Shown: positions 1-64,000 of the stretch, piece after piece
Layout: the number at the start of each line of letters is the position of its first letter
How positions within the stretch are numbered: position 1 is the stretch's first letter
From: Lysobacterales bacterium
GTDB lineage: Bacteria > Pseudomonadota > Gammaproteobacteria > Xanthomonadales > SZUA-5
Assembly: GCA_050250665.1 (NCBI GenBank)
Contig: JBFWOF010000035.1
Location: 1,406-65,405, forward strand
Direction of reading: 5' to 3'
DNA length: 64,000 nucleotides
Translations under genes and position numbers: made by a program
The notes under the pieces: generated by a model
Databases searched by the model: none
Told to the model about the DNA's origin: nothing
The model's input: only the letters and a program-made list of their open reading frames with translations

Positions 1-31
1 CCAGACCCAGGGTTTTGCCGTCGAGAGCCAT
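1..31 (-). CDS. 5' end of an unidentified gene running off the left edge (MALDGKTLGL...)
   Basis: ATG at 29-31 on the minus strand with GAGGA about 9 nt upstream. Only 10 codons are visible, so no product can be named. Confidence 0.3.
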   Translation of the reverse strand, partial: MALDGKTLGL

Positions 32-116
32 GATCCGGGTCCTCAGGGGTTTGCCGGATATTCGGAGCCTTTGGGCGCGGGTGCAATGGTTTGGGGGGGT
101 GCGGGTGGCGGGCGTC

Positions 117-575
117 GGTTTCGCTTTGGTGGGTCCAGACTTGTCTGGACGCTTCTGGGCGGGGTGCGGGAAGAGCGTCCAGACGAGTCTGGACCTACAG
201 GAGCCGTAGATTGGGCGGGTTGCGGGAAGAGCGTCCAGACGAGTCTGGACCTACAGGAGCCGCAGATCCTGCCGAGCAAGCTCGGCACTACCAAGGCCTC
301 GTACGCCGAGGCTCTGGTAGAGCGGAGCTTGCTCCGCTGCTTTGGCTGCGCTTTGGTTTTGCTTTGGTGGGTCCAGACTTGTCTGGAGGCTTCTGGGCGG
401 GGCGTGGGAAGAGCGTCCAGACGAGTCTGGACCTACAAGAGCCGCAGATCCTGCCGAGCAAGCTCGGCACTACCAAGGCCTCGTACGCCGATGCTTTGGT
501 ACAGCGGAGCTTGCTCCGCTGCTTTGGCTGCGCTTTGGTTTTGCTTTGGTGGGTCCAGGCGAGTCTGAACCTGCG
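117..575. repeat. Tandem array (about 2.5 copies) of a ~182-bp intergenic repeat built from hairpin modules (GTCCAGAC-N2/3-GTCTGGAC; GCCGAGCAAGCTCGGC)
   Basis: GGGAAGAGCGTCCAGACGAGTCTGGACCTACA starts at 168, 224 and 406. CAGATCCTGCCGAGCAAGCTCGGCACTACCAAGGCC starts at 263 and 445. The ORFs called over this stretch only translate the repeat. Confidence 0.9.
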
Positions 576-590
576 AAAAGCAGATGCTGG

Positions 591-673
591 CGTCATTGCG
601 AGGAGCGCAGCGACGAAGCAATCCAGGGTATCGCCGCACGCCCCTGGATTGCTTCGCTTCGCTCGCAATGACG
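591..673. repeat. REP-type long hairpin, CGTCATTGCGAG...GCAATCC / GGATTGC...CTCGCAATGACG family (copy 1)
   Basis: Inverted arms CGTCATTGCGAGGAGCGCAGCGACGAAGCAATCCAGG and CCTGGATTGCTTCGCTTCGCTCGCAATGACG. The same family recurs at 2227-2353 and 62301-62398. Confidence 0.9.
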
Positions 674-748
674 CCGGACTTTCTCTCAGCGCGCAGGCTG
701 TGCCCAACACCGCCTTGCGAAATTGTTGGGCACGGCCTCCGGCCTTTG

Positions 749-902
749 CCCAACGGTCATGGCTGCGAGCCACCCGCAATCATGAAAGTCGCTGGTGCCA
801 TGACCGTTGCATAGGGTTTCTTGCCTAACCCCTCCCCAGCCCTCCCCGAACATCGGGGAGGGAGCGACAGCACTCGCCTGCACGACTTTCACGGCAACCT
901 AC
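749..902. repeat. ~155-bp dispersed intergenic element (copy 1) with GGTCATGGC...GCCATGACC hairpin
   Basis: Near-identical blocks CCCAACGGTCATGGCTGCGAG...GTCGCTGGTGCCATGACCGTTGCATA...CCCCGAACATCGGGGAGGGAGCGACAGCACTCG...CACGGCAACC are shared with 59042-59266. Confidence 0.85.
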
Positions 903-933
903 GCGGGGTGGGCGATTCGGGTGCGGGATGGTC

Positions 934-1965
934 TCAATAAATCGCGGCGCGGAGGGTGGGGTAGTGCACCAGCCTTTGTCCGGGGATGAATTGGTCCATG
1001 CTCAGGGTCCATTGCGAGTGGGGCCAGCGGTAGCTGAGTTCGCGGCGGCGGGGGTAGAGGACGGCGGTGTAGAGGGTGCCGCGATCGCGGCTGAAGGCGA
1101 GTGAGTACAGCGGCGGGCGCAGGAAGGTGCTGATGAAGCGCTCGGGTGGGTCTTCGTGCAGCATCAATCGCTTGAGCAGATAGCGCTCGCGTTCGACGGT
1201 GGCCGACTGGAAGGCGTGATCGCGGATGTCGTCGCCGGGCTGGTGATTGGTGGCCACGGGCGCGGCGGTGACCAGTGCCGGGCGATCGGGTGCCAGGTGC
1301 ACGGTGGCGCGATCGCCCTGGGCGTCGACCACGGTGATGTTGTAGGCCATGTGTGTGGGAATGCGTGCGAGCGCGGCGGCGGCTTCGCGGGTGCTGCGGC
1401 AGGTCTCCAGCACATAGCGCAGCACGATCGGCACGCCGAAACCTTCGCCGACGACGCGACGGCCGCCAAAGGTCAGGGAGACCGCCAGGCCGGATTCGTT
1501 GATGCCGTCGACCAGTCCCATCAGGCAGTCGCTGGTGCCGAGCACGGTCTGACTGCCCCAGCGGCTCAGCAGCGCGGTGGCATCGAAGAACTTGGCGGAA
1601 TAATCGTAGTTGCGCACCAGCATGGGTTCTTCGCCGGGCCAGACGGCCTGGGAGCAGGCGCTGTCATAGGCGGGCGGACACCACAGGCTGAGAAAGCGGG
1701 CGGTGACATCGCCGCCGCCGGCCAGTTCCACCTGTCGCGCCCAGATCGGCACCAGCTCGGGCATGTGCACTTCCAGCGCGCGCCTGCAGGCCAGGAAGCT
1801 GGGTCTGGCCAGAAAGCCGTCGCGCAGATACCACTGGCGGTAGGCCGGCCACAGCTGACGGTACAGCCGCAGCCAGGGCTGCCCGCTGGGGTCGTCGGCG
1901 ATGGCGTGGAAGGTGAGGTTCATGGTGGCCAGAGGGTCATCGGGTCGCGAAGGGTTTTGTAGCAC
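934..1965 (-). CDS. C45-family (acyl-CoA:6-aminopenicillanic-acid acyltransferase-like) Ntn hydrolase, putative amidase
   Basis: 343-aa ORF starting at GTG 1965; an alternative ATG lies at 1923 (MNLTFHAI...). Blocks LVRNYDY, GTSDCLMGLVDGINESGLAVSL and NITVVDAQG resemble peptidase C45 / choloylglycine-hydrolase-like proteins. The family call is from memory of those motifs. Confidence 0.55.
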   Translation of the reverse strand: MLQNPSRPDDPLATMNLTFHAIADDPSGQPWLRLYRQLWPAYRQWYLRDGFLARPSFLACRRALEVHMPELVPIWARQVELAGGGDVTARFLSLWCPPAYDSACSQAVWPGEEPMLVRNYDYSAKFFDATALLSRWGSQTVLGTSDCLMGLVDGINESGLAVSLTFGGRRVVGEGFGVPIVLRYVLETCRSTREAAAALARIPTHMAYNITVVDAQGDRATVHLAPDRPALVTAAPVATNHQPGDDIRDHAFQSATVERERYLLKRLMLHEDPPERFISTFLRPPLYSLAFSRDRGTLYTAVLYPRRRELSYRWPHSQWTLSMDQFIPGQRLVHYPTLRAAIY

Positions 1966-2007
1966 GAGAAGGCGTGGCGTGCTTTCCGGGTGGTGTGTGC
2001 TGTTGCT

Positions 2008-2085
2008 GTGGACGGCGCCGCGCTGCGGCGCGGTGTTGGTTTGCCAGGAGACGAACAGCGGCCGCGCAGGCGCGCGGCCCTCCTT
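2008..2085. repeat. Composite REP module (GTGGA[C/G]GGCGCCGCGC-GCGGCGC ... CCGCGCAGGCGCGCGGCCCTCCT), copy 1
   Basis: The same two arms occur at 12634-12710 in the same orientation and at 35952-36028 inverted. Confidence 0.8.
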
Positions 2086-2226
2086 CGGGGTACGCCGACC
2101 CGGTGAAGCGCCGGGGAGCCGCTGCGCGGCACCCTCGGCCTACGTCCGGGCGGGTGGTTGCCATGCCGCGTCGACCGGATTGCCGCGTCGCCGGTCGCGC
2201 CGCAAGGGCGCTCCTGCACTTTTTGC

Positions 2227-2353
2227 CGTCATTGCGAGTGAATCGAGGCAATCCAGAAGCACTGGATTGCTTCGTCGCTGCGCTCCTCGCAATGACGCCG
2301 GGGTTCATGGCCGTGCGCAAGCTGGGACTTGCACCGGTCGCTCGCAATGACGC
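2227..2353. repeat. REP hairpin, CGTCATTGCGAG/CTCGCAATGACG family (copy 2, with an extra half-site)
   Basis: CGTCATTGCGAGTGAATCGAGGCAATCCAG ... CTGGATTGCTTCGTCGCTGCGCTCCTCGCAATGACG, plus a third GCTCGCAATGACG at 2340-2353. Confidence 0.85.
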
Positions 2354-2365
2354 CGTCTGCGGAAC

Positions 2366-3826
2366 TCAGGCGAACTTGAAGTGATGTTCTGCGGGCAGCT
2401 GCGGCGGCAGTTCGACCAGTGACTCGGCGCGATAGTGCTTGCGGATGCCGTCGATCCACTTCTTGGAACGCTCGGTCAGGCTGAACTTGTCGCTCATGGC
2501 GCGGCCGCGCAGCACCAGGATGCCGAGGTCGGCGCCTTCGTAGCGCCAGTCGCCCTTGCCGACGATGCGCAGGAAGAAGGCCTCGTTTTCGGTGCGCACG
2601 GCGCGACGGTGATAGTCGAAGCGGTCGAAATGCACTTCGCCGGCTTCGTCCATGCGCCAAATACCGGTTTCCGGGGCGTGGGTGATCTGGCCGATGGAAT
2701 CTTCGGTGTGCTTGATGACCATCTGGCACCAGGAATCGATGTTGTCGGGATCAGCCCAGCGCGCATTCAACTCGGCGATGTCGATGTCGAAGGGCACGTT
2801 GGAGAATTCCAGCAGATGGAACAGGGCCAGCGGCGCATCGGCGTGGGCAAAGGCGGCGTGGTTGGTCATCGAGCTGGCGCCGGTGATGCGCGGATTGAGC
2901 TCGCCCAGATAGATGTCACGGGTCTTGGTGTCGATCAGGAAGTCGAGTTCGAAATAGCCGCGGTAACCTTCCTTGCGCAGCTGTTCGCCGAAGGCAAAGG
3001 TGTAGTCACGGGCCTGTTCGCGGGCGCGCTTGGAGAAGGCGTTGGCGAAGATCTCGTTGCCGCACCAGCCGCCGCGATAGGGCGTGAGATCGTTGAAGCC
3101 GACCAGTTCGGTCATCAGCGGGCCGACGATGGTGCCCTGCCTGGTGGCGCAGGCTTCAATGGCCGCACCGCGGCAATTGATGCGCTTCATGATCTTGATC
3201 TCGCCCTGGCCGATGATGTCGTGCTGATGCTTGCGGAACTCGGCCTCGGACTTGATGAAGAAGGTGGTGTGGCCGGAATCCCCATAGGCCGACTGCAGCA
3301 CCAGATCGGTGCCCAGCTTGGCTTTTTCGGCCACTTCCATCAGCTGCGCGTAGTCATTGATCTCGGCCAGCGTGTTGGGAACGCTGGGCACTCCGGCCTT
3401 GTTGCCGATGCGCACGGTCTCGATCTTGTTGTCGATGCGGTTGCGCAGGCTGGCCTTGGGGAACCAGACCTCGGCGCCTATTTCCTTCGACAGGGCTTCG
3501 GTCTGCTCGTCGAACATCAGGAAGATGAACTTGGGTTTACCGCCGCGTTTGGCGACGTGATCGATGACTTCCTTATGCTGCAGCAGATAGTTGTTGATGT
3601 CCTCGATCGACTGGAACTCGGCATGCGGTTGCTCGGAGGGGCAGAACACATTGGGGTGCTGACCGTCATAGCAGTCGATGTAGCTGATGTAGCTGAGATT
3701 CTTGACCCACTCGTCGAGGCCGAGCAGATTGAAGTTGGTGGCGCTGACGAAGTAAACCGGTTCCTCGAAGCGATGGAAGAAGCGGCGGATCTCGGAAATG
3801 TTCTTCAGCTTGCGGCGTTTTGCCAT
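2366..3826 (-). CDS. ATP-grasp family carboxylate-amine ligase, substrate unknown (often labelled biotin-carboxylase-like)
   Basis: 486 aa, with AGGAG about 8 nt upstream of the ATG. ATP-grasp-type core (GYRGYFELDFLID, LGELNPRITGAS). It starts 20 nt after the decarboxylase stop on the same strand. Confidence 0.75.
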   Translation of the reverse strand: MAKRRKLKNISEIRRFFHRFEEPVYFVSATNFNLLGLDEWVKNLSYISYIDCYDGQHPNVFCPSEQPHAEFQSIEDINNYLLQHKEVIDHVAKRGGKPKFIFLMFDEQTEALSKEIGAEVWFPKASLRNRIDNKIETVRIGNKAGVPSVPNTLAEINDYAQLMEVAEKAKLGTDLVLQSAYGDSGHTTFFIKSEAEFRKHQHDIIGQGEIKIMKRINCRGAAIEACATRQGTIVGPLMTELVGFNDLTPYRGGWCGNEIFANAFSKRAREQARDYTFAFGEQLRKEGYRGYFELDFLIDTKTRDIYLGELNPRITGASSMTNHAAFAHADAPLALFHLLEFSNVPFDIDIAELNARWADPDNIDSWCQMVIKHTEDSIGQITHAPETGIWRMDEAGEVHFDRFDYHRRAVRTENEAFFLRIVGKGDWRYEGADLGILVLRGRAMSDKFSLTERSKKWIDGIRKHYRAESLVELPPQLPAEHHFKFA

Positions 3827-3846
3827 CGGTATTGCTCCTGATTTGG

Positions 3847-6699
3847 TCAGTGCGCGGTGCGGGCGTTGGCCAGCGCTTCTTCGGTGAAGACGCGCAATCC
3901 AAGGTCAGGCCGGTAGCCATGAATTTCCTTGACGTCTAGCGCGCGCATGAAATGCAGGATCTCCTTGGAGATCACCTGCCCCGGCACCAGAATCGGAAAG
4001 CCGGGTGGATAGGGAATGATGAAAGCGGTCGAGACCAGTTCGCGGCCGCTGTCCATGGCGGCTTCCATCGATCCATCCTCGATCGGGAAGTAGTCGCAAT
4101 TGGACTCGTCGTAGGCCATGAAATAGGCGCTGCGGATGTCGCCTTCGGACGTGCCTTCGGCCTTGCCGGTGCGGAAGGCATCGTGAAAGCGGGAGAAGTC
4201 GGGCAGCGGCGGATAGTCCTCGGTCAGCGATTTCACGCGCTTGTCGAAGGCCAGTTTTTCCATCTTGCTGGCATCTTCGAGCTGGGAATCGATGTCGGCA
4301 GCCACCCGCACCAGCACTTCGATCAGATAGGCCACCGACGAGCGCGTGGTGCCGATGTTGGTCATGAACAGCACGGTGTTGCGTGAGGTCTTGTTGATCT
4401 GGATGCCGTGCTTGTTCATCAGCACTTCGTTCTTGAAGGTGTCGCCGTCGTAGCCGGCGTGACCCACGGCCAGCGTCACCCGCGAAGCGTCGAGCGCAAA
4501 CTCGTCGATGGCGAAGGCGTTCCAGGTGTCGTTCCAGCCCTGCTCCTGATCCCAGTAGGCATTGATGCCCGACTCGCGGTGGGCTGATGGGATCAGTTCC
4601 TTGACTGTGAGTACCCGGAAATACTTGCGCAGCAGCGGGTGTGAATCGATGGCTTTGCGCATGGCCATCGCCGCTTCGATCTGCTTCTGTACGAACTCGA
4701 ATCCCTCCAGTTCCACCTGGCGGCGGCCGACATCGAGCGAAGCGATGATCTGGTAGTTGGGCGAGGTCGAGGTGTGGGTCATGTAGGCCTCGTGGAATGC
4801 CTGTTCGACCTCACCTTTGAAGTCCTGGTCGTGCACGTGAATCATCGAACCCTGGCGCAGCGAGGTCAGGGTCTTGTGGGTGGACTGGGTGGCGTAGGCG
4901 CGCACCCGTACCCTGGCCGGGTCGGGCAGCAGACGGGTCTCCAGCAACTTCTTCTCACTGGCGCCGGCCAGTTCCGCCTGTTGCGCGGCGTAGCGCTCGG
5001 CATAGGCCGGACTGCGATAGCGCGCCCGCAGCGACGCGGCGGTGGCCATGGCGGTGCGCTGACGGTAAGTGGGGGCGAAGCGGGCGAAGGCGAACCAGGC
5101 CTCGTCCCACAGGAACACCAGATCCGGCTTGATCGCCAGGCACTCTTCCATGACCCGCTCGACGTTGTAGATGATGCCGTCGAAGGTGCAGTTGGTGAGC
5201 AGCAGCATGCGCACGCGGTCGAGCTTGCCGGCCTTTTTCAGGGTCAGCAGCTGGTGCTTGATCTCGCGCAGCGGCACCGCGCCGTACATCGAGTACTCGC
5301 TGAGCGGATAGCTGTCGAGATAGACCACATTGGCGCCGGCCAGCATCATGCCGTAGTGATGCGATTTGTGGCAGTCGCGATCGACCAGCACGATGTCGCC
5401 CGGCCGGACGATGGCCTGGACCACGATCTTGTTGCAGGTGGAGGTGCCGTTGGTGGCGAAGAAGGTCTGCTTGGCGCCGAAGGCACGCGCTGCCAGTTCC
5501 TGGGCGTGCTTGATCGGGCCGGTGGGATCGAGCAGCGAATCGAGGCCGCCGGAGGTGGCGGAGGTCTCGGCCATGAAGATGTTCATGCCGTAGAACTCGC
5601 TCATGTCGCGGATCCAGTTGCTGCGGATCAGCGATTTGCCGCGACTGATCGGCATCGCATGGAAGACGCCGGTCGGCTGCTTGGAATATTCCTTGAGCGC
5701 GTTGAAGAAGGGCGTGTTGTAGCGCGAGTTCAGGCTGCGCAGGATGTTCAGGTGCAACTCGGTGAAGTCTTCCTGGTTGTAGAACACGCGGGCGCAGCCA
5801 CCGAGGTCGCGCCCGGCGATCTCCTCCACCGAGCGGTCGGTGACCAGGAACACATCCAGCTCCGGCCTGATCTTTCGCAGCAGACGGCAGAGCTCGGGGC
5901 CGTAGTCCTCGGGATCGATGGACGACAGATCCTCATCGCCCACCCGGTGCAGATAGCGCTTGAGGATCTCCATGTGGTTGGCCGAGGCAAAGCCGAAGTC
6001 ATGGCGTACCACCACCGACTGGATGTTGTGATTGAACAGCACGCCGATCAGCGCATCCTCGAAAGTGCCGACCGACACGGCCTCGTAGACGAAACGGTCA
6101 TCGTTGCGACGCTGGTCGCGCAGGGCCTGGCACTGGGCTTCGTGTTGCGCCGGGCTGAGGTCGTCGACGATCAGCACCTCGAAATAGGGTCGCGATTGCG
6201 CCTTCAGCTCGTGGGTCTCGATGCGATCCTGCTCGTCGTCGAGCTCGCGCTCGTGGTCGGCATGGAAATCCGACAGGCGGCGGCGGTAGGTGCCGGCCTG
6301 CAGCGAGCGCACCATGCGGGTGACGGCGCGGCCGAAATCGATGAAATCCTCCCGTGACAGCAGCTTGCGCAACTGCTCCAGGCCGCGACGGCCGGGGAAG
6401 GCCCAATAGGCCTCGATGGGCCCGAGCGAACTCAGCAGGTGGTGGATCTTTTCGAGAATCTGGGCGCGGTGGCCATTGCGTGAGCCGCCTGCCAGCTGTC
6501 CGGCGAGGCTCTTGAGCGCGGTCCAGCGATCGTTGCGCAACTGCGAGGCCGAATAGTAGTCGCTGAGAGAGCCGTGTTCCGGCGCGGCGACGGCGGTGGT
6601 GGCCGGTGCAACGCGACTGCTGCTGGGTGCCGGTTCAGCCGAGATCGCCGGTGCCGGTTGACCGGCGCGCTGGACTGGCTTGGGTTTTCTTGCGGGCAT
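3847..6699 (-). CDS. Large PLP-dependent Orn/Lys/Arg decarboxylase (wing-domain type) with an extra ~170-aa N-terminal extension
   Basis: 950 aa, with GAGGAG upstream of the ATG. PLP-lysine motif ATQSTHKTLTSL, plus blocks TNGTSTCNK, LLTNCTFDG and IIPYPPGFPILVPGQ typical of the AdiA/LdcC/SpeF fold. A CheY-like wing (YFEVLIVDD...) is preceded by an Ala/Pro-rich and helical N-terminus. Confidence 0.85.
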   Translation of the reverse strand: MPARKPKPVQRAGQPAPAISAEPAPSSSRVAPATTAVAAPEHGSLSDYYSASQLRNDRWTALKSLAGQLAGGSRNGHRAQILEKIHHLLSSLGPIEAYWAFPGRRGLEQLRKLLSREDFIDFGRAVTRMVRSLQAGTYRRRLSDFHADHERELDDEQDRIETHELKAQSRPYFEVLIVDDLSPAQHEAQCQALRDQRRNDDRFVYEAVSVGTFEDALIGVLFNHNIQSVVVRHDFGFASANHMEILKRYLHRVGDEDLSSIDPEDYGPELCRLLRKIRPELDVFLVTDRSVEEIAGRDLGGCARVFYNQEDFTELHLNILRSLNSRYNTPFFNALKEYSKQPTGVFHAMPISRGKSLIRSNWIRDMSEFYGMNIFMAETSATSGGLDSLLDPTGPIKHAQELAARAFGAKQTFFATNGTSTCNKIVVQAIVRPGDIVLVDRDCHKSHHYGMMLAGANVVYLDSYPLSEYSMYGAVPLREIKHQLLTLKKAGKLDRVRMLLLTNCTFDGIIYNVERVMEECLAIKPDLVFLWDEAWFAFARFAPTYRQRTAMATAASLRARYRSPAYAERYAAQQAELAGASEKKLLETRLLPDPARVRVRAYATQSTHKTLTSLRQGSMIHVHDQDFKGEVEQAFHEAYMTHTSTSPNYQIIASLDVGRRQVELEGFEFVQKQIEAAMAMRKAIDSHPLLRKYFRVLTVKELIPSAHRESGINAYWDQEQGWNDTWNAFAIDEFALDASRVTLAVGHAGYDGDTFKNEVLMNKHGIQINKTSRNTVLFMTNIGTTRSSVAYLIEVLVRVAADIDSQLEDASKMEKLAFDKRVKSLTEDYPPLPDFSRFHDAFRTGKAEGTSEGDIRSAYFMAYDESNCDYFPIEDGSMEAAMDSGRELVSTAFIIPYPPGFPILVPGQVISKEILHFMRALDVKEIHGYRPDLGLRVFTEEALANARTAH

Positions 6700-6774
6700 G
6701 GCTTGCTCCTCATGCGGGTCGGGTGTTGGTGAAAACCGACGACGGGGTCTCCTCTGACGGGTGGTGAGTGCGGT

Positions 6775-7701
6775 TCAGACCAGCTTGCGCGGCGGGATGG
6801 GCGCCAGCATTTCCGGCGCAGCGGAATGCAGCCCGGCGTCACCGCCCTTGGCCGGCATGGTCAGCGGCCCAAGGGTGTCCAGATAGGCATCGGTTCCAGA
6901 ATCGCGACGGTAGACGCTGAGATCGACGGTGCGATCGCGAAAGCTCTTCAACGGTTGGCCGAGGCCGTTGACGCCGGTTTCGCGCTGCCGGCGCACGCGC
7001 GCGAAGTCGATCTCGACCGGCAGGGTCTCGCTGGAACCGCCGGCCTGGGCCAGCACCGTACCGGTCGGATCGACCACGCAGGAGCGACCGATTCCGCCGG
7101 CGCCCAACCCATTGATGTCGAAGACATAGCACTGGAACTGCGCCGCCGTGGCCCGGGCGATGGCCAGTTCGACATCGCGGTCGATGGTGCCGGTGAGCAC
7201 CGGATGGATCAGCACCTCGGCGCCCATGGCGGTCAGCGTTCGGGTGGTTTCGGGTATCCAGATGTCGTAGCAGATCGACAGGCCGCAGCGACCGAGACCG
7301 GGCACGTCGAACACACAGAAGTCGGTGCCGCCGGTCACATCGTGTTCGTAGGGCATGAACGGGAACATCTTGCGATAGCGGTCCACGACCACACCCTCGG
7401 GATTGATCACCGACGTGGTGTTGTAGAGCTTGCCATCGCTGCCGCGCTCGAACACCGAGCCGGGGATCAGCCAGATGCCGTGCTTGGCCGCCGCCGCCTG
7501 CAGGGAGCTTTCTTCAGGCCCCGGCAGGGTCACCGGCTGGTTGGGTACCGGGCCGCACTGGGCCAGTTCGCTGAACACGATCATCTGAGTCCAGGGAAAG
7601 CGGATCATCACCAGGTCGATCCGGTGCAGCATCTCGATCAGATTGCTGTGCAGCGCCGGGACCATCATCTGTACCCCGGCTATCGCGAATGGCAAGCTCA
7701 T
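6775..7701 (-). CDS. Carbon-nitrogen hydrolase (nitrilase superfamily) amidase
   Basis: Start MSLPFAIAGVQ at 7701 with AAGGAA upstream. Glu-Lys-Cys triad contexts VFSELA, YRKMFPF and LSICYDIW. Confidence 0.8.
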   Translation of the reverse strand: MSLPFAIAGVQMMVPALHSNLIEMLHRIDLVMIRFPWTQMIVFSELAQCGPVPNQPVTLPGPEESSLQAAAAKHGIWLIPGSVFERGSDGKLYNTTSVINPEGVVVDRYRKMFPFMPYEHDVTGGTDFCVFDVPGLGRCGLSICYDIWIPETTRTLTAMGAEVLIHPVLTGTIDRDVELAIARATAAQFQCYVFDINGLGAGGIGRSCVVDPTGTVLAQAGGSSETLPVEIDFARVRRQRETGVNGLGQPLKSFRDRTVDLSVYRRDSGTDAYLDTLGPLTMPAKGGDAGLHSAAPEMLAPIPPRKLV

Positions 7702-7761
7702 GAATTTCCTTGTGATTTGTGTCGGCGGGCTCCGTGCTGTCCGCAATGATTCCTGCGCTTT

Positions 7762-9096
7762 TCAAGCGGCAGGTGCGAGGGTACTTTGTTCGATGAAGGC
7801 CTCGCGCAGAATCCCGACGCCCTCACGCAGCAGTTCGTCGGAGATGGTCAGCGGCATCAGGAAGCGGATCACGTTGCTGCGCACGCCGCAGGCCAGCACC
7901 ACCAGGCCACGCTGGGCACAGGCGTGCACCAGCAACTTGGTCAGCGCTGCATTGGGCTTGCTCGCATCGCCGTCCTGCACCAGCTCCATCGCCACCATGG
8001 CGCCGACGCCGCGTATCTCGCCGATCAGTGGCTGCAGGCGGGTATCCGCGCGCAGATCCTCGAGCAGATCGCGCAGCAGGGTGCCGACATGATCGGCCCG
8101 CGCGCACAGCTGTTCTTCGGCAATCACGTCCAGCACCGCCAACGCCGCAGCGCAGGAAATCGGCGAGCCGGCGTAGGTACCCCCCAGACCACCGGGCATC
8201 GGCGCGTCCATGATCTCGGCCTTGCCGATGACGCCGGAGATGGGAAAGCCGCCGCCCATGCTCTTGGCGACGGTCATCAGATCCGGCTCGATACCGGCAT
8301 GCTCGATGGCGAACAGCTTGCCGGTGCGGGCGAATCCGCTCTGAACCTCGTCGATGATCAGGACGATGCCGTGCTGATCGCAGATGGCGCGCAAGGCCTG
8401 CAGGAATTCGCGCGGTGCGATGTAGAAACCGCCCTCGCCCTGCACCGGCTCGATCACCATGGCCGCAATCTGGCTGGGATCGAGATCGGCATGCAGCAGG
8501 GTATCGAGCGCGGCCAGCGTGTGCGCGGCGCTGACGCCGTGATAGGCGATCGGATAGGGCAGGTGATAGACCTCGCCGGGCAGCGTGCCGAATCCGGCCT
8601 TGTAGGGCAGCACCTTGCCGGTCAGCGACATCGCCATCATCGTGCGGCCGTGGAATGCGCCGGAAAAGGCAATCACGCCATTGCGCCGGGTGTGGGCGCG
8701 GGCGATCTTGATCGCGTTCTCGACGGCCTCGGCACCACTGTTGAAGAAGATCGTCTTCTTCGGTGTCGGGCCCGGGGCCAGATCATTCAGGCGCTCGGCC
8801 AGCTGCACATATTCGGGGTAGGGATTGATCTGAAAGCAGGTGTGGCTGAATTTCTCCAGCTGGGCGGCAACCGCGGCCTTGACGCGTGGATGCAGATGGC
8901 CGGTGTTCAGCACCGCGATGCCGGAGGCAAAGTCTATGTAGCGCCGGCCTTCGACATCCCAGAGCTCGGAGTTCTCCGCTCTGGCCACGAAGACCGGCAA
9001 CATGGTGTAGACGCCGCGCGGGATGGCAGCCTGGCGACGGGCCTGCCAGTCGGCGTTCGTGTCCGGACTATCGGACGACACAGTGGATTGCGGCAT
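7762..9096 (-). CDS. gabT: 4-aminobutyrate:2-oxoglutarate aminotransferase (class III)
   Basis: 444 aa, collinear with the E. coli GabT sequence as I recall it (AENSELWDVEGRRYIDFASGIAVLNTGHLHP, FSHTCFQ, SGAFHGRT). GGAGGG SD. Confidence 0.9.
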   Translation of the reverse strand: MPQSTVSSDSPDTNADWQARRQAAIPRGVYTMLPVFVARAENSELWDVEGRRYIDFASGIAVLNTGHLHPRVKAAVAAQLEKFSHTCFQINPYPEYVQLAERLNDLAPGPTPKKTIFFNSGAEAVENAIKIARAHTRRNGVIAFSGAFHGRTMMAMSLTGKVLPYKAGFGTLPGEVYHLPYPIAYHGVSAAHTLAALDTLLHADLDPSQIAAMVIEPVQGEGGFYIAPREFLQALRAICDQHGIVLIIDEVQSGFARTGKLFAIEHAGIEPDLMTVAKSMGGGFPISGVIGKAEIMDAPMPGGLGGTYAGSPISCAAALAVLDVIAEEQLCARADHVGTLLRDLLEDLRADTRLQPLIGEIRGVGAMVAMELVQDGDASKPNAALTKLLVHACAQRGLVVLACGVRSNVIRFLMPLTISDELLREGVGILREAFIEQSTLAPAA

Positions 9097-9433
9097 GCCC
9101 CCTCCAATAGAAAGTCGATCGTTGTGATATCGCCGAGCTCAGCATCTCACTGAGGCTACTTGCCGTGGCAAGGACAGTGACAGTGACAGGGTGCGCCAAA
9201 GGCTGCCAACGGAGCGTGACCATGCGCGTTGGCGGTGCAGACAGAGACGGCAAAAGCCTGCCAGCTCAGGATTGAAAAAAGCAGTTGGATCAAGCACACC
9301 CATGGTGACCGGGTGCAAGGGAAAAAGCAAATAGAGCGCCGGGCAGCGCCAGGTCTGCGCCAGAACTTGCGCAGTCTCCGAGGCGCCCGGTCAGTCAGGG
9401 CGGGCACGCCGGCTGACCGCTGCACTGAGCCCG

Positions 9434-10423
9434 TCAGCGCCCTCGATCCGCGGTGTGGTTCGCGCCGCCCGCGGCAAAGGCGGCAAGCAGTTCCTGGGCG
9501 ACGCTGGCGGCGGCCAGTGCCGTGATCTCGGCGTGGTCGTAAGGCGGCGAGACTTCGACCACGTCCATGCCGATGATGTTGAGCCCGGCCAGGCCGCGGA
9601 TCAGTTCCAGCGCCTGATGGGTGGTGAAGCCGCCAACCACCGGTGTGCCGGTGCCGGGCGCGTGCGCCGGATCGAGGAAATCGACATCGAAGCTGACATA
9701 GCAGGGGCGGGTGCCGACGCGCGCATGGATGGCGGCACAGGCGGCTTCGATGCCGGCCCGGTGCAGCCAGCGCGCATCGCGCACGTCGAAGCCGTGGGTG
9801 TCCTTGTTGCGCGTGCGCATGCCGAGCTGGATGGAGCAGGCCGGATCGACGATGCCGTTCATGGCCGCGTGGAAGAACATGCTGCCGTGGTCGATACGCG
9901 GACTGGCATCGGCCCAGGTGTCGCTGTGAGCGTCGAAGTGGATCAGGGCAATGGGCTCCGCGCGGCGCGCGCGCAGCGCCTTGAGGATGGGATAGCTGAT
10001 GAAATGGTCGCCGCCCAGCGCCAGCGTGCTTACCCCGGATGCGGCGATATCGGCGAATGCGGCCTCGATCAGATCCGGGATCTGTTCCGGGCGACCCTGG
10101 TCGAACCAGACATCACCCCAGTCGACGATGTTCAGCGCCTCACAGGGATCGACATCCCAGGCGTAGGGTCCGCACCAGGCCAGCGAGGCCGAAGCGGCGC
10201 GTATCGCCCGGGGCCCGAGCCGCGTGCCCGGTCGATTGGTGGTGGCGAGGTCGAAGGGCACGCCGATCACGGCGACATCGACGCCGCTCAGATCCTTGCT
10301 GTAGCGACGACGCAGAAAGCTCAGGGCGCCCGAATAGGTGGGTTCGGCCACGCTGCCGTAAGGCGAGGTGCGGGTGAACGCCAGATCGCAGGTCTTCGGG
10401 TGAGCCGGGTCGTCTTTCGCCAT
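9434..10423 (-). CDS. Agmatinase-family ureohydrolase (agmatinase / guanidinobutyrase / guanidinopropionase)
   Basis: Start MAKDDP at 10423. Mn-binding blocks GGDHFISYP, HFDAHSDTW and SFDVDFLDPAHAPGTGTP. Confidence 0.85.
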   Translation of the reverse strand: MAKDDPAHPKTCDLAFTRTSPYGSVAEPTYSGALSFLRRRYSKDLSGVDVAVIGVPFDLATTNRPGTRLGPRAIRAASASLAWCGPYAWDVDPCEALNIVDWGDVWFDQGRPEQIPDLIEAAFADIAASGVSTLALGGDHFISYPILKALRARRAEPIALIHFDAHSDTWADASPRIDHGSMFFHAAMNGIVDPACSIQLGMRTRNKDTHGFDVRDARWLHRAGIEAACAAIHARVGTRPCYVSFDVDFLDPAHAPGTGTPVVGGFTTHQALELIRGLAGLNIIGMDVVEVSPPYDHAEITALAAASVAQELLAAFAAGGANHTADRGR

Positions 10424-10519
10424 GGTGCAGGAGTCCGTTGGGAAGCAGGGCCTCGGCGATCGTAGGCCAGCGGGCATCCTTGACGCTAGATGATCAGGTT
10501 CATCAGTAGTCTCCGCCGG

Positions 10520-10674
10520 GTAGGTCAGGTTGTCCGCGCAGCGGGTTTCGTGAGGCTTCTTGTGACATCGGGGCTGGGTCGCGACACCGTGTCACGTAGG
10601 CCTTTCAGGCCAACGTGACCTACGAAAGCCGGGTCTCTGGTAGGTCACGTTGTCCGCGCAGCGGGCTACGTGAC
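10520..10674. repeat. REP cluster, GTAGGTCACGTTGTCCGCGCAGCGGGCTACGTGAC family
   Basis: Three palindromic units lie in the divergent agmatinase/ALDH intergenic region. The same family occurs at 14314-14393. Confidence 0.85.
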
Positions 10675-10745
10675 ATCGGTCCTGAACCCACGACCGAGTA
10701 GCGATATGCTTCGAGCCGACGAACAACCGACAACCAGGAATCCCC

Positions 10746-12245
10746 ATGCCTGCAATGAGCAAGGAACAATGGCTGGCTCGCGCCGCGGAGCTGCATATTC
10801 CGCATCAGGCTTTCATCGACGGCAAGTCCGTGGATGCCGCCAGCGGCGCCACCTTCGACTGCATCAGCCCGATCGACGGTCGTCTGCTGGCCAAGGTCGC
10901 GTCCTGCGGTGCTGAGGATGTCGAGCGCGCCGTTGCCGCCGCCAGGCGCAGTTTCGAGGCGGGGGTCTGGTCGGCACGGCCGCCAGTGCAGCGCAAGAAG
11001 GTGCTGCAGCGCTTCGCCGAATTGATGCAGCAGTACCGCGAGGAACTGGCCTTGCTGGAAACGCTGGACATGGGCAAGCCGATCAACGATGCCCTGAAGG
11101 TGGATCTGCCCGCCAGCGTGCGCTGCATGAGTTGGACCGCCGAAGCCATCGACAAGGTTTACGGCGAGGTGGCGCCCACCGGACCGGATGAGCTGGGGCT
11201 GATCACGCGCGAGCCGCTGGGCGTGATCGGCGCCATTGTGCCGTGGAATTTCCCGCTGCTGATGGCCAGCTGGAAGATCGCCCCGGCGCTGGCGACCGGC
11301 AATTCGGTGATCCTGAAACCTTCGGAAAAATCTCCGCTGACGGCGCTGCGCATCGCCGAGCTGGCGATGGAAGCGGGCATACCCGCCGGGGTGTTCAATG
11401 TGCTGCCGGGATTCGGCAAGGAAGCCGGCGAACCTCTGGCCTCGCACATGGACGTCGACGGGCTGGTCTTCACCGGTTCGACCGGCGTCGGCAAGCATCT
11501 GCTCGGTTGCGCCGCTCGTTCCAACATGAAGCGCGCCTTCATGGAATGCGGCGGCAAGAGTCCGAACATCGTGTTCGCCGACGCGCCCAACCTCAAACGT
11601 GCCGCCTACGCTGCCGCTTCGGGCATTTTCTACAATCAGGGCGAGGTCTGCACCGCCGCTTCGCGTCTGCTGGTCGAGCGCAGTATCCAGGACGAGTTCG
11701 TGGCCATGGTGGTCGAGGCCGGTCGCGGCATGCGTCCGCGTCATCCGCTGGATCCGGATGCGCCGACCGGCGCCATGGTCGACGATATCCAGATGCAGCG
11801 CGTGCTCGGCTACATCGGGAAGGGCAACGAACAGGGCGCACGCCTGCGTCTGGGCGGCGAGCGCGTGCTGAGCGAAACCGGCGGCTACTACATCGAGCCC
11901 ACGATCTTCGATCAGGTCCGCCCGGACATGAGCATTGCCGCGGAAGAGATCTTCGGCCCGGTGTTGTCGGTGATCGCCTTCGATGAGGAAGCCGAGGCGC
12001 TGAAGATCGCCAACGACAGCGCCTATGGGCTCGCTGCAGGTGTGTGGACCCGCGACATCAACCGCGCCCATCGCATGGCCCGCAAGCTGCGGGCCGGCAG
12101 TGTCTGGGTCAACTACTGGGACGGTGGCGACATGACCGCACCCTTCGGCGGCTACAAGCAGTCGGGCAATGGTCGCGACAAATCCCTGCACGCCTTCGAG
12201 AAGTACACCGAGCTCAAGGCCACCTGGATCAATCTGGCGGATTGA
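10746..12245 (+). CDS. PuuC-like aldehyde dehydrogenase (gamma-glutamyl-gamma-aminobutyraldehyde / aminobutyraldehyde type)
   Basis: 499 aa, strongly collinear with E. coli PuuC as remembered (ELALLETLDMGKPI, IVPWNFPLLM, EKSPLTA, GGKSPNIVFADAP, NQGEVC, PFGGYKQSGNGRDKSLHA). Confidence 0.85.
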   Translation: MPAMSKEQWLARAAELHIPHQAFIDGKSVDAASGATFDCISPIDGRLLAKVASCGAEDVERAVAAARRSFEAGVWSARPPVQRKKVLQRFAELMQQYREELALLETLDMGKPINDALKVDLPASVRCMSWTAEAIDKVYGEVAPTGPDELGLITREPLGVIGAIVPWNFPLLMASWKIAPALATGNSVILKPSEKSPLTALRIAELAMEAGIPAGVFNVLPGFGKEAGEPLASHMDVDGLVFTGSTGVGKHLLGCAARSNMKRAFMECGGKSPNIVFADAPNLKRAAYAAASGIFYNQGEVCTAASRLLVERSIQDEFVAMVVEAGRGMRPRHPLDPDAPTGAMVDDIQMQRVLGYIGKGNEQGARLRLGGERVLSETGGYYIEPTIFDQVRPDMSIAAEEIFGPVLSVIAFDEEAEALKIANDSAYGLAAGVWTRDINRAHRMARKLRAGSVWVNYWDGGDMTAPFGGYKQSGNGRDKSLHAFEKYTELKATWINLAD

Positions 12246-12280
12246 GGCCGTTGCGGGAAACACAGGCGGGATCGCCTGCT

Positions 12281-12710
12281 GCGCGTAGCCCGTTGTGCCG
12301 CGCAGCGGCTCAGCGGGGCTTCTGCATCACCGCCCGGCGCCCTGTCGTCCTCAGAGCCGCGGCCGCCGGCGCGAATACCCGCCGGCACTCATCAGAATCC
12401 ACACGCGCCGGAGCCGCGCTACCAACTGTAGGAGCGACCTCGCGTCGCGACCGGCCAGCCGCACGTCCGCCGCAGCGGTCGCGCCGCAAGGGCGCTCCTA
12501 CCGGTGAACAAAGTCGGCGTTGCGCTCACAACGAGCCCGCGGAAAAGGCTAGAGACCGTCACTCCCAGTGCACTTCTCCGCGTTCTCCGCGCCTCCGCGT
12601 GAGATATCCGGCGCTCAGCCGCGGAATGCGGCCGTGGAGGGCGCCGCGCCGCGGCGCCGCCTTGCTTTTCCTGTAGGTCAAAAGCGACCGCGCAGGCGCG
12701 CGGCCCTCCT
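12281..12710. repeat. BIME-like cluster of at least four different REP modules
   Basis: Four modules. (1) 12281-12337, inverted partner at 14166-14222. (2) GTAGGAGCG...CGCTCCTAC hairpin at 12428-12501. (3) 9-mer array TTCTCCGCG TTCTCCGCG CCTCCGCG at 12574-12599. (4) Composite module at 12634-12710, shared with 2008-2085 and 35952-36028. Confidence 0.85.
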
Positions 12711-12719
12711 TGAAGCCGC

Positions 12720-13106
12720 TCAGATCTCTACCGCGCGTTGCTCCTGGGTCCAGGCGTTGAAGCCGCCCGCCAGGGACAGCGGTTCGACAAAACCCAGACG
12801 CTTCAGAGCCTCGGCCGCGAGCGCGCTGCGGCCACCGCTGCGGCAATACACCGCGATCGGCTGATCGCGATGGGCCAAGGCAGGATCCTTGACGAAATTC
12901 ACCGCCGGATGACCGTCAATTTCGAATTCGAGCACGCCACGCGGAATGTTGACTGCTCCGGGGATGTGGCCTGCGGCAAATTCCGCCGGCTCGCGCACGT
13001 CGACGATCGGGCATCCGCCGCTCTGCAGACGCAACAATTCAGTGCCGCCAATTTCCTTGATCTGTGATCTGGCGTGAGAGATCAGATCCTGTACCGTGGT
13101 GCGCAT
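12720..13106 (-). CDS. Single-domain rhodanese sulfurtransferase
   Basis: Active-site loop YCRSGGRS. The start at 13106 (MRTTVQ) has GGAG 6 nt upstream; an alternative ATG lies at 13130. Confidence 0.85.
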   Translation of the reverse strand: MRTTVQDLISHARSQIKEIGGTELLRLQSGGCPIVDVREPAEFAAGHIPGAVNIPRGVLEFEIDGHPAVNFVKDPALAHRDQPIAVYCRSGGRSALAAEALKRLGFVEPLSLAGGFNAWTQEQRAVEI

Positions 13107-13253
13107 GCTCTGCTCCGTAGTCGGCTGCATTAAGATTCATCTACTTTAGATATGGCTCATGTAATATGCAAGGCTGGACCGACGACGCGTTGGCGTCTGA
13201 TTCATCGGACTCAGCGCGGCAAGTCCGGTCAACTCTTCCAACGGAGATCTTCC

Positions 13254-14117
13254 ATGCAAGCCCAGGTGCAACCCTTCTTTCACGCCCAGAGCAATACCTA
13301 CACCTATGTCGTCAGCGATCCGGCGACCGGGGCAGCTGCGGTGATCGATCCTTGCCTGGATTTCGATGCCAGATCCGGGCGCACGGGCGTGAAGTCTGCG
13401 GCAGCCATACTCGAGCATCTGCAGTCCAAGGGCTTGCAGCTACTTTGGATACTTGAAACCCACGCGCATGCCGATCACCTCAGCGCCGGTCGCTGGCTGA
13501 AATCGCAGCAGCCGCAAGCGCAGCTGGCCATTGGCCAGGGTATCCGCGAGGTCCAGCACACCTTCAAGCCGGTGTTCAATCTGGGTGATGACTTTGCCAC
13601 GGACGGCAGCCAGTTCGACCGGCTGTTCGCTGACGCCGAGCACTTTGCCATCGGCGAGCTGGATGCCGAAGTGCTGGCCACGCCCGGACACACCAATGAC
13701 AGTGTCAGCTATCTGATCGGCGATGCCCTGTTTGTGGGCGATACCCTGTTCATGCCCGACGGCGGCAGCGCCCGCTGCGACTTTCCGGGGGGCAGCGCCG
13801 CGCGTTTGTATCAGTCGATCCAGCGTCTGTACGCACTACCCGATAACACCCGGGTGTTTGTCTGTCACGACTATGGTCCCAACGGTCGCGAATTCCGCTG
13901 CCAGACCAGCATTGGTGAACAGAAGGCCGCCAATATCCATGTGCGTGCCGACGTCGCGCAGGCGGAGTTCGTGCGCATCCGCGAGGCCCGCGACGCCACG
14001 CTGGACATGCCGACGCTGATCCTGCCGTCGATACAGGTGAATATCCGCGCCGGTGATCTGCCGGAGCCCGAGGCCAACGGCGTGCGCTATCTGAAATTGC
14101 CGCTGGACCAGTTCTGA
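13254..14117 (+). CDS. MBL-fold persulfide (sulfur) dioxygenase-like protein
   Basis: 288 aa from MQAQVQPFFH, with GGAG 7 nt upstream. Metal motif ETHAHADHLSAG, plus ATPGHT and a C-terminal block DATLDMPTLILPSIQVNIRAG as in bacterial PDO-type MBL proteins. It is divergent from the rhodanese gene. Confidence 0.75.
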   Translation: MQAQVQPFFHAQSNTYTYVVSDPATGAAAVIDPCLDFDARSGRTGVKSAAAILEHLQSKGLQLLWILETHAHADHLSAGRWLKSQQPQAQLAIGQGIREVQHTFKPVFNLGDDFATDGSQFDRLFADAEHFAIGELDAEVLATPGHTNDSVSYLIGDALFVGDTLFMPDGGSARCDFPGGSAARLYQSIQRLYALPDNTRVFVCHDYGPNGREFRCQTSIGEQKAANIHVRADVAQAEFVRIREARDATLDMPTLILPSIQVNIRAGDLPEPEANGVRYLKLPLDQF

Positions 14118-14165
14118 TCGCTGGCAATGCCCGGCTCTTGTAGCCCGAAGTGCGCGCAGCGCTCT

Positions 14166-14436
14166 CCGGGCGGTGATGCAGATGAGCCCCGGTGAGCCAC
14201 TGCGCGGCACACCAGGCTACGCACAGCAGGCGAGTTCATGGCCCGTGGGCAGTGTCGGACCGATACAGGTGGCTCTCCATGAACCCATGTCGCAGGTTTT
14301 TGATTTGCTCTTGCAGGTCACGTTGCTCGCGTAGCGAGCTACGTGACGCAACTGGATGTCACGTAGTCCGCTGACGCGGACAACATGACCTACGACGGCG
14401 AGTTCATGGCCAGTGGGCAGTGTCGGGCCGACACAC
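14166..14436. repeat. REP cluster between the PDO-like gene and the YeeE operon
   Basis: 14166-14222 is the inverted partner of 12281-12337. The direct repeat CGAGTTCATGGCC-GTGGGCAGTGTCGG-CCGA at 14231 and 14399 brackets a GTAGGTCA-family REP at 14314-14393. Confidence 0.85.
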
Positions 14437-14710
14437 GCGGCTCGCAATGAACCATCCACAACTGATGATGCAGGCCGGAAGGATGCCGCGGACTTGCCGA
14501 AACTGATCAGATTCACCTAATTCATGTGTAACTAATTTAGCGAATTCCTGCGTCTTGCCCGTTGTAGGGCATCAGCATGTGCCCGAAATGCCTCTGCAAG
14601 ACATTGATCGATAACACTAAAGCCTGAAATATGGCGACGATCTGCAGCAAGCCGAGTTGCTGCGCTGCACGGTTGACAGCGGCTGAGGGCTTCATGAAAA
14701 CTCACTGGAC

Positions 14711-14726
14711 ATACCCGGGGTGGTAT
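14711..14726. promoter_or_regulatory. Candidate CsoR/RcnR-family operator ATACC-CGGGGT-GGTAT
   Basis: Perfect 5-bp inverted arms around a G/C tract, 50 nt upstream of the YeeE start at 14777. The architecture resembles known TAC(C/T)-G/C-tract-(A/G)GTA sites of this repressor family. A family member is encoded at 26206-26547. Confidence 0.35.
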
Positions 14727-14776
14727 CTGATGCGCTCCGGGTGAACTGCCCATGCACGGCACCTGGGAGGGTGAAC

Positions 14777-15295
14777 ATGAGTTCAGAGGCGAAGCCGTTA
14801 TGGCGTCCGCACGCAGCGGGCTTGCTGCTGGGATTGGGATTGCTGTTGACCTTCCTGCTCACCGGCCACGGTCTGGGCGGTAGCGGGTTCACCACTGCCC
14901 TGGCGGCCGCCGGCGCTGACGTGTTGGCACCTTCAACCACGGCGGGGAACAGCTATCTGGGTCCCATGGTGTCCGACGGCAACAATCCGCTGGATGCCTG
15001 GATCACCTGGCAGGTGCTGGGCGTAGCCATCGGCGCCTTGATCGGCGCGGTCTCTGCACGCCGTTTCCGGTTCGATGTCGATGGACCCACCCGCCTGAAG
15101 AAGGCGGGTCGATTGACCATGGCCCTGGTCGGCGGGGTCATTGCCGGATTTGGCGCGCGCATTTCCCTGGGCTGTACCAGCGGCCTTGGGCTGTCAGGCG
15201 CAGCGACGCTGGCTACTGCCGGTTTTGTGTTTCTCGGTGGCTTCTTCATTTCCGGTGCGATCTTCGGACTGCTGACACGGAGGCTGTGGCAATGA
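14777..15295 (+). CDS. YeeE/YedE-family sulfur-compound transporter, half-protein A (set 1)
   Basis: Multi-pass membrane protein with the conserved GCTSG loop (ISLGCTSGLGLSG). GGGAGG SD. Confidence 0.8.
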   Translation: MSSEAKPLWRPHAAGLLLGLGLLLTFLLTGHGLGGSGFTTALAAAGADVLAPSTTAGNSYLGPMVSDGNNPLDAWITWQVLGVAIGALIGAVSARRFRFDVDGPTRLKKAGRLTMALVGGVIAGFGARISLGCTSGLGLSGAATLATAGFVFLGGFFISGAIFGLLTRRLWQ

Positions 15296-15852
15296 GCTTT
15301 CCCCTGGGTTACACCGGCGTGATCTCCGGACTGGTCTGCGGCGTGGTCTTTGGGTTCGCCCTCGAGCGCGCCGGGTTTGCCAGCGCCTGCAAACTCACTG
15401 CGCAGCTGCGATTTCGCGACTGGGCGGTATTCAACGTGATGTTCACTGCCATCCTGGTGTGCGCATTCGGGCTCTATTTCCTGCAACTGGCAGGACTGGT
15501 CGCCAGCGACAGCCTGTACGTGCCGACCACTTATCTCTGGGCGACGGCACTGGGCGGAGTCGGTGTGGGCGCCGGCATGGCGATCGGTGGCTACTGTCCG
15601 GGGACCTCGGTGGTCGGCTTCATGTCCGGCAAGATCGATGGTCTGGTGTTCTTCCTCGGCATCGTGCTCGGCACCTGGGTCTTCGCCGGTGCCTATGATG
15701 CCCTCAAGCCCATGCTCGAAGCGGCGCCGGGTCCTGAGGGACAAACCCTGTCGCAACTGCTGCATGTGCCCGATCTGGTGGTGCTGCTGGCGCTGACCGC
15801 AGTGGCGGCAGTGGTCGGCTGGTTCACTGCCCGTCCGAGTGCTCGAACCTGA
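15292..15852 (+). CDS. YeeE/YedE-family transporter, half-protein B (set 1)
   Basis: ATGA overlap with the upstream half and GGAGG 8 nt upstream. Conserved GGYCPGTS loop. Confidence 0.8.
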   Translation: MSFPLGYTGVISGLVCGVVFGFALERAGFASACKLTAQLRFRDWAVFNVMFTAILVCAFGLYFLQLAGLVASDSLYVPTTYLWATALGGVGVGAGMAIGGYCPGTSVVGFMSGKIDGLVFFLGIVLGTWVFAGAYDALKPMLEAAPGPEGQTLSQLLHVPDLVVLLALTAVAAVVGWFTARPSART

Positions 15853-15870
15853 TCCTCTGGGAGCAAGCTA

Positions 15871-16113
15871 ATGCAATCCAAGTCCAAGACCTCGAATTCG
15901 CGTCAGCTGAGCGAACGGCTGTCGGCACTGCTGATGGCCTCAGCTCTGGCGGTGTTGCCGGCAGCCTGTGCCCAGCCCGATGACAGTCAGGCTCCGACCA
16001 CGGCCAAGACGGAACCCGCTGCACCCACCGATGCGGCGCCGGCAGATCAGCCGGCACCGGCCAATCCCTGCGCACCCAAGCCGAAGAAAAAGCCGGCCAA
16101 TCCCTGCGAATAA
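15871..16113 (+). CDS. Small Pro/Ala-rich lipoprotein with two C-terminal ANPC motifs
   Basis: Lipobox-like LPAAC after a hydrophobic segment. The protein ends PAPANPCAPKPKKKPANPCE. GGGAG SD. Confidence 0.55.
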   Translation: MQSKSKTSNSRQLSERLSALLMASALAVLPAACAQPDDSQAPTTAKTEPAAPTDAAPADQPAPANPCAPKPKKKPANPCE

Positions 16114-16119
16114 GCGCTC

Positions 16120-16797
16120 ATGAGCGGCAGCGTCCTGATTCCCGAGCCCGCTTCCGGCGAGCGCAGACGTCTGCGCCAGGCCGGGTCGGAACTGCTGGAA
16201 GTGATGCAGACGCTGCAGCAGCGGGGACGCAACGTGATCACCGAATTGCAGGGAGATGGACCGTCGATGACACAGTGGCAGCACTATCCCGATGACGATG
16301 CCACTGATCCCGTGAGCGGTTATCGCTGGTACTACCACGCCCATCCGGAAGCCAGTGCACGGGGGGAGCACGGTCATTTTCATGTCTTCGCCGCTGCTCC
16401 GGCTGGCCGCGGCTACACCCACCTGCTGGGCCTGTCGATGTCGGCCACTGGCTTGCCCCTGCGGGCCTTCACGACCAATCGCTGGGTCACCAATGAGATC
16501 TACCAGCCGGCGGCGCGGGTGCTGAGTCGGGCGCGGCAGTTTGTGATGCGCCAGCCCGCAAAGTGGGCTCTGGTGCATCAATGGCTGGCGGCCACGCTGA
16601 CGCTGTTCGGTCCGCAGATCACCTGGCTGTTGCACGAGCGTGATCGGCGCCTGGCGGCGGCGCAGATCCGTCGAGCTTCCGTGTTTGAAGACCGTCGCAC
16701 CAACCTGCTGTCGCAGTGTCGTCTCGATCTGCAGGCGCAGTTCGAATGGCTGGACGCTGCCGGCCCCCTCAAGATCCGCAATGGAGCAATCCGATGA
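16120..16797 (+). CDS. Conserved hypothetical protein (His-rich core HAHPE...EHGHFHVF)
   Basis: 225-aa ORF in operon position; its stop overlaps the next start as ATGA. I do not recognise a characterised family with confidence. Confidence 0.55.
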   Translation: MSGSVLIPEPASGERRRLRQAGSELLEVMQTLQQRGRNVITELQGDGPSMTQWQHYPDDDATDPVSGYRWYYHAHPEASARGEHGHFHVFAAAPAGRGYTHLLGLSMSATGLPLRAFTTNRWVTNEIYQPAARVLSRARQFVMRQPAKWALVHQWLAATLTLFGPQITWLLHERDRRLAAAQIRRASVFEDRRTNLLSQCRLDLQAQFEWLDAAGPLKIRNGAIR

Positions 16798-17762
16798 AAC
16801 TGCAAGCCGTATTTGTACTGCTGAGCTCGCTGGGTTTCGCAGCGGCCGCCGCTGAATTGCCAGGCCCGGTGGTGTCCGTTGCCTGGCTCAACGAACATCG
16901 CGCGGAAGTGGTGGTTCTGGACGTGCGCAGCGATGTTGCCGGATTCACCACGGCGCCCGAGTGGTCCACCGATGCCAAGACCGGTGCCAATGTGCTCGAC
17001 AGCAGCGGCGGTCATATTGCCGACGCCCGGCTGGTGGACTTCAACCTGTGGCGCGTGAGTGCGGAGGTTGAGGGTCACAAGATCGACAAGCTGATCCCCA
17101 GCGCCGGGGAAGTGCAGACCCTGATGCGCGGGCTCGGGGTCAAGGCTGATGACACGCTGGTCTTGACCACCCCTGGAGCCGATCCCAGCGAGGTCGATAT
17201 GGCCGCCCGTGTGTACTGGACCCTCAAGACCTATGGCGGCAAGCAGATGGCTCTGCTGGATGGCGGCAATGCGGCCTGGTTACAGGCGGGCTACCCGGTA
17301 TCCGTCGATGCGCCTGCGAAACTGGCTGCCGGCGACTGGAGCGCAGCCGATCGCAACAATGCCTGGCTGGCACAGGCCGACGATTTGAAGCCGGGCAAGG
17401 GCGGGCCGCAGCTGATCGACGCCCGTCCGGTGCCGCAGTACCTGGGTGTGGTCTACAAGAAGCCGGCAGTCGCTGCCGGTGGACACGTCGAGGGCGCGGT
17501 GAACTACCCGATCGAACTGCAGACGCGCCCGGCAGGCCTGGCGCAGATGTTCCTGACGTCCGAGCAATATCGCAGCGTCATGAAGGGCCTGGGCTATGTG
17601 CCTCAGGCCGGTGCCATCACCTACTGCAATACCGGGCACATGGCGGCCGGGGCCTGGTTCGTGATGAGCGAGATCATGGGCAACCCCGATACCCGGCTGT
17701 ACGACGGCTCCATGCACGAATGGACCACGCTGGGACGTCCGGTGATAGGCGTGGGTCTCTGA
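16794..17762 (+). CDS. Periplasmic two-domain rhodanese (thiosulfate sulfurtransferase-like)
   Basis: Signal peptide MKLQAVFVLLSSLGFAAAAA. Tandem rhodanese domains, with the catalytic loop YCNTGHMAAG in the second. Confidence 0.8.
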   Translation: MKLQAVFVLLSSLGFAAAAAELPGPVVSVAWLNEHRAEVVVLDVRSDVAGFTTAPEWSTDAKTGANVLDSSGGHIADARLVDFNLWRVSAEVEGHKIDKLIPSAGEVQTLMRGLGVKADDTLVLTTPGADPSEVDMAARVYWTLKTYGGKQMALLDGGNAAWLQAGYPVSVDAPAKLAAGDWSAADRNNAWLAQADDLKPGKGGPQLIDARPVPQYLGVVYKKPAVAAGGHVEGAVNYPIELQTRPAGLAQMFLTSEQYRSVMKGLGYVPQAGAITYCNTGHMAAGAWFVMSEIMGNPDTRLYDGSMHEWTTLGRPVIGVGL

Positions 17763-17789
17763 GCGATGAGCCCGACTGAGCGCCAGTTG

Positions 17790-18782
17790 TCAGCGAGCTT
17801 GTTCGGCGGCAGCGCCGAGCATCTCGACCTGCATTTCCAGGTACACGCTGTAGGCATTGCGGCGATTGGCGGCCTCGAAGGTGGGCAGGTCGGCATACGC
17901 GGACCAGTCGATGGCCGCGTAGGCCTCGTCGAAGCTGCTCAGCTCCTCGACCGCGGCGCCCATCTGTGTGCGCAGGAACTGGAGGTAGTCGGCGGTCAGC
18001 CGCAGATCGTCGTCGACCGCGCAGGACATGTCGCCATGGCCGGGCACGATGCAGCGCGGCTGCAGCGCGCGCATGGCCTCGATATCGTTCAGCCAGCCGC
18101 GGGTATTGCCGTCGACGACGAAGGGCAGCCGTCCGTTGAAATAGAGATCACCGGCAAACAGCACGCGCGGTGCGACCACCAGCAGCATCAGATCGTCGGG
18201 CGCATGGGCGTGTCCAGCCGAGATCAGACGAAAAGCCGTTCCTCCCAGGTCGAAATCCATGGACTCACCGGCGCGCAGATCGAGCCAGCGATCGGCCGGG
18301 AGCAGGCGGGTGCGCTCATCCACCCAGGGTGCCAGGGTGGTGCGACGCTCGGACAGACGCTCGCGGGCGAGATCGGAATCCAGATAGATGCGACCTTCAG
18401 CCCGCGCCCAGATCTCGGCGCCTGCGGCCTTGAACACCTGCAAGCCATAGACATGATCGGCGTGGTAGTGGCTGACGATCACGCGGCGCACGGGCTCGGT
18501 GGTGATGGTCTTGATGGCCTCCAACATGGCTTGCGCCAGGGCCGGCGTGCCGAGCGCGTCGAAGACCAGCACGCCATCGTCGGTGAGCACGAATCCGGCA
18601 TTGCTGGTGTAGCCCTGGTTCCCGGCGCTGGCCTGTCCGGATTCGCCGCGGAAGTACCAGATGCGATCGACCACGGCTTCGGCACGCAGGGTCGGCGGAG
18701 TCTGGGGCTTCGGCGCTTGCGCCCAGGCCGAGCCACCGAGTCCGATCAGCATCAGGATTCCACACCAGCAACGGCGATTCAT
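17790..18782 (-). CDS. Periplasmic MBL-fold metallohydrolase (SoxH-like)
   Basis: Start MNRRCWCGILMLIGLGGSAWAQA (signal peptide) at 18782. Metal motif VSHYHADHVYG. Divergent from soxC. Confidence 0.7.
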   Translation of the reverse strand: MNRRCWCGILMLIGLGGSAWAQAPKPQTPPTLRAEAVVDRIWYFRGESGQASAGNQGYTSNAGFVLTDDGVLVFDALGTPALAQAMLEAIKTITTEPVRRVIVSHYHADHVYGLQVFKAAGAEIWARAEGRIYLDSDLARERLSERRTTLAPWVDERTRLLPADRWLDLRAGESMDFDLGGTAFRLISAGHAHAPDDLMLLVVAPRVLFAGDLYFNGRLPFVVDGNTRGWLNDIEAMRALQPRCIVPGHGDMSCAVDDDLRLTADYLQFLRTQMGAAVEELSSFDEAYAAIDWSAYADLPTFEAANRRNAYSVYLEMQVEMLGAAAEQAR

Positions 18783-18910
18783 GCGCTCCAGATCAGGGGT
18801 GTCGGCGGCAAGGACAGACATCGTACCCAAAGCCGGGGCCGGAATGCAGGTACTACCCACCGTATCGGCCCAGCGGCCGCAGTTGCCCGCCACCGAACTG
18901 GAGGATTGCA

Positions 18911-20272
18911 GTGAGTTCCGAGCAGACCCCACCGGGCCGCCTGCAGCGTGCGCCCGAGTCCTTCCTTGACCAGAGTTTCGTCAAGGAAGTGAACAAGAAT
19001 GGTTTCAACGAGGAGCGCCGCAGCTGGATGCGTCGTGCCTTTGGCGCCGCTGCCGCCACCGTCGCTGGCAGCGCGCTGGTCTCCCGGGCAAAGGCCGAGG
19101 GTTTTGTCGGCGATCCCAATATTCTCGAGTTGCCGCCCTGGTCCACCTCGCTGGGCTTGCCGGTGGCGCATCGCGGTTACGGCATGCCGGCGCAGTACGA
19201 GATGAATCTGATGCGTCGCGAGAGTCCGGGTCTGGCCAGTGTGGCCCAGGCCTCGGTGGCGTTCACGCCGCTGCAGGGCATGTTCGGCATCATCACCGCC
19301 TCCGGTTTGCATTTCGAGCGTCACCATCAGGGCTGGGTGGAGATCGATCCGTCCAGGCACCGCCTGATGGTCATGGGTCTGGTGAAGAACCCCAAGGTCT
19401 ACACCATGGATGACCTGATGCGCCTGCCTTCGGTCTCGCGCATCCATTTCATCGAGTGCGGTGCCAACACGGCCATGGAATGGGGCAATGTGGCAGTGCC
19501 CACCGTGCAGTACACCCACGGCATGCTCGCCGGCAATGAGTACACCGGCGTGCTGCTGTCGACGCTGCTCGACGATTGCGGGATCGATCGCAAGAAAGCC
19601 CGCTATCTGCTGGCCGAAGGTGCCGATGGCTCGGGCATGACCCGCACCATCGATATCGACCGGGCGCTGGACGATGCCATGGTGGCCTATGGCTCCAATG
19701 GCGAAATGATCCGCCCGGAGAATGGCTATCCGCTGCGTCTGGTGGTGCCCGGCGTGCAGGGCGTGTCCTGGGTCAAATGGCTGCGTCGCATCGAAGTGGG
19801 TGACCAGCCCTATGGCGCCAAGGACGAGAACTCGGGCTATTCCGATCTGATGCCGGACGGCATGCAGCGGCAATACACCTCGATCCAGGAAGCGAAATCG
19901 GTGATCACCTCGCCTTCGGGTGGCCAGACGCTGCTCGACAAGGGTTATTACAACGTCACCGGTTTGGCCTGGACCGGTCGCGGATCGGTCAAGCGTGTCG
20001 ATGTGTCTTTCGACGGCGGCAACAACTGGCAAACCGCCAGGCTGGAAACCCCGATCCTGCCCAAGGCCTTGACCCGCTTCAACATCGGCTGGGTCTGGGA
20101 TGGCAGTCCGGCGATTCTGCAAAGCCGGGTGATCGACTCGACTGGATTCGTGCAGCCGACCTATGCCCAGCTGCGGGCGGTACGCGGTACCCGCTCGGTC
20201 TATCACAACAACGCGATCCAGTCCTGGAAGGTCGCCGAGAGCGGAGAGGTGAGCAATGTCCAGGTGGGGTGA
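18911..20272 (+). CDS. soxC: Sulfane/sulfite dehydrogenase molybdopterin subunit SoxC
   Basis: GTG start with GGAGGA upstream. Tat motif RRSWMRRAF. Blocks FERHHQGW, HRLMVMGLV, FIECGAN and GYPLRLVVPG typical of SoxC/SorA. Confidence 0.9.
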   Translation: MSSEQTPPGRLQRAPESFLDQSFVKEVNKNGFNEERRSWMRRAFGAAAATVAGSALVSRAKAEGFVGDPNILELPPWSTSLGLPVAHRGYGMPAQYEMNLMRRESPGLASVAQASVAFTPLQGMFGIITASGLHFERHHQGWVEIDPSRHRLMVMGLVKNPKVYTMDDLMRLPSVSRIHFIECGANTAMEWGNVAVPTVQYTHGMLAGNEYTGVLLSTLLDDCGIDRKKARYLLAEGADGSGMTRTIDIDRALDDAMVAYGSNGEMIRPENGYPLRLVVPGVQGVSWVKWLRRIEVGDQPYGAKDENSGYSDLMPDGMQRQYTSIQEAKSVITSPSGGQTLLDKGYYNVTGLAWTGRGSVKRVDVSFDGGNNWQTARLETPILPKALTRFNIGWVWDGSPAILQSRVIDSTGFVQPTYAQLRAVRGTRSVYHNNAIQSWKVAESGEVSNVQVG

Positions 20273-21314
20273 GGGGGCAGGGAGTAAGGGGCAAGGGGCA
20301 CGAGTGCTCTCCGGCATTCTTGCAGGCTTCGGCCTGTTCGCTCTGACTGCCTCGGTCAGTGCTTATGACGGCATCGGTCGCACTGCTACCGATGCCGAGA
20401 TCCGGGCCTGGGATATCGATGTGCGCCCCGATTTCGTCGGGCTGCCGCCGGGCTCGGGCAGCGTGGCGGACGGCGAGATGCTGTGGATCGAGAAATGCAG
20501 CTCCTGCCACGGCGATTTCGGCGACGCCAATCATGTGTTCCCGCCGCTGATCGGCAATACCACGGCGGAAGACATCGAGACCGGTCGGGTTGCTGCGCTG
20601 CGCGAGGGCGGGCGCACGCGCACCACGATCATGAAGGTGTCGACCGTGTCGACCCTGTGGGATTTCATCAACCGGGCGATGCCCTGGGACAAGCCAAAAT
20701 CGCTCAAGCCCGATGAGGTCTATGCGGTGCTGGCCTATCTGCTGAATCTGGCCGACATCGTGCCGGCCGACTATGTGCTCAGCAACGAGAACATCGACTG
20801 GGTGCAGTCGCGCATGCCCAATCGCAACGGCATGACCCTGGACCACGGCTTGTGGAAGATCGACGGCAAGCCCGACACCCACAACAAGGCCTGCATGAAG
20901 AATTGCCTGCCCACACCGGTGATCAGTTCCGAGCTGCCCGAGTTTGCCCGCAGCGCCCATGGCGAGTTGCTCAAGCAGACCCGTGAATACGGTGCCATCC
21001 GCGGTACCCGGACTCTGCCGGAACCTGAGCCGGAAGCCGCCACCGAGCCCGCCTCCAGGGTGCCCCGCGACCTGCTGACCGCCAATGGCTGTCTGGCTTG
21101 TCATGGCCTCGACGGCAAGGTTATCGGTCCTGGCTTCAACCAGGTGGCGGAGAAATACCAGGCGCGTGCCGACGCCATCGAATACCTGAAAGGGCGCATC
21201 CGCAATGGCGGCAGTGGCACCTGGGGCGACGTGCAGATGCCGCCCATGCCGCAATTGTCGGATGCCGACCTCGACACCATCACCCACTGGCTCAGCGCCG
21301 GCGCCGAACACTGA
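20256..21314 (+). CDS. soxD: Diheme cytochrome c SoxD
   Basis: Two CxxCH motifs (CSSCHG, CLACHG), immediately after soxC. The start is uncertain: ATG 20256 overlaps soxC, and an alternative GTG lies at 20304 just after a G-rich tract. Confidence 0.85.
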   Translation: MSRWGEGAGSKGQGARVLSGILAGFGLFALTASVSAYDGIGRTATDAEIRAWDIDVRPDFVGLPPGSGSVADGEMLWIEKCSSCHGDFGDANHVFPPLIGNTTAEDIETGRVAALREGGRTRTTIMKVSTVSTLWDFINRAMPWDKPKSLKPDEVYAVLAYLLNLADIVPADYVLSNENIDWVQSRMPNRNGMTLDHGLWKIDGKPDTHNKACMKNCLPTPVISSELPEFARSAHGELLKQTREYGAIRGTRTLPEPEPEAATEPASRVPRDLLTANGCLACHGLDGKVIGPGFNQVAEKYQARADAIEYLKGRIRNGGSGTWGDVQMPPMPQLSDADLDTITHWLSAGAEH

Positions 21315-21372
21315 TGCGCCTGGCCAAGGAAGCTTCCATGAATCCATCACCTGACCCCATCCGGAGACTCCC

Positions 21373-21834
21373 ATGAACATGCACCGCCGTTCCTTCCTGG
21401 CGATGAGTGCCTCGGTCCTCGCCGTGGCCACCACCGCCGCGCTCTGGCCGCTGAGGGCCCTGGCCGAATGGGTGCGACCGCAGGCCGCCTTCGAAGCCAA
21501 GGCACTCGACGCGGTGTACGCCAGTCTCGGCGGCACGCCCGAAGACAGCGATCAGATCACCTTCATGAGCCCGGAGATCGCCGAGAACGGCGCCGTGGTG
21601 CCGGTCAGTGTCACCAGCAAGATTGCCGGCACTGATCAGATCGCCATTCTGGTGGAGATGAATCCGAACCCGCTGGCGGCACTGTTCATGATCCCCGAGG
21701 GCACCGAGCCCGGCGTGTCCACGCGCGTCAAGGTCGCCCAGACCTGCCGCTTGCAGGCGCTAGTCCATGCCGACGGCAAGTGGTACCGCACCTCGCGCGA
21801 GACCAAGGTGACCTTGGGTGGGTGTGGCGGGTGA
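21373..21834 (+). CDS. soxY: Sulfur carrier protein SoxY
   Basis: Tat-type leader MNMHRRSFLAM and the diagnostic C-terminus VTLGGCGG. Confidence 0.95.
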   Translation: MNMHRRSFLAMSASVLAVATTAALWPLRALAEWVRPQAAFEAKALDAVYASLGGTPEDSDQITFMSPEIAENGAVVPVSVTSKIAGTDQIAILVEMNPNPLAALFMIPEGTEPGVSTRVKVAQTCRLQALVHADGKWYRTSRETKVTLGGCGG

Positions 21835-21848
21835 AGCGAGAGCATTTA

Positions 21849-22620
21849 TCCGCAGATGAGAGCAGTGATCCGCAGATGTCACAGATGTACGCAGATGAGA
21901 GCGGGTGAAGAGTTGCGCTGTCGAGTTTGAAATGGCGATGGGGCGTGTGGGGGCAAAGAGCAACCGGTTCGCAGATGGAGGCGGGAAGTGAGCAGCAGAT
22001 CCACCAGGAATATTCAACCAGTCGCTGGGTCACCTACGCGTCAAACGAGCTATGCCTTGCTCTCATCTGCGGACATCTGTGACATCTGCGGAAAATGGCC
22101 TTTTTTACTCGTTGCTGGGTCACTCACGCGTCAAACGAACTATGTCCTTCTCTCATCTGCGGACATCTGTGACATCTGCGGAAACAGGCTTCTAGGGAAC
22201 TGGCAATGAGCGACAGCGAGACCAGGCGGGACGAGCAGACTTACGCTGTGATTGGCGCGGCGATGGCTGTCCATGGCGAGTTGGGGTCCGGATTCCTGGA
22301 GTCGGTCTACCAGGAGGCCTTGGAGTGTGAGTTTGTCGAAAGGGGCATTCCTTACGTTCGCGAGCAAGGTCTGCCGATCTACTACCGCGGCAAGCTGCTG
22401 ATGGCAACGCATCGCGCGGATTTCGTTTGCTACGGCGAAGTCATTGTGGAGTTGAAGGCACTGCAACGCTTGAGCGGAATCGAGTCGGCGCAGGTGATTC
22501 ATTACCTCAAGGCCACCAAGCTCAATCGGGCTTTGCTGCTCAACTTCGGCACGCCAAGGTTGGAGCACAAGCGATTCGTGCTTGATCTGCGCTCATCTGT
22601 GACATCTGCGGAAACAGGCT
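21849..22620 (+). mobile_element. Repeat-bounded cassette carrying a GxxExxY ORF (putative non-autonomous or unclassified mobile insertion; no transposase)
   Basis: The 33-nt motif CTCTCATCTGCGGACATCTGTGACATCTGCGGA occurs forward at 22060-22092 and 22150-22182, where it forms the ends of two 90-bp tandem units. A 38-nt version lies at 22583-22620. An inverted copy with 1 mismatch lies at 21869-21901, and a further half-copy at 21849-21862. GC is lower than in the flanks. Confidence 0.55.
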
Positions 22621-22652
22621 CTTTGGATTTACCAGTTGATCAACAGGAGTAG
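22206..22652 (+). CDS. GxxExxY-family protein (PD-(D/E)XK nuclease-like fold)
   Basis: G-F-L-E-S-V-Y signature at [14 protein letters not shown]-x9-E-L-K motif in [17 protein letters not shown]. The last ~20 codons read through the right-hand repeat, and the stop TAG overlaps the soxZ SD. Confidence 0.75.
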
Positions 22653-22656
22653 AGAC

Positions 22657-22968
22657 ATGGGTAACCCGATGCGCATACGCGCTACCACCACTGACGGTGT
22701 GACCGAGGTCAAGGCCTTGATGTCGCATCCGATGGAAACCGGTTTGCGCAAGGACAGCAGTGGTGTGGCGGTGCCGGCTCATCACATCAAGCAGGTGATT
22801 GCCAAGCACAACGACAAGGTGGTGCTGGCGGCCGAGTGGGGCGCTGCGGTGTCGCAGAACCCCTTCCTGCAGTTCCGCTTCAACGGTGGTGCGGCGGGCG
22901 ACAAGGTCAGCATCGAATGGACCGACAACACCGGAGACAGTCGCAAGGACGAGGTGGTACTCACCTGA
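22657..22968 (+). CDS. soxZ: Sulfur compound chelating protein SoxZ
   Basis: 103 aa (MGNPMRIRATTTDGVTEVKALMSHPMETG...), the typical SoxZ N-terminus and length. AGGAG SD. Confidence 0.9.
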   Translation: MGNPMRIRATTTDGVTEVKALMSHPMETGLRKDSSGVAVPAHHIKQVIAKHNDKVVLAAEWGAAVSQNPFLQFRFNGGAAGDKVSIEWTDNTGDSRKDEVVLT

Positions 22969-23009
22969 GCCTGCGTCCCTCCATCGTCCCCCGTCTGCGG
23001 AGTGTGCTG

Positions 23010-23819
23010 ATGAACATCCAACTCAAACTGAGCCTGATTCTGTGTCTGTTGCTCGGCGGCGCAAGCACGGCCTCGGCTGAAGGCGACGACGACATGTTCG
23101 CCGAGTACCGCGCCATGTTCGGCGACGACAACCCGGCTGAACTGGTGGAGATGCAGGGCGAGGAGCTCTGGAATGCCGAGCGCGGGCCGAAGAAGACCAC
23201 CCTGGCAGGCTGTGATTTCGGTCTGGGTGCAGGTGTGATCGCTGGCGCCTATGCGCAACTGCCGCGCTATTTTGCTGATACCGGCCAGGTCATGGATCTG
23301 GAGAGCCGGCTGCTGCATTGCATGGAGTCGATCCAGGGCCTGGACGTGAGTGCCTTGCGCAAGCATCCGTACTCCGAACAGGGACAGCCACAGACCGATC
23401 TGGAAAGCCTGTCGGCCTATATCGCGGCGCAGTCGCGGGGCATGCCGGTGGCGGTACCGCAGAGCCACGAGCTCGAGCGTCAGGCTTTCGCGGACGGCGC
23501 CAGGATGTTCAATTTCCGGGCGGGCCCGCATGATTTTTCCTGCGCCACCTGCCATGGCCAGAGTGGCAAGCGCATCCGCTTGCAGGCCCTGCCGCAGCTG
23601 AACACGCCAGAAGGCGCGCGCAGCTCCTTCGGCAGCTGGCCGGCCTATCGGATTTCCCAGGGCGCAGTGCGCACCATCGAGTGGCGCATGGCCGATTGCA
23701 TGCGCCAGCAGCGTCTGCCTGGACTGGTGCTGGGCTCCAAGGTGGCCATCGATCTGATCACCTATCTCGGCGTGCAGGCCAATGGTGCCGAAATGTCCGC
23801 CCCCGGCCTGAAGCGATAG
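23010..23819 (+). CDS. soxA: Cytochrome c SoxA (monoheme type)
   Basis: Signal peptide MNIQLKLSLILCLLLGGASTASA, a single CATCHG, and a conserved MADCMRQQRL block that would carry the Cys heme ligand. Confidence 0.9.
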   Translation: MNIQLKLSLILCLLLGGASTASAEGDDDMFAEYRAMFGDDNPAELVEMQGEELWNAERGPKKTTLAGCDFGLGAGVIAGAYAQLPRYFADTGQVMDLESRLLHCMESIQGLDVSALRKHPYSEQGQPQTDLESLSAYIAAQSRGMPVAVPQSHELERQAFADGARMFNFRAGPHDFSCATCHGQSGKRIRLQALPQLNTPEGARSSFGSWPAYRISQGAVRTIEWRMADCMRQQRLPGLVLGSKVAIDLITYLGVQANGAEMSAPGLKR

Positions 23820-23831
23820 GAGCCCCAGACC

Positions 23832-24482
23832 ATGACCCACTATCGCCATCGAATCAGCTGTTTCACCCTGATGCTGGTCGCCGCACTGGTTGGCCACGCT
23901 GCCGCTGCCAAGGACGCGCCCAAGCCAGCGGCGAAAGCGGCGCAGTCCGCGCTGGCTGACTCCTTCGAAGCCAAGGGACAGGCGGGCCTGGATCGCCTGA
24001 AGCAGGACGAAATGCAGCGAATCTGCAGCGAGTACGAGGGCAAGCAGGTGCCCGACGATCTGGCCAGACAGATCATCGACGAAGCCAGCGCCGGCGTGCG
24101 CTTCCCGGCCGATGGCCAGTATTTCGGCGACTGGCGTGGCGGCGAGAAGATCGCCAAGACCGGTACCGGCTTGCAGAGCAGCGACGATCCGGCCATCGCC
24201 AATGGCGGCAACTGCTATGCCTGCCACCAGATGGCTGCCGAGGAGATGGCCTACGGCACACTGGCGCCGACCTTGGCCGAATACGGAAAACTGCGCGGCA
24301 ACAGTGAGCCGATCGTGCAATACGCGTGGACGCGCTTGTGGAACTCGCATGCCTACAACCCGTGCTCACACATGCCGCGTTTTGGCGCATCGGGCATCCT
24401 CACCGAGGCCCAGCTCAAGGATGTGATGGCCTATCTGTTTGATCCGGAATCGCCGGTCAACCAGCCCGGTGCCGCGCCATGA
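23832..24482 (+). CDS. soxX: Cytochrome c SoxX
   Basis: Signal peptide and a single CYACHQM heme motif. It sits between soxA and soxB. Confidence 0.85.
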   Translation: MTHYRHRISCFTLMLVAALVGHAAAAKDAPKPAAKAAQSALADSFEAKGQAGLDRLKQDEMQRICSEYEGKQVPDDLARQIIDEASAGVRFPADGQYFGDWRGGEKIAKTGTGLQSSDDPAIANGGNCYACHQMAAEEMAYGTLAPTLAEYGKLRGNSEPIVQYAWTRLWNSHAYNPCSHMPRFGASGILTEAQLKDVMAYLFDPESPVNQPGAAP

Positions 24483-26194
24483 TGCAGCGACGCGAATTCC
24501 TGCAGGTGCTGGCAGCGGCGGCAGTCGCGGGCAGCATGCCCGGCTGCGCAGGGGTGCGTCCGGACCGGGGTTTCGCCGGACTGTACGAGATCCCCCGCAG
24601 CGGCAATGTGCACCTGCTGCACTTCACCGACAGCCACGCCCAGCTGCTGCCCATCCATTTCCGCGAGCCCTCGGTCAACCTGGGTCTGGGAGAGGCACTG
24701 AACCGGCCGCCGCATCTGGTGGGCAAAGCCTTTCTGAAACAGTTCGGCCTGCAGCCCGACACCCCGGCGGCGCACGCTTTCACCTCGCTGGACTTCGTCG
24801 AGGCTGCTCGCCGGTACGGGCGGGTGGGCGGTTTTGCGCATCTGGCCACGCTGGTCCGACAGCTGCGGGCGTCACGACCGGGCGCACTGCTGCTCGACGG
24901 TGGCGATACCTGGCAGGGTTCGGCCACGGCGCTGTGGACACGCGGCCAGGACATGGTGGATGCCTGCAGGCTGCTCGGCGTCGACGTCATGACCGGCCAC
25001 TGGGAATTCACCCTCGGCGCCGAGCGCGTGCAGCAGATCATCGATCAGGACTTCGCCGGCAAGGTCGATTTCGTCGCCCACAATGTGGAAACGCGCGACT
25101 TCGGCGATGCGGTGTTCAAGCCCTATGTGATCCGCGAGAGCGGTGGCGTACCGGTGGCGATCATCGGTCAGGCCTTTCCGTACACGCCGATCGCCAATCC
25201 GGCGCATCTCATTCCCGACTGGAGCTTCGGCATCCAGGAAGAACATCTGCAATCGATGATCGATCAGGCCCGCGCGGAGGGCGCGCAGGTGGTGGTGCTG
25301 CTGTCGCACAACGGCATGGATGTCGATCTGAAACTGGCTTCGCGCGTGCGTGGTCTCGATGCCATCCTCGGCGGTCACACCCACGATGGAGTGCCGACGC
25401 CGATCGTGGTCAGCAATGGCGGCGGGCAAACCCTGGTGACCAACGCCGGCAGCAACGGCAAATTCCTCGGCGTGCTCGATTTCGATGTGCGCGATGGCAA
25501 GGTGATGGGTCACCAGTACCGATTGCTGCCGGTGTTTGCCGATGCGCTCCCTGCAGACACGGAGATGTCGGCCTTGATCGCCCGCGTCCGCGAGCCCTAT
25601 CTGGATCGCCTCAACGAGCCTCTGGCCGTGACCGACGACCTGCTTTACCGCCGCGGCAACTTCAATGGCAGTTTCGATCAGTTGATCCTGGACGCGCTGC
25701 TGGAGGTCAAGGATGCCCAGATCGCCTTTTCACCCGGTTTCCGCTGGGGCACCAGCCTGCTGCCCGGGGACACCATCCGCATGGAACAGCTGATGGACCA
25801 GACCGCGATCACCTATCCGCAGAGCACGCTGACGGAGATGAAGGGATCGATGATCAAGACCATCCTCGAGGATGTGGCCGACAATCTGTTCAACGCCGAT
25901 CCCTACTACCAGCAGGGCGGCGACATGGTCCGCGTGGGCGGCATGGATTACGCCATTGAACCGGGTGCGCCCGTCGGGCAGCGCATACGCGACATGACGC
26001 TGGTCGGGAAGCCGATCGAGGCCGACCACACCTACAAGGTGGCGGGATGGGCGCCGGTGGCGGCCAATGCCGAAGGCGAACCGATCTGGGATGTGGTGGC
26101 AACCTGGTTGCGCAGCCAGAAACGGGTTTCGCCGCGGCAACCACAACAGCCGCGACTGATCGGCATCAGCAACAATCAGGGTCTGAGCGCGTGA
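24479..26194 (+). CDS. soxB: Thiosulfohydrolase SoxB
   Basis: Tat leader MMQRREFLQVL. Dinuclear-metal 5'-nucleotidase-type blocks HFTDSHAQL, GGDTWQGS, LLSHNGMDVD and GGHTHD. 571 aa. Confidence 0.95.
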   Translation: MMQRREFLQVLAAAAVAGSMPGCAGVRPDRGFAGLYEIPRSGNVHLLHFTDSHAQLLPIHFREPSVNLGLGEALNRPPHLVGKAFLKQFGLQPDTPAAHAFTSLDFVEAARRYGRVGGFAHLATLVRQLRASRPGALLLDGGDTWQGSATALWTRGQDMVDACRLLGVDVMTGHWEFTLGAERVQQIIDQDFAGKVDFVAHNVETRDFGDAVFKPYVIRESGGVPVAIIGQAFPYTPIANPAHLIPDWSFGIQEEHLQSMIDQARAEGAQVVVLLSHNGMDVDLKLASRVRGLDAILGGHTHDGVPTPIVVSNGGGQTLVTNAGSNGKFLGVLDFDVRDGKVMGHQYRLLPVFADALPADTEMSALIARVREPYLDRLNEPLAVTDDLLYRRGNFNGSFDQLILDALLEVKDAQIAFSPGFRWGTSLLPGDTIRMEQLMDQTAITYPQSTLTEMKGSMIKTILEDVADNLFNADPYYQQGGDMVRVGGMDYAIEPGAPVGQRIRDMTLVGKPIEADHTYKVAGWAPVAANAEGEPIWDVVATWLRSQKRVSPRQPQQPRLIGISNNQGLSA

Positions 26195-26205
26195 ACGCGA
26201 CGCGC

Positions 26206-26547
26206 TCAGGCGTATTTGCTAAGGATGCCAAGCACCTCGGTCATGCGTTCCTGGCGATCGACGCCATCGGCGCTGTCGCCGATTTCGCTTTCCAGCGTGC
26301 ACGCCATCATTTCAAAGAAGGCGCGATCCAGCGCCTTGCGCACCGCCGCCAGCTGCTGCGCGATGTCCTGGCAAGGCTCGTCCTGCTCGATCATCCGCAA
26401 CACACCCCGAATCTGCCCCTCGGCGCGACGCAGCCGCAGCACGACGCCGCGCTTGTGTTCATTGCGGCGTTCGTCGGCATTGTCGACCACGGCGCAGCGC
26501 GCAGGAGCGCGTCGTTTCAGTCTGGAAGTCTTGGGGGCGCTGGGCAT
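26206..26547 (-). CDS. CsoR/RcnR/FrmR-family (DUF156) transcriptional repressor, possibly thiol/persulfide sensing
   Basis: 113 aa from MPSAPKTS. Core LRLRRAEGQIRGVLRMIEQDEPCQDIAQQLAAVRKALDRAFFEMMACTLE. It has Cys residues but no His at the usual copper-ligand positions. Confidence 0.75.
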   Translation of the reverse strand: MPSAPKTSRLKRRAPARCAVVDNADERRNEHKRGVVLRLRRAEGQIRGVLRMIEQDEPCQDIAQQLAAVRKALDRAFFEMMACTLESEIGDSADGVDRQERMTEVLGILSKYA

Positions 26548-26629
26548 GGGGGCGGTCCGGATGCGGATGGCCCGATTTTGCCACAGCGGGTCTCGCGAAT
26601 CCCGGCCACGTTGACCCTGGAGCCGCGCC

Positions 26630-27061
26630 ATGAATGCTGATGCACTCCACCTGGCGCTGGCGGGCGGCCTGATGGTTGGCGCTGCCGCAGCCCTGCTGTA
26701 CTGGCTGAACGGGCGCATCGCCGGTGTCAGCGGCATCTTCGGCGATCTGTTCCTGGAGCGCGACGATGGCCACTGGCCCTGGCGTGCTGCCTTCCTGGCG
26801 GGACTGCTGATCGGCTTTGTGCTGATTCGTTCCCTGCATCCCGAACTGGCCCGGATTCACCTGCAAAGCGGGCCATGGGCCTTGATCGTCGCCGGACTGC
26901 TGGTCGGCTACGGCACGCGCATGAGCAGCGGCTGCACCTCCGGTCACGGCGTTTGTGGAATTGCCCGCATTTCCAGGCGATCGCTGCTGGCCACGGGTTC
27001 TTTCATGTTCGCGGCGATGCTGACAGTGGCCCTGATCCGCCACTCGGGACTCGGTCGATGA
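26630..27061 (+). CDS. Short YeeE/YedE-like membrane protein (set 2, half A)
   Basis: 143 aa with the SSGCTSGHGVCG loop. GGAG 7 nt upstream. Divergent from the CsoR-like gene (82-bp spacer). Confidence 0.75.
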   Translation: MNADALHLALAGGLMVGAAAALLYWLNGRIAGVSGIFGDLFLERDDGHWPWRAAFLAGLLIGFVLIRSLHPELARIHLQSGPWALIVAGLLVGYGTRMSSGCTSGHGVCGIARISRRSLLATGSFMFAAMLTVALIRHSGLGR

Positions 27062-27501
27062 GGCCGGTTTCGGCACTCGCTTGCGGCACCTTGTTCGGTG
27101 CTGGCCTGGCGCTGTCGGGCATGACCGACCCGACGCGGGTGCTGGGCTTTCTGGATGTGCTGGGAGACTGGGATCCGACGCTGCTGGTGGTCATGGCCGG
27201 CGCAGTGCTGGTCAGTTTGCCAGCCTTTCAATGGGCACGGCGACATCCGCGCCCCTTGCTGGATGTCCAGTTCTTCCATCCAGAGCGCACGCGGATCGAT
27301 TCCGATCTGGTGATCGGCTCGTCGGTCTTCGGCATCGGCTGGGGCATTGCCGGGCTTTGCCCCGGCCCCGCGCTCGCCGGCCTGGCGTCGGGGCGCTGGG
27401 AAGTCGCCGTGTTCGTCGCCGCAATGGCGGCGGGTATGGCCCTGCGGAGCTGGCAAGTTCGTCGGCGCGTCGCCGCCGGCGTCTTTCGTTGTCCAGGTTG
27501 A
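27058..27501 (+). CDS. Short YeeE/YedE-like membrane protein (set 2, half B)
   Basis: ATGA overlap with half A. 147 aa with the GIAGLCPGPA loop. Confidence 0.7.
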   Translation: MRPVSALACGTLFGAGLALSGMTDPTRVLGFLDVLGDWDPTLLVVMAGAVLVSLPAFQWARRHPRPLLDVQFFHPERTRIDSDLVIGSSVFGIGWGIAGLCPGPALAGLASGRWEVAVFVAAMAAGMALRSWQVRRRVAAGVFRCPG

Positions 27502-27599
27502 CCTAACACAAGCAGATTCTTGCGGCGCCGGAATAGGCTCTGCAAGAGTCACCACCAGTCGGAGCGCAACGCGTCGCCGGCGCCATGAGGGGGATTTTT

Positions 27600-28946
27600 A
27601 TGTCTAATTCATATACACCCAGGAGTATGTTTGCCCGTGCTTTGCCTGCCGCGATCGTGCTGATTCTGGCTGGGCCGGCTGCCGCCACCAACGGCTATTT
27701 CGCACTCGGCTACGGCACCAAGAGCAAGGGCATGGGTGGCACCGGCGTCTCGATGTCGCTGGATACCCTGGCGCCCGCGACCAATCCGGCCGCCCTCACT
27801 GGCGTCGATGAACAGATCGACCTGGGTATCGCCTATTTCTCGCCGGATCGCGGCTATGACGTCACCGGCGCGGCCACCGGGGCCTGCCTGTCGCCGCAGC
27901 AATGTACTTTTGGCGTGGGCCCGGAATCCCGGCGCAGTGATCGTGACTATTTCCTGATTCCGCACTTCGGCATTGCCCGTAAATGGAGTGACGAGGTCAC
28001 GGTGGGTATTGCGGTCTACGGCAACGGCGGCATGAATACCCGCTACGTCGGTGGCTCGGCCACGGTCGGTGCGCCGATGGGGACTGTACCTCCGGGTACC
28101 GCATTCACCCTGCCGGGTACCTTCGGCTCCGGCACGGCCGGTGTCGATCTGATCCAGTTGTTTGTGGCGCCCACCTACGCCCGTCGTTTCGACAACGGCG
28201 TCAGCATCGGCATCTCGCCGATACTGGCCATGCAGTCCTTCGAAGCACGTGGTCTGGGCAGTTTTGCGCCATTTTCCTCGGCGCCGACCAAGCTGACCAA
28301 TAACGGTCACGACCGCTCCTATGGTCTGGGTCTGAAACTGGGCATCCAGGCACCGATCGGCGAAAGCGCACGGTTCGGCGCTTCCTATCAGACCAAGATG
28401 TCGATGAGCGAATTCGACAGCTACGCCGGACTGTTCGCGGGGCAGGGCGATTTCGACATTCCGGCCTCCGCCACGGTCGGTTTCTCGGTGGCGGCCAGCG
28501 ATGCCTTGACCCTGGCCTTCGATGTCGAGTGGATCGGCTACGGCGGCGTCGATTCCATCGCCAATCCGATCTTTCCGAATCTGCAGCGCGCTCCGCTGGG
28601 CGCCGATGGCGGCGCCGGCTTCGGCTGGAACGACATGACCGTGTACAAGTTCGGCGCTGCCTGGCAAGCCGATGCCCGGAGCACCTGGCGCTTCGGCTAC
28701 AGCTTTGGCGATCAGCCCATCGATTCCAGTGAAGTCCTGTTCAATATCCTGGCGCCGGGCGTGGTCGAACAGCACTTCACCGTGGGCTACACGCGCGAAT
28801 CGGAAGGCGGCAACAGCTGGACGATCGCGGCCATGTATGCGCCGTCCAAATCGGTCAGCGGCATCAATCCGCTGGACCCGGCGCAGAACATCAAGCTGAG
28901 CATGGATCAGTTCGAATTCGAGTTCAGCTACACCTTCGGTAGATGA
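27600..28946 (+). CDS. FadL/TodX/OmpP1-family outer-membrane channel for hydrophobic compounds
   Basis: Signal peptide ...AIVLILAGPAAATNGYF. N-terminal hatch-type block GYGTKSKGMGGTGVS...APATNPAAL. Beta-barrel-like alternating pattern and a terminal aromatic (..FEFSYTFGR). Confidence 0.75.
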   Translation: MSNSYTPRSMFARALPAAIVLILAGPAAATNGYFALGYGTKSKGMGGTGVSMSLDTLAPATNPAALTGVDEQIDLGIAYFSPDRGYDVTGAATGACLSPQQCTFGVGPESRRSDRDYFLIPHFGIARKWSDEVTVGIAVYGNGGMNTRYVGGSATVGAPMGTVPPGTAFTLPGTFGSGTAGVDLIQLFVAPTYARRFDNGVSIGISPILAMQSFEARGLGSFAPFSSAPTKLTNNGHDRSYGLGLKLGIQAPIGESARFGASYQTKMSMSEFDSYAGLFAGQGDFDIPASATVGFSVAASDALTLAFDVEWIGYGGVDSIANPIFPNLQRAPLGADGGAGFGWNDMTVYKFGAAWQADARSTWRFGYSFGDQPIDSSEVLFNILAPGVVEQHFTVGYTRESEGGNSWTIAAMYAPSKSVSGINPLDPAQNIKLSMDQFEFEFSYTFGR

Positions 28947-29014
28947 CATCGCGCTGGTCCATGCCCGGCGCTGCCTGCAGGAACCTCGTCGGCGGCCATT
29001 CCGGCCGCCGACGG

Positions 29015-29467
29015 TCAGGGTTTGATGTAGGCGGCGCCTTCGGCAATCTGCAGTCGGGCGATTTCAGCGACGCCGGAAGGCACGATCTGCACGTCTGGCA
29101 ACAGGCTTGCGGCGTCGATGCTTCGGCTTTTCAGGGTGTTGCCGCAGACCCGGAATTCCACGCCTTCCAGCATCAGCGGGTCGACCAGCGCGTCATAGGA
29201 ATTGCCGCGGTCGTCGGCGTGACCATCGAGCAGAAAATCGACGCCAGCGCCCAGGGCGACGACCACGATGTGGATGGTCGGATCGGCCGCATGGTGATTG
29301 TTGATGTTGCGCAGCATCGCAATGGCTTGCTTGCTGTCGTCGAGGTGGTAGACGACCGTGCGCTTCGCTTCGGTGGAGCCTTCGGCAATCAGTCCCGAAC
29401 TGACACACAGCGCCCAGCAGGCAAACAGCAGCATTGCGGGCAAGCGGCGATAGGGGATTGGGAACAT
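29015..29467 (-). CDS. Secreted DsrE/DsrF-like family protein
   Basis: 150 aa with a signal peptide. DsrE-like fold blocks VVYHLDD, IHIVVVALGAGVDFL and FRVCGNTL. Confidence 0.6.
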   Translation of the reverse strand: MFPIPYRRLPAMLLFACWALCVSSGLIAEGSTEAKRTVVYHLDDSKQAIAMLRNINNHHAADPTIHIVVVALGAGVDFLLDGHADDRGNSYDALVDPLMLEGVEFRVCGNTLKSRSIDAASLLPDVQIVPSGVAEIARLQIAEGAAYIKP

Positions 29468-29601
29468 TCGGGCGAGCTCCTGAGGGCTGCTGAGGGCTGC
29501 GGAAGGGCGCGTCGGCCAGTCTGCCGACGCAGTGTACCGAAGGCGCCCGGGATTGAACTTGACCGGGCGCGGCGGAAAGTCGTGCGGACTTTGATATGCA
29601 T

Positions 29602-29620
29602 CATGGCTAAATTAGCTATG
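29602..29620. promoter_or_regulatory. AT-rich near-palindrome CATGGCTAAATTAGCTATG in the DsrE-like / octaheme cytochrome divergent promoter region
   Basis: 8 of 9 positions pair. It lies in the only low-GC stretch between the two divergent genes. The core GCTAAATTAG also occurs, inverted, at 14532-14541. Confidence 0.25.
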
Positions 29621-29718
29621 GTGCGTATAAAGAGTCATGAAGGAGCCGTGGAAATTGCTGGCGCGAGTTCCACGGGTCTGCCTGGCCCGCGGCCATCGAC
29701 CGATTTCGGAGCATTGCG

Positions 29719-31170
29719 ATGAAGATGCGCTTTCCAGCCTGGCTGATCGGTCTGATCGTCATCGCCTTGCTGATCGTCCTGCCGACACTCTACTTCCTGC
29801 CCTCGGCAGAGCAGACCCAACTGCCAGCCGCCGGAATTCCCGAGCGCGCGGTGCACGTGGATCACGCCGACATCGTCAAGGGCGATTTCAAGAGCGGGCA
29901 GGAGGTGACACGCGCTTGCCTGGTGTGCCACGAGGACGCGGCGGCCGAACTGATGCGCACCAGCCACTGGACCTGGGAGTCAAAGCCCTACAACGTGCCC
30001 TGGCGCGAAGGCGCCGTGACCATTGGCAAGATCAACCAGATCAACAACTTCTGCATCGGCACCCAGGGCAACGAGAACAAGTGCATGAGTTGCCACGCCG
30101 GCTATGGCTGGGAAGCCGGCCGCGCCGCCCAGCAGGCCAATCCGGAAAATGTCGATTGTCTGGCCTGCCACGCCGACCCCGGCATCTATGGCAAAGGCCT
30201 GTTCGGCAACCCCGCAGAGGGCGTCGACCTGCTGGCTGCCGCCCGAAGTGTGCGTGCCACGACCCGTGAGAACTGCGGCAAATGCCATTTCGATGGCGGC
30301 GGCGGCAACGGCGTGAAGCATGGCGATCTGGACGAGAGCATGTACTTCCCGAGCCAGTCGCTGGATGTGCACATGGGTGGCGAGCACAACCTGCAGTGCA
30401 GCGATTGCCATGTCACCAGGGCGCACCAGATTCTCGGTCGAATCATCGCTGACAACTACACCATCGAGCCTGCCGAGCAGGTCTCATGCACCCAGTGCCA
30501 TACGGGCAAGATCCACAAGGACGAGCGCATCGGCACCCATCTGGCGGCAGTGGCCTGCCAGACCTGCCATATTCCGGCGATCGCGCGGGAAGAGCCGACC
30601 AAGGTGACCTGGGACTGGTCCAAGGCCGCCGATGCCAGCCGCGCCGAGGATCACTACAGCTATCTCAAGATCAAGGGCGAATTCACTTATGAGTCGAATT
30701 TTGCCCCCAGCTATCTGTGGTTCAACGGCAACAACGAGTACCGCTATCTGCTCGGCGACAAGATCAATCCGGACGGTCCCACCTACATCAACAAGCCGGC
30801 CGGCAGCATCAACGATGCCAGGGCGAAGATCTTCCCCTTCAAGCTGCACAAGGCCAGGCAGCCCTACGACAAGGTGCATCAGTACCTGCTGCAGCCGGTG
30901 ACCTCGGGCAAGGACGGATTCTGGACGAACTTCGACTGGAACCAGGCCTTCGAACTGGCGGTGCCGATTACCGGACTGGCCTACAGCGGTGAGTACGATT
31001 TCACCGAGACCTACATGTACTGGGCCACCACCCACATGGTGCAGCCGGCGCGCGATGCCTTGCAGTGCGAAGCCTGCCACTCGGCCACGGGCAAGCCCGG
31101 TCGGCTCGACTGGGAGGCCCTGGGATATCCCGGTGATCCCATCGAATGGGGCGGGAGGAAGCTGCCATGA
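29719..31170 (+). CDS. Octaheme c-type cytochrome, tetrathionate-reductase (OTR) family
   Basis: N-terminal anchor/signal and eight CxxCH motifs (CLVCH, CMSCH, CLACH, CGKCH, CSDCH, CTQCH, CQTCH, CEACH) in 483 aa. Size and spacing match the Shewanella OTR type as I remember it. Confidence 0.8.
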   Translation: MKMRFPAWLIGLIVIALLIVLPTLYFLPSAEQTQLPAAGIPERAVHVDHADIVKGDFKSGQEVTRACLVCHEDAAAELMRTSHWTWESKPYNVPWREGAVTIGKINQINNFCIGTQGNENKCMSCHAGYGWEAGRAAQQANPENVDCLACHADPGIYGKGLFGNPAEGVDLLAAARSVRATTRENCGKCHFDGGGGNGVKHGDLDESMYFPSQSLDVHMGGEHNLQCSDCHVTRAHQILGRIIADNYTIEPAEQVSCTQCHTGKIHKDERIGTHLAAVACQTCHIPAIAREEPTKVTWDWSKAADASRAEDHYSYLKIKGEFTYESNFAPSYLWFNGNNEYRYLLGDKINPDGPTYINKPAGSINDARAKIFPFKLHKARQPYDKVHQYLLQPVTSGKDGFWTNFDWNQAFELAVPITGLAYSGEYDFTETYMYWATTHMVQPARDALQCEACHSATGKPGRLDWEALGYPGDPIEWGGRKLP

Positions 31171-33848
31171 AGCACCACTTTCAGGCGATTGTCCTCCTGT
31201 GCTGCGCGCTCGTCGCGCCAGCCAGCACGCAGGCTGCCGATGGCCCCGGCGCCAATCGACTGCACCCCGACTTTGTCGTGCTGGATGCCAATGGCGTCAA
31301 TGTGCTGGACAGCGGCGCATCCCTGTCGACCATGAAGACCTGCGGTCAATGCCATGACACCGACTACATCGAGAGTCATGCCTTTCATGCCGATCTCGGC
31401 TTGAAGTCTTTCGCCGCCAACGCTGCATCCTGGGACTCCAGCCCCGGGCTGTTCGGGCGTTGGGATCCGCTGAGTTACCGATATCTGAGTCGCAGCGGCG
31501 ACGAGCGTCTGGATCTGTCCACGCCCGAATGGCTGATGCAGCTGGGTGAGCGCGTGGTCGGTGGCGGCCCCGCCATGCGGTCGCGCGCCGGGGCGGCACT
31601 GCCTGACCTGCCACCGGATGGCGCCAACCCGGAGAGCACGCTGCTGGGAGACTCCGGCGAGGTCACACCGTGGGACTGGGCAGCCTCGGGTGGCATGGAG
31701 ATGAACTGCTTCCTCTGCCATCTGGAGCAGCCCAATGTCAGCGCCCGCGCCGAGGCGCTGCACCAGGGCCAGTTTGCGCGCGCCAACACGGCCACCTTGT
31801 CGGGCTTGAACATCGTCGAGGCAGCCGGACAGGCCTGGGCCTGGAACCCGGCAGCCTTCAACGATCAGCGTGAGCTGCAGAGCAAGCTGGTGAACATCCA
31901 GGATCCGACCAACGCCAACTGCGCCGCCTGCCATGGCGAGGTGCACCCGGCCACGGACGAGCCCCTGACCATCAGCGCCTGCGATCTCGACTATCCGCAA
32001 ACAGCCACCACCGGTCAGGTGATTGCCTCGCAGCGCATCAATGCCTCGGGGGTGAATCTGGCCGGCAAGGCGGAGCTGCACCGCTCCTGGGATATCCATG
32101 CCGAGCGCCAACTGCAATGCACCGATTGCCATCACGCACTGAACAACCCGGCGCACCTGAGCCAGACCCAGGGCAACAATCCTGCCCATCTGCGCTACGA
32201 CCCGCGCTCGCTGGAGATCAACGAGTACCTGCGTCGGCCCGATCACAACTTTGCTCGTGGCCAGAGTGCCCAGTTCAATCTGGCACCCGAATACAAGGGC
32301 ACGATGCGCCGCTGCGAGAACTGCCACGACGCGGCTACCAGCCATCAGGCCTGGCTGCCCTATGTCGAAACCCATATGGCAGCGATGGCCTGCGAGACCT
32401 GTCACATTCCCAGGCTGCATGCGCCGGCCATCCAGAGCTATGACTGGACCCTGATCCGCACCGACGGCGCTGCGATCAGCAGCTGTAGAGGTGTCGAAGG
32501 TCCTCCGGGCGATGTCAGATCGCTGGTGACCGGCTACCAGCCGGTGCTGCTCCAGCGCCGCAACATCGATGGTCAGACTCTGCTGGCGCCGTACAACCTG
32601 ATCACCAGTTTCTACTGGGTATACCGGGACAGCGGCGGACAGCAGCGACCGGTGCGACTGATCGACCTGAAGCGGGCCATGCTGAAGGACGGTGCCCACG
32701 CGCCCGAGATCGTCGCCGCCTTCGATACGGACGGCGATGGCCGTCTGAGCGACACCGAACTGGTGATCGTCACGCCCGAACAGCAGCATTTGCTGCAAGC
32801 CAGGCTGAGTGCGCTGGGGCTTGTCGATGTGCACATCGAGGGGCGCGTGCAGCCCTACAGCATCAACCACAATGTCGTCCGCGGCGAAAATGCGCTGAAC
32901 GACTGCCGCGCCTGCCACAACCAGGGTTCCAGGCTGACGCAGTCCATGCGTCTGGCGGATCACGCGCCGGTGCTGCCGGAATTCGTCGCCACCACCAATG
33001 TCAGCGGCAGCGGCGAGATGATCCGCGATCAGGCCGGAGCGCTGATCTATCAACCGCAGCCCGCACAGGATGGGCTGTACATCTTTGGCGCCAGCCGCAA
33101 CAGCTGGATGGACCGTCTGGGGGCCCTGGCCTTTGCCGGCACCCTGTTCGGTGTCTTCGCTCACGGCAGCCTGCGTTACCTGGCGTGGCGGCGACGGCCG
33201 CATGGCGTGGAACACACCCGACGCGTGCGTATGTACGACGCCTATCGCCGCTTCTGGCATTGGCTGCAGGCCACCAGCATCCTGGTGTTGCTGATGACTG
33301 GCCTGATCATCCATCGGCCGGACATCTTCAGCGCTTTTTCCTTCCGCGGCGTGATCACTCTGCACAATGTGCTGGCGGTGATTCTGGTGGTCAACGCGGT
33401 GTTCTCGCTGTTCTATCACCTGGCGACCGAGCGCATGCGCGAATACATCCCGCGTCCGCACGGCTTCTTTGACGATTCCATTGCCCAGACCAGGTACTAC
33501 CTGTCCGGCATCTTCAAGGGCGAACCGCATCCCTTCGAGAAGAGCCCGGACGATCGCATGAACCCGATCCAGAAGCTGACCTACTTCGGCATCCTGAATG
33601 TGCTGTTGCCGCTGCAGATATTGACGGGCGTGCTGATCTGGGGCGTGCAGCGCTGGCCGGAGTTGGCCGGCAGCCTGGGCGGCTTGCCGCTGCTGGGGTC
33701 GGTGCACTCACTGGTGGCCTGGCTGTTTGCCAGTTTCATTGTTGGCCATGTGTATCTGACCACCACCGGCGCGACGCCGCTGGAGGGCATCCGCGGCATG
33801 GTGACCGGTTACGAGGAAGTCGAGGATCACCCCGGGAAATCGCAGTGA
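31167..33848 (+). CDS. Fusion protein: periplasmic heptaheme cytochrome c + C-terminal membrane cytochrome b (PhsC / Ni-hydrogenase-b type)
   Basis: ATGA overlap with the OTR gene and GGGAGGA SD. Signal peptide MKHHFQAIVLLCCALVAPASTQA. Seven CxxCH motifs (CGQCH, CFLCH, CAACH, CTDCH, CENCH, CETCH, CRACH). DTDGDGRLSD loop. The C-terminal ~250 aa carry multiple TM helices with conserved His (RFWHWLQ, TLHNV, SVHSL, VGHVY). Confidence 0.8.
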   Translation: MKHHFQAIVLLCCALVAPASTQAADGPGANRLHPDFVVLDANGVNVLDSGASLSTMKTCGQCHDTDYIESHAFHADLGLKSFAANAASWDSSPGLFGRWDPLSYRYLSRSGDERLDLSTPEWLMQLGERVVGGGPAMRSRAGAALPDLPPDGANPESTLLGDSGEVTPWDWAASGGMEMNCFLCHLEQPNVSARAEALHQGQFARANTATLSGLNIVEAAGQAWAWNPAAFNDQRELQSKLVNIQDPTNANCAACHGEVHPATDEPLTISACDLDYPQTATTGQVIASQRINASGVNLAGKAELHRSWDIHAERQLQCTDCHHALNNPAHLSQTQGNNPAHLRYDPRSLEINEYLRRPDHNFARGQSAQFNLAPEYKGTMRRCENCHDAATSHQAWLPYVETHMAAMACETCHIPRLHAPAIQSYDWTLIRTDGAAISSCRGVEGPPGDVRSLVTGYQPVLLQRRNIDGQTLLAPYNLITSFYWVYRDSGGQQRPVRLIDLKRAMLKDGAHAPEIVAAFDTDGDGRLSDTELVIVTPEQQHLLQARLSALGLVDVHIEGRVQPYSINHNVVRGENALNDCRACHNQGSRLTQSMRLADHAPVLPEFVATTNVSGSGEMIRDQAGALIYQPQPAQDGLYIFGASRNSWMDRLGALAFAGTLFGVFAHGSLRYLAWRRRPHGVEHTRRVRMYDAYRRFWHWLQATSILVLLMTGLIIHRPDIFSAFSFRGVITLHNVLAVILVVNAVFSLFYHLATERMREYIPRPHGFFDDSIAQTRYYLSGIFKGEPHPFEKSPDDRMNPIQKLTYFGILNVLLPLQILTGVLIWGVQRWPELAGSLGGLPLLGSVHSLVAWLFASFIVGHVYLTTTGATPLEGIRGMVTGYEEVEDHPGKSQ

Positions 33849-33917
33849 TGAAGCGAGGAATACGGCCCCGGCTGTGGCGAAAGCGGCAGTCCCGGGCAAT
33901 CAACGAGGAGTAGCGTG

Positions 33918-34463
33918 ATGGCGATGAGATTCATCCAGGCGGTCTTCAAGCGGCAGGAAAAGCCCTATGTGCATCCCTATCTGGCTGGTGCCATCCTGGG
34001 TGTCGTGCTGTTTCTGGCTTTTCTGCTGACTGGCAACGGACTCGGCTCATCGGGGGCCACCAGCCGCATCGATGCGGCCCTGGTCGACATGGTGGCGCCC
34101 GCCCACGTCGACAACAATCCCTATCTGCTGAAAATGGCCGGAGGCGACAAGAACCCGCTGGACGACTGGATCGTGCCGGTGTTCCTGGGCGCCTTGCTCG
34201 GTGGCTTCAGCTCCGGCGCGCTGAATGGACGCCTGCGCCTGACCACGACCAAGGGCCCGAACATCTCCAACGGCATGCGCTGGCTGATGTCATTTCTGGG
34301 CGGCGTGATCTTCCTCTACGGCGCCCGTATGGCCCGCGGCTGTACCTCGGGGCAGGCACTGTCCGGCGGCGCCACGCTGGCTGCCGGCTCGTGGGTGATC
34401 ATGTTTTCGATCTTTGCCGGCGCCTACGCGCTGGCCTATTTCGTGCGCCGTCTGTGGCTGTAG
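33918..34463 (+). CDS. YeeE/YedE-family transporter half-protein A (set 3)
   Basis: GAGGAG 7 nt upstream. Conserved ARGCTSGQALSG loop. Confidence 0.8.
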   Translation: MAMRFIQAVFKRQEKPYVHPYLAGAILGVVLFLAFLLTGNGLGSSGATSRIDAALVDMVAPAHVDNNPYLLKMAGGDKNPLDDWIVPVFLGALLGGFSSGALNGRLRLTTTKGPNISNGMRWLMSFLGGVIFLYGARMARGCTSGQALSGGATLAAGSWVIMFSIFAGAYALAYFVRRLWL

Positions 34464-34493
34464 CGCGGCTACGCAACGATTGAGGAGAAGGTC

Positions 34494-35795
34494 ATGCATT
34501 TTCCACTGGAAGCATTCGGCGCCGTCAGCGCCAGCAATCCGTGGACCTATCTGGTGTTCGGCGCCATCGGCTATGCCTTCGGGTTCACGCTGGAGATGGC
34601 GGGATTCGGCGATTCCCGAAAACTCGCCGGCCAGTTCTATTTCCGGGAACTGACGGTCTTCAAGGTCATGTTCACGGCCATCGCGGTGGCCATGGTCCTG
34701 ATCTGGGGGGCGGTGGGACTGGGGTGGCTGGATTTCAGCCAGGTCTGGGTCAATCCCACCTATCTGGGATCGGGCATCGTGGGCGGACTGATCATGGGGG
34801 TCGGCTTCATCGTCGGCGGCTTCTGCCCAACCACCTCGCTGGCCTCGGCATCCACCGGCAAGATCGATGGCATGTTCTTCATGCTAGGCGGCTTCGTCGG
34901 TGCCTTCCTGTTTGCCGAGACCCAGGGCTCCTACGACCACTGGTACAACCACGCCGGCTATTACGGGCGGCTGACCCTGGATCAGGTGTTCGGCATTCCG
35001 GCACCGGTGATCGTGCTGATCGTGGTCTGCGCGGCGCTGTTCTTCTTCTGGGGTAGCGAGCGCGTCGAGCACGCGGTTGCCGGCAAGAACCTGGCTGCAG
35101 AACCGGGTATCCGCAAGTTCGGCGCTGCAGGTCTGTTGGCGGCGGCGCTGATGGTGCTGCTGATCGGCAGTCCGACACTGGACGATCGCTACCAGAAACT
35201 CAGCTTCCAGCGTACCGAAACCATCGAGCAGGAGAACGCCGAAGCGCTGACCTCGACCCGGGTCTACAGCGCCGACGAAATGCTGGCGAAGCGCCTGGTG
35301 TTCACCTCGCCAGCCGAAGCCTTCAAGGCCCGCTACAACCAGGCGGTCAAACCGATCTTCCTGGATGTGCGCCGGGAATCCGACTACAACCTCTACCACA
35401 TCGCCGATTCCATCAGCGCGCCGCTGGAGAGCCTGGCCGGGCGCGTGCCCGAGCTACTGGCCGAGCCGCCCGGAAATACGGTCATCGTGACCATCAGCAA
35501 CGACGAGTCCGCGGCCGTCGCCGCCTGGAAGCTGCTGGTGGCATCGGGCGTGCCCAATGTCTACGTGCTCGAGGGCGGTATCAATCGCTGGATCGCGTTT
35601 TTCGGCAAGGAGGACAGCCTGTTGCAGCCGCTGGTCGATGCTGCCGATGACGAACTCGGCTACGCCTTCAAGGCCGCGCTCGGCAGTCGCTATCCCTCCT
35701 GCGCGCCTGACCCGATAGCACACGAACGTCTGGAGTTCGATCCGCGCATCGTGCTGCAGCTCAAACGCGACAAGTCCGGTGGTGGCTGCGGGTAG
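34494..35795 (+). CDS. YeeE/YedE half-protein B fused to a rhodanese-like domain lacking the catalytic Cys, ending in GGGCG
   Basis: GAGGAG SD. N-terminal membrane part with GGFCPTTS. C-terminal rhodanese homology (IFLDVRRESDYNLYHIADSI ... VTISNDESAAVAAWKLL ... LEGGINRW) with Ser where the active-site Cys normally sits. Last residues KRDKSGGGCG. Confidence 0.8.
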   Translation: MHFPLEAFGAVSASNPWTYLVFGAIGYAFGFTLEMAGFGDSRKLAGQFYFRELTVFKVMFTAIAVAMVLIWGAVGLGWLDFSQVWVNPTYLGSGIVGGLIMGVGFIVGGFCPTTSLASASTGKIDGMFFMLGGFVGAFLFAETQGSYDHWYNHAGYYGRLTLDQVFGIPAPVIVLIVVCAALFFFWGSERVEHAVAGKNLAAEPGIRKFGAAGLLAAALMVLLIGSPTLDDRYQKLSFQRTETIEQENAEALTSTRVYSADEMLAKRLVFTSPAEAFKARYNQAVKPIFLDVRRESDYNLYHIADSISAPLESLAGRVPELLAEPPGNTVIVTISNDESAAVAAWKLLVASGVPNVYVLEGGINRWIAFFGKEDSLLQPLVDAADDELGYAFKAALGSRYPSCAPDPIAHERLEFDPRIVLQLKRDKSGGGCG

Positions 35796-35951
35796 AGCTG
35801 GTGTCGGTGGTGGGTGTCGGTGCCGGATGAGAGTTCCGATCGCCCCTGGCGGCGCGCTGGTTCGCGGATCAAACAAGGGGCAGGGGGCAGGGGGCAGGGT
35901 ACCCATCTCGCCGCCCGGTCAGAACGATGTGGTGGGCTCGGAGCGAATTTG

Positions 35952-36368
35952 AGGAGGGCCGCGCGCCTGCGCGGCCGCTCTTGATCTCCGGGCATTGAAA
36001 AGCGGCGCCGCAGCGCGGCGCCCTCCACATCGACCGCCCGCAATCCCGCGCCCTCTCGCGTACATGTGATTCATGGAGAGCCGCTTGTATAGGCCCGACA
36101 CTTGGCGCGACTCGCGTTACTTCTCGCCCACTAGCGGACGGGAGCTCCAACGCGGAGAACGCCGAGAACCGCAGAGAACACAGAGAGAACCCCGTACGAA
36201 ACTGCTTTGCTTCTCTCCGCGTGCTCTCTGCTTTTCCTTCGCGTTCTCTGCGTCCAGCTTCTGATGTCAACCCGCTCAGGTTCTGGATTATCGCGGGTAA
36301 CATTCGTGACGCGAGGTCAATCCAGGTAAACACTGCCAGCCGTTGGGCACGCTGCGCTTAGCCCAACC
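35952..36368. repeat. BIME-like REP cluster, including the inverted copy of the 12574-12710 composite
   Basis: 35952-36028 is the reverse complement of 12634-12710, with both arms near-identical. 9-mer arrays (TTCTCYGCG-like) lie in opposite orientations at 36151-36190 and 36211-36253. TTGGGCACGCTGCGCTTAGCCCAAC hairpin at 36344-36368. Confidence 0.85.
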
Positions 36369-36912
36369 TACCATTCAAGGTCCGTGCGCAGGGTGGGGCC
36401 GATGTCAGGGCCATGGCGTACTGGCACAGCTCGTCATCCTCGGGTTTCACCCGATAGCGCTGCTCCAGTTGCATGCCCAGCTGCTCCAGCAGATGTCTGG
36501 AGCGGATGTTTTCGGGCGAGGTGATGGCCAGCAGCCGGGTCATCCCGAATTGCTCGCGTGCCATTTTCACGCAGGCGCGGGCGGCTTCCAGCGCGTAGCC
36601 AACGCCGGCATATTGGGGCAGCAAGGCGTAGCCGAGGTCCGGCTCGGGCAGGGTCTCGCGCTGGAGCAGGCCGCAGAGGCCGATCAACTGTTGGTCGACC
36701 TTGCGCTCGATGGCGTAGAGCCCGAATCCGTAGCGTTGGTACATCTCGAGCGGACCTTTGCGCAGATATTCCTGGGCATCGGCCAGCGTGCGCACGCCGC
36801 GATCGCCGATGCCCGCCAGCCAGGTCGGATCATTGACCAGCTTGAAGATGAATTCGGCATCGGCCAGTTCCAGCCGCCGCAGGATCAAGCGATGGGTTTC
36901 GGCTACAGGCAT
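36358..36912 (-). CDS. GNAT-family N-acetyltransferase (RimJ/RimL-like)
   Basis: 184 aa: HRLILRRLELADAEFIFKLVNDP ... GYALLPQYAGVGYALEAARA. Confidence 0.75.
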   Translation of the reverse strand: MPVAETHRLILRRLELADAEFIFKLVNDPTWLAGIGDRGVRTLADAQEYLRKGPLEMYQRYGFGLYAIERKVDQQLIGLCGLLQRETLPEPDLGYALLPQYAGVGYALEAARACVKMAREQFGMTRLLAITSPENIRSRHLLEQLGMQLEQRYRVKPEDDELCQYAMALTSAPPCARTLNGRLG

Positions 36913-36980
36913 CCGATCTGCTCCAGGGGCTGCGACTCCTGCCGCTCATGGTAGATCAGTGCGCGCAGTTGCGCTGAGGG

Positions 36981-37145
36981 CTAGCGGGGTGTCCCGCAAT
37001 TAGGTTGAAGAGATTTCTGATGGATTTTGACCAGAGGCAAGGCGCGAGAAGGAGTCATAGCAGGGCTATGGCGACGACGAGCAACGCAGCATTCGGGGCA
37101 AAAGACACGGAAATGGTTAAAGGTAATTGTGGGACACCCCGCTAG
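36981..37145. mobile_element. 165-bp MITE-like element with 22-bp terminal inverted repeats
   Basis: CTAGCGGGGTGTCCCGCAATTA at 36981-37002 versus TAATTGTGGGACACCCCGCTAG at 37124-37145 (1 mismatch). The interior is lower in GC and has no ORF. The right TIR supplies the TAG stop of the HAD gene. Confidence 0.65.
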
Positions 37146-37825
37146 ATCGACTCGACGTAATCGGCAAGCTGTGCCAGACAGCTGACCGTATGCGGTGGAG
37201 TCCCGCCGAGCTGCCAGCCCAGCGACTCGCGGTCCAGCCACACCGCATGCAGGCCCGCACCGAGCGCGCCGAGCACGTCCTGCTCGGGATGGTCGCCGAC
37301 ATGCAGGGTTTCGCCGGGGATACTGCCCGCCAAGGCGCAGGCGGCGTGGAATATGCCGGGGTCCGGCTTGGCCGCGCCGTGACTGCGGGCCGTGATCTGC
37401 GCCCGGAACAAGCGCTTCAGACCCACCCGGTCCAGACAGGCGTTGCCGTTGGTCAGTGATACCAGTGGCGCCCGCCGAGCCAGTCTCTCCAGGGCGTCGC
37501 CCACTTCCGGGTAGAGCTCAACCCGATTGCGCGCGGCGTAGAACACTTCGAAGGCCTCGTTGACCTCGCGCTCGCCATAGCCATAAGGCGTCAGTGCGGC
37601 ACGCAGGCAGAGCATGCGCAGCGTGGTGAAGTCATGGCCAAGCTCCGGATGTTCCAGGAAGGTACGGTCGCGCAGGCGCCGCATCTCCACGATCGGCAGG
37701 GCCGCAGCCACTTCCGGACAGTTCTGCTCGAACCACTGTTGCAGGGCCAGATCGGCCCGTTCCATGACCGGGGCTATCGGCCACAGGGTGTCGTCCAGAT
37801 CCAGCGTGATGGCGGTGATTTTCAT
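37142..37825 (-). CDS. HAD-superfamily hydrolase (subfamily IA)
   Basis: Start MKITAITLDLDDTLWP (DxDxT motif) at 37825. The C-terminal part has GDHPEQDVLGA. Confidence 0.8.
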   Translation of the reverse strand: MKITAITLDLDDTLWPIAPVMERADLALQQWFEQNCPEVAAALPIVEMRRLRDRTFLEHPELGHDFTTLRMLCLRAALTPYGYGEREVNEAFEVFYAARNRVELYPEVGDALERLARRAPLVSLTNGNACLDRVGLKRLFRAQITARSHGAAKPDPGIFHAACALAGSIPGETLHVGDHPEQDVLGALGAGLHAVWLDRESLGWQLGGTPPHTVSCLAQLADYVESI

Positions 37826-37985
37826 GTCGCGATTGTAGCGTTGGCTTGCTGACGGCGGTGGGAACGATTCGGTGGCGCCGCAGTTCGGAGCGCCCATTGG
37901 CGACTCGGGGATGCAGTGATCCGGACCCAAAATCGAAACATCGTCGACCTAAGCTCGTCAGGAACTTCCGCCAGAAGACGACTGC

Positions 37986-39146
37986 ATGAAAATCGCGCAT
38001 CGCGCTTACGACGCCTGGTTTCGCAAGGTTCATGGCTCGCGCCTGATCTACAACACCTGCTGGGAGGATCCGCGCGCCGATCGCCAGCTGCTGGGCATCC
38101 AGTCCGGCGACCGCATCGTCATGATCACCAGCGCCGGCTGCAATACCCTGGACTATCTGCTGGATGATCCGGCCCGCATCGACTGCGTGGACATGAATCC
38201 ACGCCAGAATGCGCTGCTGGAACTGAAGCTGGCGGTATTGGCCGAAGGCGACCATTCGCTGCTGTTCCAGCTCTTCGGGCGTGGTAACCACCCGGATTTT
38301 GCGGCTGTCTATCCGGCCCTGCGCCCGCATCTGTCGGCGTCGGCGCAAAGGCATTGGGATCGCAGCCGGAATGCCTTCAGCCCGCGTGGACGTGGCTCCT
38401 TCTATTTCCGCGGCGCCTCCGGCGATGTGGCCTGGTGGGTGCGGACCATGCTCCGCACCCTGCAGCCACGTCTCTGGCGCGAGATCTGCGGTCTGCTCGA
38501 AGCCACGAATCTGGCGGAGCAGCGCGAGCGCTATGCCCGTATCGAGCCACGTCTCTGGGGTCCGCTGCTGCGCTGGGCAGCTCGCCAGCCGGCGGTGCTG
38601 ACGCTGCTGGGCGTGCCGCGGGCGCAGCGCAATCTGATCGAAGCCCAGTATCCGGGTGGCGTCAATTGCTATATCGAAGACAAGCTGCGCTATCTGCTGA
38701 CCGAGTTGCCCATCCAGGAGAACTACTTCTGGCGGGTCTATCTGCTCGGCGCCTACAGCGAGCAGTGTTGCCCGAACTATCTGCGTCCGGAGCATTTCGC
38801 GACCCTGGCGCAACGTGGCGATCGGGTCCGTACGCATACCTCGACCCTGTCTGAATTTCTGGCGCAGGCCAATGCCCGTTTCGACCAGTTCGTGCTGCTC
38901 GATCACCAGGACTGGATGGCGGCACACAGCCCGGAGTTGCTCGATGACGAGTGGAATCTGTTGATCGGGTGCAGCGCCACGGACGCCCGCGTGCTGATGC
39001 GATCAGCCGGGCTCTCGATCGATTTCCTGCCCGAATTCGCGCAGGCCAGGCTGCAGGCTCACCCGGATGACTGCGCGCACTGGCATCGTCTGGACCGCGT
39101 CGGCACCTATGGCAGTGTGCTTTGCGCCACGGTGGCCGCGGCATGA
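37986..39146 (+). CDS. btaA: BtaA-like S-adenosylmethionine:diacylglycerol 3-amino-3-carboxypropyl transferase (DUF3419)
   Basis: 386 aa. N-terminal block LIYNTCWEDPRADRQLL ... ITSAGCNTLDYLLDDP ... VDMNPRQNALLELK, as in BtaA-type proteins (recalled from memory). Confidence 0.65.
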   Translation: MKIAHRAYDAWFRKVHGSRLIYNTCWEDPRADRQLLGIQSGDRIVMITSAGCNTLDYLLDDPARIDCVDMNPRQNALLELKLAVLAEGDHSLLFQLFGRGNHPDFAAVYPALRPHLSASAQRHWDRSRNAFSPRGRGSFYFRGASGDVAWWVRTMLRTLQPRLWREICGLLEATNLAEQRERYARIEPRLWGPLLRWAARQPAVLTLLGVPRAQRNLIEAQYPGGVNCYIEDKLRYLLTELPIQENYFWRVYLLGAYSEQCCPNYLRPEHFATLAQRGDRVRTHTSTLSEFLAQANARFDQFVLLDHQDWMAAHSPELLDDEWNLLIGCSATDARVLMRSAGLSIDFLPEFAQARLQAHPDDCAHWHRLDRVGTYGSVLCATVAAA

Positions 39147-39853
39147 GCGGGGCACGCGTAGCCGAGGCGCAGGCACTGGCCCGCTATTATCGGTGGCATG
39201 CACGAATCTACGATTTGACGCGCTGGAGCTTCCTGTTCGGTCGCGATCGGCTGATCGACGAGATTGTCGCCCAGGTCAGCCCGGCGCCGCGGCGTATTCT
39301 GGAAATAGGCTGCGGCACTGGCCGCAACCTGCAGGCCCTGGCAAAGCGCTTTCCCGACGCCGAGTTGCATGGGGTGGACCTCTCGGCGGACATGCTGGAT
39401 CGGGCTGGCAAACGACTCGCTCCCTACCGCAGCCGGCTCACTCTGCATCACAGCGCCTACGCCGGATTGCCGGGCCGCTTCGACCTGATCGTCGCCTCCT
39501 ATCTGCTGTCCATGGTGGGTCCCGGTGTGGATCAGTTGCTCACCGACGCCGCCGATAATCTGTCAACCCAGGGACGAATCGCCGTCGTCGATTTCCGCGA
39601 TACCCCCAGCACCTGGTTCCGGCGCTGGATGGGGCTCAATCATGTGCATCTGGACGATCGCCTGCTGCCACGCCTGAAAAGCCGGTTCCGCGCGCAGGAC
39701 AGCGGCACCCGCTCAGCCTACGCCGGCGCCTGGCGCTGGTTCTGGTTCGTGGGTGGCCCGTGCCCCGTGCCCCATTCCACCGTCAATGCGGCTTCTGCGC
39801 CAGCTGCACCTGCTTGGCGAACACCAGACCGGCACGGACGGCTTCCAGGGTGA
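39143..39853 (+). CDS. btaB: Class I SAM-dependent methyltransferase (BtaB-like)
   Basis: ATGA overlap with btaA. SAM motif ILEIGCGTGRNL. The last ~25 codons read through a CCCCGTG repeat and overlap the convergent protease gene by 71 nt, so the true C-terminus is uncertain. Confidence 0.6.
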   Translation: MSGARVAEAQALARYYRWHARIYDLTRWSFLFGRDRLIDEIVAQVSPAPRRILEIGCGTGRNLQALAKRFPDAELHGVDLSADMLDRAGKRLAPYRSRLTLHHSAYAGLPGRFDLIVASYLLSMVGPGVDQLLTDAADNLSTQGRIAVVDFRDTPSTWFRRWMGLNHVHLDDRLLPRLKSRFRAQDSGTRSAYAGAWRWFWFVGGPCPVPHSTVNAASAPAAPAWRTPDRHGRLPG

Positions 39854-40925
39854 CCACGGTTCCCGGGGCGAGATTGGCCTCGGCGTTGCGGAATTCGGCA
39901 ATCGACGTGATCTGGGTGCCGCGGAAGCCAATCAGAACATCGCCGGGGCGCAATTCGGCGCGGGCTGCGGGCGAACCGACTGCTACGGCCTGCACCTGCA
40001 GGCCGATCCGCAACTCACCGGTGGTGGAATGGCGCATTTCCACCGGCGCCAGGTCCACGCCCAGCCAGGCCCGGGTGACGTAGCCCTGGCGTACGATGTC
40101 ATCGAGCACGGCCCTCGCCGTTTCGGCCGGAATGGCGAAGCTGATGCCCTCGGCGCCTTCTCCGCGACCGAACATGGCGGTGTTGATGCCGACCAACTGG
40201 CCTTCAGCGTTGACCAGCGCGCCGCCGGAGTTGCCCGTATTGACCGCGGCATCGGTCTGGATCAGATATTCGTAGCCGTTCAGGCCGACGTTGAGGCGCT
40301 CGTTGCCGAGCGCGCTGACGATGCCCATGGTCACGCTCTGGCCGAGGCCAAAGGGATTGCCGATCGCCAGCACCACATCGCCGATGCGCAGGGAATCCTT
40401 GTCGGCAAAATGCACCGCTGGCAGCTCGTCGGCGTCGATCTTGAGCACGGCCAGATCGGTGTCAGGGTCAGTGGCGACCACGCGGGCATCGGTGGTGCGG
40501 CCATCCCAGAGCACGGCGCGGATGTTGTCCTTCTTCTCGACCACGTGATTATTGGTCAGCAGATAGCCATCGGCGCGCACGATCACGGCCGAGCCCAGAC
40601 TTTCCTCCAGTCGCTGTCGTGGCGGCCCCACCGGCGAAAAGCTGGGCCCGAGAAAGCGCTGTGCCGCGGGATTGCCCTCCAGCCGCGAGTAGCTGGGTTC
40701 GGTGACAATGCGATTGGCGTAGATATTGACCACCGATGGCCCGGCTGCGCCGACCGCCGGGGCGTAGCTGCGTGGAGCGTGAGATTCGGCGCCATTGCCT
40801 CGCGATGGCCAGCCAAAGCGCAGCAACAGGATCAGCAGCGCGATCGCGAGTCCGGCCATGGCCCATGCCCCGAAGTAACGGGCGTGTTCGCGCAGGTTGG
40901 AGGCAGAGTTGGTCGATTTTGTCAT
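39783..40925 (-). CDS. DegS/AlgW-type trypsin-like serine protease with one PDZ domain
   Basis: N-terminal TM segment. His/Asp/Ser contexts LTNNHVV, DLAVLKI and TDAAVNTGNSGGALVN. C-terminal PDZ. Confidence 0.85.
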   Translation of the reverse strand: MTKSTNSASNLREHARYFGAWAMAGLAIALLILLLRFGWPSRGNGAESHAPRSYAPAVGAAGPSVVNIYANRIVTEPSYSRLEGNPAAQRFLGPSFSPVGPPRQRLEESLGSAVIVRADGYLLTNNHVVEKKDNIRAVLWDGRTTDARVVATDPDTDLAVLKIDADELPAVHFADKDSLRIGDVVLAIGNPFGLGQSVTMGIVSALGNERLNVGLNGYEYLIQTDAAVNTGNSGGALVNAEGQLVGINTAMFGRGEGAEGISFAIPAETARAVLDDIVRQGYVTRAWLGVDLAPVEMRHSTTGELRIGLQVQAVAVGSPAARAELRPGDVLIGFRGTQITSIAEFRNAEANLAPGTVVTLEAVRAGLVFAKQVQLAQKPH

Positions 40926-41113
40926 CGGATCATTCTAGAGGTGCGCGGGCCGCACCGGGTCTGAACGGAGAGACCGACGATGCCGCGTAATTCTGACCTG
41001 ACAGTCATGCCGAATTGTAACGGCAGCACCGTCATGTCCGGCTTTAGGGAGTATGGTTCTCGGTCAGCACGAGCACTGTCCGGCCGCAATGGCCATTACC
41101 TGGGAGTAGAGAC

Positions 41114-42472
41114 ATGGGGCGCGAAACGGTACCGAGTCTTGACGAGTTCGTAGAAGGCGTAGAAAAGCGCAATCCGGGGCAGCCCGAGTTCATCCAGGCA
41201 TTGCGCGAAGTGGCCGAGAGCGTGCTGGACCATATCCGGGCCAATCCCAAGTACCACGATCACCAGATTCTCGAACGTATGGCGGAACCCGACCGGGTGA
41301 TTTCCTTCCGCGTCTGCTGGCAGGACGATGCCGGCAATATTCGTGTCAATCGCGGCTATCGCATCCAGAACAACAGTGCCATCGGCCCCTACAAGGGCGG
41401 CATTCGTTTCCACCCGTCAGTGAACCAGGGTGTGCTCAAGTTCCTGGCATTCGAGCAAACCTTCAAGAACGCGCTGACCGGTCTGCCCATGGGTGGCGGC
41501 AAGGGTGGTTCCAACTTCAACCCCAAGGGCAAGTCCGAGGCGGAAGTCATGCGCTTCTGCCAATCCTTCATGACCGAGCTCTATCGTCATGTAGGCGAGG
41601 ACACCGACGTGCCGGCGGGCGATATCGGCGTTGGCGGACGTGAGATCGGCTACATGTTCGGTCAGTACAAGCGCATCACCAACCGCTATGTGGGCGTGCT
41701 CACCGGCAAGGGTCTGGAATACGGCGGCAGTCCAATCCGCACCGAGGCTACCGGCTACGGTGCCGTGTATTTCCTCGAAGACATGCTGAAGCGCGCCGGC
41801 CGGTCCATCGAAGGTCAGACCTGTCTGGTATCGGGTTCGGGCAATGTCGCCCAGCATGCGGTCGAAAAGATCCTGCACCTCGGTGGCAAGCCGGTCACGC
41901 TCAGTGATTCGGACGGTTTCATCCATGATCCGGAAGGCTTCACGCACGAAAAGCTGGCCTTCATCAAGGATCTGAAGAACAAGCGTCGCGGTCGCATCGA
42001 GGAGTACGTCGGCAAGTTCGGCGGCACATTCCATGCCGGCCAGCGTCCATGGATCGTTCCGGGACACATTGCCGTTCCCTGCGCAACGCAGAATGAGATC
42101 AGCGGTGCCGATGCCAAGACCCTGTTGTCCAACGGCCTGTACGCAGTCTCAGAAGGCGCGAACATGCCCTCGGATCTGGAAGCGGTGCATCTGTTCCAGG
42201 CTGCACGCATCCTGTTCGCGCCGGGCAAGGCGGCCAATGCCGGCGGCGTGGCTGTCTCCGGTCTGGAGATGAGCCAGAACTCCGCGCGCATCACCTGGAA
42301 GGAAGATGAGTTGCAGCGTCTGCTGCGCGACATCATGCATGGCATTCATGAGCGCTGTGAGCGCTATGGTGGCGTGGCCGGTGACCCCAAGTACATTGAC
42401 TACGTCAAGGGTGCGAACATCGCCGGCTTCGTCAAGGTCGCCGACGCCATGATTGCCCACGGCGTGGTCTGA
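41114..42472 (+). CDS. gdhA: NADP-specific glutamate dehydrogenase
   Basis: 452 aa. Blocks GPYKGGIRFHP, LPMGGGKGG and VPAGDIGVGGREIG. Confidence 0.95.
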   Translation: MGRETVPSLDEFVEGVEKRNPGQPEFIQALREVAESVLDHIRANPKYHDHQILERMAEPDRVISFRVCWQDDAGNIRVNRGYRIQNNSAIGPYKGGIRFHPSVNQGVLKFLAFEQTFKNALTGLPMGGGKGGSNFNPKGKSEAEVMRFCQSFMTELYRHVGEDTDVPAGDIGVGGREIGYMFGQYKRITNRYVGVLTGKGLEYGGSPIRTEATGYGAVYFLEDMLKRAGRSIEGQTCLVSGSGNVAQHAVEKILHLGGKPVTLSDSDGFIHDPEGFTHEKLAFIKDLKNKRRGRIEEYVGKFGGTFHAGQRPWIVPGHIAVPCATQNEISGADAKTLLSNGLYAVSEGANMPSDLEAVHLFQAARILFAPGKAANAGGVAVSGLEMSQNSARITWKEDELQRLLRDIMHGIHERCERYGGVAGDPKYIDYVKGANIAGFVKVADAMIAHGVV

Positions 42473-42483
42473 TTTGCAATTGC

Positions 42484-42506
42484 GGGGGCGCTGTGGCAGC
42501 GCCCCC
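42484..42506 (+). terminator. GC-rich hairpin after gdhA (no clear U-tract)
   Basis: GGGGGCGCT-GTGGC-AGCGCCCCC, a perfect 9-bp stem 12 nt after the stop. Confidence 0.5.
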
Positions 42507-42628
42507 GGTTTCCCGCGCTGATCGACCAATCTCGTTGTGTGGGCTTGGACCGATCCTGTAAACTTGCAGGGTTTCGGGGCCGCCAGCATGGGGCACCGTG
42601 TGGTTTTTCGTTTCGTATGGAGTCAAGC

Positions 42629-43225
42629 ATGGCAGCAGAGTCCGTCAACCACGGCCGGCGCCGGTTTCTGACCGCTTCGACTGTCGTTGTGGGTGGAGTA
42701 GGTGGTGTCTTTGCCGCCATTCCGTTCATCAGCGCGTGGAAGCCCAGTGCCCGGGCGGTCGCAGCGGGTGCGCCCGTATCCGCCGACATCAGCAAGCTGG
42801 CCGTTGGCACGCAGATGACCGTCGCCTGGCGCGGTCGCCCCATCTTCATCGTGCGCCGCAGCGAAGAAATGCTGAGTGGGCTGGCGGGCGAAGATGGCCG
42901 GCTGAAAGACCCGAAATCCGAAGTGGTCGAGCAGCAACCGGAGTTCGCGAAGAACGAATACCGGTCCCTGAAGCCCGATGTGCTGGTGCTGGTGGGTTCC
43001 TGCACGCATCTGGGTTGCTCGCCCAAGCTGCACCCTGAAGTACAGCCAGAACCGTGGGATTCACAGTGGAAGGGCGGCTATTACTGCCCCTGTCACAACT
43101 CGCGTTTCGATCTTGCCGGACGCGTGTACGAGGGTTCGCCCGCGCCGACCAATCTGGTGGTGCCGCCGTATCGCTTCGAAAGCGACACGCGTGTGGTCAT
43201 CGGCGAAACCGAAGGAGCGGCGTAA
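42629..43225 (+). CDS. petA: Ubiquinol-cytochrome c reductase Rieske iron-sulfur subunit
   Basis: Tat motif GRRRFL. Rieske boxes CTHLGC and CPCHNSRF. GGAG upstream of ATG 42629; an alternative ATG lies at 42617. Confidence 0.9.
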   Translation: MAAESVNHGRRRFLTASTVVVGGVGGVFAAIPFISAWKPSARAVAAGAPVSADISKLAVGTQMTVAWRGRPIFIVRRSEEMLSGLAGEDGRLKDPKSEVVEQQPEFAKNEYRSLKPDVLVLVGSCTHLGCSPKLHPEVQPEPWDSQWKGGYYCPCHNSRFDLAGRVYEGSPAPTNLVVPPYRFESDTRVVIGETEGAA

Positions 43226-44466
43226 TGGCTGGCGAGCGTACGACAACCGTGAACGGCATCCTTGGCTGGCTCGACCAGCGCATGCCGGTGGTCGATTTCT
43301 GGAACAAGCATCTGGCGCAGTACTACGCGCCGAAGAGCTTCAACATCTGGTACTACTTCGGCTCGCTGGCCATCCTGGTGCTGGTCAACCAGATCGTGAC
43401 CGGCATCTTCCTGACCATGCACTACAAACCCAGTGCTGCCGAGGCTTTCGGTTCGGTCGAATACATCATGCGTGACGTGGAATGGGGCTGGCTGATCCGC
43501 TACCTGCATTCCACCGGCGCATCGTTCTTCTTCATCGTCGTCTACCTGCACATGTTCCGCGGCCTGATGTACGGCTCGTACCAGAAACCACGCGAACTGG
43601 TGTGGGTGCTGGGCATGCTGATCTTCCTGGCGCTGATGGCCGAAGCCTTTCTGGGCTACGTCCTGCCCTGGGGTCAGATGTCCTTCTGGGGTGCGCAGGT
43701 GATTGTCTCGCTGTTCGGCGCCATTCCGGTCATCGGAGACGGCCTGGTGCAGTGGATTCAGGGTGACTACCTGCCCTCCGACGCCACCATCAACCGCTTC
43801 TTTGCGCTGCATGTGGTGGCCTTGCCGATCTCGCTGTTGCTGCTGGTGGTGCTGCATCTGGGCGCGCTGCACGAAGTGGGATCGAACAATCCCGATGGCG
43901 TCGACATCAAGAAGAAGAAGGATGCGAAGGGCGTTCCGCTGGATGGCATTCCCTTCCACCCCTACTACACGGTCAAGGATCTGTTCGGGGCCGGCGTATT
44001 CCTGATCCTGTTCGCCTTCGTGATCTTCTTCGAGCCCACTTTCGGTGATCTGTTCCTGGAGTACGACAACTTCTCGCCGGCCGACCCGATGGTCACGCCT
44101 GCACACATCAAGCCGGTGTGGTACTTCACGCCGTACTACGCCATGTTGCGTGCGATTCCCGACAAGCTCATGGGCGTGATCGTCATGGGCGCTGCGGTGT
44201 CTATCCTGTTCCTGATTCCGTGGCTGGATCGCAGCCCGGTGCGCTCGATCCGCTACCGCGGACCGCTCACCAAGATTGCCCTGGCGTTGTTCACGGTGGC
44301 TTTCGTGACCTTGGGCTACCTCGGCCTGCAGGCCGGTAGCGAGCTGCAAAAGCTGGTCGCGCAGATCTGCACGGTGATCTATTTCCTGTTCTTCCTACTA
44401 ATGCCGGTGTACACCAAGATCGATTCGGTCAAGCCGGTACCTGATCGGGTGACCATGCATGATTAA
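43225..44466 (+). CDS. petB: Cytochrome b of the bc1 complex
   Basis: TAATG overlap with petA. N-terminus WLDQRMPV...YYAPKSFNIWYYFGSLA and the PEWYF-equivalent KPVWYFTPYY. Confidence 0.95.
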   Translation: MAGERTTTVNGILGWLDQRMPVVDFWNKHLAQYYAPKSFNIWYYFGSLAILVLVNQIVTGIFLTMHYKPSAAEAFGSVEYIMRDVEWGWLIRYLHSTGASFFFIVVYLHMFRGLMYGSYQKPRELVWVLGMLIFLALMAEAFLGYVLPWGQMSFWGAQVIVSLFGAIPVIGDGLVQWIQGDYLPSDATINRFFALHVVALPISLLLLVVLHLGALHEVGSNNPDGVDIKKKKDAKGVPLDGIPFHPYYTVKDLFGAGVFLILFAFVIFFEPTFGDLFLEYDNFSPADPMVTPAHIKPVWYFTPYYAMLRAIPDKLMGVIVMGAAVSILFLIPWLDRSPVRSIRYRGPLTKIALALFTVAFVTLGYLGLQAGSELQKLVAQICTVIYFLFFLLMPVYTKIDSVKPVPDRVTMHD

Positions 44467-45220
44467 GCGCCTGCTTCCCTGGATAGTTCTGATCTTTTCG
44501 GCGCCGGCATTCGCTGCCGGTGGTGAGGTGGTGCTGCAGCAGTCCGGTGCGAATATCTCGGACCAGGCTTCGCTGCAACGCGGTGCCCAGCTCTACTTCA
44601 ACTATTGCGGCAGCTGTCATTCGCTGCAGTACATGCGCTATTCGCGTCTGGCCAAGGATCTGGGTCTGACCGAAGAGCAGACCATGAAGTACCTGAACTT
44701 CACCGGTGCCAAGTTTGGAGAGACCATTGTCGCTTCCATGCCGGCCGGCGTGGGCGAGCAAGCGGTCGGCGGCGAAGACTGGTTCGGCAAGGCACCGCTG
44801 GATCTGTCGTTGATCGCCAGGGCCCGTCAAAACGGACCAAACTACATCTACAGCTACCTGCTGTCCTTCTATCCCGACCCCACACGGCCGAGCGGCTGGA
44901 ACAACACCGTGTTCCCGAACGCCTCCATGCCGCATGTGTTGTGGGAACGTCAGGGCATACAGACACTGCGCGCGGCCGATGAAAATGCCGAAGCGGGCCA
45001 TGGTCACGCCGGTCCGACTTTCGATCTGGTCAAGCCCGGCACCCGCACCCCTGAGGAGTATCGGCAGGACGCCCGCGACATCACCGCCTTCCTGCAATAC
45101 GTCGGCGAGCCGGCGGCGCTGGATCGGGAGAAGTACGGAATCTGGGTGATCCTGTACCTGCTGCTCTTCACCGGCGTGGCCTATCTGCTCAAGCACGAGT
45201 ACTGGAAGGACGTGCATTGA
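44459..45220 (+). CDS. petC: Cytochrome c1
   Basis: Signal peptide, CGSCHSLQYMRY heme motif and a C-terminal TM anchor. Confidence 0.9.
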   Translation: MIKRLLPWIVLIFSAPAFAAGGEVVLQQSGANISDQASLQRGAQLYFNYCGSCHSLQYMRYSRLAKDLGLTEEQTMKYLNFTGAKFGETIVASMPAGVGEQAVGGEDWFGKAPLDLSLIARARQNGPNYIYSYLLSFYPDPTRPSGWNNTVFPNASMPHVLWERQGIQTLRAADENAEAGHGHAGPTFDLVKPGTRTPEEYRQDARDITAFLQYVGEPAALDREKYGIWVILYLLLFTGVAYLLKHEYWKDVH

Positions 45221-45242
45221 TCGCAGCTCACAGGTGACATTC

Positions 45243-45272
45243 AAAAAGCCCCGATTGTTCGGGGCTTTTTTG
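45243..45272 (+). terminator. Rho-independent terminator of petABC
   Basis: AAAAAGCCCCGA-TTGT-TCGGGGCTTTTTTG. Confidence 0.9.
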
Positions 45273-45397
45273 TGTACGGACATTGCTGGACGGTCAGGTT
45301 TCTGTGGCCGCACTCAGCCCTCACGCCCCGGCGGCTAGATTCGTCCGCGCCGGTCAGCTAATCTGAAGACTGCTGGGGGAGTTTGGATAGCACCATC

Positions 45398-46030
45398 ATG
45401 TCACCGCCAAGCCCGCGATCACGCAGCGCGATGACGCTGTTCTCACATCTGGATTGCCCGCGTTCTCATGCGATGCGCTTTGTGCTCGCGCTCAAGGGCT
45501 TGCCGCACGATCTGGTCTACGTCGACCCCGAGAGGCCGCCGAAGGATCTGGTCGCGGCAGTGCCGGGGGCCATCCTGCCGACCTTGATGGAGCGCGAAGT
45601 GGTGCTCTACGAGCCGCGGATCATTGCCGAATATCTGGATGAGCGCTTCCCGCACCCGCCGCTGCTGCCCAGTGATCCGCTTGGAAGAGCCCGCTGCAGG
45701 CTGACTTACTACCGGATCGAACAAGAGTGGCTGGCGCCGCTCGACCAGATCAGGAATGGCAGTGCGGCCGCCGCTACCAGAGCCCGCAGCGAGTTGCGGG
45801 ACGCATTGATCGAATCCGATCCGGTATTCAATGCGGCCAAATTCTTTCTGAGTTCCGAGATTGGTCTGGCCGACTGTCTGCTGCTTCCGATCCTGTGGAG
45901 GCTGCCTTCCGCAGGCATCAAATGGCGGGATCTCGGCCCCGGTATCGACGCCTACGCCCAGAGATTGTTCAACACTCCGCTGTTTCAGCGCACCCTCTCG
46001 GACAGCGAACGCGCACTGGCGGAATCCTGA
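45398..46030 (+). CDS. sspA: Stringent starvation protein A (GST-like)
   Basis: Collinear with E. coli SspA as recalled (MTLFS..., PTLMEREVVLYEPRIIAEYLDERFPHPPLLP). The start among ATG 45398, ATG 45431 and TTG 45383 is uncertain. Confidence 0.9.
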   Translation: MSPPSPRSRSAMTLFSHLDCPRSHAMRFVLALKGLPHDLVYVDPERPPKDLVAAVPGAILPTLMEREVVLYEPRIIAEYLDERFPHPPLLPSDPLGRARCRLTYYRIEQEWLAPLDQIRNGSAAAATRARSELRDALIESDPVFNAAKFFLSSEIGLADCLLLPILWRLPSAGIKWRDLGPGIDAYAQRLFNTPLFQRTLSDSERALAES

Positions 46031-46192
46031 TCCGGTGGTGACCGAAGGGCAGGGCTGCGGTCGTCAGGCGCTGGCATAGGTGACATCATTGGCCAAAAGG
46101 GCGAGCGCAGGGTTCGCCGCAATCTCGCGTCAAACCGGGCAGAGCCTCGCCGGTATTCGGCAAAATAAGTCCGGTAATTCAAGGAGTTGTAA

Positions 46193-46672
46193 ATGGAAAT
46201 GACCTCCACGCGTCCCTATCTGATCCGGGCCATCTATGACTGGATCCTGGACAATCGGGGTACCCCATATCTGCTGGTCGATGCCACATTCGACGGTGTG
46301 CGCGTGCCCCGTCAGGCCATCAAGGAAGGTCAGGTCCTGCTCAATATTGCCCCGCACGCCATCGATCGCCTTGAGCTCGGCATTGATGAAGTGCGTTTCA
46401 ATGCCCGCTTCTCCGGCGTCAGTCAGAGCATAGTCGCGCCGGTCGCTGCGGTGCTTGCGATCTATGCGCAGGAGAACGGGCAAGGCATGATGTTTCCGGC
46501 AGAAAGCCCTCTGGAAGAGGGTCTGGAGGCCAAGCCTGAAGTCGCGGAGCCTAGTCCCGAGCCCTTGGCGGCCGTGCCCGATGCTGGCGAACAGGATGTT
46601 CCGGACGGGTCGGATGGGTCTGATGCACCGCGCCCGGAGCGGGCGCGACCGTCCCTGCGCATCGTCAAGTAG
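46193..46672 (+). CDS. sspB: Stringent starvation protein B (ClpXP adaptor)
   Basis: AAGGAG SD. RPYLIRAIYDWILDN..TPYLLVDA block, an acidic linker and a C-terminal RPSLRIVK ClpX-binding tail. Confidence 0.9.
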   Translation: MEMTSTRPYLIRAIYDWILDNRGTPYLLVDATFDGVRVPRQAIKEGQVLLNIAPHAIDRLELGIDEVRFNARFSGVSQSIVAPVAAVLAIYAQENGQGMMFPAESPLEEGLEAKPEVAEPSPEPLAAVPDAGEQDVPDGSDGSDAPRPERARPSLRIVK

Positions 46673-46699
46673 CAGCGGTCTTTCCAGCCGACTCCGCTT

Positions 46700-47047
46700 T
46701 CAGCGCTCGGCTTCGTCCTGTACCCAGAGCTCGTGGCTGCCGTCAGCCCGCGGCACTTCAACCCACTGCAGTACGCCCTGATGAAAGCGGATGCGGCCGT
46801 GGCGTCGGCGCTGGCCGTCCAGACTCACGTCGAAGCCGTAATCGACCTGCCAACCCAGTTGCTGACGGTTGCGGGCCAGGCGCAGGTGCTGCAGCGACAC
46901 TGTGGCGTCCAGCAGCTGCAATCCCGCATCCCTGCAGCTGCGCGCGGCCACGGCCAATGCTCTCTCCTGCAGTCCGCGAAGCAGTTGCCACACGAGCACG
47001 CCGACGGCGAGGATCAGCATGCTGAAGAGAGCCACTGCGCTACTCAT
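46700..47047 (-). CDS. Small membrane-anchored hypothetical protein (DUF3301-like)
   Basis: 115 aa from MSSAVALFSMLILAVGVLVW, with one N-terminal TM segment. The family assignment is from memory only. Confidence 0.45.
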   Translation of the reverse strand: MSSAVALFSMLILAVGVLVWQLLRGLQERALAVAARSCRDAGLQLLDATVSLQHLRLARNRQQLGWQVDYGFDVSLDGQRRRHGRIRFHQGVLQWVEVPRADGSHELWVQDEAER

Positions 47048-47370
47048 GAGAGGATTCTGTTGCCGGGCGGAGGGTGAATGATGGCATTGCATCCGCCGTC
47101 GCGCGCGTCCCCGGCAAGTCTGTGCCGACAACGCGAACGCTTCGATACTTCCAGGCCGGCAGGCTATCCGTAGCCCGTCGATCTGGCATAACCGGCTTCA
47201 GATCGGCCGAGACGGTTCATATGCCGCGGCTTGTTCCGGCAATGGCAGTGCTATTGCCCTTCGAAATCGTCGAACCCTGCGCTCGCCCAGTCCAATCTTC
47301 ACATCGATTCTTCCGGGCCGGCAGGCTGCTAGAATGACAAGTTCTGATCAGACCGGACGATGACCTCGGC

Positions 47371-49896
47371 GTGGGGGCAATTTCGATACCAGGCTACGAG
47401 ATCGAGCGTGAGCTCGGGGTCGGCGGGATGGCGCGGGTCTATCTTGCGATCCAGTCTTCGCTCGAACGTCGGGTCGCGCTGAAGGTCATGGCGCCGGCGC
47501 TGGCTGCCGACGCCAGCTTCTCCAAGCGCTTCCTGCGCGAAGCTCGGACCATTGCCTCCCTGACCCATCCGCATATCGTCGCGGTGTACGAGGTCGGCGT
47601 CACCAACGACCATCTGCACTATTTCTCGATGCAGTTTTTGCCTGGCGGCGATTTTGCCCAGCGCATGCGCAAGGGCGTCGATCAGGCCGAAGTCGTGCGC
47701 GTGCTCTGCGGCATCGCCAAGGCGCTGGGATTCGCCCATCAACAGGGCGTGGTGCATCGCGATGTCACGCCCGGCAACATCATGTTCGACGGCGCCGACA
47801 CGCCACTGCTGACCGACTTCGGCATTGCCCGCGCGCTCAGTGGCTCTACCCGGATTACCAGCACCGGCGTCAGTATCGGCACCAGCAACTACATGAGCCC
47901 CGAGCAGGCACGTGGGGGCGAGGTCGATGCCCGCTCGGATCTCTACAGCCTGGGGGTGCTGGCGTTCGAGGCCTTGAGCGGACGGCCGCCGTACCAGGGG
48001 CCGGACGGCTTTGCCGTGGCCTACGCCCACGTCTTCGAACCCATTCCCCGACTGCCGGCGCCCTTGCAGCACTGGCAGGCCTTCATCGATCGGGCGCTGG
48101 CCAAGGATCCCAAGGATCGTTTTGCCAGCGCCGATGAACTGATTGCGGGCCTTCAACAGGTAGAGATTCCCAAGGGTTCAACGGCGATGCAGACTCTGCC
48201 CGCCGCCGCTTCCAATGCGGAGTCGCTGCCGGCAGCATCGCGCTCTTCGACCACGATCATCGAGAATCTGGCACGGCATGTCGGCCCTGCATCCCAGGGG
48301 CCTGCTGGCCGCTGGCAGCGCCCTGCCTTGATACTGGTGCTGGCAGGCGGGCTTCTGGCAGTGGCCTACGGCGTTTTTCGGGGCCCTCCCGGCGCGCCGC
48401 CTGTGACCACGGAGCCTGAGGCGCAGTTACCGGTCGCGGGCAAGATTCCGACGCCGGTCACGCCGACTGCCGTCGATCCCGCGACCCCACCTGTGCCGGA
48501 ACCCGGTCCGACTGGCATTGAAGGGATGACCGCGCTCGATCCCGGTTCCGCTGATGAGCTTTCCGGTGACGCCTCGGGCAGCGAGCTGAACCTTCCCGAT
48601 GCTTCCGCCTATGGCCCGGTGAAGCCGGCCATGCGCATTGCCGCCCTGCTCGAATTTGCCCAATCGCTGCTGCCGATGCAGCGCCTGCAGTTGCCCGCCG
48701 AAGCCAACGCCACGCTGTTGTTTTCGCGGGTGCTGGAGCTGGAACCGGACAACGAAGAGGCCAAGGCCGGTCTGGCGGCAGTGGTGGATGCCTACCTGCA
48801 GCTGGCGCGACAGGATCTGGATGCCGGCAGGGTTTCAGACGGCAAGGATCGCCTGGATCGTGCGCGCCAGGTTGCGGCCACACCGGGCCTCGAGACGGCG
48901 GCACTCAATGTCCGCATCGATCAGGAGTGGAACACGCGGATCTCGAGTCTGAAGACTGCGGCTCGAACAGCCCTGGACGCCTGGCGTGGCCCCGAAGCCG
49001 AGAGCCTGATCAGTCAGGCGCTGACCCTGGTCCCCAATGATGCCGAGTTGCTCAAGTGGATGAAGGAAGCCAAGGTCATTGGCAAGCCGGGTTACCGTTT
49101 TCGTGACGCTGCCGATGGTCCGGAGATGGTCGTCGTCGGCAAGGGCTCGGTGCTGCTGTCTGGTGCCCGCAAGGGTAGCGATTTGCGCGTGGCTATTTCC
49201 ACGCCCTTTGCCGTGGCCCGTCGCGAAATCAGCGTGACCGAGTTTGGGCGTTTCGTTCAATCCGCGCAGCACCGGGTCACGCCCAGCGGATGCCGGGACA
49301 AGGATGGCGGTTTCATTTTCTCTGGCTCCTCCAAGGACCGCACCTGGCGTGCGCCTGGCTTCAGTCAGACCGGCGATCACCCGGCCGTCTGCGTGGGCCA
49401 CAAGGATGCGGTGGCTTATGCGCAGTGGCTGAGCAAGACTACGGGACAGCCCTATCGCTTGCTGTCGGAGGCTGAATGGCAGTATCTGGGTAACCAGGTT
49501 CAGGTCAAACCCTGCGTCAGCGGCAATCGGGCCGATCAGAGCTACAAGAAGGCTGAGGGTGGCAACAGTGCGCTGTCCTGCGATGATGGATTTGCGGCGA
49601 CCGCACCTTCCGGCCGCTTTGAGGCCTCATCCCCCGGGCTTTATGATATTGAGGGTAATGTGCGCGAGCATGTGGCGGATTGCGCGAACGACAGCCACGC
49701 CGGCCGTCGCCAGGACCAGAAGGCGCGCACGGACGGCAAGTGCGACGAGCACATGATCATGGGCAGCGCGTGGCACAGCGACCGCGACGAACCCGCGGTC
49801 ATTGATCGCCGCAGCGAAAAGGACGATTGGTTGAGCAATACCGTAGGTTTCAGGGTGGCGCGCGATCTGGCGCCGGCAAACGAGGGATCGCGGTGA
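47371..49896 (+). CDS. Transmembrane Ser/Thr protein kinase fused to a C-terminal formylglycine-generating-enzyme (SUMF1/FGE)-like domain
   Basis: Hanks kinase motifs (VALKVM, HRDVTPGNIMF, DFGIAR, SPEQ). TM segment ALILVLAGGLLAVAYGVF. Helical-repeat middle region. FGE-type blocks HPAVCVGHKDAVAYAQWL, YRLLSEAEWQY, NVREHV, GSAWHS and GFRVARD. GTG start. Confidence 0.85.
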   Translation: MGAISIPGYEIERELGVGGMARVYLAIQSSLERRVALKVMAPALAADASFSKRFLREARTIASLTHPHIVAVYEVGVTNDHLHYFSMQFLPGGDFAQRMRKGVDQAEVVRVLCGIAKALGFAHQQGVVHRDVTPGNIMFDGADTPLLTDFGIARALSGSTRITSTGVSIGTSNYMSPEQARGGEVDARSDLYSLGVLAFEALSGRPPYQGPDGFAVAYAHVFEPIPRLPAPLQHWQAFIDRALAKDPKDRFASADELIAGLQQVEIPKGSTAMQTLPAAASNAESLPAASRSSTTIIENLARHVGPASQGPAGRWQRPALILVLAGGLLAVAYGVFRGPPGAPPVTTEPEAQLPVAGKIPTPVTPTAVDPATPPVPEPGPTGIEGMTALDPGSADELSGDASGSELNLPDASAYGPVKPAMRIAALLEFAQSLLPMQRLQLPAEANATLLFSRVLELEPDNEEAKAGLAAVVDAYLQLARQDLDAGRVSDGKDRLDRARQVAATPGLETAALNVRIDQEWNTRISSLKTAARTALDAWRGPEAESLISQALTLVPNDAELLKWMKEAKVIGKPGYRFRDAADGPEMVVVGKGSVLLSGARKGSDLRVAISTPFAVARREISVTEFGRFVQSAQHRVTPSGCRDKDGGFIFSGSSKDRTWRAPGFSQTGDHPAVCVGHKDAVAYAQWLSKTTGQPYRLLSEAEWQYLGNQVQVKPCVSGNRADQSYKKAEGGNSALSCDDGFAATAPSGRFEASSPGLYDIEGNVREHVADCANDSHAGRRQDQKARTDGKCDEHMIMGSAWHSDRDEPAVIDRRSEKDDWLSNTVGFRVARDLAPANEGSR

Positions 49897-49936
49897 GCAA
49901 CCGCCGTCGTCGATTCGAGATTATCTTGGGGGACTC

Positions 49937-50764
49937 ATGAAGCTGCTCTTTCCGAATGGAGAACACGCACCGGTCGAATTGGAATCAGGGCGCGCCGTAT
50001 TGGGCAGCGGAACTGATGCCGATGTCGTACTGCACGCGCCCGGCATTGCGCCCAGTCACGCCCATCTCGACGTGAAGGGCAGCACTGCCACTATCTCGCT
50101 GCCCAATCCGGCCAACGAAGTCACCATCAATGGCAAAGCGCTGACGGTACCGGCTGAAATCAAGCCGGGAGATCTGGTGACCTTTGCCGGCGTACGCGTG
50201 CGCATTGTGGCGGTTGAGAAAGCCGCGAGTGCGCCGCCGGTGGTGAAAGTCAAGGAAGTCGATGTGGATGACGATGGCCGCACCAAGGTGCGGATGGCCT
50301 TGCCGCGCTTCGTATTGCGGGGCGTTTCCGGCGTGACCTTCGGCAAGGTCTTTCCCTTGCAGGGAACCGTCGTGATCGGTCGCCAGAACGAGTGCGAGAT
50401 CCCCATTCCCTCCGAAGAGGTATCCCGACGTCACGCCGAGTTGCGGGTCACGCCCGACGGCATCATGGTCGAGGATCTGGGCTCATCCAACGGCACCTAT
50501 GTCAACGACAAGCGCATTACCCGGCAGTTGATGAAAGCCGGAGATGAGCTGCGTCTGGATACCATCCGTTTCCTGTTGCTGGCGCCCGGGCAGGAAATGC
50601 ATCAGGTCAGCGCGGGGCGGGCCGATGCGCCTGCAGCAGCTGCCGCCTCGGCGACGGGGTCAGCGAAAGCGGGCGGCAGCAAGACCGGCTTGATGTGGGC
50701 CATCGTGGTGGTGGCGGTGCTGTCGCTGGCTGCCGTTGGCGCCAAGATCATGGGCGTGTACTGA
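49937..50764 (+). CDS. Double-FHA-domain protein with a C-terminal TM anchor
   Basis: Two FHA cores (..LGSGTDADVVLH...SHAHL; ..VVIGRQNECEIPI..VSRRHAEL..EDLGSSNGTYVN) and the tail LMWAIVVVAVLSLAAVGAKIMGVY. Confidence 0.85.
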   Translation: MKLLFPNGEHAPVELESGRAVLGSGTDADVVLHAPGIAPSHAHLDVKGSTATISLPNPANEVTINGKALTVPAEIKPGDLVTFAGVRVRIVAVEKAASAPPVVKVKEVDVDDDGRTKVRMALPRFVLRGVSGVTFGKVFPLQGTVVIGRQNECEIPIPSEEVSRRHAELRVTPDGIMVEDLGSSNGTYVNDKRITRQLMKAGDELRLDTIRFLLLAPGQEMHQVSAGRADAPAAAAASATGSAKAGGSKTGLMWAIVVVAVLSLAAVGAKIMGVY

Positions 50765-50933
50765 GCTCGCGCTCATCGGTGATGCGCCAGGGCGTCGCCT
50801 GCCAGAACCAAATGGCGGGGCGGGCGGCGCTCACAGAGGTACGTTTCCACTGCGAGTGCAGATTGGTCGCTGCCCACGGGTCCACCCTGGATGTGGGGGC
50901 GCAGCAAATCACGAAGACGCTGGAACTGTGGGC

Positions 50934-51809
50934 TCAGCGAGCGGCCTTCCAGCGCATCGACAGATCGATGGCGCGTACGTGCTTGGTCAGCGCGCCGATG
51001 GAAATGTAGTCCACACCCAGGGCGCAGAGCTCTCCGAGCCGCTGCTGCTCGATTCCGCCGGACAGTTCCAGTTCGATTCCCGGCGTGCGCTCGTCCAGCG
51101 CTTGTCTCAGCTCGGCAGGGCTGAGCTCGTCCAGCATGATGCGATCAGGTCGGGCGGCGCTGGCCTGACGGTATTCGTCCAGTGATTCGACCTCGATCTC
51201 GACCATGCAGTCGGGCGCCAGTGCGCGGGCACGCTCGATGGCCGTGGCAATGCCGCCGGCCGCCAGAATATGGTTCTCCTTGATCAGCACGGCGTCATAC
51301 AGGCCCATGCGATGGTTGACGCCACCGCCGGCGCGGACCGCGTATTTCTGCGCATAGCGAAGCCCGGGCAAGGTCTTGCGGGTGTCCAGTATTCGAGTAC
51401 GAGTGCCGGCGGTCCAGGCAACGTACTGCGCGGTCACGGTGGCAGTGCCCGACAGCGTCTGCAGGAAGTTCATGGCGCTGCGTTCGGCGCTGAGCAGCGC
51501 GCGGGCATTGGCGCTGATCGAGCACAGGCGGGAGCCGGCACTGACATGGCTGGCTTCGGCGCAGTCCCAGACGATGTTGGCGTCTGCATCCAGAGCGCGG
51601 ACGCAAGCGTCGAACCAGGCCTGGCCGGCCAGCACCAGGTCTTCGCGTGTCCACAATTCCGCTTCGCCGCGAGCATCGGCACTGACCAACTGTGCGCTGA
51701 GATCGCCCGGACCAAGGTCTTCAGCCAGCGCTCTGGCCACATCCGCGGAGACGACTTCGGCGCTCGGCGCTCCGATCACGATGGGTTTGAAAGGGAAGTC
51801 GGTGCTCAC
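50934..51809 (-). CDS. nadC: Nicotinate-nucleotide diphosphorylase (carboxylating), quinolinate phosphoribosyltransferase
   Basis: 291 aa. Blocks ILDTRKT.PGLR, KYAVRAGGG.NHR, IKENH and IEVEVESL. Confidence 0.9.
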   Translation of the reverse strand: MSTDFPFKPIVIGAPSAEVVSADVARALAEDLGPGDLSAQLVSADARGEAELWTREDLVLAGQAWFDACVRALDADANIVWDCAEASHVSAGSRLCSISANARALLSAERSAMNFLQTLSGTATVTAQYVAWTAGTRTRILDTRKTLPGLRYAQKYAVRAGGGVNHRMGLYDAVLIKENHILAAGGIATAIERARALAPDCMVEIEVESLDEYRQASAARPDRIMLDELSPAELRQALDERTPGIELELSGGIEQQRLGELCALGVDYISIGALTKHVRAIDLSMRWKAAR

Positions 51810-51864
51810 GCCGTGCTCTGATGATCATCAGGGGTGGCGAGCATACTGCCTGCAGGTCCGCCAG

Positions 51865-54402
51865 TCAGGGCTGCTGATGGCTTTCCGTCGGGTCCGTGTC
51901 GTCTTCGCCCACGTCTTCGACCTGCTCCTGATGTTCCTGGCCGACCGAAGTCTTGAGTCGCTCGACGATGGCGTCCAGTGCACGATCGAACAGGGGGACA
52001 TCCTCCAGCATCATGGCCCGGCCATTGCGGAGTTCACTGGCCAGCGCCCAGACGGTCTTGTCGGCCACCTTGAGGCCCTTGCGGTTGACGAACAGATACT
52101 TGCTGCTGATCGGGCTGATCCACGACAGCTTGGCCCGCTCGGCGCGGCTTTCACCGTGGCGAAACTCTACCCAGGTGCCTACCTTGATGGCCCGGGCAAT
52201 CTCGTAGTGCTCGTCGCGGATTTCGGTTTCTGGATCGGCCTCGGCATCCGGCTGTTTTGATTGCCGTGCCAGTTCATCGACGAAATTGTCCTCGGCCGGT
52301 GCTGGCGCCGGTGCGCTCTCCACCGCTCTGGTTTCCGCGGGCGACTCGGCCGCGGTCCTGGCCTCGACCTCCAAACCGGGGGCGACGTCGGTTGCGCTCA
52401 CGGTCGCGGCTGCTGCCTTCTCTTCAGGAACTTCAGCCGGTGCCTCAGCCGTTGCTGGTGCCGCTGCGGGATTCAGTTGCGTCTCGTAGAACTTGCCGAG
52501 ATCGCCGAGCAGATCGCGCACGTCGTTGTCGTGATAGGCGACCATGGCCAGACCCTGTCGCAGGGCCTTTTCCAACTCCGGCACCAGCGCCCGCAAGCGC
52601 GAACGCTCGGAGTCTGTTTCCTTCGGCAGTGCTGCCCAGACCAGCTCGTCAGCCACTCGCAGCGAGGTTTTCCACGGATGCGAGCCCTCGCCCTGACGCA
52701 GGATCGTCAGCACCAGGACATTGGCCCAGGGCCGCGTCAGGATATGCCGAATGACTTCGGGCAGATTCTTGCCCTCGATTCGGGTCAGGATCTCGCGCGC
52801 TGCGGTCTTGCGAGCACCTTGCAGGCGTTCGCGGCCACGAGCTGCCTCGGCGGCACGCAGTTCCGATACCTCGGCACGTTTCTTCGATGACCCGACGAAG
52901 TCGCGAAAGTCCTTGAGCTGCCGATCGAAGATCTGAACGTCGTCGTCGAAGTCCTTCAGCAGGACCTCCACTACCGATTTCACCTTGTCGTAGAAGCGGC
53001 CGTCCTTGTCGCTCTCCTCACTCCAGGCCAGTCCCGCCTGCGCGAGCTCATCCAGCAACAGACGCGCCGGGTGCTCCTTCTTGGCAAACATGGCCTTGTC
53101 GAGAATCGCGCACTTCAGATAGGGAATCTGCAGACGCGCCAGCAGCGCCTGCATTTCTGCCGGCAGATTGCGATCCTGCAGAATGAACTCGAACAGCATC
53201 CCGACCAGATCGATGGTGTCCTCGTCGGCCGAGGTGATCCGGTGCTTTTCATCACCCGAACCCAGACGATGGAGCTGTCCGACCAGTTCGTCCTTGATCT
53301 GCCCGGTCGGCGGAACCTGCGGAGCCGACACATAGCCCTGGCTGGGCGAAATGGCCACGGTCTGACTCTGCAGTATCGACAGCGCATTGATCAGGTCATT
53401 GGTGGCAAAGGACTGACCCGGGATGACTCCGGATCCACCGCCTGAATAACCAGCGTGCGCCCCGCCCGGGCCGCTCATGCCGCGTCGCGAGGCCAGCAGC
53501 GAACGCACCGTGTTGTAGAGCTCGACCTGGAGTTCGGCTTCCGCCGCAGACGCGGGCCCATAGCCCGAAGTGTTCAGGTGGCCGCCAGCGGGGCCGCCGC
53601 CGACCTGATCGTAGTCGCCGGCTGCCACGTCAGCATCAGCGCCAGGCATCGGCGCCATCGGCGCCCTCGCGGTGCCTGCCGACCCTGGTCGCTGCGAGGC
53701 AAACTGGTTCTTCAGCTGCGGCAGCACGCCGGCGTTGACCAGATGTTGATTGATTTCGTCGTAGAGCTGGTCCAGTCCGCCCATGACATGCTTGTCAAAC
53801 AACTTCAGAATCAGCAGCTTGACGTGCAGATCCACCTCGAGCTCGACCAGCGTCGACTGGAAGGCCCGGCACAGCAGTTTGGGCCCGGCCGGGTTGTTGT
53901 CCTCGTCGATCTTGGTGCCGCCGGCAAGTACCGACATGCGCTGGTCCAGCGCGTAGAGATGCCGGCTGAAGCGATTGGACGCCTTGCCGGCCATCGCCGA
54001 CACCGCCAGCGATTCTTCCAGTTCCTTCTCGTCGAGCAGCGCCAGGCCGCCCAGACGAGGGCCTTCAGAATCCTGCGCAGAGGACTGATTCTGGCCAAAG
54101 TTGGCGAAATTGCGGGTGAGGTTCTCCTGGAACAAGCGTTCCAGCAGCTGGCGCTTGCGACGAACTTCGCGCATGCCATCGAAATATCGGGTCTGGACGA
54201 CGTTGTTCTCGCCCTTTTCCGCCAGATCGAACAGGGCGTCGTCGGTGCCATCGAGCAGGCTGCCAATGCACATCGCCAGGCGTTTCTGGGCGATGCCGCG
54301 GCATTGTTTGATCAGTTCGCCAACACGGTCGACTGCCTGCGTCTGCAGCGCCTGGCGCTGCTGCAGATCAACGACCTTGTTGTTGTCGGGACCATTGGTC
54401 AC
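51865..54402 (-). CDS. Large conserved hypothetical protein (DUF1631-like)
   Basis: About 845 aa. The likely GTG start at 54402 has GGGGAAAG upstream; the ORF is open to TTG 54426. The block LQIPYLKCAILDKAMFAKKEHPARLLLDELAQAG and the Ala/Pro/Glu-rich linker resemble DUF1631 proteins as I remember them. Confidence 0.5.
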   Translation of the reverse strand: MTNGPDNNKVVDLQQRQALQTQAVDRVGELIKQCRGIAQKRLAMCIGSLLDGTDDALFDLAEKGENNVVQTRYFDGMREVRRKRQLLERLFQENLTRNFANFGQNQSSAQDSEGPRLGGLALLDEKELEESLAVSAMAGKASNRFSRHLYALDQRMSVLAGGTKIDEDNNPAGPKLLCRAFQSTLVELEVDLHVKLLILKLFDKHVMGGLDQLYDEINQHLVNAGVLPQLKNQFASQRPGSAGTARAPMAPMPGADADVAAGDYDQVGGGPAGGHLNTSGYGPASAAEAELQVELYNTVRSLLASRRGMSGPGGAHAGYSGGGSGVIPGQSFATNDLINALSILQSQTVAISPSQGYVSAPQVPPTGQIKDELVGQLHRLGSGDEKHRITSADEDTIDLVGMLFEFILQDRNLPAEMQALLARLQIPYLKCAILDKAMFAKKEHPARLLLDELAQAGLAWSEESDKDGRFYDKVKSVVEVLLKDFDDDVQIFDRQLKDFRDFVGSSKKRAEVSELRAAEAARGRERLQGARKTAAREILTRIEGKNLPEVIRHILTRPWANVLVLTILRQGEGSHPWKTSLRVADELVWAALPKETDSERSRLRALVPELEKALRQGLAMVAYHDNDVRDLLGDLGKFYETQLNPAAAPATAEAPAEVPEEKAAAATVSATDVAPGLEVEARTAAESPAETRAVESAPAPAPAEDNFVDELARQSKQPDAEADPETEIRDEHYEIARAIKVGTWVEFRHGESRAERAKLSWISPISSKYLFVNRKGLKVADKTVWALASELRNGRAMMLEDVPLFDRALDAIVERLKTSVGQEHQEQVEDVGEDDTDPTESHQQP

Positions 54403-54532
54403 GCGCTTTCCCCTGATTAAGCACAAGTCCTGGCTTTGCTTGCTCTACCACACACTAAGCGTACCCCACCCGGGGGTCACTGATCGCAAACGGCTGGAAA
54501 AGTTTGACACTGATCACAGTTTCAAAGCCAGC

Positions 54533-54805
54533 TCAGACGGGAAAGCCCTGCCATTGGGTGGTGCCGATACCTTCTTCCGGAAGCAGCACCGGAATATCGT
54601 CTTCGATGCGGTAGATCACGCGCCCGTCGTCGGTGATCAAACCGGCCTCCAATGCCGAGCTTAACGGACGATTGTCGACATCATGCACGCCGCCCGCTGC
54701 GATAGCGCTGTTGATCCATTGCAGCTGATCGGCTCGCAAAGGGCGCAGCGGGCGCCGGGATACCGGGCAACAGAGAATTTCCAGCAGGCGCCGATCGATG
54801 GCCAT
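54533..54805 (-). CDS. Trm112/YcaR-family small zinc-ribbon-like protein
   Basis: LLEILCCPVSRRPL ... EDDIPVLLPEE. Confidence 0.6.
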   Translation of the reverse strand: MAIDRRLLEILCCPVSRRPLRPLRADQLQWINSAIAAGGVHDVDNRPLSSALEAGLITDDGRVIYRIEDDIPVLLPEEGIGTTQWQGFPV

Positions 54806-54872
54806 AAGCATTGGAGCCCAGAACAAGGACCGCTAAGATAGCGCGCTACCCCATCCCTCTCCAGAGTGCACA

Positions 54873-55382
54873 GTGGAATTGATCCTGCCTCAAGTCGGCG
54901 TCGTCATGGGTTCGCGATCGGACTGGGAAACCATGTCGGCAGCGGCGGAAATGCTCGAAGAGCTGCGCGTGCCGCACGAAGTCCGCGTGGTCTCGGCCCA
55001 TCGCACGCCTGATCTGCTGTTCAGTTACGCCGAAGAAGCCGAAGAGCGTGGGCTGCGGGTGCTGATTGCCGGCGCCGGCGGCGCCGCCCATCTTCCTGGC
55101 ATGCTTGCCGCCAAGACCTGGTTGCCGGTCCTGGGTGTGCCGGTGCAATCGCGGGTATTGAACGGTGTGGACTCGTTGCTGTCGATTGTGCAGATGCCCG
55201 CTGGCGTGCCGGTGATGACGCTGGCGATCGGGCAGGCCGGCGCCAAGAACGCTGCCTTGGCGGCCGCCTCCATCCTCGCGCTCGCCAATCCCGCACTGGC
55301 TCTGCGACTCAAGGCCCTGCGCCAGGCGCAGACCGAACGCGTGCTGGCTGAACCCGATCCGCGGCGGCCGGCGTGCGAGTAG
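54873..55382 (+). CDS. purE: N5-carboxyaminoimidazole ribonucleotide mutase
   Basis: [19 protein letters not shown] and [10 protein letters not shown] blocks. GTG start. Confidence 0.95.
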
Positions 55383-56506
55383 GTGTGATCGGTGGCGGCC
55401 AGCTGGCGCAGATGATGGCGCTGGCGGCGATGCCTCTGGGCCTGCGCGTGCACGCGCTCGATCCGGCGGTGGACGCCTGCGCCGGCGACGTGGCTCCGCT
55501 GGAAGTGGCCGCTTTCGATGATCTGGCGGCCCTGCATCGGTTTTCCGACATCTGCGACGTCATCACCTTCGATTTCGAGAATGTCTCGGCGCCGGCGCTG
55601 GCCGAACTGGCAGCGCTGCGTCCGGTGCGACCCAACCCGCTGTCACTGGCGACCGCCCAGGACCGGGCCGCGGAAAAGGCGCTGTTTGCCCGCATCGGCA
55701 CCGCAGTCGCACCCTTTGCCGTGATCAACCGTCGCGACGAGATCGACGCTGCGGCCAGTTCGGTGGCCTTTCCGGCAATCCTGAAGACACGCCGCTTCGG
55801 CTACGACGGCAAGGGCCAGATCAATGTGCCCGAGGCCGCCGCGCTGGCCGATGCCTGCACCCGCCTGGGCAACGCGCCGTGCGTGCTGGAAAGCCGGGTG
55901 CGCTTCCAGCGGGAGCTGTCGATCGTCGCGGTGCGCGGGCTCGACGGGCAGATGCTGTGCTATCCCCTGGTCGAGAATCTGCACGTGGACGGCATCCTCT
56001 CGGCAACGCTGGCGCCGGCGCGAGTGAGTGACACCATGGTGGCTGCGGCCCGACTTTGTGCCGAGCGCGTGGCCGAGGCGCTGGACTACATCGGCGTCTT
56101 CGCCATCGAGTTCTTTGATCTGGATGGTGTGCTGGTCGCCAACGAAATGGCGCCACGCGTGCACAACAGCGGTCACTGGAGCATCGAAGGCGCGGTCACC
56201 AGTCAATTCGAGAACCACATGCGCGCCGTGACCGGATTGCCCCTGGGCGACACGTCCGCCATTGGCGCTTCGTGCATGCTCAACTGGATCGGCGAGATGC
56301 CCGATCGCGCGGCCGCGCTGAGCGTGCCCGGACTGCATTGGCATGATTACGGAAAATCGGCCCGCGCCGGGCGCAAGGTCGGCCATGCCACCGTGACCGC
56401 ATCCGATCGGCGATCCCTGGCTGAGCGACTGATCCTGCTCGCAGAAAAACTCGAGCGCGGCGCCCAGATCGCACCGGTCCTCGAGCGCCTGAACACATCG
56501 GCATAA
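55373..56506 (+). CDS. purK: N5-carboxyaminoimidazole ribonucleotide synthase (ATP-grasp)
   Basis: Overlaps the purE stop. [19 protein letters not shown] and [12 protein letters not shown] blocks. Confidence 0.9.
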
Positions 56507-56572
56507 GCCAACGCCATCGCCTGTGCCGGTCTGCGGCTGTAGTCTGTATCCATCTTTCCGCCTGAGCTGATC

Positions 56573-57616
56573 ATGAGCCAGACTCTCCATCTGACCCGTC
56601 CGGACGACTGGCATCTGCATCTGCGCGAAGGCCCAACGCTGGCGGCGGTGTTGCCGCACACCGCGCAGCAGTTTGCCCGGGCGATCGTCATGCCCAACCT
56701 GAAGCCGCCGGTCACGACCACGGCGCTCGCCGCAGCCTATCGCCAGCGAATTCTGGCGGCGCTGCCGGCGGGCGTGGATTTCGAGCCGCTGATGACCCTG
56801 TATCTGACCGACCGTACTGCGCCCGATGAGATCCGGCGCGCGCACGCCAGTGGCTTCGTGCATGCGGTCAAGCTCTATCCGGCGGGTGCCACGACCAATT
56901 CGGACGCGGGTCTGACCGACCTCAGGCACGCCTGGCCGGCCCTGGAAGTGATGCAGGAGCTGGGCCTGGTGCTGTGTATTCATGGCGAAGCCGTGGATCC
57001 GGCCATTGATGTCTTCGACCGCGAAAAGCGCTTCATCGACGATCAGCTGATTCCTCTGCGCGCACAATTTCCGGCGCTGCGAGTGGTGTTCGAGCACATC
57101 ACCACCGCCGATGCGGCCGACTATGTACGCGAGGCTCCGGGTGACATCGCCGCCACGATCACCGCGCATCATCTGCTGTACAGCCGCAATGCCCTGTTCC
57201 AGGGCGGATTGCGACCGCACTACTACTGCCTGCCGGTGCTCAAGCGCGAGCAGCATCGCCTCGCACTGCTGGCGGCGGCGACCTCGGGCCATCCGCGCTT
57301 CTTTCTGGGCACCGATTCGGCGCCGCATGCGCGCGGCGCCAAGGAGAGCGACTGCGGTTGCGCCGGCTGCTACACAGCCTTGCACGCGCTGGAACTCTAC
57401 GCCCAGGCTTTCGAAAGCGTTGGAGCGCTGGATCGGCTGGAAGGTTTTGCCAGTTTCTTCGGCCCCGATTTCTACCGATTGCCGCGAAACTCGACTCAGG
57501 TTCGCCTCGTGCGTGAACCCTGGTCCATCCCCGCTCAGCTGCCGATGGCGCAGGACAGTCTGATTCCGCTGGCCGCTGGCACCCAGCTGGATTGGCGTTT
57601 CGCGGGCAGCGTCTGA
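56573..57616 (+). CDS. pyrC: Dihydroorotase (homodimeric type II)
   Basis: RPDDWHLHLREG, VMPNLKPP, KLYPAGATTNS and FLGTDSAPH blocks. Confidence 0.95.
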   Translation: MSQTLHLTRPDDWHLHLREGPTLAAVLPHTAQQFARAIVMPNLKPPVTTTALAAAYRQRILAALPAGVDFEPLMTLYLTDRTAPDEIRRAHASGFVHAVKLYPAGATTNSDAGLTDLRHAWPALEVMQELGLVLCIHGEAVDPAIDVFDREKRFIDDQLIPLRAQFPALRVVFEHITTADAADYVREAPGDIAATITAHHLLYSRNALFQGGLRPHYYCLPVLKREQHRLALLAAATSGHPRFFLGTDSAPHARGAKESDCGCAGCYTALHALELYAQAFESVGALDRLEGFASFFGPDFYRLPRNSTQVRLVREPWSIPAQLPMAQDSLIPLAAGTQLDWRFAGSV

Positions 57617-57643
57617 AGCCGGCGCAATCGCCGGATTGCGGCA

Positions 57644-57668
57644 GGCAGAGCGCGCATGGCGCTCTGCC
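57644..57668. terminator. Bidirectional hairpin between convergent pyrC and sodB
   Basis: GGCAGAGCGC-GCATG-GCGCTCTGCC, a perfect 10-bp stem. Confidence 0.6.
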
Positions 57669-57689
57669 CGTCAATCAGAACATCGGGTT

Positions 57690-58268
57690 TCAGCGCATCT
57701 GCGACGCGGCAAAGTCCCAGTTGACCAGGTTCCAGAAGGCTTCCAGGTACTTCGGACGGGCGTTGCGGTAGTCGATGTAGTAGGCGTGTTCCCACACATC
57801 GCAGGTCAGCAGCGGCTGGTCGTCGCCGGTCAACGGCGTGGCAGCGTTGCTGGTGCTGGTCAGCGCCAGGCTGCCATCGGCCTTCTGTACCAGCCAGGCC
57901 CAGCCCGAACCGAAGGTGCCGATCGCAGTCTTGGTGAACTCCTCCTTGAACTTGTCGAAGCTGCCGAAGGCGGCATCGATGGCCGCTGCCAGCGCGCCGG
58001 TCGGGGCGCCGCCGCCGTTGGGCTTCAGGCAGTTCCAGTAGAAGGTGTGGTTCCAGACCTGGGCGGCATTGTTGAACATGCCGCCGGAGGACGAGCGCAC
58101 GATCTCCTCCAGGCTCTGATTTTCCTGTGGCGTGCCCTTGATCATGTTGTTGAGATTGGTGACGTAGGTCTGGTGATGCTTGCCGTAATGGAAATCGATG
58201 GTTTCCGGCGAGATATGGGGCACCAGAGCGTCGCGGGCGTAGGGCAGGGCGGGCAGTTCTATGGCCAT
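57690..58268 (-). CDS. sodB: Fe/Mn superoxide dismutase (Fe type)
   Basis: [36 protein letters not shown] ... [11 protein letters not shown]. Confidence 0.95.
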
Positions 58269-58353
58269 GACAATTCCTTTTGGCGATTGATCGGGGGATG
58301 CAGACCGGCGGGACGACGCCCGCTCGACCTGTCCATTTTAGCGGGTCACCCGG

Positions 58354-58905
58354 TTAAGCGGATGTGGCCCTGGCGGCATCGGCATATTTTGCCGGTGCTG
58401 GATTGACGTGACCGCAGGCCACGCAGCTGCGCCGGCTCAATGAGCCGTAGAAGCGATCGAAAACCGCCGGGAACTGGGTCTCGATGTTCTCCAGCGCGAA
58501 GAATTCCTCGTAGATCTTGTGGTTGCAGCGTTCGCAATACCATTGCAGGCCATCGAATTCGTGCGCCAGGCGCTTGCGTTCGATGACCAGTCCGATCGAG
58601 TCGGGCATGCGCTGGGGAGAGTGCGGAATCCCCGGCGGCAGGTAATAGATCTCACCGGCACGGATCGGCACATCCACGGCGCGGCCTTCCAGTTGCAGCC
58701 GCAGCACCATCTCGCCTTCGACCTGATAGAAGAACTCCGGGCCCTCTTCGACGTGGTAGTCGGTGCGCTGGTTCGGTCCACCGACGATCATGATGATGAA
58801 ATCGCCGTCGACGATGCATTTGTTGCCCACTGGCGGCTTCAACAGGTGTCGATGCTCGTCGATCCAGTTCTGGAAATTGATCGGGGCAGTCCACATGGCG
58901 GTCAC
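58354..58905 (-). CDS. 3-hydroxyanthranilate 3,4-dioxygenase
   Basis: Cupin blocks [20 protein letters not shown] and [14 protein letters not shown], plus a C-terminal CxxC...CxxC rubredoxin-like site (CERCNH, CVACGH). Confidence 0.9.
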
Positions 58906-59041
58906 CGGCGGCTGGGATGGTGTCTAGGTTAGCGGATCAGGCGGCCGCCTGCGTCGGTCGGGCGCGGAACGCGCAACCGTAGGTTGGGCTAAGCGCAGCG
59001 TGCCCAACACGAGGGCGGAGCGTTGGGCACGCTGCGCGTAG

Positions 59042-59266
59042 CCCAACGGTCATGGCTGCGAGTCACTCGCCATCATCAAAGTCGCTGGTGCCATGACCGT
59101 TGCATAAGGTGTCTTGCCCAACCCCTGCCCAGCCCGTCCGGCCCGGCGGCAAGCCGCCGCGCGTTCGCAGGCGCGGCCGGCATGCCGGCCAAGCGCGCCA
59201 GGCTCACCCCCGAACATCGGGGAGGGAGCGACAGCACTCGTCTGAACGACGTTCACGGCAACCCAC
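59042..59266. repeat. Dispersed intergenic element (copy 2 of the 749-902 family, with a ~70-bp internal insertion)
   Basis: Shares both ends and the GGTCATGGC/GCCATGACC hairpin with copy 1. It is preceded by a GTTGGGC...GCCCAAC hairpin pair at 58981-59045. Confidence 0.85.
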
Positions 59267-59681
59267 ACTTCGCCACACACTTGAGCTCGATCGCGATCGG
59301 CGTGGGCAGCGCATCGATGCCGAGCGTGGTGCGGCAGGGTGCCGTGGCGATGTCGGGGAAATACTCGGCCCAGATCGCGTTGTAGGTCTGGAAGTCGCCG
59401 CTCATATGGGTCAGATACACGGTGACGTCGACCAGATCGGTCCAGCTGGCGCCGCAGCTTTCCAGCACGGCGCGCACATTGGCGAAGACCGAATGGCACT
59501 GCGCGGCAATGTCGTAGGCCAGCAGACTGCCATCGCTGGCGTAGACATTGCCCGGGATGGAATTGTCGACCGCCGAGCGTGGGCCGATGCCCGACAGGAA
59601 CAGCAGCTCGCCCACGCGTCGTGCATGCGGATAACGACCCACCGGTTTGGGGGCGCTGTCGGTCTGGATCGAGACGCTCAT
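59253..59681 (-). CDS. RidA/YjgF-family deaminase (2-aminomuconate deaminase-like by context)
   Basis: 142 aa with YjgF-type blocks (PKPVGRYPHARRVGELLFLSG, TLGIDALP..IAIELKCVA). It lies directly downstream of the aldehyde dehydrogenase. Confidence 0.7.
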   Translation of the reverse strand: MSVSIQTDSAPKPVGRYPHARRVGELLFLSGIGPRSAVDNSIPGNVYASDGSLLAYDIAAQCHSVFANVRAVLESCGASWTDLVDVTVYLTHMSGDFQTYNAIWAEYFPDIATAPCRTTLGIDALPTPIAIELKCVAKCGLP

Positions 59682-59708
59682 CGGAAGGGCTCCGTCAGGG
59701 AACGTGTT

Positions 59709-61163
59709 TCAGCAGGCAATGGCGACATTCTTGGCCTCGGTGAAGAAGCGCATGGCATCCACGCCGCCCTCGCGGCCGAGGCCCGATTGCTTGACACCGC
59801 CGAAGGGCGTGCGCAGGTCGCGTGCCATCCAGCAGTTGACCCAGACGATGCCGCTCTCCACGGCAGCGGCGAAACGGTGTGCGCGGGCCAGATCGCGGGT
59901 CCATAGCGAGCAGGCCAGGCCATAGGACGTGCCGTTGGCATATGCCAGTGCCTGATCTTCATCGTCGAAGGGCACCAGCGTAGCCACCGGGCCAAAGATT
60001 TCTTCCTGATTGACGCGGCAATAGGGATCGAGCTGATCGAACAGGGTGGGTGCGAGGAAATATCCGTCCTGGCAGCGGCCTTCCAGGCTCGGTCGGGTTC
60101 CGCCGACCAGCAGACGACCGCCCTCTTCGTGCGCCAGGTCGATGTAGCTCTGCACTTTCGCCAGATGCGCCGCCGAAACCAGCGCGCCGAGTTGGCACTC
60201 GGGATCGCGCGGATCGCCGACCTTCAACCGACTCACTGCGGCCACCAGCGCTTCGCGGAAGCGGGGCAGCAGGGAGCGCTCGACCAGAATGCGCGATCCA
60301 CACAGACAGATCTGGCCCTGATTGGAAAAGGCCGCGCGTACGCACTCGCTGACGGTGCGCTCGAAGTCGCAGTCGGCAAAGACCACGGTGGCGTTCTTGC
60401 CGCCCATTTCCAGAGAGAGCTTCTTGAACTGGCTGGCGGTCGTTGCCGCAATCGCGGCGCCGGTGGCGGTGCTGCCGGTGAACGAGATCGCCTTGACGCC
60501 GGCTTGGCTGACCAGCGCCTGTCCGCAGCGGGGGCCGCCGCCCTGCACGATATTCAGCACGCCGGCCGGCAGTCCGGCCTCCTGCGCGATCTCGCCCAGC
60601 AGCCAGGCCGTGACCGGGGTGATCTCGCTGGGCTTGGCAATCACACAGTTACCGGCCGCCAGCGCAGGGGCGATCTTCCAGCTGAGCAGGTACAGCGGCA
60701 GATTCCACGGACTGATGCAGCCGACCACCCCCAGGGGCTGGCGCAGCGTGTAGTTCAGCGTGCCGGCTTCGTCGTGATGGCTTTCCGAGGCCTGGGTCTC
60801 GGCCATGGCCGCGAAGAAACGAAAATTTGCAATGGCACGAGGGATATCCACAGTCCGGGCTACGGAGACCGGCTTGCCATTGTCGCGCGATTCTTCCTCG
60901 GCAAAGGCATCCAGACGTGCTTCGATCAGATCGGCCATGCGCCGCAGCAACTTCGCGCGCTGACTGGGTGGGGTACCCGCCCAGCTGCGTCGCGCAGTCT
61001 GCGCAGCAGCGACCGCCATATCGATATCTGCCGCATTGGAGTCTGGAACTTCGGCGTAGACCTTGCCCGTTGCCGGCTCATACACCGGCAGATAAGTACC
61101 CGAAGCCGGCGCCCGATAGTAGCCGTCGATGAAATTGGTCAACCGCAACAGGGAATCACGCAT
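59709..61163 (-). CDS. Aldehyde dehydrogenase (2-aminomuconate-6-semialdehyde / 2-hydroxymuconate semialdehyde dehydrogenase-like)
   Basis: 484 aa from MRDSLLRLTNFIDG. Blocks ISPWNLPL, EITP, ELGGKNA and NQGQICLCGSR. The longer upstream ORF extension has no support. Confidence 0.8.
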   Translation of the reverse strand: MRDSLLRLTNFIDGYYRAPASGTYLPVYEPATGKVYAEVPDSNAADIDMAVAAAQTARRSWAGTPPSQRAKLLRRMADLIEARLDAFAEEESRDNGKPVSVARTVDIPRAIANFRFFAAMAETQASESHHDEAGTLNYTLRQPLGVVGCISPWNLPLYLLSWKIAPALAAGNCVIAKPSEITPVTAWLLGEIAQEAGLPAGVLNIVQGGGPRCGQALVSQAGVKAISFTGSTATGAAIAATTASQFKKLSLEMGGKNATVVFADCDFERTVSECVRAAFSNQGQICLCGSRILVERSLLPRFREALVAAVSRLKVGDPRDPECQLGALVSAAHLAKVQSYIDLAHEEGGRLLVGGTRPSLEGRCQDGYFLAPTLFDQLDPYCRVNQEEIFGPVATLVPFDDEDQALAYANGTSYGLACSLWTRDLARAHRFAAAVESGIVWVNCWMARDLRTPFGGVKQSGLGREGGVDAMRFFTEAKNVAIAC

Positions 61164-61239
61164 GAGGATCGGTATGGACGGAATGTCCTGAGCATAAACC
61201 TCTGTGCGCGATTGTTCCGCATTGGCGCCGGTGGCGCGC

Positions 61240-62025
61240 CTACAACGCCAGCGTGCGCCCGCCATCGACGGCGATGCTGACGCCGGTGATGTAGGAGGCC
61301 GCCGGTGAGGCCAGGAAGGCGATGGCGGCGGCGACTTCGCTGGCATCGGCAAAACGCCCCATCGGCACGGCGCTGAGCATGCCGGCGGTGACGGCGCCCT
61401 CGTCGCTCTGGCTGGACTTGATCTTGCCGGCGATCAGGCTGTCGAGGCGCGCGGTGCGGGTGAAGCCGGGCAGCACATTGTTGACGGTGATGCCTTCTGG
61501 CCCGAGTTCGGTGGCCAGGGTCTTGGCCCAGGAGGCAACGGCACCGCGGATCGAGTTGGAGACGCCCAAGCCCTTGATCGGCTCCTTGACCGAGGTCGAG
61601 ATGACATTGACGATGCGCCCGTAGCCGGCCGCGCGCATGCCCGGCAGCGCCAGTCCGGTGAGCAGTTGGTTGCACAGCAGATGCTGGCCGAAGGTCTCCA
61701 GGAACTGGGCTTCGGTGGCGTGTTCGATGGCGCCCGGCGGCGGGCCGCCGGTGTTGTTGATCAGGATCTGTGCCGGATGCTCGGCCAGCCAGTCGCCGAC
61801 GATGCGCGCCAGGCCAGAGCGATCGGCATAGTCGGCAATCAGCGCGTGATGACGGCCCGGGTGCGTCGCCTGCAAAGCCTGAACCGCCTGCGCGAGCCGA
61901 TCCTGATCGCGTCCGATCAGCGTCACATCGGCACCCAGTTGCGCCAGTTCCAGGGCCGCCGCCCGGCCAATGCCCTGACTGCCGCCTCCCACCAAAGCGT
62001 GTCGTCCGCCTAGATCGAGTTGCAT
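61240..62025 (-). CDS. Short-chain dehydrogenase/reductase (SDR)
   Basis: GGGSQGIGRAAA cofactor motif, NNTG, and the S...Y(x3)K region in VKEPIKGLGVSNSIRGAV. Confidence 0.8.
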   Translation of the reverse strand: MQLDLGGRHALVGGGSQGIGRAAALELAQLGADVTLIGRDQDRLAQAVQALQATHPGRHHALIADYADRSGLARIVGDWLAEHPAQILINNTGGPPPGAIEHATEAQFLETFGQHLLCNQLLTGLALPGMRAAGYGRIVNVISTSVKEPIKGLGVSNSIRGAVASWAKTLATELGPEGITVNNVLPGFTRTARLDSLIAGKIKSSQSDEGAVTAGMLSAVPMGRFADASEVAAAIAFLASPAASYITGVSIAVDGGRTLAL

Positions 62026-62074
62026 GGATCACCCCGCTGGATTCGAGGGCTGCAGTCTAGCGGGGCCGGGTGGA

Positions 62075-62116
62075 GGTTGTCGGTTGTCGGTTGTCGGTTG
62101 TCGGTTGTCGGTTGTC
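62075..62116. repeat. Perfect heptanucleotide tandem repeat (GGTTGTC)x6
   Basis: Read directly. Intergenic, 50 nt upstream of the SDR start codon. Confidence 0.95.
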
Positions 62117-62123
62117 GGGGTGC

Positions 62124-62200
62124 GGGGCTCGGGACTCGGGACTCGGGACTCGGGACTCGGGACTCGGGACTCGGGACTCGGGACTCGGGACTCGGGACTC
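62124..62200. repeat. Heptanucleotide tandem repeat (GGGACTC)x10 plus one degenerate copy
   Basis: Read directly: GGGGCTC followed by ten perfect GGGACTC units. Confidence 0.95.
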
Positions 62201-62300
62201 GGGATGGGCAGCAGTAGCGCGGCTCCGGCACGCGTGTGCTGGGCTGAGCGCCTGCGGGGATTCGCGCCGGCGGCCGCGGCTCTGTGGACGGCACAGCTGG

Positions 62301-62398
62301 CGTCATTGCGAGGAGCGCAGCGACGAAGCAATCCAGTGCTTCTGAGGATGGGTGTCTGGATTGCTTCCCCCCGGATCAAGTCCGGGGTCGCAATGACG
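62301..62398. repeat. REP hairpin, CGTCATTGCGAG/GCAATGACG family (copy 3)
   Basis: CGTCATTGCGAGGAGCGCAGCGACGAAGCAATCCAG ... CTGGATTGCTTCC...GTCGCAATGACG. Confidence 0.85.
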
Positions 62399-62440
62399 CA
62401 GGGTCCCGTGCTCTGGACCTACAAGAGCTTTCCCGTGCCC

Positions 62441-62477
62441 CAACAACCAACAGCCAACAACCAACAACCGACAACCG
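62441..62477. repeat. Degenerate heptad array (CAACAAC/CGACAAC)x5, the inverted counterpart of the GGTTGTC array
   Basis: CAACAACCAACAGCCAACAACCAACAACCGACAACCG. The reverse complement of GGTTGTC repeats is GACAACC repeats. Confidence 0.8.
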
Positions 62478-62480
62478 CCG

Positions 62481-64000
62481 CTACTTCATCCCCTTCAGGC
62501 GCAGGCGAAATTCCACGCCCTGGCTATCGGGCAGGTTGCTGGCGGCGGCTTCACCCTGGTGCAGTTCTGCGATCAGGCGGACGATGTAGAGACCAAGTCC
62601 GAGGTGAGGGGAAACGGTGGCGCGGCCGTCGCGGACCGAGATCAGTGAGTCGAACAGGCGATCCTGCATCTTCTGCGGTAGCGGCGGGCCGTTGTTGGAC
62701 AGAACCAGATCGACGCTGTCCAGCCGTGGCTCCAGTGCCAGTCGGATCCAGCCGCCCGGCGGGCTGAAGCCGAGGGCGTTGTCGACCAGCTTGTCCAGGG
62801 CCTGGTGGATCAGTTCGGGCGCGCCGTGGAAGGGCACCGGATGCTCGGGCACGCTGACCCGGAATTCGCGGTCTTCGGCCAGATCGCGGTAGCCGGCGGC
62901 AGCACCGAGCAGGAACTCGCGCAGATCGAAGTCTTCGGCCTCGGCGCCGGCGATGGCGCTCTCGATGCGCGAGGCCTGTGACAGGGTTCGCAGCAGAGCG
63001 CCGAGGCGCTCGGCGCCGGAGCGGGCGCGCTCGGCATAGATGCGCGCCGATTCGGTCATGGCCTCCTGTTCGAGATTCTCCAGCGAGGACTTGACCACCG
63101 CCAGCGGCGTTGCCAGTTCGTGCGAGAGCTTGCCGCCGAGGGTGCGCAGATAATCGGTGTAGGCGCTGACCTGATCGAGCAGACGGCCGAAACTGCGCGA
63201 CAGATCGCCGATTTCGTCGACGCGCGTGGAGCGCGGGAAGCTGCCGATGACGCGACCCTCGGGGCTCAGCGCGTTCTCGGCCGCATTGCGCAGCTTGCGG
63301 ATGCGGAAGGACAGATAGCCGGCGTAACCGAACAGTATGGCGGCAGCGATCAACATGGTCAGCAATCCGCCCAGCAGCAGGCTGCCCAGGGCACGATTGG
63401 TCCACAGCAGCAGCGCATCGCTGGTCTGCTCCAGCAAGACCACGCCGCGGACATCGCCATCGTGCAATATCGGCACCGCCGCAGTCAGAATCACGCTGGC
63501 CTGGCTCGCTGCCGGGCGCCAGCGGGCGCTCGGTGTTCCGGTCAGCGCGTCATCGACCTGCTCGTTGGCCAGTTGCAGCAGATTGAAGGCATAGCCCTCG
63601 GTGCGCACCATCTCCGGCGCCAGCACATGGCGGTACACCAGCGCCCGCAACCAGCGCAGAAAGCTCAGATCGTCGTCGTCGTCGGAGATGTCGCTGCCCG
63701 GACGCAGGCTGCCGGTGCGCGCCAGCACGTAGCCGCCGCGGTCGAGCACGCGCATGCGGGTGTAGTCCGGCACCAGGCTGGGCAACAGACTGCTGTCCTG
63801 CCACAGCAGCGATACCGGTCGCCATTGGCGGGTATCGCCCCCGGTGCTGGCTACAGCCTGTGGCAGATCGGCGCCGGTCACCGGATAGTCGCGAACAGTC
63901 AGGCCGAGTTCGAAGCCCGGATCGGCCAGTGGCAGGCGCAGTTCAGCGCGGTAGCCACCGGGTCGCTCGATCCAGGCGGCCGGCAATGCAAAGCTGGGCT
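62481..64000 (-). CDS. Sensor histidine kinase (HAMP + HisKA + HATPase); N-terminus lies beyond the right edge
   Basis: H-box SHELATPLAVVKSSLENL. N/G boxes DNALGFSPPGG, DRLFDSLISV and GLGLYIVRLIAELH. TM segment LLLGGLLTMLIAAAILFGYAGYL. The reading frame is open to position 64000. Confidence 0.85.
   Translation of the reverse strand, partial: PSFALPAAWIERPGGYRAELRLPLADPGFELGLTVRDYPVTGADLPQAVASTGGDTRQWRPVSLLWQDSSLLPSLVPDYTRMRVLDRGGYVLARTGSLRPGSDISDDDDDLSFLRWLRALVYRHVLAPEMVRTEGYAFNLLQLANEQVDDALTGTPSARWRPAASQASVILTAAVPILHDGDVRGVVLLEQTSDALLLWTNRALGSLLLGGLLTMLIAAAILFGYAGYLSFRIRKLRNAAENALSPEGRVIGSFPRSTRVDEIGDLSRSFGRLLDQVSAYTDYLRTLGGKLSHELATPLAVVKSSLENLEQEAMTESARIYAERARSGAERLGALLRTLSQASRIESAIAGAEAEDFDLREFLLGAAAGYRDLAEDREFRVSVPEHPVPFHGAPELIHQALDKLVDNALGFSPPGGWIRLALEPRLDSVDLVLSNNGPPLPQKMQDRLFDSLISVRDGRATVSPHLGLGLYIVRLIAELHQGEAAASNLPDSQGVEFRLRLKGMK

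What the first reader, a model, noticed from the sequence alone, without database searches (positions are those of the whole stretch)
21835..22656. Repeat-bounded GxxExxY / PD-(D/E)XK cassette inserted precisely between soxY and soxZ
**Unusual spacing.** Every other junction in this sox operon is -17 to +58 nt, but soxY and soxZ are 822 nt apart. These two genes encode the two halves of one carrier complex and are normally adjacent.

**What the gap holds.**
- It has lower GC than the flanks.
- It contains one co-oriented ORF (22206-22652) with an intact G-F-L-E-S-V-Y signature and a D-x9-E-L-K nuclease-type motif.

**Repeat structure.**
- The 33-nt motif CTCTCATCTGCGGACATCTGTGACATCTGCGGA is itself a 9-10-bp periodic CATCTGYGR array.
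- It ends two 90-bp tandem units (22022-22095 and 22112-22185).
- It recurs as a 38-nt direct repeat over the ORF's 3' end (22583-22620).
- It occurs inverted, with 1 mismatch, at the left border (21869-21901).
- So the ORF is bracketed by direct repeats 430 bp apart, and the whole insert is bracketed by inverted repeats.

**Consequences and interpretation.**
- The ORF's last ~20 codons are repeat-encoded, and its stop overlaps the soxZ Shine-Dalgarno. The operon can therefore still be read through.
- No transposase or integrase is present.
- This looks like a small selfish cassette whose mobility mechanism and function are not described. The nuclease-like protein itself may drive its movement.
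Basis: partly seen in the sequence, partly recalled or inferred. Interest (0 to 1): 0.8.

Follow-up and report, generated by a model that had tools for sequence, protein, structure and literature searches.

The report
Hairpin-bounded nuclease gene wedged in soxYZ
A small nuclease gene enclosed by hairpin-forming repeats sits between two sulfur-oxidation genes, and it proved to be one copy of a very widespread gene-plus-repeat element, found across many bacterial phyla, that I could not find described in the literature I could search.

Summary
soxY (21373-21834) and soxZ (22657-22968) are separated by 822 nt. The gap holds a 784-nt repeat-bounded element (about 21839-22622) carrying one intact GxxExxY / PD-(D/E)XK gene (22206-22652).

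The "33-nt motif" is not local. It is one arm of an inverted repeat built from three 9-10-nt units (ATCC-RCAGAT-K-N...).
- The exact 19-mer occurs in 55 stretches of public genomes from about ten phyla, against roughly 4 expected by chance.
- In a protein-first sample, 69 of 80 homologous genes have such arms. In the canonical form the arms encode the protein's ends (PQMTQMDAD... / ...NLRSSASSADK).
- Distant GxxExxY genes (32-60% identity) keep the architecture with other units (CACAGAGGA, CACGAAG, CGCGGAT).
- They are likewise wedged, co-oriented, inside operons.

ORF-less hairpins also exist. Close relatives of this organism carry a sister hairpin (CGCAAAGGA units) without the gene at the same soxY-soxZ site.

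Arms of gene-bearing elements are base-complementary unit by unit (odds ratio 35), with no G·U bias. The gene is under purifying selection (dN/dS about 0.1). One Bacteroidaceae copy is vertically inherited with compensated arm changes.

Best reading: a REPIN/RAYT-like hairpin-plus-nuclease system acting on DNA. Its mechanism is untested.

The parts
21373..21834 (+). soxY, the upstream host gene. Its stop codon lies 4 nt before the element.
   Evidence: TIGR04488 E 1.4e-44 and PF13501
21839..22622 (.). Whole element, from the outer left terminus to the outer right terminus (784 nt).
   Evidence: The outer stem 21839-21858 / 22603-22622 is 85% complementary (pair I25; MFE fold). The left-terminal string AGAGCATTTATCCGCAGATGA is shared with an unrelated locus of the sister genome (L056). 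Homology to relatives breaks at 21854 and resumes at 22641.
21839..21858 (-). Outer left terminus: a single unit, AGAGCATTTATCCGCAGATG.
   Evidence: I4; I25
21869..21902 (-). Inner left arm with three units: TCCGCAGATG TCACAGATG TACGCAGATG AGAGC.
   Evidence: 97% complementary to 22059-22092 and to 22150-22182; 93% to 22585-22612 (I1-I3)
22021..22099 (+). Tandem unit 1, ending in right arm A (22059-22092).
   Evidence: D1, I1
22111..22189 (+). Tandem unit 2 (89% identical to unit 1), ending in right arm B (22150-22182).
   Evidence: D1, I2
22206..22652 (+). GxxExxY protein gene (148 aa), a minimal PD-(D/E)XK nuclease. Residues E32, D72, E82 and K84 are invariant. Residues 126-148 are repeat-encoded and predicted disordered.
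   Evidence: TIGR04256 and PF13366; invariant columns; AF2 pLDDT 86.9; best PDB fold match Cas4 SSO0001; dN/dS 0.10 against L041
22585..22612 (+). Right arm C with three units, lying inside the 3' end of the ORF and encoding ...LRSSVTSAE.
   Evidence: D2, I3; homologs end in NLRsSAsSADk
22603..22622 (+). Outer right terminus, CATCTGCGGAAACAGGCTCT, which pairs with 21839-21858.
   Evidence: (I25)
22645..22968 (+). soxZ Shine-Dalgarno (AGGAG, 22645-22649) and soxZ (22657-22968), the downstream host gene.
   Evidence: TIGR04490 E 2.5e-37; sequence

Best explanation
The insert is a rearranged copy of a widespread composite element. The element is a gene for a minimal PD-(D/E)XK nuclease (GxxExxY family) enclosed by an inverted repeat. 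Each arm of the repeat is three 9-10-nt units ending in ATCC-RCAGAT.

I propose that the system works at the DNA level, like a REPIN/RAYT or MITE/autonomous-element pair.
- The two arms base-pair, as a single-strand hairpin or a cruciform.
- The encoded nuclease recognises its own clade-specific units in that structure and cuts at or near the sharp outer boundary.
- The break is processed by host repair. This occasionally copies, replaces or tandemly amplifies the hairpin, with or without the gene.
- Gene-less hairpins are non-autonomous derivatives.

The element settles just downstream of stop codons inside operons, co-oriented with them. There it is transcribed by read-through, and its closed stem lets the operon (here soxY to soxZ) continue to function.

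Shown: the anatomy, the cross-phylum association, the clade-specific units, arm complementarity without G·U bias, purifying selection, site polymorphism, and local amplification.

Inferred: that the nuclease binds or cuts the arms, that the relevant structure is DNA, and any mobility mechanism.
For: 1. Association.
- 69 of 80 protein-first homolog loci have arms near the gene.
- The best 120 homologs mostly begin with QMTQMDAD and end with NLRsSAsSAD, which are translations of the arms.
- 166 of 228 arms have exactly three units, spaced 9 or 10 nt apart, with a fixed ATCC outer end.

2. The same architecture with different units in divergent clades:
- CACAGAGGA (Bacteroides);
- CACAGAGA (Bernardetia);
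- CGCGGAT (Gemmatirosa);
- CACGAAG (L272);
- CGCAAAGGA, the ORF-less hairpin in the sox relatives.

3. Arms base-pair.
- Cognate arms pair at -48.5 kcal/mol against -40.6 for non-cognate arms, better in 25 of 29.
- Per-unit R/Y coupling is G-C 58 and A-T 18 against G-T 5 and A-C 6, p 1.5e-9.
- Compensated changes occur at an orthologous locus.

4. DNA rather than sense RNA. There is no strand bias in duplex energy (15 against 20, p 0.28), and G-T is about as rare as A-C.

5. Non-autonomous copies and dispersal.
- ORF-less hairpins make up most of the 55 genome hits.
- The sister genome has two at an unrelated locus.
- Closely related elements have unrelated flanks.

6. Turnover at this site.
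- The window and L041 carry the gene, while relatives with 80-91% identical flanks carry other palindromes.
- The window and L041 differ by 90-nt against 244-nt tandem amplifications.

7. The nuclease is intact and constrained. The catalytic E, D and ExK residues are invariant, the fold is Cas4/RecB-like, and dN/dS is 0.07-0.20.
Against: - No biochemical activity is known for any family member (PMC3424549 lists the function as unknown).
- A hydrolytic PD-(D/E)XK nuclease cannot rejoin DNA on its own, and no target-site duplication is seen. The mobility step is therefore unexplained.
- The radA-linked Bacteroidaceae copy has stayed at one locus while RadA diverged to 84% and the nuclease to 60%. 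This looks like a resident host gene, not an active parasite.
- The family is absent from 50,697 phage records and is found in only 8 of 72,556 plasmid records, all typed non-mobilizable.
- Solo hairpins show no per-unit coupling. They may be decaying relics rather than mobilisable copies.
- Co-orientation with neighbours (45 of 64 upstream) and the closeness to stop codons fit an RNA-level role equally well.
- No truly empty soxY-soxZ site was found.
Confidence: 0.45

Rival explanations
1. An RNA-level element, analogous to an rRNA intervening sequence. The cassette is transcribed with the operon. Its arms form a long RNA stem that is cut by RNase III or acts as a 3' stabiliser or insulator. 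This releases or silences the nuclease mRNA while keeping the soxY and soxZ messages functional. The repeats are conserved because of this RNA structure.
For: - Elements are co-oriented with neighbours (45 of 64 upstream, 35 of 54 downstream; (+,+) 19 against (-,-) 4).
- The left end lies 0-19 nt after the upstream stop codon in 23 of 61 cases.
- The predicted fold closes the whole insert (MFE -337.7 kcal/mol, z -3.3).
- Arm changes are compensated at an orthologous locus.
- No promoter-like or terminator-like site lies inside the insert.
- A 23S_rRNA_IVP gene lies two genes upstream of a GxxExxY gene in the same co-oriented cluster of L269.
Against: - There is no excess of G·U over A·C between arms (5 against 6), and no sense-strand advantage in duplex energy.
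- This reading does not explain why the primary sequence of the units, rather than just the pairing, is conserved across phyla and tracks the protein clade.
- It does not explain why a nuclease gene is the constant cargo.
- No Rfam family matches.
Confidence: 0.25
2. A domesticated host nuclease, for example in repair, defence or nucleic-acid turnover. Its flanking stem only controls its own expression by occluding the start codon, which lies inside the left arm. The sox copy is a rare lateral acquisition with no continuing mobility.
For: - Purifying selection, dN/dS 0.07-0.20.
- Vertical inheritance at the radA locus across Bacteroidaceae.
- In canonical copies the start codon lies inside the left arm.
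- The family is large: 14,344 clusters at 50% identity.
Against: - No match to any PADLOC defence model.
- It does not explain the ORF-less hairpins dispersed in the same genomes.
- It does not explain tandem amplification of arms.
- It does not explain the strict three-unit architecture.
- It does not explain the turnover of different palindromes at the sox site.
Confidence: 0.2
3. A homing-type selfish gene. The nuclease cuts gene-less hairpins (the 'empty sites'), and repair from a gene-bearing copy uses the roughly 30-nt arms as homology. The gene therefore hops between pre-existing hairpins.
For: - Gene-less and gene-bearing hairpins of one subfamily coexist in one lineage.
- At the sox site a gene-bearing GATG-type element occupies the place of an AAGG-type solo hairpin, with the breakpoint inside the shared terminal TTATCCGCA.
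- From my own knowledge, PD-(D/E)XK homing endonucleases exist (I-Ssp6803I, I-Bth0305I); the latter appears in the fold hits at rank 34.
Against: - Arms are short for recombinational repair.
- The right-hand breakpoint at the sox site lies outside the arm.
- Long vertical persistence under purifying selection is unusual for homing genes.
- This reading does not explain how solo hairpins reach new sites.
Confidence: 0.1

Closest known systems
GxxExxY protein family (NCBIfam TIGR04256; Pfam PF13366 PDDEXK_3)
   Same: The ORF is a full-length, high-scoring member with an intact catalytic motif.
   Different: The family is catalogued only as a protein of unknown function (PMC3424549). The flanking triple-unit inverted repeats, the repeat-encoded protein termini and the operon-wedged position do not appear in any text I could search.
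REP / REPIN elements with their RAYT transposase (own knowledge: Nunvar 2010; Bertels & Rainey 2011; Ton-Hoang 2012)
   Same: - A gene flanked by inverted copies of a repeat.
- Many gene-less hairpin copies in intergenic spacers close to stop codons.
- Hairpin complementarity is maintained.
- The gene is often vertically inherited and under purifying selection.
- Repeat sequence is matched to the protein clade.
   Different: - The protein is a PD-(D/E)XK hydrolase, not an HUH/Y1 transposase.
- Arms are built from three periodic 9-10-nt units.
- The same unit sequence is shared across phyla rather than being species-specific.
- Genes are multi-copy.
MITEs and TIR transposons (for example Correia elements and Rickettsia palindromic elements; own knowledge)
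   Same: Short palindromic elements with terminal inverted repeats, found in intergenic or co-transcribed positions, with autonomous and non-autonomous forms.
   Different: There is no DDE transposase and no target-site duplication. The arms are internally periodic.
23S rRNA intervening sequences carrying an ORF (Leptospira/Coxiella S23p; four-helix-bundle family TIGR02436 / PF05635; own knowledge)
   Same: A small ORF is enclosed by a long stem inside a host transcript, and the host function survives. A PF05635 gene lies two genes upstream of a GxxExxY gene, in the same co-oriented cluster, in L269.
   Different: The element sits in mRNA operons, not in rRNA. The protein fold is different. 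There is no evidence of RNase III processing, and the arms show no G·U bias.
Cas4 / RecB-family nuclease domain
   Same: Closest solved fold: SSO0001 Cas4 (4ic1, E 1e-4, TM 0.49), followed by MGME1, lambda exonuclease and the AddB/AdnA nuclease domains.
   Different: There is no sequence-level PDB match and no CRISPR context. The core is only 125 aa, and similarity is moderate (TM below 0.5).

Membership tests
GxxExxY protein (TIGR04256 / PF13366) | Profile match above the curated cut-off over the full model | tested here: met
   TIGR04256 scores 135.5 bits against a cut-off of 35, covering model positions 2-116 of 116. PF13366 scores 126.4 bits against a cut-off of 22.
GxxExxY protein (TIGR04256 / PF13366) | GxxExxY signature plus the PD-(D/E)XK catalytic residues (E ... 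D ... ExK) | tested here: met
   G29-F-L-E32-S-V-Y35, D72 and E82-L-K84 are all invariant in 44 homologs. The predicted secondary-structure order (two helices, three strands, a helix, two strands) contains the alpha-beta-beta-beta-alpha-beta core typical of PD-(D/E)XK nucleases.
REPIN / RAYT system | Gene flanked by inverted repeat copies, with dispersed gene-less hairpin copies | tested here: met
REPIN / RAYT system | The associated protein is an HUH / Y1 (IS200/IS605 TnpA-like) transposase | tested here: not met
   The only Pfam or NCBIfam hit is PD-(D/E)XK. The fold hits are Cas4/RecB-like.
TIR transposon / MITE | Terminal inverted repeats | tested here: met
TIR transposon / MITE | Target-site duplication and a DDE or other known transposase | tested here: not met
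   No direct repeats flank 68 arm pairs examined. No transposase or integrase ORF lies in or next to the element.
rRNA-type intervening sequence | Located within an rRNA gene and excised by RNase III at the stem | tested here: not met
   The element lies between protein-coding genes. RNase III cleavage is not testable with these tools.
Homing endonuclease gene | The nuclease cleaves the empty allele, and occupied and empty alleles coexist | tested here: inconclusive
   The site is polymorphic among relatives, but the alternative alleles carry other palindromes and are not empty. Cleavage is not testable here.
Known structured RNA (Rfam 15) | Covariance-model match | tested here: not met
   There is no match in the window region up to E = 10. 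The hairpin gives no family at gathering score in 8 loci, only sub-threshold miRNA-like hits in L044 at E up to 1, and no hit in 4 further loci at E up to 0.1.
Anti-phage defence systems (PADLOC-DB) | Match to a defence protein model | tested here: not met
   0 families at E up to 1

The most novel reading that the evidence does not exclude
GxxExxY genes and their triple-unit hairpins form a previously unrecognised, pan-bacterial class of REPIN-like genetic element. Its catalytic engine is a minimal Cas4/RecB-like PD-(D/E)XK nuclease that recognises clade-specific 9-10-nt units in a DNA hairpin or cruciform. This would be a new way for palindromic repeats to be created, maintained or moved inside operons.
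Probability: 0.35. Interest if true: 0.85.

Novelty: new variant of a known kind. Interest (0 to 1): 0.72.

Why it matters
GxxExxY proteins are annotated in many bacterial genomes and form at least 14,000 clusters at 50% identity, yet their function is unknown.

This work shows that they come packaged in a strict, clade-specific, triple-unit inverted repeat. The package sits inside essential operons (sox, V-ATPase, and next to radA), and gene-less hairpins of the same kind are scattered nearby. That gives the family a concrete, testable substrate: its own arms.

- If the nuclease acts on these hairpins, this is a second, mechanistically different solution to the REP/RAYT problem, and a source of programmable sequence- and structure-specific nucleases.
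- If the stem acts in RNA, it is a widespread way of inserting a gene into an operon without breaking it.

Either way, genome annotation currently misses the repeats and mis-calls the repeat-encoded protein ends.

Tried and rejected
- **Known RNA family.** Rfam scans of the window region and of 13 related loci found nothing for the hairpin. They gave only sub-threshold miRNA-like hits and an unrelated Acido-Lenti-1 repeat in L044.
- **Literature.** GxxExxY, PDDEXK_3, PF13366, TIGR04256 and ten repeat strings gave no description of the element.
- **Phage or plasmid cargo.** There was no phage hit and only 8 plasmid records, all typed non-mobilizable. Viral-contig scans for two 18-mers gave solitary or ORF-less matches.
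- **Defence system.** No PADLOC hit, and only one weak PHROG hit of unknown function (E 0.003).
- **Other cargo families inside the same arms.** ORFs reading through the 19-mer in the 55 genome loci gave nothing consistent apart from GxxExxY.
- **Sense-RNA-specific stem.** Rejected by the absence of strand or wobble bias.
- **Target-site duplication.** None seen.
- **Intrinsic terminator or own promoter in the insert.** None found.
- **Empty soxY-soxZ site.** Not found. The nearest relatives carry other palindromes.
- **RNAalifold on five orthologous Bacteroidaceae arms.** A 1-nt linker difference put the alignment partly out of register. I rely only on the cleanly aligned compensated pair and on the manual reading of A3 and A4.
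- **DnaA-box resemblance.** The outer end (T)TATCC[A/G]CA resembles a DnaA box (TTATCCACA, own knowledge). I noted this but did not pursue it.
Full report
**1. The observation**

soxY (21373-21834) and soxZ (22657-22968) are confirmed by curated equivalog models. They are separated by 822 nt, whereas the other junctions in the cluster are -17 to +58 nt. The spacer has lower GC, 0.51-0.60 against 0.62-0.70 in the flanks.

The repeats are as described:
- two 79-nt copies 90 nt apart;
- three direct copies of a 40-nt segment (22065, 22155, 22585);
- an inverted 33-34-nt arm at 21869-21902 that is 97% complementary.

The 19-mer core CATCTGTGACATCTGCGGA occurs four times in the window against 0.01 expected.

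I add an outer stem, 21839-21858 with 22603-22622, which closes the whole insert (pair I25). With it the element spans about 21839-22622.

The single ORF (22206-22652) is a full-length GxxExxY / PDDEXK_3 protein, with TIGR04256 E 1e-39 and PF13366 E 1e-36.
- E32, D72, E82 and K84 are invariant among homologs.
- The model is confident over residues 11-129 (10-residue block means of pLDDT 80-98; 65 for residues 1-10) and drops to 44-59 from residue 130 on, in the repeat-encoded tail.
- The nearest solved folds are Cas4 SSO0001, MGME1, lambda exonuclease and the AddB/AdnA nuclease domains, at TM about 0.49.
- There is no sequence-level PDB match.

**2. The motif is not local**

An exact scan of 185,579 species genomes found the 19-mer in 55 stretches. 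They come from Flavobacteriales, Planctomycetota, Thermoanaerobaculia, Desulfobacterota, Verrucomicrobiota, Anaerolineales, Gemmatimonadales, Latescibacterota and Lysobacterales. My estimate for chance under uniform composition is about 4 (596 Gb x 2 / 4^19).

Aligning the hits shows a third unit upstream (ATCTGCGnn). It usually also shows a nearby inverted copy, TCCGCAGATGaCGCAGATGanCGCAGAT. About eight hits have only the bare 19-mer and look like chance matches.

The arm is therefore three 9-10-nt units, and two arms form a hairpin.

**3. Gene and arms belong together**

Ten of the 55 loci carry an intact close homolog of the ORF. Their tblastn identities are 54-67% across phyla, plus 98.6% in the sister genome L041.

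The decisive test was protein-first. A metagenome scan with a homolog alignment returned 80 loci at 51-67% identity.
- 69 of them have at least one arm within -500 to +900 nt of the gene.
- 52 have an arm at one canonical position, and 27 at both, under a strict pattern.

In the canonical form the left arm contains the start codon and the right arm lies just before the stop. Accordingly, most of the 120 best homologs begin with (NP)QMTQMDAD and end with NLRsSAsSADk, which are the translations of the two arms.

Arm anatomy is strict:
- 166 of 228 arms have exactly three units;
- spacing is 9 nt (256 cases) or 10 nt (141 cases);
- the outer end is ATCC-RCAGAT, with C at -1 in 100%, T at -2 in 89% and A at -3 in 72%.

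Complementarity stops 2-3 nt outside the first unit, and no target duplication is visible.

**4. The architecture is family-wide, with clade-specific units**

Distant GxxExxY genes show the same arrangement. Those found from the window ORF are 32-51% identical to it. Those found from the Bacteroides finegoldii protein are 59-66% identical to that protein.
- Bacteroides finegoldii: 30-nt arms of CACAGAGGA units, 90% complementary, enclosing the gene.
- Bernardetia: CACAGAGA units.
- Gemmatirosa: CGCGGATnn x3 hairpin.
- Treponema: short CACGGAT arms (for these four).
- L271: CACAGAGG units with several right arms.
- L272: CACGAAG units.
- L269: CACAGAT units (for these three).

All share an outer ...CC-R-C-R-R-A end.

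Among 150 diverse cluster representatives, many have period-3 peptide termini such as PQITQITQI, SAKSAKSAD, DYTDYTE and HLRNLRNLR. The family comprises 14,344 clusters at 50% identity at E up to 1e-3.

**5. Genomic position**

The genes are wedged between co-oriented host genes:
- soxY | X | soxZ in the window;
- radA | X | FAD-dependent protein;
- ade | X | mannose-1-phosphate guanylyltransferase;
- V-ATPase subunit B | X | subunit D;
- UDP-glucose dehydrogenase | X | epimerase.

In the 80 metagenome loci the upstream neighbour is co-oriented in 45 of 64 cases and the downstream neighbour in 35 of 54. The left end lies within 0-19 nt of the upstream stop codon in 23 of 61 cases. No promoter-like or terminator-like consensus lies in the window insert.

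**6. Do the arms pair, and in what molecule?**

Cognate arms of gene-bearing elements pair better than non-cognate arms: -48.5 against -40.6 kcal/mol, better in 25 of 29.

At the variable R position of each unit, the partner unit in the other arm is complementary: G-C 58 and A-T 18, against G-T 5 and A-C 6 (odds ratio 35, p 1.5e-9). Elements share ancestry, so this p-value overstates independence.

At an orthologous locus in Bacteroidaceae the arms carry compensated changes: AGGA/TCCT to AGTA/TACT, and GGA/TCC to TTT/AAA.

There is no G·U excess and no sense-strand advantage. This argues against a structure selected only in the sense RNA. It fits base-pairing in DNA, or copying of one arm from the other.

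Solo hairpins show no per-unit coupling, so they may be relics.

**7. Mobile or resident?**

For turnover:
- The sister genome (L041, flanks 96-97% identical) has the same insertion but with 244-nt amplifications that carry 5' fragments of the ORF. The window has a 90-nt duplication instead.
- Relatives with 80-91% identical flanks have a 191-192-nt spacer with no gene. It holds a sister hairpin of CGCAAAGGA units that starts at the same TTATCCGCA. Homology to the window breaks at 21854 and resumes at 22641.
- A further relative carries a different palindromic repeat at the site.
- The sister genome also has two gene-less hairpins of the same subfamily at an unrelated locus.
- Arms are often tandemly amplified, with periods of 43, 113, 134, 167 and 244 nt.

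For residence:
- dN/dS is 0.07-0.20.
- The radA-linked copy is syntenic across Bacteroidaceae. Its identity falls in step with RadA: 98/89, 91/73-77 and 83-84/59-60% for RadA/GxxExxY.
- The family is absent from phage records and nearly absent from plasmids.
- It matches no defence model.

**8. Interpretation**

The window holds a rearranged member of a pan-bacterial composite element: a minimal PD-(D/E)XK nuclease gene inside a triple-unit inverted repeat, accompanied by gene-less hairpins.

The closest functional analogy is the REPIN/RAYT relationship. The points in common are a gene flanked by inverted repeats, dispersed hairpins near stop codons, maintained complementarity, vertical inheritance, and a repeat type matched to the protein clade. 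The enzyme class differs, the arms are periodic, and unit sequences are shared across phyla.

I favour a DNA-level interaction between the nuclease and its own arms (0.45). The alternatives are:
- an IVS-like RNA role (0.25);
- a domesticated nuclease with a purely regulatory stem (0.20);
- hairpin-to-hairpin homing (0.10).

None of the activity is demonstrated.

**9. Novelty**

The protein family is catalogued, with function listed as 'Unknown' and 'multiple transfers' noted (PMC3424549). Searches for the family names and for ten repeat strings found no description of the repeats or of the composite element. Rfam has no model for the hairpin. Subscription-only literature and database free-text comments could not be searched.

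I therefore rate this a new variant of a known kind (a palindromic repeat with an associated enzyme), with a real chance of being a new class.

Noticed in passing
window 62072-62479: An intergenic region holds inverted arrays of heptamer tandem repeats: (GGTTGTC)x6 and (CGGGACT)x11 on the left, (CCAACAA)x5 on the right, with arms 85% complementary and about 305 nt apart. It resembles cyanobacterial STRR heptamers (own knowledge). No credible ORF lies between the arms. It may be a relic of another hairpin-bounded cassette.
   Followed up: partly
window 1-560: A dense cluster of REP-like palindromes (GTGGGTCCAGACTTGTCTGGACGCT and partners) sits inside 56-nt and 182-nt tandem repeats.
   Followed up: no
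window 58983-59047 and 36981-37145: Two isolated strong inverted repeats. One has 26-nt arms, 96% complementary, with a 13-nt loop. The other has 29-nt arms, 86% complementary, 107 nt apart.
   Followed up: no
L137-L144 (soxY-soxZ spacer of close relatives), e.g. L137 1577-1700: A sister hairpin built from CGCAAAGGA units, with no ORF, sits at the same position as the window element and shares the terminal TTATCCGCA. No GxxExxY gene carrying this unit type was found in the data I fetched.
   Followed up: partly
L146 2328-2500: A more distant relative (SoxZ 89% identical) has a 173-nt soxY-soxZ spacer filled by a different GGGAGAGGG-type palindromic repeat. The spacer is therefore a hotspot for several palindrome families.
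   Followed up: no
L068 1-200 and 600-840: Arms occur as long arrays with a 43-nt period (4-5 copies) on both sides of a GxxExxY gene. In effect this is a CAGATG motif repeated every 9-11 nt over about 200 nt.
   Followed up: partly
L269 1-356: A PF05635 (23S_rRNA_IVP, four-helix-bundle) gene lies two genes upstream of a GxxExxY gene, in the same co-oriented cluster. This hints that the two small 'wedge' gene families share a lifestyle.
   Followed up: no
L044 5425-6813: Four copies of the Rfam Acido-Lenti-1 motif lie 1.3-2.7 kb from a solo hairpin in a Pirellulales contig. Three are above the gathering score and one is just below. The motif is unrelated in sequence to the hairpin.
   Followed up: no
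L258 2102-2178: A SAM_alpha riboswitch hit (38.1 bits against a gathering score of 36) lies about 110 nt downstream of the CGCGGAT-type hairpin on the Gemmatirosa megaplasmid.
   Followed up: no
outer end of arms, e.g. window 21846-21854; L068 620-640: The outer end (T)TATCC[A/G]CA resembles the DnaA-box consensus TTATCCACA (own knowledge). One third of terminal units have the A variant. This may be coincidence.
   Followed up: no

Follow-up and report, generated by a model that had tools for sequence, protein, structure and literature searches.

A conserved four-gene cassette that combines an OTR-family octaheme cytochrome, a heptaheme-c/cytochrome-b fusion and a putative split YeeE-type channel

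The window, a stretch of 64,000 nucleotides, contains four genes that, judging from their sequences, form a conserved unit and compact operon (29719-35795). They encode an octaheme cytochrome of the tetrathionate reductase (OTR) family, a heptaheme-c/cytochrome-b fusion and two membrane proteins that may together build a sulfur channel. We consider that this unit has an even chance of being a periplasmic enzyme that uses quinol to reduce tetrathionate or a related sulfur compound and that is coupled to product capture and import. The features discussed below are as follows.

29015..29467, minus strand: DsrE-like protein with an N-terminal hydrophobic leader, divergent (PF02635, E=1.2e-10)
29719..31170, plus strand: gene 1 (otr), octaheme c-type cytochrome of the tetrathionate reductase family, 483 aa
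30028..30096, plus strand: OTR catalytic signature of gene 1, Lys104, Cys112 and heme 2 motif C122-MSCH (residue-level alignment to 1SP3)
31167-33848, plus strand: gene 2, heptaheme-c/cytochrome-b fusion (seven CxxCH and C-terminal PF01292)
31167..31238, plus strand: predicted Sec-type signal peptide of gene 2, residues 1-24, MKHHFQAIVLLCCALVAPASTQA followed by AD; hydrophobic segment at residues 5-26
31239..33101, plus strand: predicted periplasmic heptaheme c domain of gene 2, OTR-fold paralogue with seven CxxCH
32724..32759, plus strand: canonical EF-hand-type Ca2+-binding loop inside the heptaheme domain, gene 2 residues 520-531, DTDGDGRLSDTE
33102..33848, plus strand: membrane domain of gene 2, a linker TM helix (TM0) and a di-heme cytochrome b with four helices (HyaC/FdnI/PhsC type, PF01292)
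33915..34463, plus strand: gene 3, putative C-terminal half (H8-H13) of a split YeeE/TsuA-type sulfur channel (PF04143 columns 168-309)
34494..35174, plus strand: membrane part of gene 4, putative N-terminal half (H1-H7) of a YeeE-type channel (PF04143 columns 11-170, residues 45-208) and an extra TM helix (residues 208-226)
35175..35738, plus strand: rhodanese-like domain of gene 4 without the catalytic Cys, predicted periplasmic (PF00581, 47.8 bits)
35739..35795, plus strand: flexible C-terminal tail of gene 4, ...KRDKSGGGCG-COOH, a candidate sulfur-carrier arm with Cys432 (tail conservation)

Gene order, hosts and neighbourhood

The cassette was compared across 80 related loci, and the denominators given here count the loci whose contig extends far enough. 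The order of otr, heptaheme/b fusion, YeeE C-half and YeeE N-half with rhodanese was retained in 77/77, 77/77 and 74/74 loci, and gene 3 was found in 77/77. In the window, the intergenic spacings of genes 1-4 are -4, +66 and +30 bp, and all open reading frames lie where an earlier note on this DNA had placed them. That note had proposed a unit of two genes. Its pairing of OTR with the c/b fusion is strict (77/77 loci), but two further genes (33915-35795) always follow, and the four proteins probably act as one unit.

The hosts are 65 Chloroflexota and 15 Proteobacteria, most of them Anaerolineales; the proteobacterial hosts include the sulfur/iron oxidisers Thiobacillus, Parasulfuritortus (P. 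cantonensis LSR1, locus L015) and Gallionellaceae. Outside the closest relatives, the flanks of the cassette hold no conserved genes, nor are nitrogen-cycle genes conserved near it. The best reading is that the cassette is self-contained and has spread horizontally. The earlier description of its location as a Sox island is correct for this window, where soxC, D, Y, Z, A, X and B occupy 18911-26194, but is lineage-specific: the linkage to Sox, DsrE and FadL was seen in two Lysobacterales loci of 80 (L001 and L056), and no sox genes lie near the cassette in the 65 chloroflexotan loci. The secreted, divergent DsrE-like protein mentioned earlier is encoded on the minus strand, matches PF02635 and has a hydrophobic leader. 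In L056 its counterpart is downstream of the cassette, beside a FadL-like gene. Since this linkage is limited to L001 and L056, the DsrE-like gene is placed outside the module.

The octaheme cytochrome and its fused partner

Gene 1 contains eight CxxCH motifs, at residues 67, 122, 147, 186, 227, 257, 280 and 450. It scores 551 bits with TIGR04315 (cutoff 375), matches PDB 1SP3 with E=5e-128 and shares 45% identity with a Shewanella OTR. By sequence, gene 1 is a true OTR-family octaheme cytochrome and is predicted to be catalytic, which strengthens the earlier description of an OTR-like protein with eight CxxCH in 483 aa. In the residue-level alignment, Lys104 corresponds to Lys56, which ligates heme 2 in 1SP3, and Cys112 to Cys64. 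Both residues are invariant in 74/74 orthologues, as are all eight heme motifs. The N-terminus forms a conserved hydrophobic helix, which is a signal peptide or a signal anchor.

Gene 2 starts at an ATG at 31167 that overlaps the gene 1 stop codon as ATGA, as the earlier note had read it, and the Shine-Dalgarno-like GGGAGGAA lies immediately upstream. Its signal peptide is probably cleaved before AD. The seven CxxCH motifs (residues 59, 181, 252, 318, 383, 409 and 580) are invariant in orthologues. The heme domain is colinear with the OTR family (hhalign, Prob 97.5%, E=8e-12), and it scores 51 bits with TIGR04314 (MmcA) and 32 bits with TIGR04315, each under its cutoff. In the colinear alignment with OTR, nothing in the domain occupies the positions of heme 2, the Lys ligand or the active-site Cys. 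Ten invariant non-motif His residues in the N-terminal domain are available for bis-His ligation of the seven hemes. On this alignment, the heme domain is a paralogue of OTR in which the catalytic heme is missing, as it is in archaeal MmcA.

The calcium-loop-like motif noticed earlier in gene 2 is near-invariant across orthologues, with the consensus D-x-[ND]-x-[DNS]-G-x-[LIV]-x-x-x-E in about 76/77 of them. The EF-hand-type loop is also present in 26/35 fused and 56/69 unfused family representatives. It is the best-modelled stretch (pLDDT 77-89) of an AF2 model of gene 2 that is poor overall (mean pLDDT 56).

The C-terminal region, previously described as a multi-TM b-type cytochrome with four conserved His contexts, matches PF01292 at residues 690-881 (E=2.4e-25, 89.8 bits). 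The best-scoring named model is PhsC, NF011582 (142 bits, cutoff 204), and Foldseek matched 6G94_A and 1KQF_C with TM-scores of 0.62-0.66. His698, His733, His847 and His861 align with the E. coli HyaC His residues at WHW, IH, WH and GHVY, which we take to be the heme b ligands of HyaC. Loops 669-696 and 753-803 are rich in K/R and are predicted to face the cytoplasm. The motifs (7 + 8 CxxCH), the EF-hand-type loop positions and these His residues are invariant or nearly so in 74-77 orthologues, and are thus not chance occurrences.

The fusion itself is real. In the wider family, 69 of the top 150 cluster representatives at 50% identity are unfused heptaheme proteins, which have one TM helix at the C-terminus. 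An assembly or frameshift artefact joining two genes, which the earlier note had allowed for, is nevertheless practically impossible and is excluded by the comparative data: all 80 independent loci, from many assemblies and two phyla, encode the heme domain and the b domain without interruption in a single frame. For alignment, 76 of these 80 loci yielded a complete open reading frame of about 890-1000 aa, and 77 genomes besides this one carry the fusion intact. Homologues in the database number at least 1,948, the best 120 of which are full-length or nearly so, and the fused form accounts for 35 of the top 150 representatives.

The putative split YeeE-type channel

Genes 3 and 4 seem to encode jointly a split YeeE-type sulfur channel. 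Gene 3 has four TM helices, and its K/R profile predicts both termini to be cytoplasmic. StYeeE residues 239-328 align to it, and its Cys143, 99% conserved, matches the essential Cys293. In gene 4, Cys111 is invariant in orthologues and may be equivalent to StYeeE Cys91, given its position in the N-half and the analogy with PmpB.

Gene 4 has six hydrophobic segments, and the mean K/R content per loop across orthologues is 0.01, 2.3, 0.03, 1.0, 1.4 and 5.6. Since H7 of StYeeE ends in the cytoplasm (topology, PMC7449682) and gene 4 is predicted to comprise H1-H7 and an extra TM helix, the chain would be returned to the periplasm. This homology mapping and the charge counts suggest that the C-terminal arm is periplasmic; on the other hand, the first 15 residues past TM6 are fairly K/R-rich (mean 3.3).

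The soluble domain of gene 4 matches rhodanese folds in Foldseek. Its catalytic-loop position is Met or Ile in 74/74 orthologues, within the loop [MI]-S-N-D-E-x-A-A. Although the AF2 model of gene 4 is poor overall (mean pLDDT 55), pLDDT is mostly about 65-88 for residues ~240-400. The tail is modelled with pLDDT <50 and lacks secondary structure. Its sequence DKSGGGCG is exact in 70/73 orthologues and GGCG is retained in 72/73, and the SoxY of the same window ends in ...KVTLGGCGG.

Proposed function and comparison with known systems

Gene content, co-occurrence, domain architecture and conservation of catalytic and ligand residues are direct observations; the substrate of the module and the direction of its electron flow, as proposed below, are inferred. 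The di-heme cytochrome b of gene 2 would exchange electrons with the quinone pool, and the heptaheme domain would relay them through the periplasm to OTR, standing in for the route through CymA and a soluble cytochrome proposed in Shewanella. The earlier suggestion that no separate NrfH/CymA-type protein is needed beside gene 2 fits the constant pairing of the two genes (77/77) and the lack of such a partner in Shewanella-type otr operons. OTR would reduce an S-S-bonded sulfur compound, most likely tetrathionate, either free or as an S-thiosulfonate formed on a thiol. The Cys-less rhodanese-like domain and the Cys arm of gene 4 may trap the sulfur species or pass it on, and the split channel would then import it.

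The link to sulfur is provided by the conserved YeeE channel cysteines and the GGCG tail. PhsC, the nearest named model for the b domain, is the quinol-oxidising subunit of thiosulfate reductase. Ubiquinone and menaquinone both have potentials below +198 mV, and the position of the tetrathionate/thiosulfate couple above them favours the reductive direction. This value is the E0' of the couple quoted in PMC8528874. The predominance of Anaerolineales hosts with no sox genes nearby counts for the same direction, as does the 36-fold increase of otr transcripts in sediment Acidobacteriota after tetrathionate addition. Against a tetrathionate role, a Shewanella sp. ANA-3 strain lacking both ttr and otr did not differ from the ttr single mutant in its handling of tetrathionate, and in vitro OTR reduces nitrite and hydroxylamine better than tetrathionate; sulfite has also been proposed as a substrate. 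The reductive reading is further weakened by the small driving force that ubiquinol gives for tetrathionate reduction, and if the quinol site is cytoplasmic as in FdnI, outward transfer opposes the membrane potential. The large sulfur-oxidation island in the window could also indicate an oxidative role.

In that case, OTR would oxidise thiosulfate to tetrathionate, or couple it to a carrier Cys as SoxAX does with SoxY, and the electrons would pass via the heptaheme and b hemes to the quinone pool, supplementing Sox lithotrophy. The cassette lies directly downstream of soxCDYZAXB and further genes of sulfur oxidation, and the sulfur- or iron-oxidising proteobacterial hosts are in line with this role. 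The b domain has the HyaC/FdnI-type fold, and cytochromes of this type classically pass electrons from periplasmic oxidations to quinone. Work by Mowat in 2004 reportedly showed that OTR catalyses both directions in vitro. However, a couple at +198 mV is too positive for the reduction of ubiquinone or menaquinone, Sox linkage is confined to 2/80 loci with Anaerolineales-type Chloroflexota as hosts of 65/80, and PhsC comes from a reductase. We regard the oxidative direction as unlikely.

It also seems improbable that OTR is a reductase of sulfite (or another sulfur oxyanion) of the MccA/SirA kind, in which quinol electrons would reduce sulfite to sulfide or sulfane sulfur, and a persulfide on the Cys arm would be passed to the YeeE-type channel for assimilation or cytoplasmic metabolism. 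A 2026 study of Shewanella sp. ANA-3 suggests a sulfite-reducing OTR and points out that all eight hemes of OTR can be superimposed on those of MccA. A link to zero-valent sulfur uptake has been made for PmpAB relatives, which are short YeeE-type halves, import of sulfane sulfur from a periplasmic carrier has been proposed for the YeeE-like SoxT, and the Cys arm would suit a persulfide carrier. The ANA-3 phenotype with sulfite is slight, however, and the authors of that study present the idea as hypothetical; moreover, the copper site of MccA sets it apart from OTR, and the cassette contains no MccC/MccD-type partner genes.

Reduction or detoxification of nitrite or hydroxylamine by OTR and the heptaheme/b protein, with the YeeE-type genes functionally separate, is very unlikely. 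It would agree with the higher in vitro efficiency of OTR on both compounds and its structural relationship to NrfA and HAO, but hardly explains why a sulfur channel and a Cys-arm protein are strictly syntenic with the pair in two phyla with unrelated flanks, or the lack of conserved nitrogen-cycle genes nearby.

Several genome papers mention in passing an otr gene followed by a cytochrome b gene, so that this adjacency alone is not new. In the open-access literature, we found no paper characterising the four-gene module, and hence not the already characterised module that the earlier note had allowed for. The conserved cassette offers a concrete way to find the physiological role of OTR, for which we favour the quinol-linked reductase outlined above.

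Gene 1 is a full-length homologue of Shewanella oneidensis OTR (SO_4144, PDB 1SP3), with the eight heme motifs, heme 2 Lys and active-site Cys retained. The Shewanella-type operon consists of a monoheme cytochrome c, DUF3373 and otr, without cytochrome b or YeeE genes, and its OTR is soluble and thought to be fed from CymA via the soluble cytochrome STC. Unlike it, the otr of the cassette encodes a protein with a hydrophobic helix at its N-terminus, is paired with a dedicated membrane partner and is constantly linked to the sulfur channel.

MmcA of the Methanosarcina Rnf complex (TIGR04314) is derived from OTR; it kept seven bis-His hemes but neither the catalytic heme 2 nor its Lys, so that what was an enzyme fold now serves as an electron conduit to a membrane carrier. 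The N-terminal domain of gene 2 scores better with the MmcA model than with the OTR model, yet far under the MmcA cutoff of 250. MmcA has two non-canonical heme motifs, whereas all seven of gene 2 are canonical CxxCH. The gene 2 domain is also bacterial, fused to cytochrome b, partnered with OTR rather than Rnf, and carries large insertions and the EF-hand-type loop.

CbcL of Geobacter sulfurreducens shares the design of a HydC/FdnI-type di-heme b and a periplasmic multiheme c in one polypeptide, linking the quinone pool to periplasmic acceptors. The two differ in other respects: CbcL has nine hemes, a small domain of ~29 kDa and six TM helices, and serves extracellular electron transfer via PpcA, whereas the OTR-fold heptaheme domain of gene 2 is 620 residues long and is joined to five TM helices. 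With PhsC, HyaC and FdnI (PF01292), the b domain shares its fold and the four His at HyaC ligand positions, but the cassette lacks PhsAB, hydrogenase or formate dehydrogenase partner genes, and the additional invariant His666, His716, His751 and His788 have no HyaC counterpart.

Genes 3 and 4 together span the Sulf_transp fold of the YeeE/TsuA thiosulfate transporter (PDB 6LEO), although their TsuA model scores are far below the cutoffs and no YeeD/TsuB (TusA-like) partner gene is conserved alongside. The known split YeeE forms PmpA and PmpB, about 130 aa each, lack helix H7. In contrast, gene 4 has H7 and an extra TM helix, the rhodanese-like domain and the Cys tail. This tail (...GGGCG) resembles that of SoxY (...GGCGG), a flexible Gly-rich C-terminal Cys arm; in the periplasm, SoxY passes sulfur adducts from one enzyme to another. 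DsrC uses a penultimate Cys on a C-terminal arm, and the periplasmic Sud of Wolinella, which is rhodanese-like, carries sulfur for a respiratory reductase. Gene 4 differs from SoxY in lacking the SoxY (PF13501) domain, and its arm, a candidate sulfur carrier, extends from a rhodanese-like domain tethered to a transporter half.

The four-gene cassette and its surroundings

The conserved unit comprises four genes, only half of which the earlier note had picked out. All of the open reading frames (ORFs) that it named are present in the window. The four genes, hereafter the cassette, are as follows.

29719-31170 (+), gene 1: otr, encoding a cytochrome of the octaheme tetrathionate reductase (OTR) family
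31167-33848 (+), gene 2: fusion of a heptaheme-c domain and a cytochrome b domain
33915-34463 (+), gene 3: C-terminal half of a YeeE-type channel
34494-35795 (+), gene 4: N-terminal half of a YeeE-type channel, with a rhodanese-like domain and a Cys-containing tail

A scan of GTDB with one genome per species found a relative in 141 genomes, from which 80 loci were kept (65 in Chloroflexota, mostly Anaerolineales, and 15 in Proteobacteria). Tblastn with the window proteins recovered one gene order in the 80 loci, namely otr, the fusion, YeeE half 1, and YeeE half 2 with the rhodanese domain. Where the contig extends far enough, otr is present in 77 of 77 loci, gene 3 in 77 of 77, and gene 4 in 74 of 74. 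The proteobacterial hosts include Ideonella, Rubrivivax, Rhodoferax, Thiobacillus, Gallionellaceae, Rhodanobacteraceae, and the cultured Parasulfuritortus cantonensis LSR1, and the closest (96%) is a Lysobacterales MAG. The identity of OTR to that of the window is approximately 70-77% in many Anaerolineales, 73-80% in other Proteobacteria, and 59-62% in a few Chloroflexota. Since these identities are similar across phyla and the neighbour survey of the loci found no conserved flanking genes around the cassette, the comparison points to horizontal spread of the cassette as a self-contained unit. PLSDB contained no full-length gene 2 fusion, only PhsC-like b subunits with 32-38% identity, and thus gave no evidence for a plasmid vehicle. 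A scan of 28900-36500 for promoters and terminators yielded no signal stronger than in shuffled sequence, and the limits of the operon are accordingly drawn from gene spacing and synteny; unrelated housekeeping genes lie downstream of 35795.

The best PLSDB match (NZ_CP119424.1, Photobacterium sp. DA100, 1709646-1710467) covers gene 2 residues 564-891 with 33% identity. The matched stretch runs from the last part of the heme domain through the linker helix and the b domain; it is unannotated in that record and may be a distant family member on a secondary replicon.

An ArsR-type regulator was considered as a core part of the cassette and rejected, because it is confined to Chloroflexota: tblastn placed it directly upstream of otr in 59 Chloroflexota loci and in none of the 15 proteobacterial loci, and it is absent from the window. 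This ArsR-family HTH protein (loci L002, L004, L006, and 56 others) has 115 aa and a single conserved Cys, with the motif NFCAAL. In the 56 loci that make up the neighbour cluster, its gene is on the otr strand and precedes otr by a median of 10 bp; the protein is likely a lineage-specific regulator of the cassette.

The earlier note had located the cytochromes in a Sox island. The soxC, D, Y, Z, A, X, and B genes are indeed found upstream of the cassette at 18911-26194, and the sulfur island continues leftward with metallo-beta-lactamase-fold genes, a further Sulf_transp half, and a rhodanese gene. The linkage to the cassette, however, is incidental, as it occurs in only two Lysobacterales loci (L001 and L056). 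The divergent DsrE-like gene was also recovered, with a DsrE domain detected by Pfam in the ORF at 29015-29467. L001 and L056 are the only loci in which DsrE, FadL, and Sox genes accompany the cassette, and these genes were therefore rejected as parts of the system. The FadL/TodX-family outer-membrane channel gene (27585-28946) and the DsrE-like gene travel together, upstream of the cassette in the window and L001 and downstream in the Rhodanobacteraceae locus L056 (12718-14662), and may be an accessory pair for the uptake of hydrophobic sulfur species. Further features of the sulfur island are listed below.

15286-15852: further Sulf_transp half
21869-21902 (inverted), 22059-22092, 22150-22182, and 22585-22612 (direct): four copies of the repeat ATCTGCGGACATCTGTGACATCTGCGGA, 28-34 nt
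22206-22652: PD-(D/E)XK nuclease-family ORF in the soxY-soxZ insertion (PF13366, E=1e-36)
26206-26736 (-): CsoR/RcnR-type ORF between soxB and the PmpA-like gene (C-terminal 80 residues, PF02583, E=4e-21)
26630-27061 and 27061-27501: PmpA/PmpB-like short YeeE halves (Sulf_transp; DUF6691), directly after soxB

The soxY and soxZ genes are split by an insertion of approximately 800 bp (21835-22635), which looks like a small mobile or REP-like element within the sox operon. The CsoR/RcnR-type ORF is conserved in L001; the true gene is probably shorter than the ORF, and its product could be a persulfide- or metal-sensing regulator of the sulfur island. With the cassette included, the 64-kb window contains three YeeE-type half-transporter gene sets. 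An 841-aa protein encoded at 47371-49896, which combines an N-terminal Ser/Thr protein kinase domain with a C-terminal FGE-sulfatase (formylglycine-generating enzyme-like) domain, is unrelated to the cassette.

Gene 1 and the c/b fusion of gene 2

OTR was crystallised in 2004, and 1SP3 from S. oneidensis is the sole solved OTR structure. Gene 1, which had been described as OTR-like with eight CxxCH motifs, contains all eight in 483 aa, and each is at least 95% conserved in an alignment of 74 orthologues. Its score with the OTR model TIGR04315 (NCBIfam) is 551.2 bits against a cutoff of 375, and the OTR C-terminal domain PF11783 was detected by Pfam with E=7e-57. 1SP3 matches gene 1 over nearly its full length (residues 49-476, E=5e-128), and the identity to a Shewanella OTR is 45%. 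In the alignment, K104 corresponds to Lys56 of 1SP3, the ligand of heme 2, and C112 to the active-site Cys64; both residues are invariant in all 74 gene 1 orthologues. As judged from these alignments, gene 1 is a true OTR and is predicted to be catalytically intact.

Residues 1-30 of gene 1 (window 29719-29810) form a long hydrophobic helix, e.g. WLIGLIVIALLIVLPTLYFLP, which is found in all cassette OTRs and has no obvious AxA cleavage site. This N-terminal helix could be an uncleaved signal anchor; the cassette OTRs may be membrane-anchored, whereas the Shewanella enzyme is soluble.

Gene 2 starts at the ATG at 31167, overlaps the stop codon of gene 1 as ATGA, and has GGGAGGAA directly upstream of its start. 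It encodes seven CxxCH motifs and, at residues 520-531, the loop DTDGDGRLSDTE, an EF-hand-type loop that matches the canonical Ca2+-binding consensus in approximately 76 of 77 orthologues. The c/b fusion seen in the window is reproduced in every one of the 80 loci, where the heme and b domains are contiguous in a single frame, and this excludes an artefact of assembly. At least 1,948 homologues of gene 2 were found in the protein database; the best 120 have approximately 840-925 aa and 64-96% identity and bear merely generic names, e.g. 'thiosulfate reductase cytochrome b subunit' or 'cytochrome b/b6 domain-containing protein'.

The membrane domain of gene 2 consists of a linker helix (TM0) followed by four helices, and PF01292 covers residues 690-881 (E=2.4e-25; 89.8 bits against a gathering cutoff of 30.1). 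A Foldseek search with the AF2 model of gene 2, which recovered the membrane domain only and at moderate model confidence, gave 6G94_A (HyaC) and 1KQF_C (FdnI) with TM-scores of 0.62-0.66. The membrane-domain profile matched HyaC with E=9e-7, and in the profile alignment H698, H733, H847, and H861 correspond to the His residues of HyaC at WHW, IH, WH, and GHVY, which we take to be the heme b ligands of HyaC. The four 'His contexts' first noticed in the b domain thus align with HyaC positions; they are 99% conserved in gene 2 orthologues and reproduce the four-His ligand pattern, with one ligand in TM1, one in TM2, and two in TM4. We assign the b domain as a canonical di-heme b on the basis of this profile alignment. 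Its closest named model is PhsC (NF011582), the cutoff of which it does not reach (142.4 bits against 204), and Pfam, synteny, and the neighbour survey found no molybdopterin/FeS subunit genes (phsAB) within the cassette.

The membrane domain contains eight invariant His residues, four more than two b hemes need. The extra residues, H666 (in TM0, 33162-33164), H716 (33312-33314), H751 (33417-33419), and H788 (33528-33530), are unmatched in HyaC; they may belong to a third cofactor site, to a quinone site, or to a proton path.

For the heptaheme domain, the AF2 model, built from a 49-sequence alignment, had a mean pLDDT of 56 and values below 50 in the heme core and was unusable for heme mapping; profile-profile alignment was therefore used in its place. 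In hhalign, local mode with a low MAC threshold gave a colinear alignment, and the global-mode alignment was meaningless. The domain matches the OTR family with a probability of 97.5% and E=8e-12. The confident core pairs hemes 3-6 of gene 2 with hemes 4-7 of OTR, phmmer pairs heme 7 with OTR heme 8, and the extended hhalign alignment is colinear end to end. An Arg at a position that varies between K, Q, R, and E among orthologues lies opposite K104 of OTR, a Leu lies opposite C112, and 'RLDLST' with a 46-residue insert lies opposite the heme 2 motif. When gene 1 was compared with the N-terminal domain of gene 2 by BLASTP, the N-terminal third fell in another register than with hhalign, and the pairing of gene 2 hemes 1-3 with OTR hemes is uncertain. 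Because of this disagreement, we limit the claim to what hhalign and BLASTP have in common, namely that heme 2, K104, and C112 of OTR have no counterpart in gene 2. Since it aligns to OTR and lacks these three elements, the heptaheme domain is an OTR paralogue without the catalytic heme. Ten invariant non-motif His residues are available in it as distal ligands.

Two non-heme Cys residues of gene 2, C272 (31980-31982) and C440 (32484-32486), are near-invariant (70/77 and 69/77 orthologues, respectively) and might either be disulfide-bonded or be functionally important.

With the heptaheme domain alone as the query, 1.84 billion cluster representatives were searched exhaustively; 731 relatives had E<=1e-3, and of these 287 had E<=1e-30. 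Of the 150 top-ranking relatives, 35 carry a full cytochrome b in the same chain (32 of these with exactly seven CxxCH motifs) and 69 are full-length and unfused (51 with seven motifs). The c/b fusion thus represents one of two layouts that are common in a larger, unnamed family of heptaheme proteins with a membrane anchor. The sampled tails of the unfused relatives have a single TM helix at the end, and the His aligned with H666 is kept in five of the six shown.

The split channel and the candidate Cys arm of gene 4

Gene 3 (182 aa) matches columns 168-309 of Sulf_transp (PF04143), and residues 45-208 of gene 4 match columns 11-170. Gene 3 corresponds to residues 239-328 of StYeeE, the YeeE/TsuA thiosulfate transporter (PDB 6LEO), with Cys143 at the position of the essential Cys293. 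Cys111 of gene 4, which is invariant and the single conserved Cys of its membrane N-half, is probably the equivalent of StYeeE Cys91. Genes 3 and 4 together thus have the Sulf_transp fold with conserved channel cysteines, as in YeeE/TsuA. For the membrane half of gene 4, a phmmer search of the PDB failed to reach StYeeE; helices H1-H7 are mapped from the Pfam profile columns. The TsuA cutoffs are far higher than the scores of genes 3 and 4 (400-645 against 26-29 bits), and no conserved TusA-like (TsuB/YeeD) neighbour was found in the neighbour survey of the loci.

The AF2 model of gene 4 was poor in the membrane half, as expected without the partner, and only the rhodanese domain and the disordered tail were used. 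The rhodanese fold (residues ~240-400) is recognised by PF00581 with 47.8 bits against a cutoff of 22.2, and the Foldseek matches of this domain are rhodanese domains. The catalytic Cys of the rhodanese loop is absent, being Met or Ile in all 74 orthologues. The C-terminus of gene 4 reads ...KRDKSGGGCG; 70 of 73 orthologues have exactly this tail, and GGCG is kept in 72 of 73. The SoxY of the window ends in ...KVTLGGCGG. In gene 4, Pfam detected only Sulf_transp and Rhodanese, and no SoxY domain (PF13501). We take the tail, with Cys432, as a candidate carrier arm (hereafter Cys arm). At least 3,351 homologues of the gene 4 protein were found in the database, every one of them generically named.

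In StYeeE, the N-terminus is outside and the C-terminus inside, and H7 joins H1-H6 and H8-H13, with a cytoplasmic H7-H8 loop (PMC7449682). Gene 4 has six hydrophobic segments, and the mean number of K/R per loop alternates across orthologues (0.01, 2.3, 0.03, 1.0, 1.4, and 5.6). [quoted passage not shown] Homology to the YeeE N-half ends before the sixth helix, which would thus return the rhodanese-like domain and the Cys tail to the periplasm, probably to the side on which OTR and the heptaheme domain lie. The soluble domain, too, begins with a fairly basic stretch (mean K/R 3.3). For gene 3, both termini are predicted to be inside, as for H8-H13.

Direction, substrate, and known systems

The central proposal of the earlier note, an OTR with a dedicated c/b link to quinone, is supported. 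We infer that the four cassette proteins work together and that gene 2 is the dedicated link of OTR to the quinone pool. The reductive direction is favoured, since the tetrathionate/thiosulfate couple lies above the quinone potentials, which are below +198 mV, the hosts are mostly non-Sox Anaerolineales, and the b domain is nearest to PhsC. The value of +198 mV is that reported for the tetrathionate/thiosulfate couple (PMC8528874). The oxidative reading, for which the sox genes of the window might be cited, runs against these three points, and we consider it unlikely.

In the reductive scheme, tetrathionate would react with the arm thiol or the OTR Cys, OTR would reductively cleave the S-S bond with quinol-derived electrons, and the thiosulfate or sulfane sulfur product would be released at the channel mouth and imported. 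Tetrathionate addition to sediment microcosms raised the otr transcripts of an Acidobacteriota MAG 36-fold. According to a 2026 study, the physiological function of OTR has never been confirmed by any study, and a Shewanella sp. ANA-3 double mutant in ttr and otr did not differ from the ttr single mutant in its handling of tetrathionate. The same study raised sulfite as a candidate substrate; a sulfite-reducing cassette OTR seems improbable to us. The cassette gives OTR fixed partners, namely a dedicated quinone-coupling subunit that derives from a catalytically disabled OTR copy and a sulfur channel with a candidate carrier arm. These partners indicate sulfur rather than nitrogen chemistry and allow direct predictions; the reading of the OTR and gene 2 pair as a nitrogen-oxide system is very unlikely.

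OTR may act not only on a free small molecule: the Cys arm would be a SoxY/DsrC-style periplasmic carrier, connecting the active site of OTR with the entrance of the split YeeE channel by shuttling a covalently bound thiosulfonate or persulfide adduct between the two. We put this forward tentatively, as a possibility with the odds against it. If true, it would constitute a new carrier-mediated pathway in which quinone-linked periplasmic sulfur redox is joined directly to sulfur import, and it would answer, for at least one large OTR clade, the long-standing question of physiological function. At least 141 species-level genomes carry the cassette, which is also represented in thousands of metagenomic protein clusters; most are of Anaerolineales from groundwater, sediment, and wastewater. 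Given this wide distribution, it could be an overlooked route for the turnover of tetrathionate and sulfur intermediates and for sulfur uptake in those habitats. It thus offers a concrete, widely distributed genetic handle on the role of OTR and a possible new carrier-arm mechanism, and P. cantonensis LSR1 is available as a cultured host.

Each cassette component belongs to a known family, and the combination is undescribed and uncharacterised in the literature searched. Brief mentions of an otr gene followed by cytochrome b exist for Thermosulfurimonas dismutans, an Ignavibacteria genome, and the Guaymas Beggiatoaceae; they refer neither to a heme domain attached to the b subunit nor to the channel genes or the Cys tail. 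The Shewanella-type otr operon, with a monoheme cytochrome c, DUF3373, and otr, differs from the cassette, and the Malonomonas otr stands alone. In Shewanella, OTR and the soluble cytochrome STC interact, and STC is in turn fed by CymA. Gene 2 shares the architecture of CbcL of Geobacter, a known fusion in which one polypeptide combines a di-heme b domain in the membrane with a multiheme c domain in the periplasm (PMC9129911). In contrast to the nine hemes and ~270-aa heme domain (about 29 kDa) of CbcL, gene 2 has seven hemes in a domain of ~620 aa, a difference that rests on the description of CbcL.

The gene 2 heptaheme domain resembles archaeal MmcA, an electron conduit with the same loss of heme 2 and the Lys ligand. 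Consistent with this likeness, the MmcA model outscores the OTR model on the domain, although both scores are far below the cutoffs (51.4 bits against 250 for MmcA, TIGR04314). MmcA is encoded in an Rnf operon, but Pfam, synteny, and the neighbour survey found no rnf genes within or around the cassette. Gene 2 would thus be a second, independent case, after MmcA, of an enzyme fold reused as an electron wire.

YeeE/TsuA is a single nine-TM polypeptide, whereas the cassette channel is split over genes 3 and 4. The keyword-retrieved passages of the YeeE-family survey from the Dahl laboratory describe the PmpA and PmpB halves, contain no mention of a gene 2-type fusion, and propose the import of sulfane sulfur from periplasmic SoxYZ via SoxT. 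The cassette may physically connect a periplasmic carrier arm with a YeeE-type channel, a link until now only proposed for SoxYZ and SoxT.

Follow-up and report, generated by a model that had tools for sequence, protein, structure and literature searches.

Introduction

How sulfur crosses the membrane of sulfur oxidisers after periplasmic processing is an unsolved step (PMC11582611). The closest described channel is YeeE/TsuA, whose partner is YeeD/TsuB (PDB 6LEO). YeeE is a single polypeptide of nine transmembrane (TM) helices and four short ones (H1-H13), with its N-terminus out, its C-terminus in and a topology reversed at H7 (PMC7449682). At the inner mouth of YeeE, YeeD binds thiosulfate through one of its cysteines, which is conserved (summarised in PMC13047784); natural YeeE-YeeD fusions are known, as is a Cys-based acceptor at that mouth (PMC11073785). 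Research on YeeE has so far dealt with cytoplasmic partners of the TusA/YeeD type only. In the split type, defined from Serratia PmpAB, two adjacent genes encode the N half (PmpB) and the C half (PmpA) of YeeE, each half has one conserved Cys, and a heterodimer is predicted (PMC11582611).

SoxY is a soluble sulfur carrier with an Ig-like fold and a flexible Gly-Gly-Cys-Gly(-Gly) end, and works with SoxZ, SoxXA and SoxB. In DsrC/TusE, which is cytoplasmic and has DsrAB/DsrMK as partners, sulfur is carried by the penultimate Cys of a flexible C-terminal arm that also holds a second Cys. Sud of Wolinella is a soluble periplasmic polysulfide-sulfur transferase with a rhodanese fold; it carries sulfur on the canonical active-site-loop Cys and serves polysulfide reductase, a molybdoenzyme.

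The structure of the octahaem cytochrome Otr has been known since 2004. According to a 2026 study, its physiological function was never established: the purified enzyme is more active with nitrite and hydroxylamine than with tetrathionate, and deletion of otr in Shewanella gives no tetrathionate phenotype (PMC12949373). In an Acidobacteriota MAG, tetrathionate induced the gene 36-fold (PMC8528874), and in lucinid symbionts otr has a divergent soxY/soxZ pair immediately downstream (PMC11237559). Cys-ligated haems are typical of the sulfur-active cytochromes SoxA, TsdA and MccSep (PMC13510729).

Here we analyse a 433-aa YeeE-rhodanese protein encoded in a 64-kb window (the whole stretch of DNA considered, 64,000 nucleotides). 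Its gene is the last of a four-gene cassette that also encodes an Otr, a heptahaem cytochrome c-cytochrome b fusion and a PmpA-like half-channel. We propose, with a probability of about 0.55, that its C-terminal arm is a SoxY/Sud-like covalent sulfur carrier between a split YeeE channel and an Otr module with a link to quinone. The literature that we searched, with most subscription journals outside its reach, held no earlier description of the cassette.

Gene content and conservation of the cassette

The four genes are as follows.

29719-31170, + strand: Otr-type octahaem cytochrome c, 483 aa (phmmer, Pfam, CxxCH count)
31146-33848, + strand: heptahaem cytochrome c-cytochrome b fusion, 900 aa as ORF (seven CxxCH motifs, Ni_hydr_CYTB)
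33915/33918-34463, + strand: PmpA-like half-channel, 182/181 aa (Sulf_transp profile match)
34494-35795, + strand: 433-aa protein, with a ribosome-binding site GAGGAGAAGG 5' of the start

Operon status is judged from the short gaps or overlaps between these genes and from their conserved order. A promoter and terminator scan of 29300-36400 gave counts near chance, which carry no information on operon structure. The window protein has no exact match on record; for its context we turned to a protein 97% identical to it, encoded in MAG assembly GCA_022841325.1.

We surveyed 88 loci, among them loci of Chloroflexota, Pseudomonadota, Acidobacteriota, Gemmatimonadota, Myxococcota and Planctomycetota. 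The PmpA-like gene lies directly upstream of the 433-aa gene in 82 of them. Among the 58 loci with at least 5.6 kb of upstream DNA, the heptahaem gene is present in 57 and all three partner genes in 55. In L153 the heptahaem protein is fused to Otr. No gene is conserved downstream of the 433-aa gene across the surveyed loci, and the upstream DsrE, FadL-like porin and PmpAB/CsoR genes are conserved only in close relatives. In the window itself the cassette is part of a sulfur island that also encodes Sox proteins, DsrE, PmpAB and a CsoR-like repressor.

A search from the Otr side gave 18 metagenomic loci that extend far enough downstream, and 11 of these carry the cassette. The other seven, Shewanella type included, have neither the cassette nor a GGC-ended neighbour, so the arm is not a universal requirement of Otr. 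No convincing SoxY/SoxZ homologue or GGC-ended ORF was found beside Otr in these cassette-less loci. One metagenomic locus whose Otr is 93% identical to 1SP3 has no cassette genes within ~7 kb.

The first product has an N-terminal hydrophobic anchor or signal, eight CxxCH motifs, Lys104 and an unpaired Cys112. Residues 49-476 match Shewanella Otr (PDB 1sp3) at E=5.2e-128 by phmmer, and the protein matches Pfam Cytochrome_cB at E=7e-57. Lys104 and Cys112, which 61 of 62 cassette copies keep, are aligned to Lys56 and Cys64 in the 1sp3 chain; Lys56 is reported by Mowat et al. (2004) to be a ligand of haem 2. The eight CxxCH motifs, the strong similarity to 1SP3 and the conserved Lys with a nearby Cys mark the product of 29719-31170 as an Otr. 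Cassette Otr and that of Shewanella oneidensis share ~48% identity, which is orthologue-level, and have the eight haems and the active-site Lys and Cys in common. Whereas the Shewanella protein is reported to be soluble, with CymA as its presumed feed, cassette Otr comes with its own heptahaem-cytochrome b protein and a channel that bears an arm.

The second product has a signal peptide and is called as 892 aa in a close relative. Its residues 697-888 match Ni_hydr_CYTB (E=2.3e-25), and it is a distant Otr paralogue (BLASTP E=4e-8; E=3e-7 against 1sp3). This fusion is presumed to be the link to the quinone pool.

A YeeE channel split over two genes

Judged from sequence, YeeE is here split into a two-piece channel made of the 433-aa and 182-aa subunits, and the single-polypeptide layout is absent. 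The 182-aa protein covers positions 168-309 of the Pfam Sulf_transp profile (E=2.5e-19), and residues 45-208 of the 433-aa protein cover positions 11-170 (E=4.8e-15, 56 bits against a cut-off of 27). The two ORFs are as the original prediction described them, but their order is the reverse of what it implied: the second gene encodes the N-terminal, PmpB-like half, and the first encodes the C-terminal, PmpA-like half, equivalent to YeeE H8-H13. Adjacent N-half and C-half genes with one conserved Cys each make this a PmpAB-type pair. Curated NCBIfam models for TsuA and YedE/FdhT gave 20-29 bits only, against cut-offs of 330-645. A short paralogue at 15286-15852 is 37% identical to residues 1-190 of the 433-aa protein.

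Equivalents of both YeeE relay cysteines are present. The GGFCPTTS loop of the 433-aa protein (34815-34838) contains Cys111 (codon 34824-34826), which corresponds to StYeeE Cys91. In the family alignments the loop GG(F/Y)CP(G/T)TS is invariant, including Cys111, Pro112 and Thr114. Cys143 of the PmpA-like half (34341-34343) lies inside the motif ARxARGCTSGQ and corresponds to Cys293; it is kept in 83 of 84 copies, and Arg141 in all 84. The equivalent of the non-essential StYeeE Cys22 is missing from the 433-aa protein, whose LA loop reads LEMAGFG.

The pair shares with YeeE/TsuA-YeeD/TsuB the channel fold, the relay cysteines and a Cys-bearing partner at one mouth, and differs in being split, predicted antiparallel and without the Cys22 equivalent. 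Whereas YeeD sits at the inner mouth on a TusA scaffold, the partner here is fused to the channel, predicted at the outer mouth and of rhodanese fold. Compared with Serratia PmpAB, the PmpB-like half keeps an H7-like helix but adds a sixth TM helix, a rhodanese domain and an arm, and the pair belongs to a cytochrome operon. The claim that no TusA/YeeD partner is encoded here held up: a CPxP motif scan of the 64-kb window was empty and the best tblastn match had E ~1. Nor did we find a conserved TusA-like gene cluster among the 88 loci.

Domains of the 433-aa protein

The 433-aa protein consists of five parts.

34494-35081, + strand: PmpB-like half, equivalent to YeeE H1-H7, residues 1-196 (Sulf_transp profile, AF2 helices)
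35109-35165, + strand: extra (sixth) TM helix, residues 206-224 (family-averaged hydropathy, AF2, basic preceding loop)
35202-35603, + strand: beta-hairpin and rhodanese-fold domain, residues 237-370 (Pfam, PDB profile, Foldseek)
35604-35753, + strand: C-terminal extension, ordered and packing against the rhodanese domain, residues 371-420 (block-mean pLDDT 93-96)
35754-35795, + strand: flexible basic C-terminal arm LQLKRDKSGGGCG, residues 421-433, with the TAG stop (pLDDT, homologue conservation)

An AF2 model from a 97-sequence alignment reached pLDDT 90 and pTM 0.83; an earlier model from 20 sequences at >=70% identity was unusable (pLDDT 50). The model shows a YeeE-like helix pattern in the PmpB-like half (16-35, 41-49, 54-76, 91-108, 112-120, 124-153 and 170-196), one added TM helix, the rhodanese domain and six disordered residues at the end.

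Pfam Rhodanese (PF00581) matches residues 277-368 (E=2.1e-12), PDB profile matches of the domain include 6mxv and Alr3790, and the top Foldseek matches of the model are all rhodanese structures with probability 1.00. The domain has no Cys opening the six-residue loop, as a catalytic rhodanese would: the loop reads TISNDES (35490-35510). A Cys-to-Ser change had been claimed at this site. The absence of Cys is correct, but when the profile is aligned with active rhodaneses, it is Ile334 that occupies the catalytic Cys column, and Ser335 comes next. Among diverse tailed relatives the loop columns hold Cys in none of 85, and in a second alignment in three of 86 tailed proteins.

We considered whether the tail Cys is a mutually exclusive swap for the loop Cys and rejected this. 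The loop Cys is missing from tail-less relatives too (loop YS-NGTTHAA), so that the catalytic Cys has not simply moved to the tail; the three tailed exceptions keep one.

The ordered extension contains Cys403, which is invariant in the alignment at >=70% identity and not in the wider family, so that its conservation is confined to close homologues.

A conserved terminal Cys arm

The protein ends in KRDKSGGGCG, encoded at 35763-35792 and followed by TAG at 35793-35795; the codon of Cys432 is 35787-35789. The ending was read correctly in the original prediction, but its range (35766-35795) took in the stop codon and dropped the first Lys. Because every homologue ends at the same motif, the stop is genuine.

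Conservation of the ending, which the original prediction made a test of its idea, is strong. SGGGCG is present in all 120 close homologues, and a GGC-type end (GGCG, GGC, EGC or GGCGG) in 84 of 92 full-length representatives at 28-49% identity and in 88/88 surveyed loci from at least six phyla. The 97-sequence alignment, which reaches down to 27% identity, shows an invariant Cys432 and conservation of Gly431 at 90% or more. The linker is ~10 residues long and Lys/Arg-rich. Mean pLDDT is ~60 over residues 421-430 and below 50 for the last six (428-433).

The resemblance to SoxY also stands: the window's SoxY (21373-21834) ends in VTLGGCGG. The two proteins share a flexible Gly-Gly-Cys-Gly(-Gly) end (GGGCG here, GGCGG in SoxY), both are predicted to be periplasmic and both are tied to c-type cytochromes acting on S-S bonds. 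The motifs are alike, but homology of the arms is not demonstrable; a Pfam scan (E up to 1) found no SoxY (PF13501) match in the 433-aa protein, and the true SoxY matches at E=1e-28. SoxY differs in its Ig-like fold, its SoxZ partner and its solubility, whereas the arm here is tethered to a membrane channel on a rhodanese fold and is found with Otr and a cytochrome b. With Sud the protein would share a periplasmic rhodanese fold that carries Cys-bound sulfur to a respiratory reductase, but its Cys is at the C-terminus and not in the loop, and the reductase is a multihaem cytochrome. The design principle of DsrC/TusE, a penultimate Cys on a flexible arm, is the same on an unrelated fold.

Membrane topology

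The original prediction asked on which side of the membrane the tail lies. Helices H1-H7 plus one more, following a YeeE-like N-out start, place the rhodanese domain and arm on the outer side, and the positive-inside rule and naturally split forms point the same way; both parts are therefore probably outside the cytoplasm. Averaged over 85 relatives of the 433-aa family, the K+R content of the predicted outer loops is 0.2, 0.5 and 1.25 and that of the inner loops is 2.1, 0.9 and 4.7, the loop ahead of the extra TM helix being the most basic. The 182-aa half shows a complementary K+R pattern and is predicted N-in, C-in. In four loci (L144, L152, L153 and L155) the anchor, rhodanese domain and arm form a separate protein of ~208 aa that starts with a signal-anchor (e.g. 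MKIQHFLTIIAVVAGAGLLVV...) and ends in ...KSGGCG.

This argument is based on Pfam homology and the published YeeE topology, not on structural superposition: searching the PDB for YeeE with the family profile (E up to 1) returned rhodanese entries only, as did Foldseek. An arm outside the cytoplasm is not a substitute for TusA or YeeD, and the six TM helices, N-out start, charge distribution and signal-anchor split versions all count against the original suggestion of such a stand-in.

Proposed function and alternatives

A built-in sulfur carrier, as originally suggested, is a reasonable idea because the YeeE channel is split, the rhodanese loop lacks Cys, the flexible Gly-Gly-Cys arm is conserved and the window encodes no TusA/YeeD. 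What does not fit the predicted topology is a cytoplasmic acceptor role. The suggestion of an acceptor for the transporter also missed the Otr/haem cassette, and this context shifts the likeliest function to a carrier that serves a periplasmic redox enzyme as well as the outer channel mouth.

In the mechanism that we propose, the 433-aa protein would be the N-out subunit of an antiparallel two-piece channel, with the 182-aa protein as N-in partner. The extra TM helix would return the chain to the periplasmic face, where the rhodanese fold would sit; the Otr and heptahaem-cytochrome b products would likewise be extracytoplasmic. The cytochrome b part, of dihaem type, would couple the haem chain to the quinone pool. 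A sulfur species would become attached to Cys432, whether as persulfide, polysulfide or S-thiosulfonate, and the arm would bring this adduct to Otr, at its open catalytic haem pocket with the conserved Lys104 and Cys112. Otr would catalyse two-electron S-S reduction, or the reverse formation, with the haem wire coupling it to quinol/quinone. The arm would also swing to the outer channel mouth, where Cys143 corresponds to the thiosulfate-binding Cys293 of YeeE, and the sulfur species would then be handed across the membrane through the channel. The dead rhodanese domain would serve as scaffold and docking module. Our guess at direction and substrate is reductive: electrons would pass from quinol via Otr to an arm adduct derived from tetrathionate or polysulfide, and the product would be taken up by the channel.

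Precedents for the carrier are the otr-soxY/soxZ adjacency in lucinid symbionts (PMC11237559), the tetrathionate induction of otr in an Acidobacteriota MAG (PMC8528874) and the thiosulfate-binding Cys of YeeD at the opposite mouth (PMC13047784). Against it are the seven of 18 Otr loci without the cassette, the preference of purified Otr for nitrite and hydroxylamine and the silent otr deletion in Shewanella (PMC12949373). YeeE has a positive charge in its outer vestibule (PMC7449682) and the arm linker is basic too, which argues against simple electrostatic docking there.

A bolder version, which we hold only tentatively and consider doubtful as a whole, is that the four proteins form one respiratory and transport machine not recognised before, in which the true substrate of Otr is the sulfur adduct on the arm and quinol-driven S-S cleavage at the outer face, or in reverse S-S formation, is mechanically coupled to passage through the channel, amounting to redox-coupled group translocation of sulfur. 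Periplasmic sulfur redox chemistry may couple directly to transmembrane sulfur transfer. The cassette, which ties Otr to a quinone-linked haem wire, a sulfur channel and a SoxY-like arm, yields the hypothesis of a carrier-bound Otr substrate; if true, it would explain the weak activity with free tetrathionate and the lack of a deletion phenotype in the species studied. The arm would be a third type of swinging-arm sulfur carrier besides SoxY and DsrC, and YeeE channels would gain an outer-face partner.

Of the other readings, the one that survives best, though we consider it unlikely, is a redox gate or sensor, in which Cys432 forms a reversible disulfide or trisulfide with Cys143 at the outer mouth or with Otr Cys112, so that the redox or sulfur status of the periplasm opens or closes the channel. 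The invariant Cys432 and Cys143 lie on the same predicted face, and inactive rhodanese domains are commonly regulatory. YeeE cysteines are able to form disulfides (PMC7449682). However, known carriers (SoxY, DsrC) are built in just this way, with a Gly-rich arm at the end of a scaffold, the obligate link to a quinone-connected 15-haem wire exceeds what a gate needs, and the independent otr-soxYZ linkage favours carriage.

Somewhat less probable is that the cassette acts on a chalcogen other than sulfur or on a nitrogen oxyanion, with selenite, tellurite, nitrite and hydroxylamine as examples, the arm either binding selenium as a selenotrisulfide for reduction and uptake or being incidental to an N-oxide reductase. 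Otr performs well on nitrite and hydroxylamine in vitro (PMC12949373), a Geobacter rhodanese-like protein, ExtH, is tied to selenite handling (PMC5877670), and there are weak NCBIfam matches to the YedE/FdhT selenium protein and a rhodanese-related (seleno)protein. These scores are all far under their cut-offs, the cassette here lies within a sulfur island, and a YeeE-type channel with conserved sulfur-relay cysteines has no obvious role in nitrite reduction.

We think it improbable that the arm lies in the cytoplasm and stands in for TusA/YeeD as a built-in acceptor, taking thiosulfate or sulfane sulfur at the inner mouth. The missing TusA/YeeD gene in the window, the natural YeeE-YeeD fusions and known inner-mouth Cys acceptor (PMC11073785) and the basic linker would all suit this role. 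It would, however, call for five or seven TM helices after the N-out start and not six; basic residues are most frequent in the loop that leads into the last helix, stand-alone versions start with a signal-anchor, and the conserved partners, Otr and the heptahaem domain, are all extracytoplasmic.

Least probable by our estimate is that the arm Cys serves Otr itself, for example as a removable distal haem ligand or by helping to assemble or protect the catalytic haem, with the channel half a mere anchor: Cys-ligated haems in SoxA, TsdA and MccSep (PMC13510729) and the separable anchor-rhodanese-arm module speak for this, but nearly all cassettes keep both channel halves and the relay cysteines, and Shewanella-type Otr works without such an arm.

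The carrier proposal concerns a large family, with 2093 representative clusters at E<=1e-3 and at least 596 species-level genomes. Since it is also abundant in Chloroflexota from sediments and sludge, it may matter for the environmental cycling of sulfur intermediates.

Gene structure and domains

The channel pair is encoded by two ORFs, both found where the original prediction had placed them:

33915/33918-34463, +, PmpA-like half; 182 aa from GTG, 181 aa from ATG
34494-35795, +, 433-aa protein; ribosome-binding site GAGGAGAAGG 5' of the start

The ATG start of the first gene is the choice of gene callers in a 97%-identical relative. GC3 is 0.82-0.83 in both genes, as is typical of real genes in a window of 64% G+C. 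Pfam recognises only generic Sulf_transp and Rhodanese domains in the pair: the 182-aa protein covers positions 168-309 of the Sulf_transp profile, residues 45-208 of the 433-aa protein match its positions 11-170, and the Rhodanese domain spans residues 277-368. No curated NCBIfam model was above its cut-off. The TsuA and YedE/FdhT models score far under theirs, which places the pair in the superfamily and in neither characterised equivalog. The 433-aa protein ends in K-R-D-K-S-G-G-G-C-G (35763-35792) followed by TAG, confirming the terminal GGGCG read earlier; the SoxY of the window ends in VTLGGCGG.

The rhodanese domain lacks its catalytic Cys. In the family profile, the active-site Cys of 6mxv (YLYCGSGFRSA) aligns to Ile334, beside Ser335, in VTISNDES. 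Alr3790, among the best PDB relatives, has the loop YGAGDEQT. Across 85 diverse full-length relatives, the five aligned loop columns hold V/Y/I/M, S/G/D/A, N/D/E, D/G/S and E/G/D, with no Cys; in a second alignment, 3 of 86 tailed proteins had a loop Cys. The suggested change of Cys to Ser thus holds in substance, but the alignment places it only to within one residue. A tail-less sister group among the cluster representatives (P0194, 687 aa; P0210, 700 aa; P0240, 542 aa; P0233; P0257; P0262) has the loop YS-NG(T/M)THAA; additional C-terminal domains with a ...WxDW end occur in part of the group.

Conservation and flexibility of the arm

Judged by its sequences, the family is defined by the tail. 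All of the best 120 database matches (68-97% identity) end in SGGGCG. Relatives among 1.84 billion cluster representatives numbered 2093 at E <=1e-3 and 198 at <=1e-30. Full-length representatives of 365-460 aa and 28-49% identity numbered 92, and 84 of them carry a Cys in the last four positions; they end in GGCG (40), GGC (21), EGC (7), GGCS (4), GGCGG (3) or, in a few cases, another motif. Several of the remaining eight appear frameshifted. A 97-sequence alignment has only ten invariant positions, Cys432 among them, and conservation of Gly431 is 90% or more. The residues ahead of the terminal motif are variable and rich in Lys/Arg.

An AlphaFold2 model of the 433-aa protein built on this alignment has a pLDDT of 90 and a pTM of 0.83. 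Confidence drops in the first 12 and last 6 residues, and residues 421-430 average about 60. Conservation together with low modelled confidence is what a flexible arm would be expected to show.

Topology

In the YeeE crystal structure, the N-terminus is outside and the C-terminus inside; of H1-H6, four span the membrane and two are short and re-entrant, and after a switch of topology at H7 the H1-H6 pattern recurs in H8-H13 (PMC7449682). Short PmpB proteins match the N half of YeeE and short PmpA proteins the C half (PMC11582611). The AlphaFold2 model reproduces the YeeE helix pattern and adds one helix.

Helices of the 433-aa model (residues)
16-35, H1
41-49, H2, short
54-76, H3
91-108, H4
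112-120, H5, short, directly after Cys111
124-153, H6, long
170-196, H7
206-224, additional helix

Mean K+R per segment, averaged over 85 relatives of the 433-aa protein
N-terminus, predicted outside, 0.2
H3-H4 loop, predicted outside, 0.5
H6-H7 loop, predicted outside, 1.25 (net charge -1.9)
LA loop, predicted inside, 2.1
LB loop, predicted inside, 0.9
Loop ahead of the last helix, predicted inside, 4.7

These averages agree with an N-out 433-aa protein, and the PmpA-like half has the complementary N-in/C-in pattern. A paralogue in the window (15286-15852), 37% identical across H1-H7, stops directly after H7 with a basic end. The 433-aa protein is naturally split in four metagenomic cassettes, where one gene encodes the H1-H7 half and the next a protein of about 208 aa with a signal-anchor start (e.g. 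MKIQHFLTIIAVVAGAGLLVVKQP...), a rhodanese domain and a ...KSGGCG end:

L144, 11575-12812
L152, 8859-10093
L153, 190-4990
L155, 9419-10689

Homology to YeeE, the model helices, the K+R counts, the partner pattern, the paralogue and the natural splits are concordant in predicting that the rhodanese domain and arm lie on the outer side of the membrane.

Cassette and linkage to Otr

Two same-strand cytochrome genes lie 5' of the channel pair:

29719-31170, otr, octahaem Otr orthologue with an N-terminal hydrophobic segment
31146-33848, heptahaem-cytochrome b gene; signal peptide, seven CxxCH, C-terminal Ni_hydr_CYTB domain

The first two genes overlap by 25 nt, and the other gaps are 69 and 30 nt. 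Against 1SP3, the structure of octahaem tetrathionate reductase from Shewanella, Otr scores E=5e-128, and its Lys104 and Cys112 align to Lys56 and Cys64 there. The product of 31146-33848 is presumed to be the electron link. Its heptahaem domain is a distant Otr paralogue (BLASTP E=4e-8, ~300 residues), and by this similarity the electron wire of the cassette seems to have arisen through duplication of the enzyme. A divergent DsrE-family gene (29018-29467, -, 150 aa) just upstream of otr has conserved counterparts in L001-L003 alone, which are close relatives; its N-terminus, MFPIPYRRLPAMLLFACWALCVSSGLIAEG, resembles a signal peptide, and an export signal would be unusual for this family.

With each species represented by a single genome, a scan whose pattern left out the window's own CPT-loop clade found relatives of the 433-aa protein in at least 596 genomes. 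The best 80 of these are mostly Chloroflexota, with Lysobacterales, Acidobacteriota, Gemmatimonadota, Myxococcota, Planctomycetota and Spirochaetes also represented; MAGs placed in Caldilinea and in Lysobacterales are among the best matches. Neighbour ORFs were clustered for 88 loci, and their order and strand proved to be the same, with the PmpA-like half in 82, a ~914-aa protein (haem domain plus cytochrome b) in 74 and Otr in 62; no conserved downstream gene was found. Where at least 5.6 kb of upstream sequence was present, 55 of 58 loci had all three partners. The cassette is conserved across phyla. Within cassettes, Otr Lys104 and Cys112 are kept in 61/62 copies and channel Cys143 in 83/84; at L153, a single 1007-aa ORF encodes a fusion of Otr with the heptahaem protein.

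A reverse survey started from Otr, using an alignment led by the Shewanella sequence and those metagenomic loci in which 5.5 kb or more of downstream DNA was present. The cassette was present at 11 of 18 loci, ten of them with an intact arm; the seven others include the Shewanella type. This result is compatible with linkage.

Proposed mechanism and alternatives

In the mechanism that we propose, Cys432 would bind sulfur as an adduct and move it between the active site of Otr and the split channel's outer mouth, with the dead rhodanese domain as a scaffold and the heptahaem-cytochrome b protein joining the chemistry to the quinone pool. We base this on the predicted location of the arm, Otr and the heptahaem domain, all outside the cytoplasm; on partner Cys143, which corresponds to YeeE Cys293; and on two precedents. 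Covalent sulfur carriers such as SoxY and DsrC have an established design in which a flexible, Gly-rich arm bears the Cys at its last or penultimate position, and Sud is a periplasmic rhodanese-fold carrier that serves a respiratory reductase. Carriage, contact with Otr and transport by the arm protein are proposals. YeeE Cys293 sits beside thiosulfate bound in the outer vestibule (PMC7449682); this vestibule is basic and would not attract the basic arm linker. The terminal Cys might instead act as a redox gate, which is unlikely, though less so than the other rivals.

The tetrathionate/thiosulfate couple is cited at +198 mV (PMC8528874). We prefer the reductive direction because transfer of electrons from quinol to an S-S bond of the tetrathionate type is what the redox potentials favour; by analogy with SoxXA, the arm could alternatively be loaded oxidatively. 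Published work offers independent hints: in lucinid symbionts, otr is followed immediately by a divergent soxY/soxZ pair (PMC11237559); in Beggiatoa, the genes reported downstream of otr include one for a cytochrome b (PMC6449678); and in Acidobacteriota from sediment, otr shows a response to tetrathionate (PMC8528874). For purified Otr, nitrite and hydroxylamine are the preferred substrates, and Shewanella otr mutants have no tetrathionate phenotype (PMC12949373). A cassette for selenium or N-oxide chemistry is nevertheless doubtful, at perhaps two-thirds the weight we give the gate. Given the predicted outer-face location, we consider an arm that acts as a cytoplasmic TusA surrogate improbable. 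A role of the arm Cys as a haem ligand or in assembly is the least probable of all.

Database labels for the family are limited to 'YeeE/YedE family protein' or 'rhodanese-related sulfurtransferase'. No prior description of the fusion, arm or cassette was found in the literature searched. Each component is of a known kind; the combination, with a predicted outer-face carrier arm tethered to a channel, appears to be new. The cassette is directly relevant to the question of what Otr does physiologically.

Other features

Further genes in the window are:

14720-17762, third split-YeeE set, comprising the next four genes
14720-15295, PmpA-like
15286-15852, PmpB-like; H7 present, no rhodanese domain, no arm
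16120-16797, DUF6969 protein
16716-17762, double rhodanese; signal peptide, active-site Cys intact (YCNTGHMAA)
22206-22652, +, PD-(D/E)XK nuclease family (Pfam PDDEXK_3, E=9.5e-37)
26209-26550, -, CsoR/CstR-like repressor, divergent from the short PmpA/PmpB pair
26630-27061 and 27081-27506, short PmpA/PmpB pair
27585-28946, FadL/TodX-type outer-membrane channel

The nuclease gene lies between soxY (21373-21834) and soxZ (22636-22968), slightly overlapping the soxZ start, and interrupts the usually contiguous soxYZ pair. The genes at 26209-28946 may serve the uptake of hydrophobic or zero-valent sulfur under persulfide control.

Downstream of the 433-aa stop codon, a 560-nt intergenic region (35796-36357) contains short tandem repeats and a hairpin:

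35800-35826, GGTGTC x4
35877-35899, GGGGCAG x3
36149-36186, AACGCAGAG x4
36022-36004, minus strand, strong GC hairpin followed by a T run

The hairpin is in a terminator position, although the convergent acetyltransferase gene (36358-36912, -) ends 336 nt before it.
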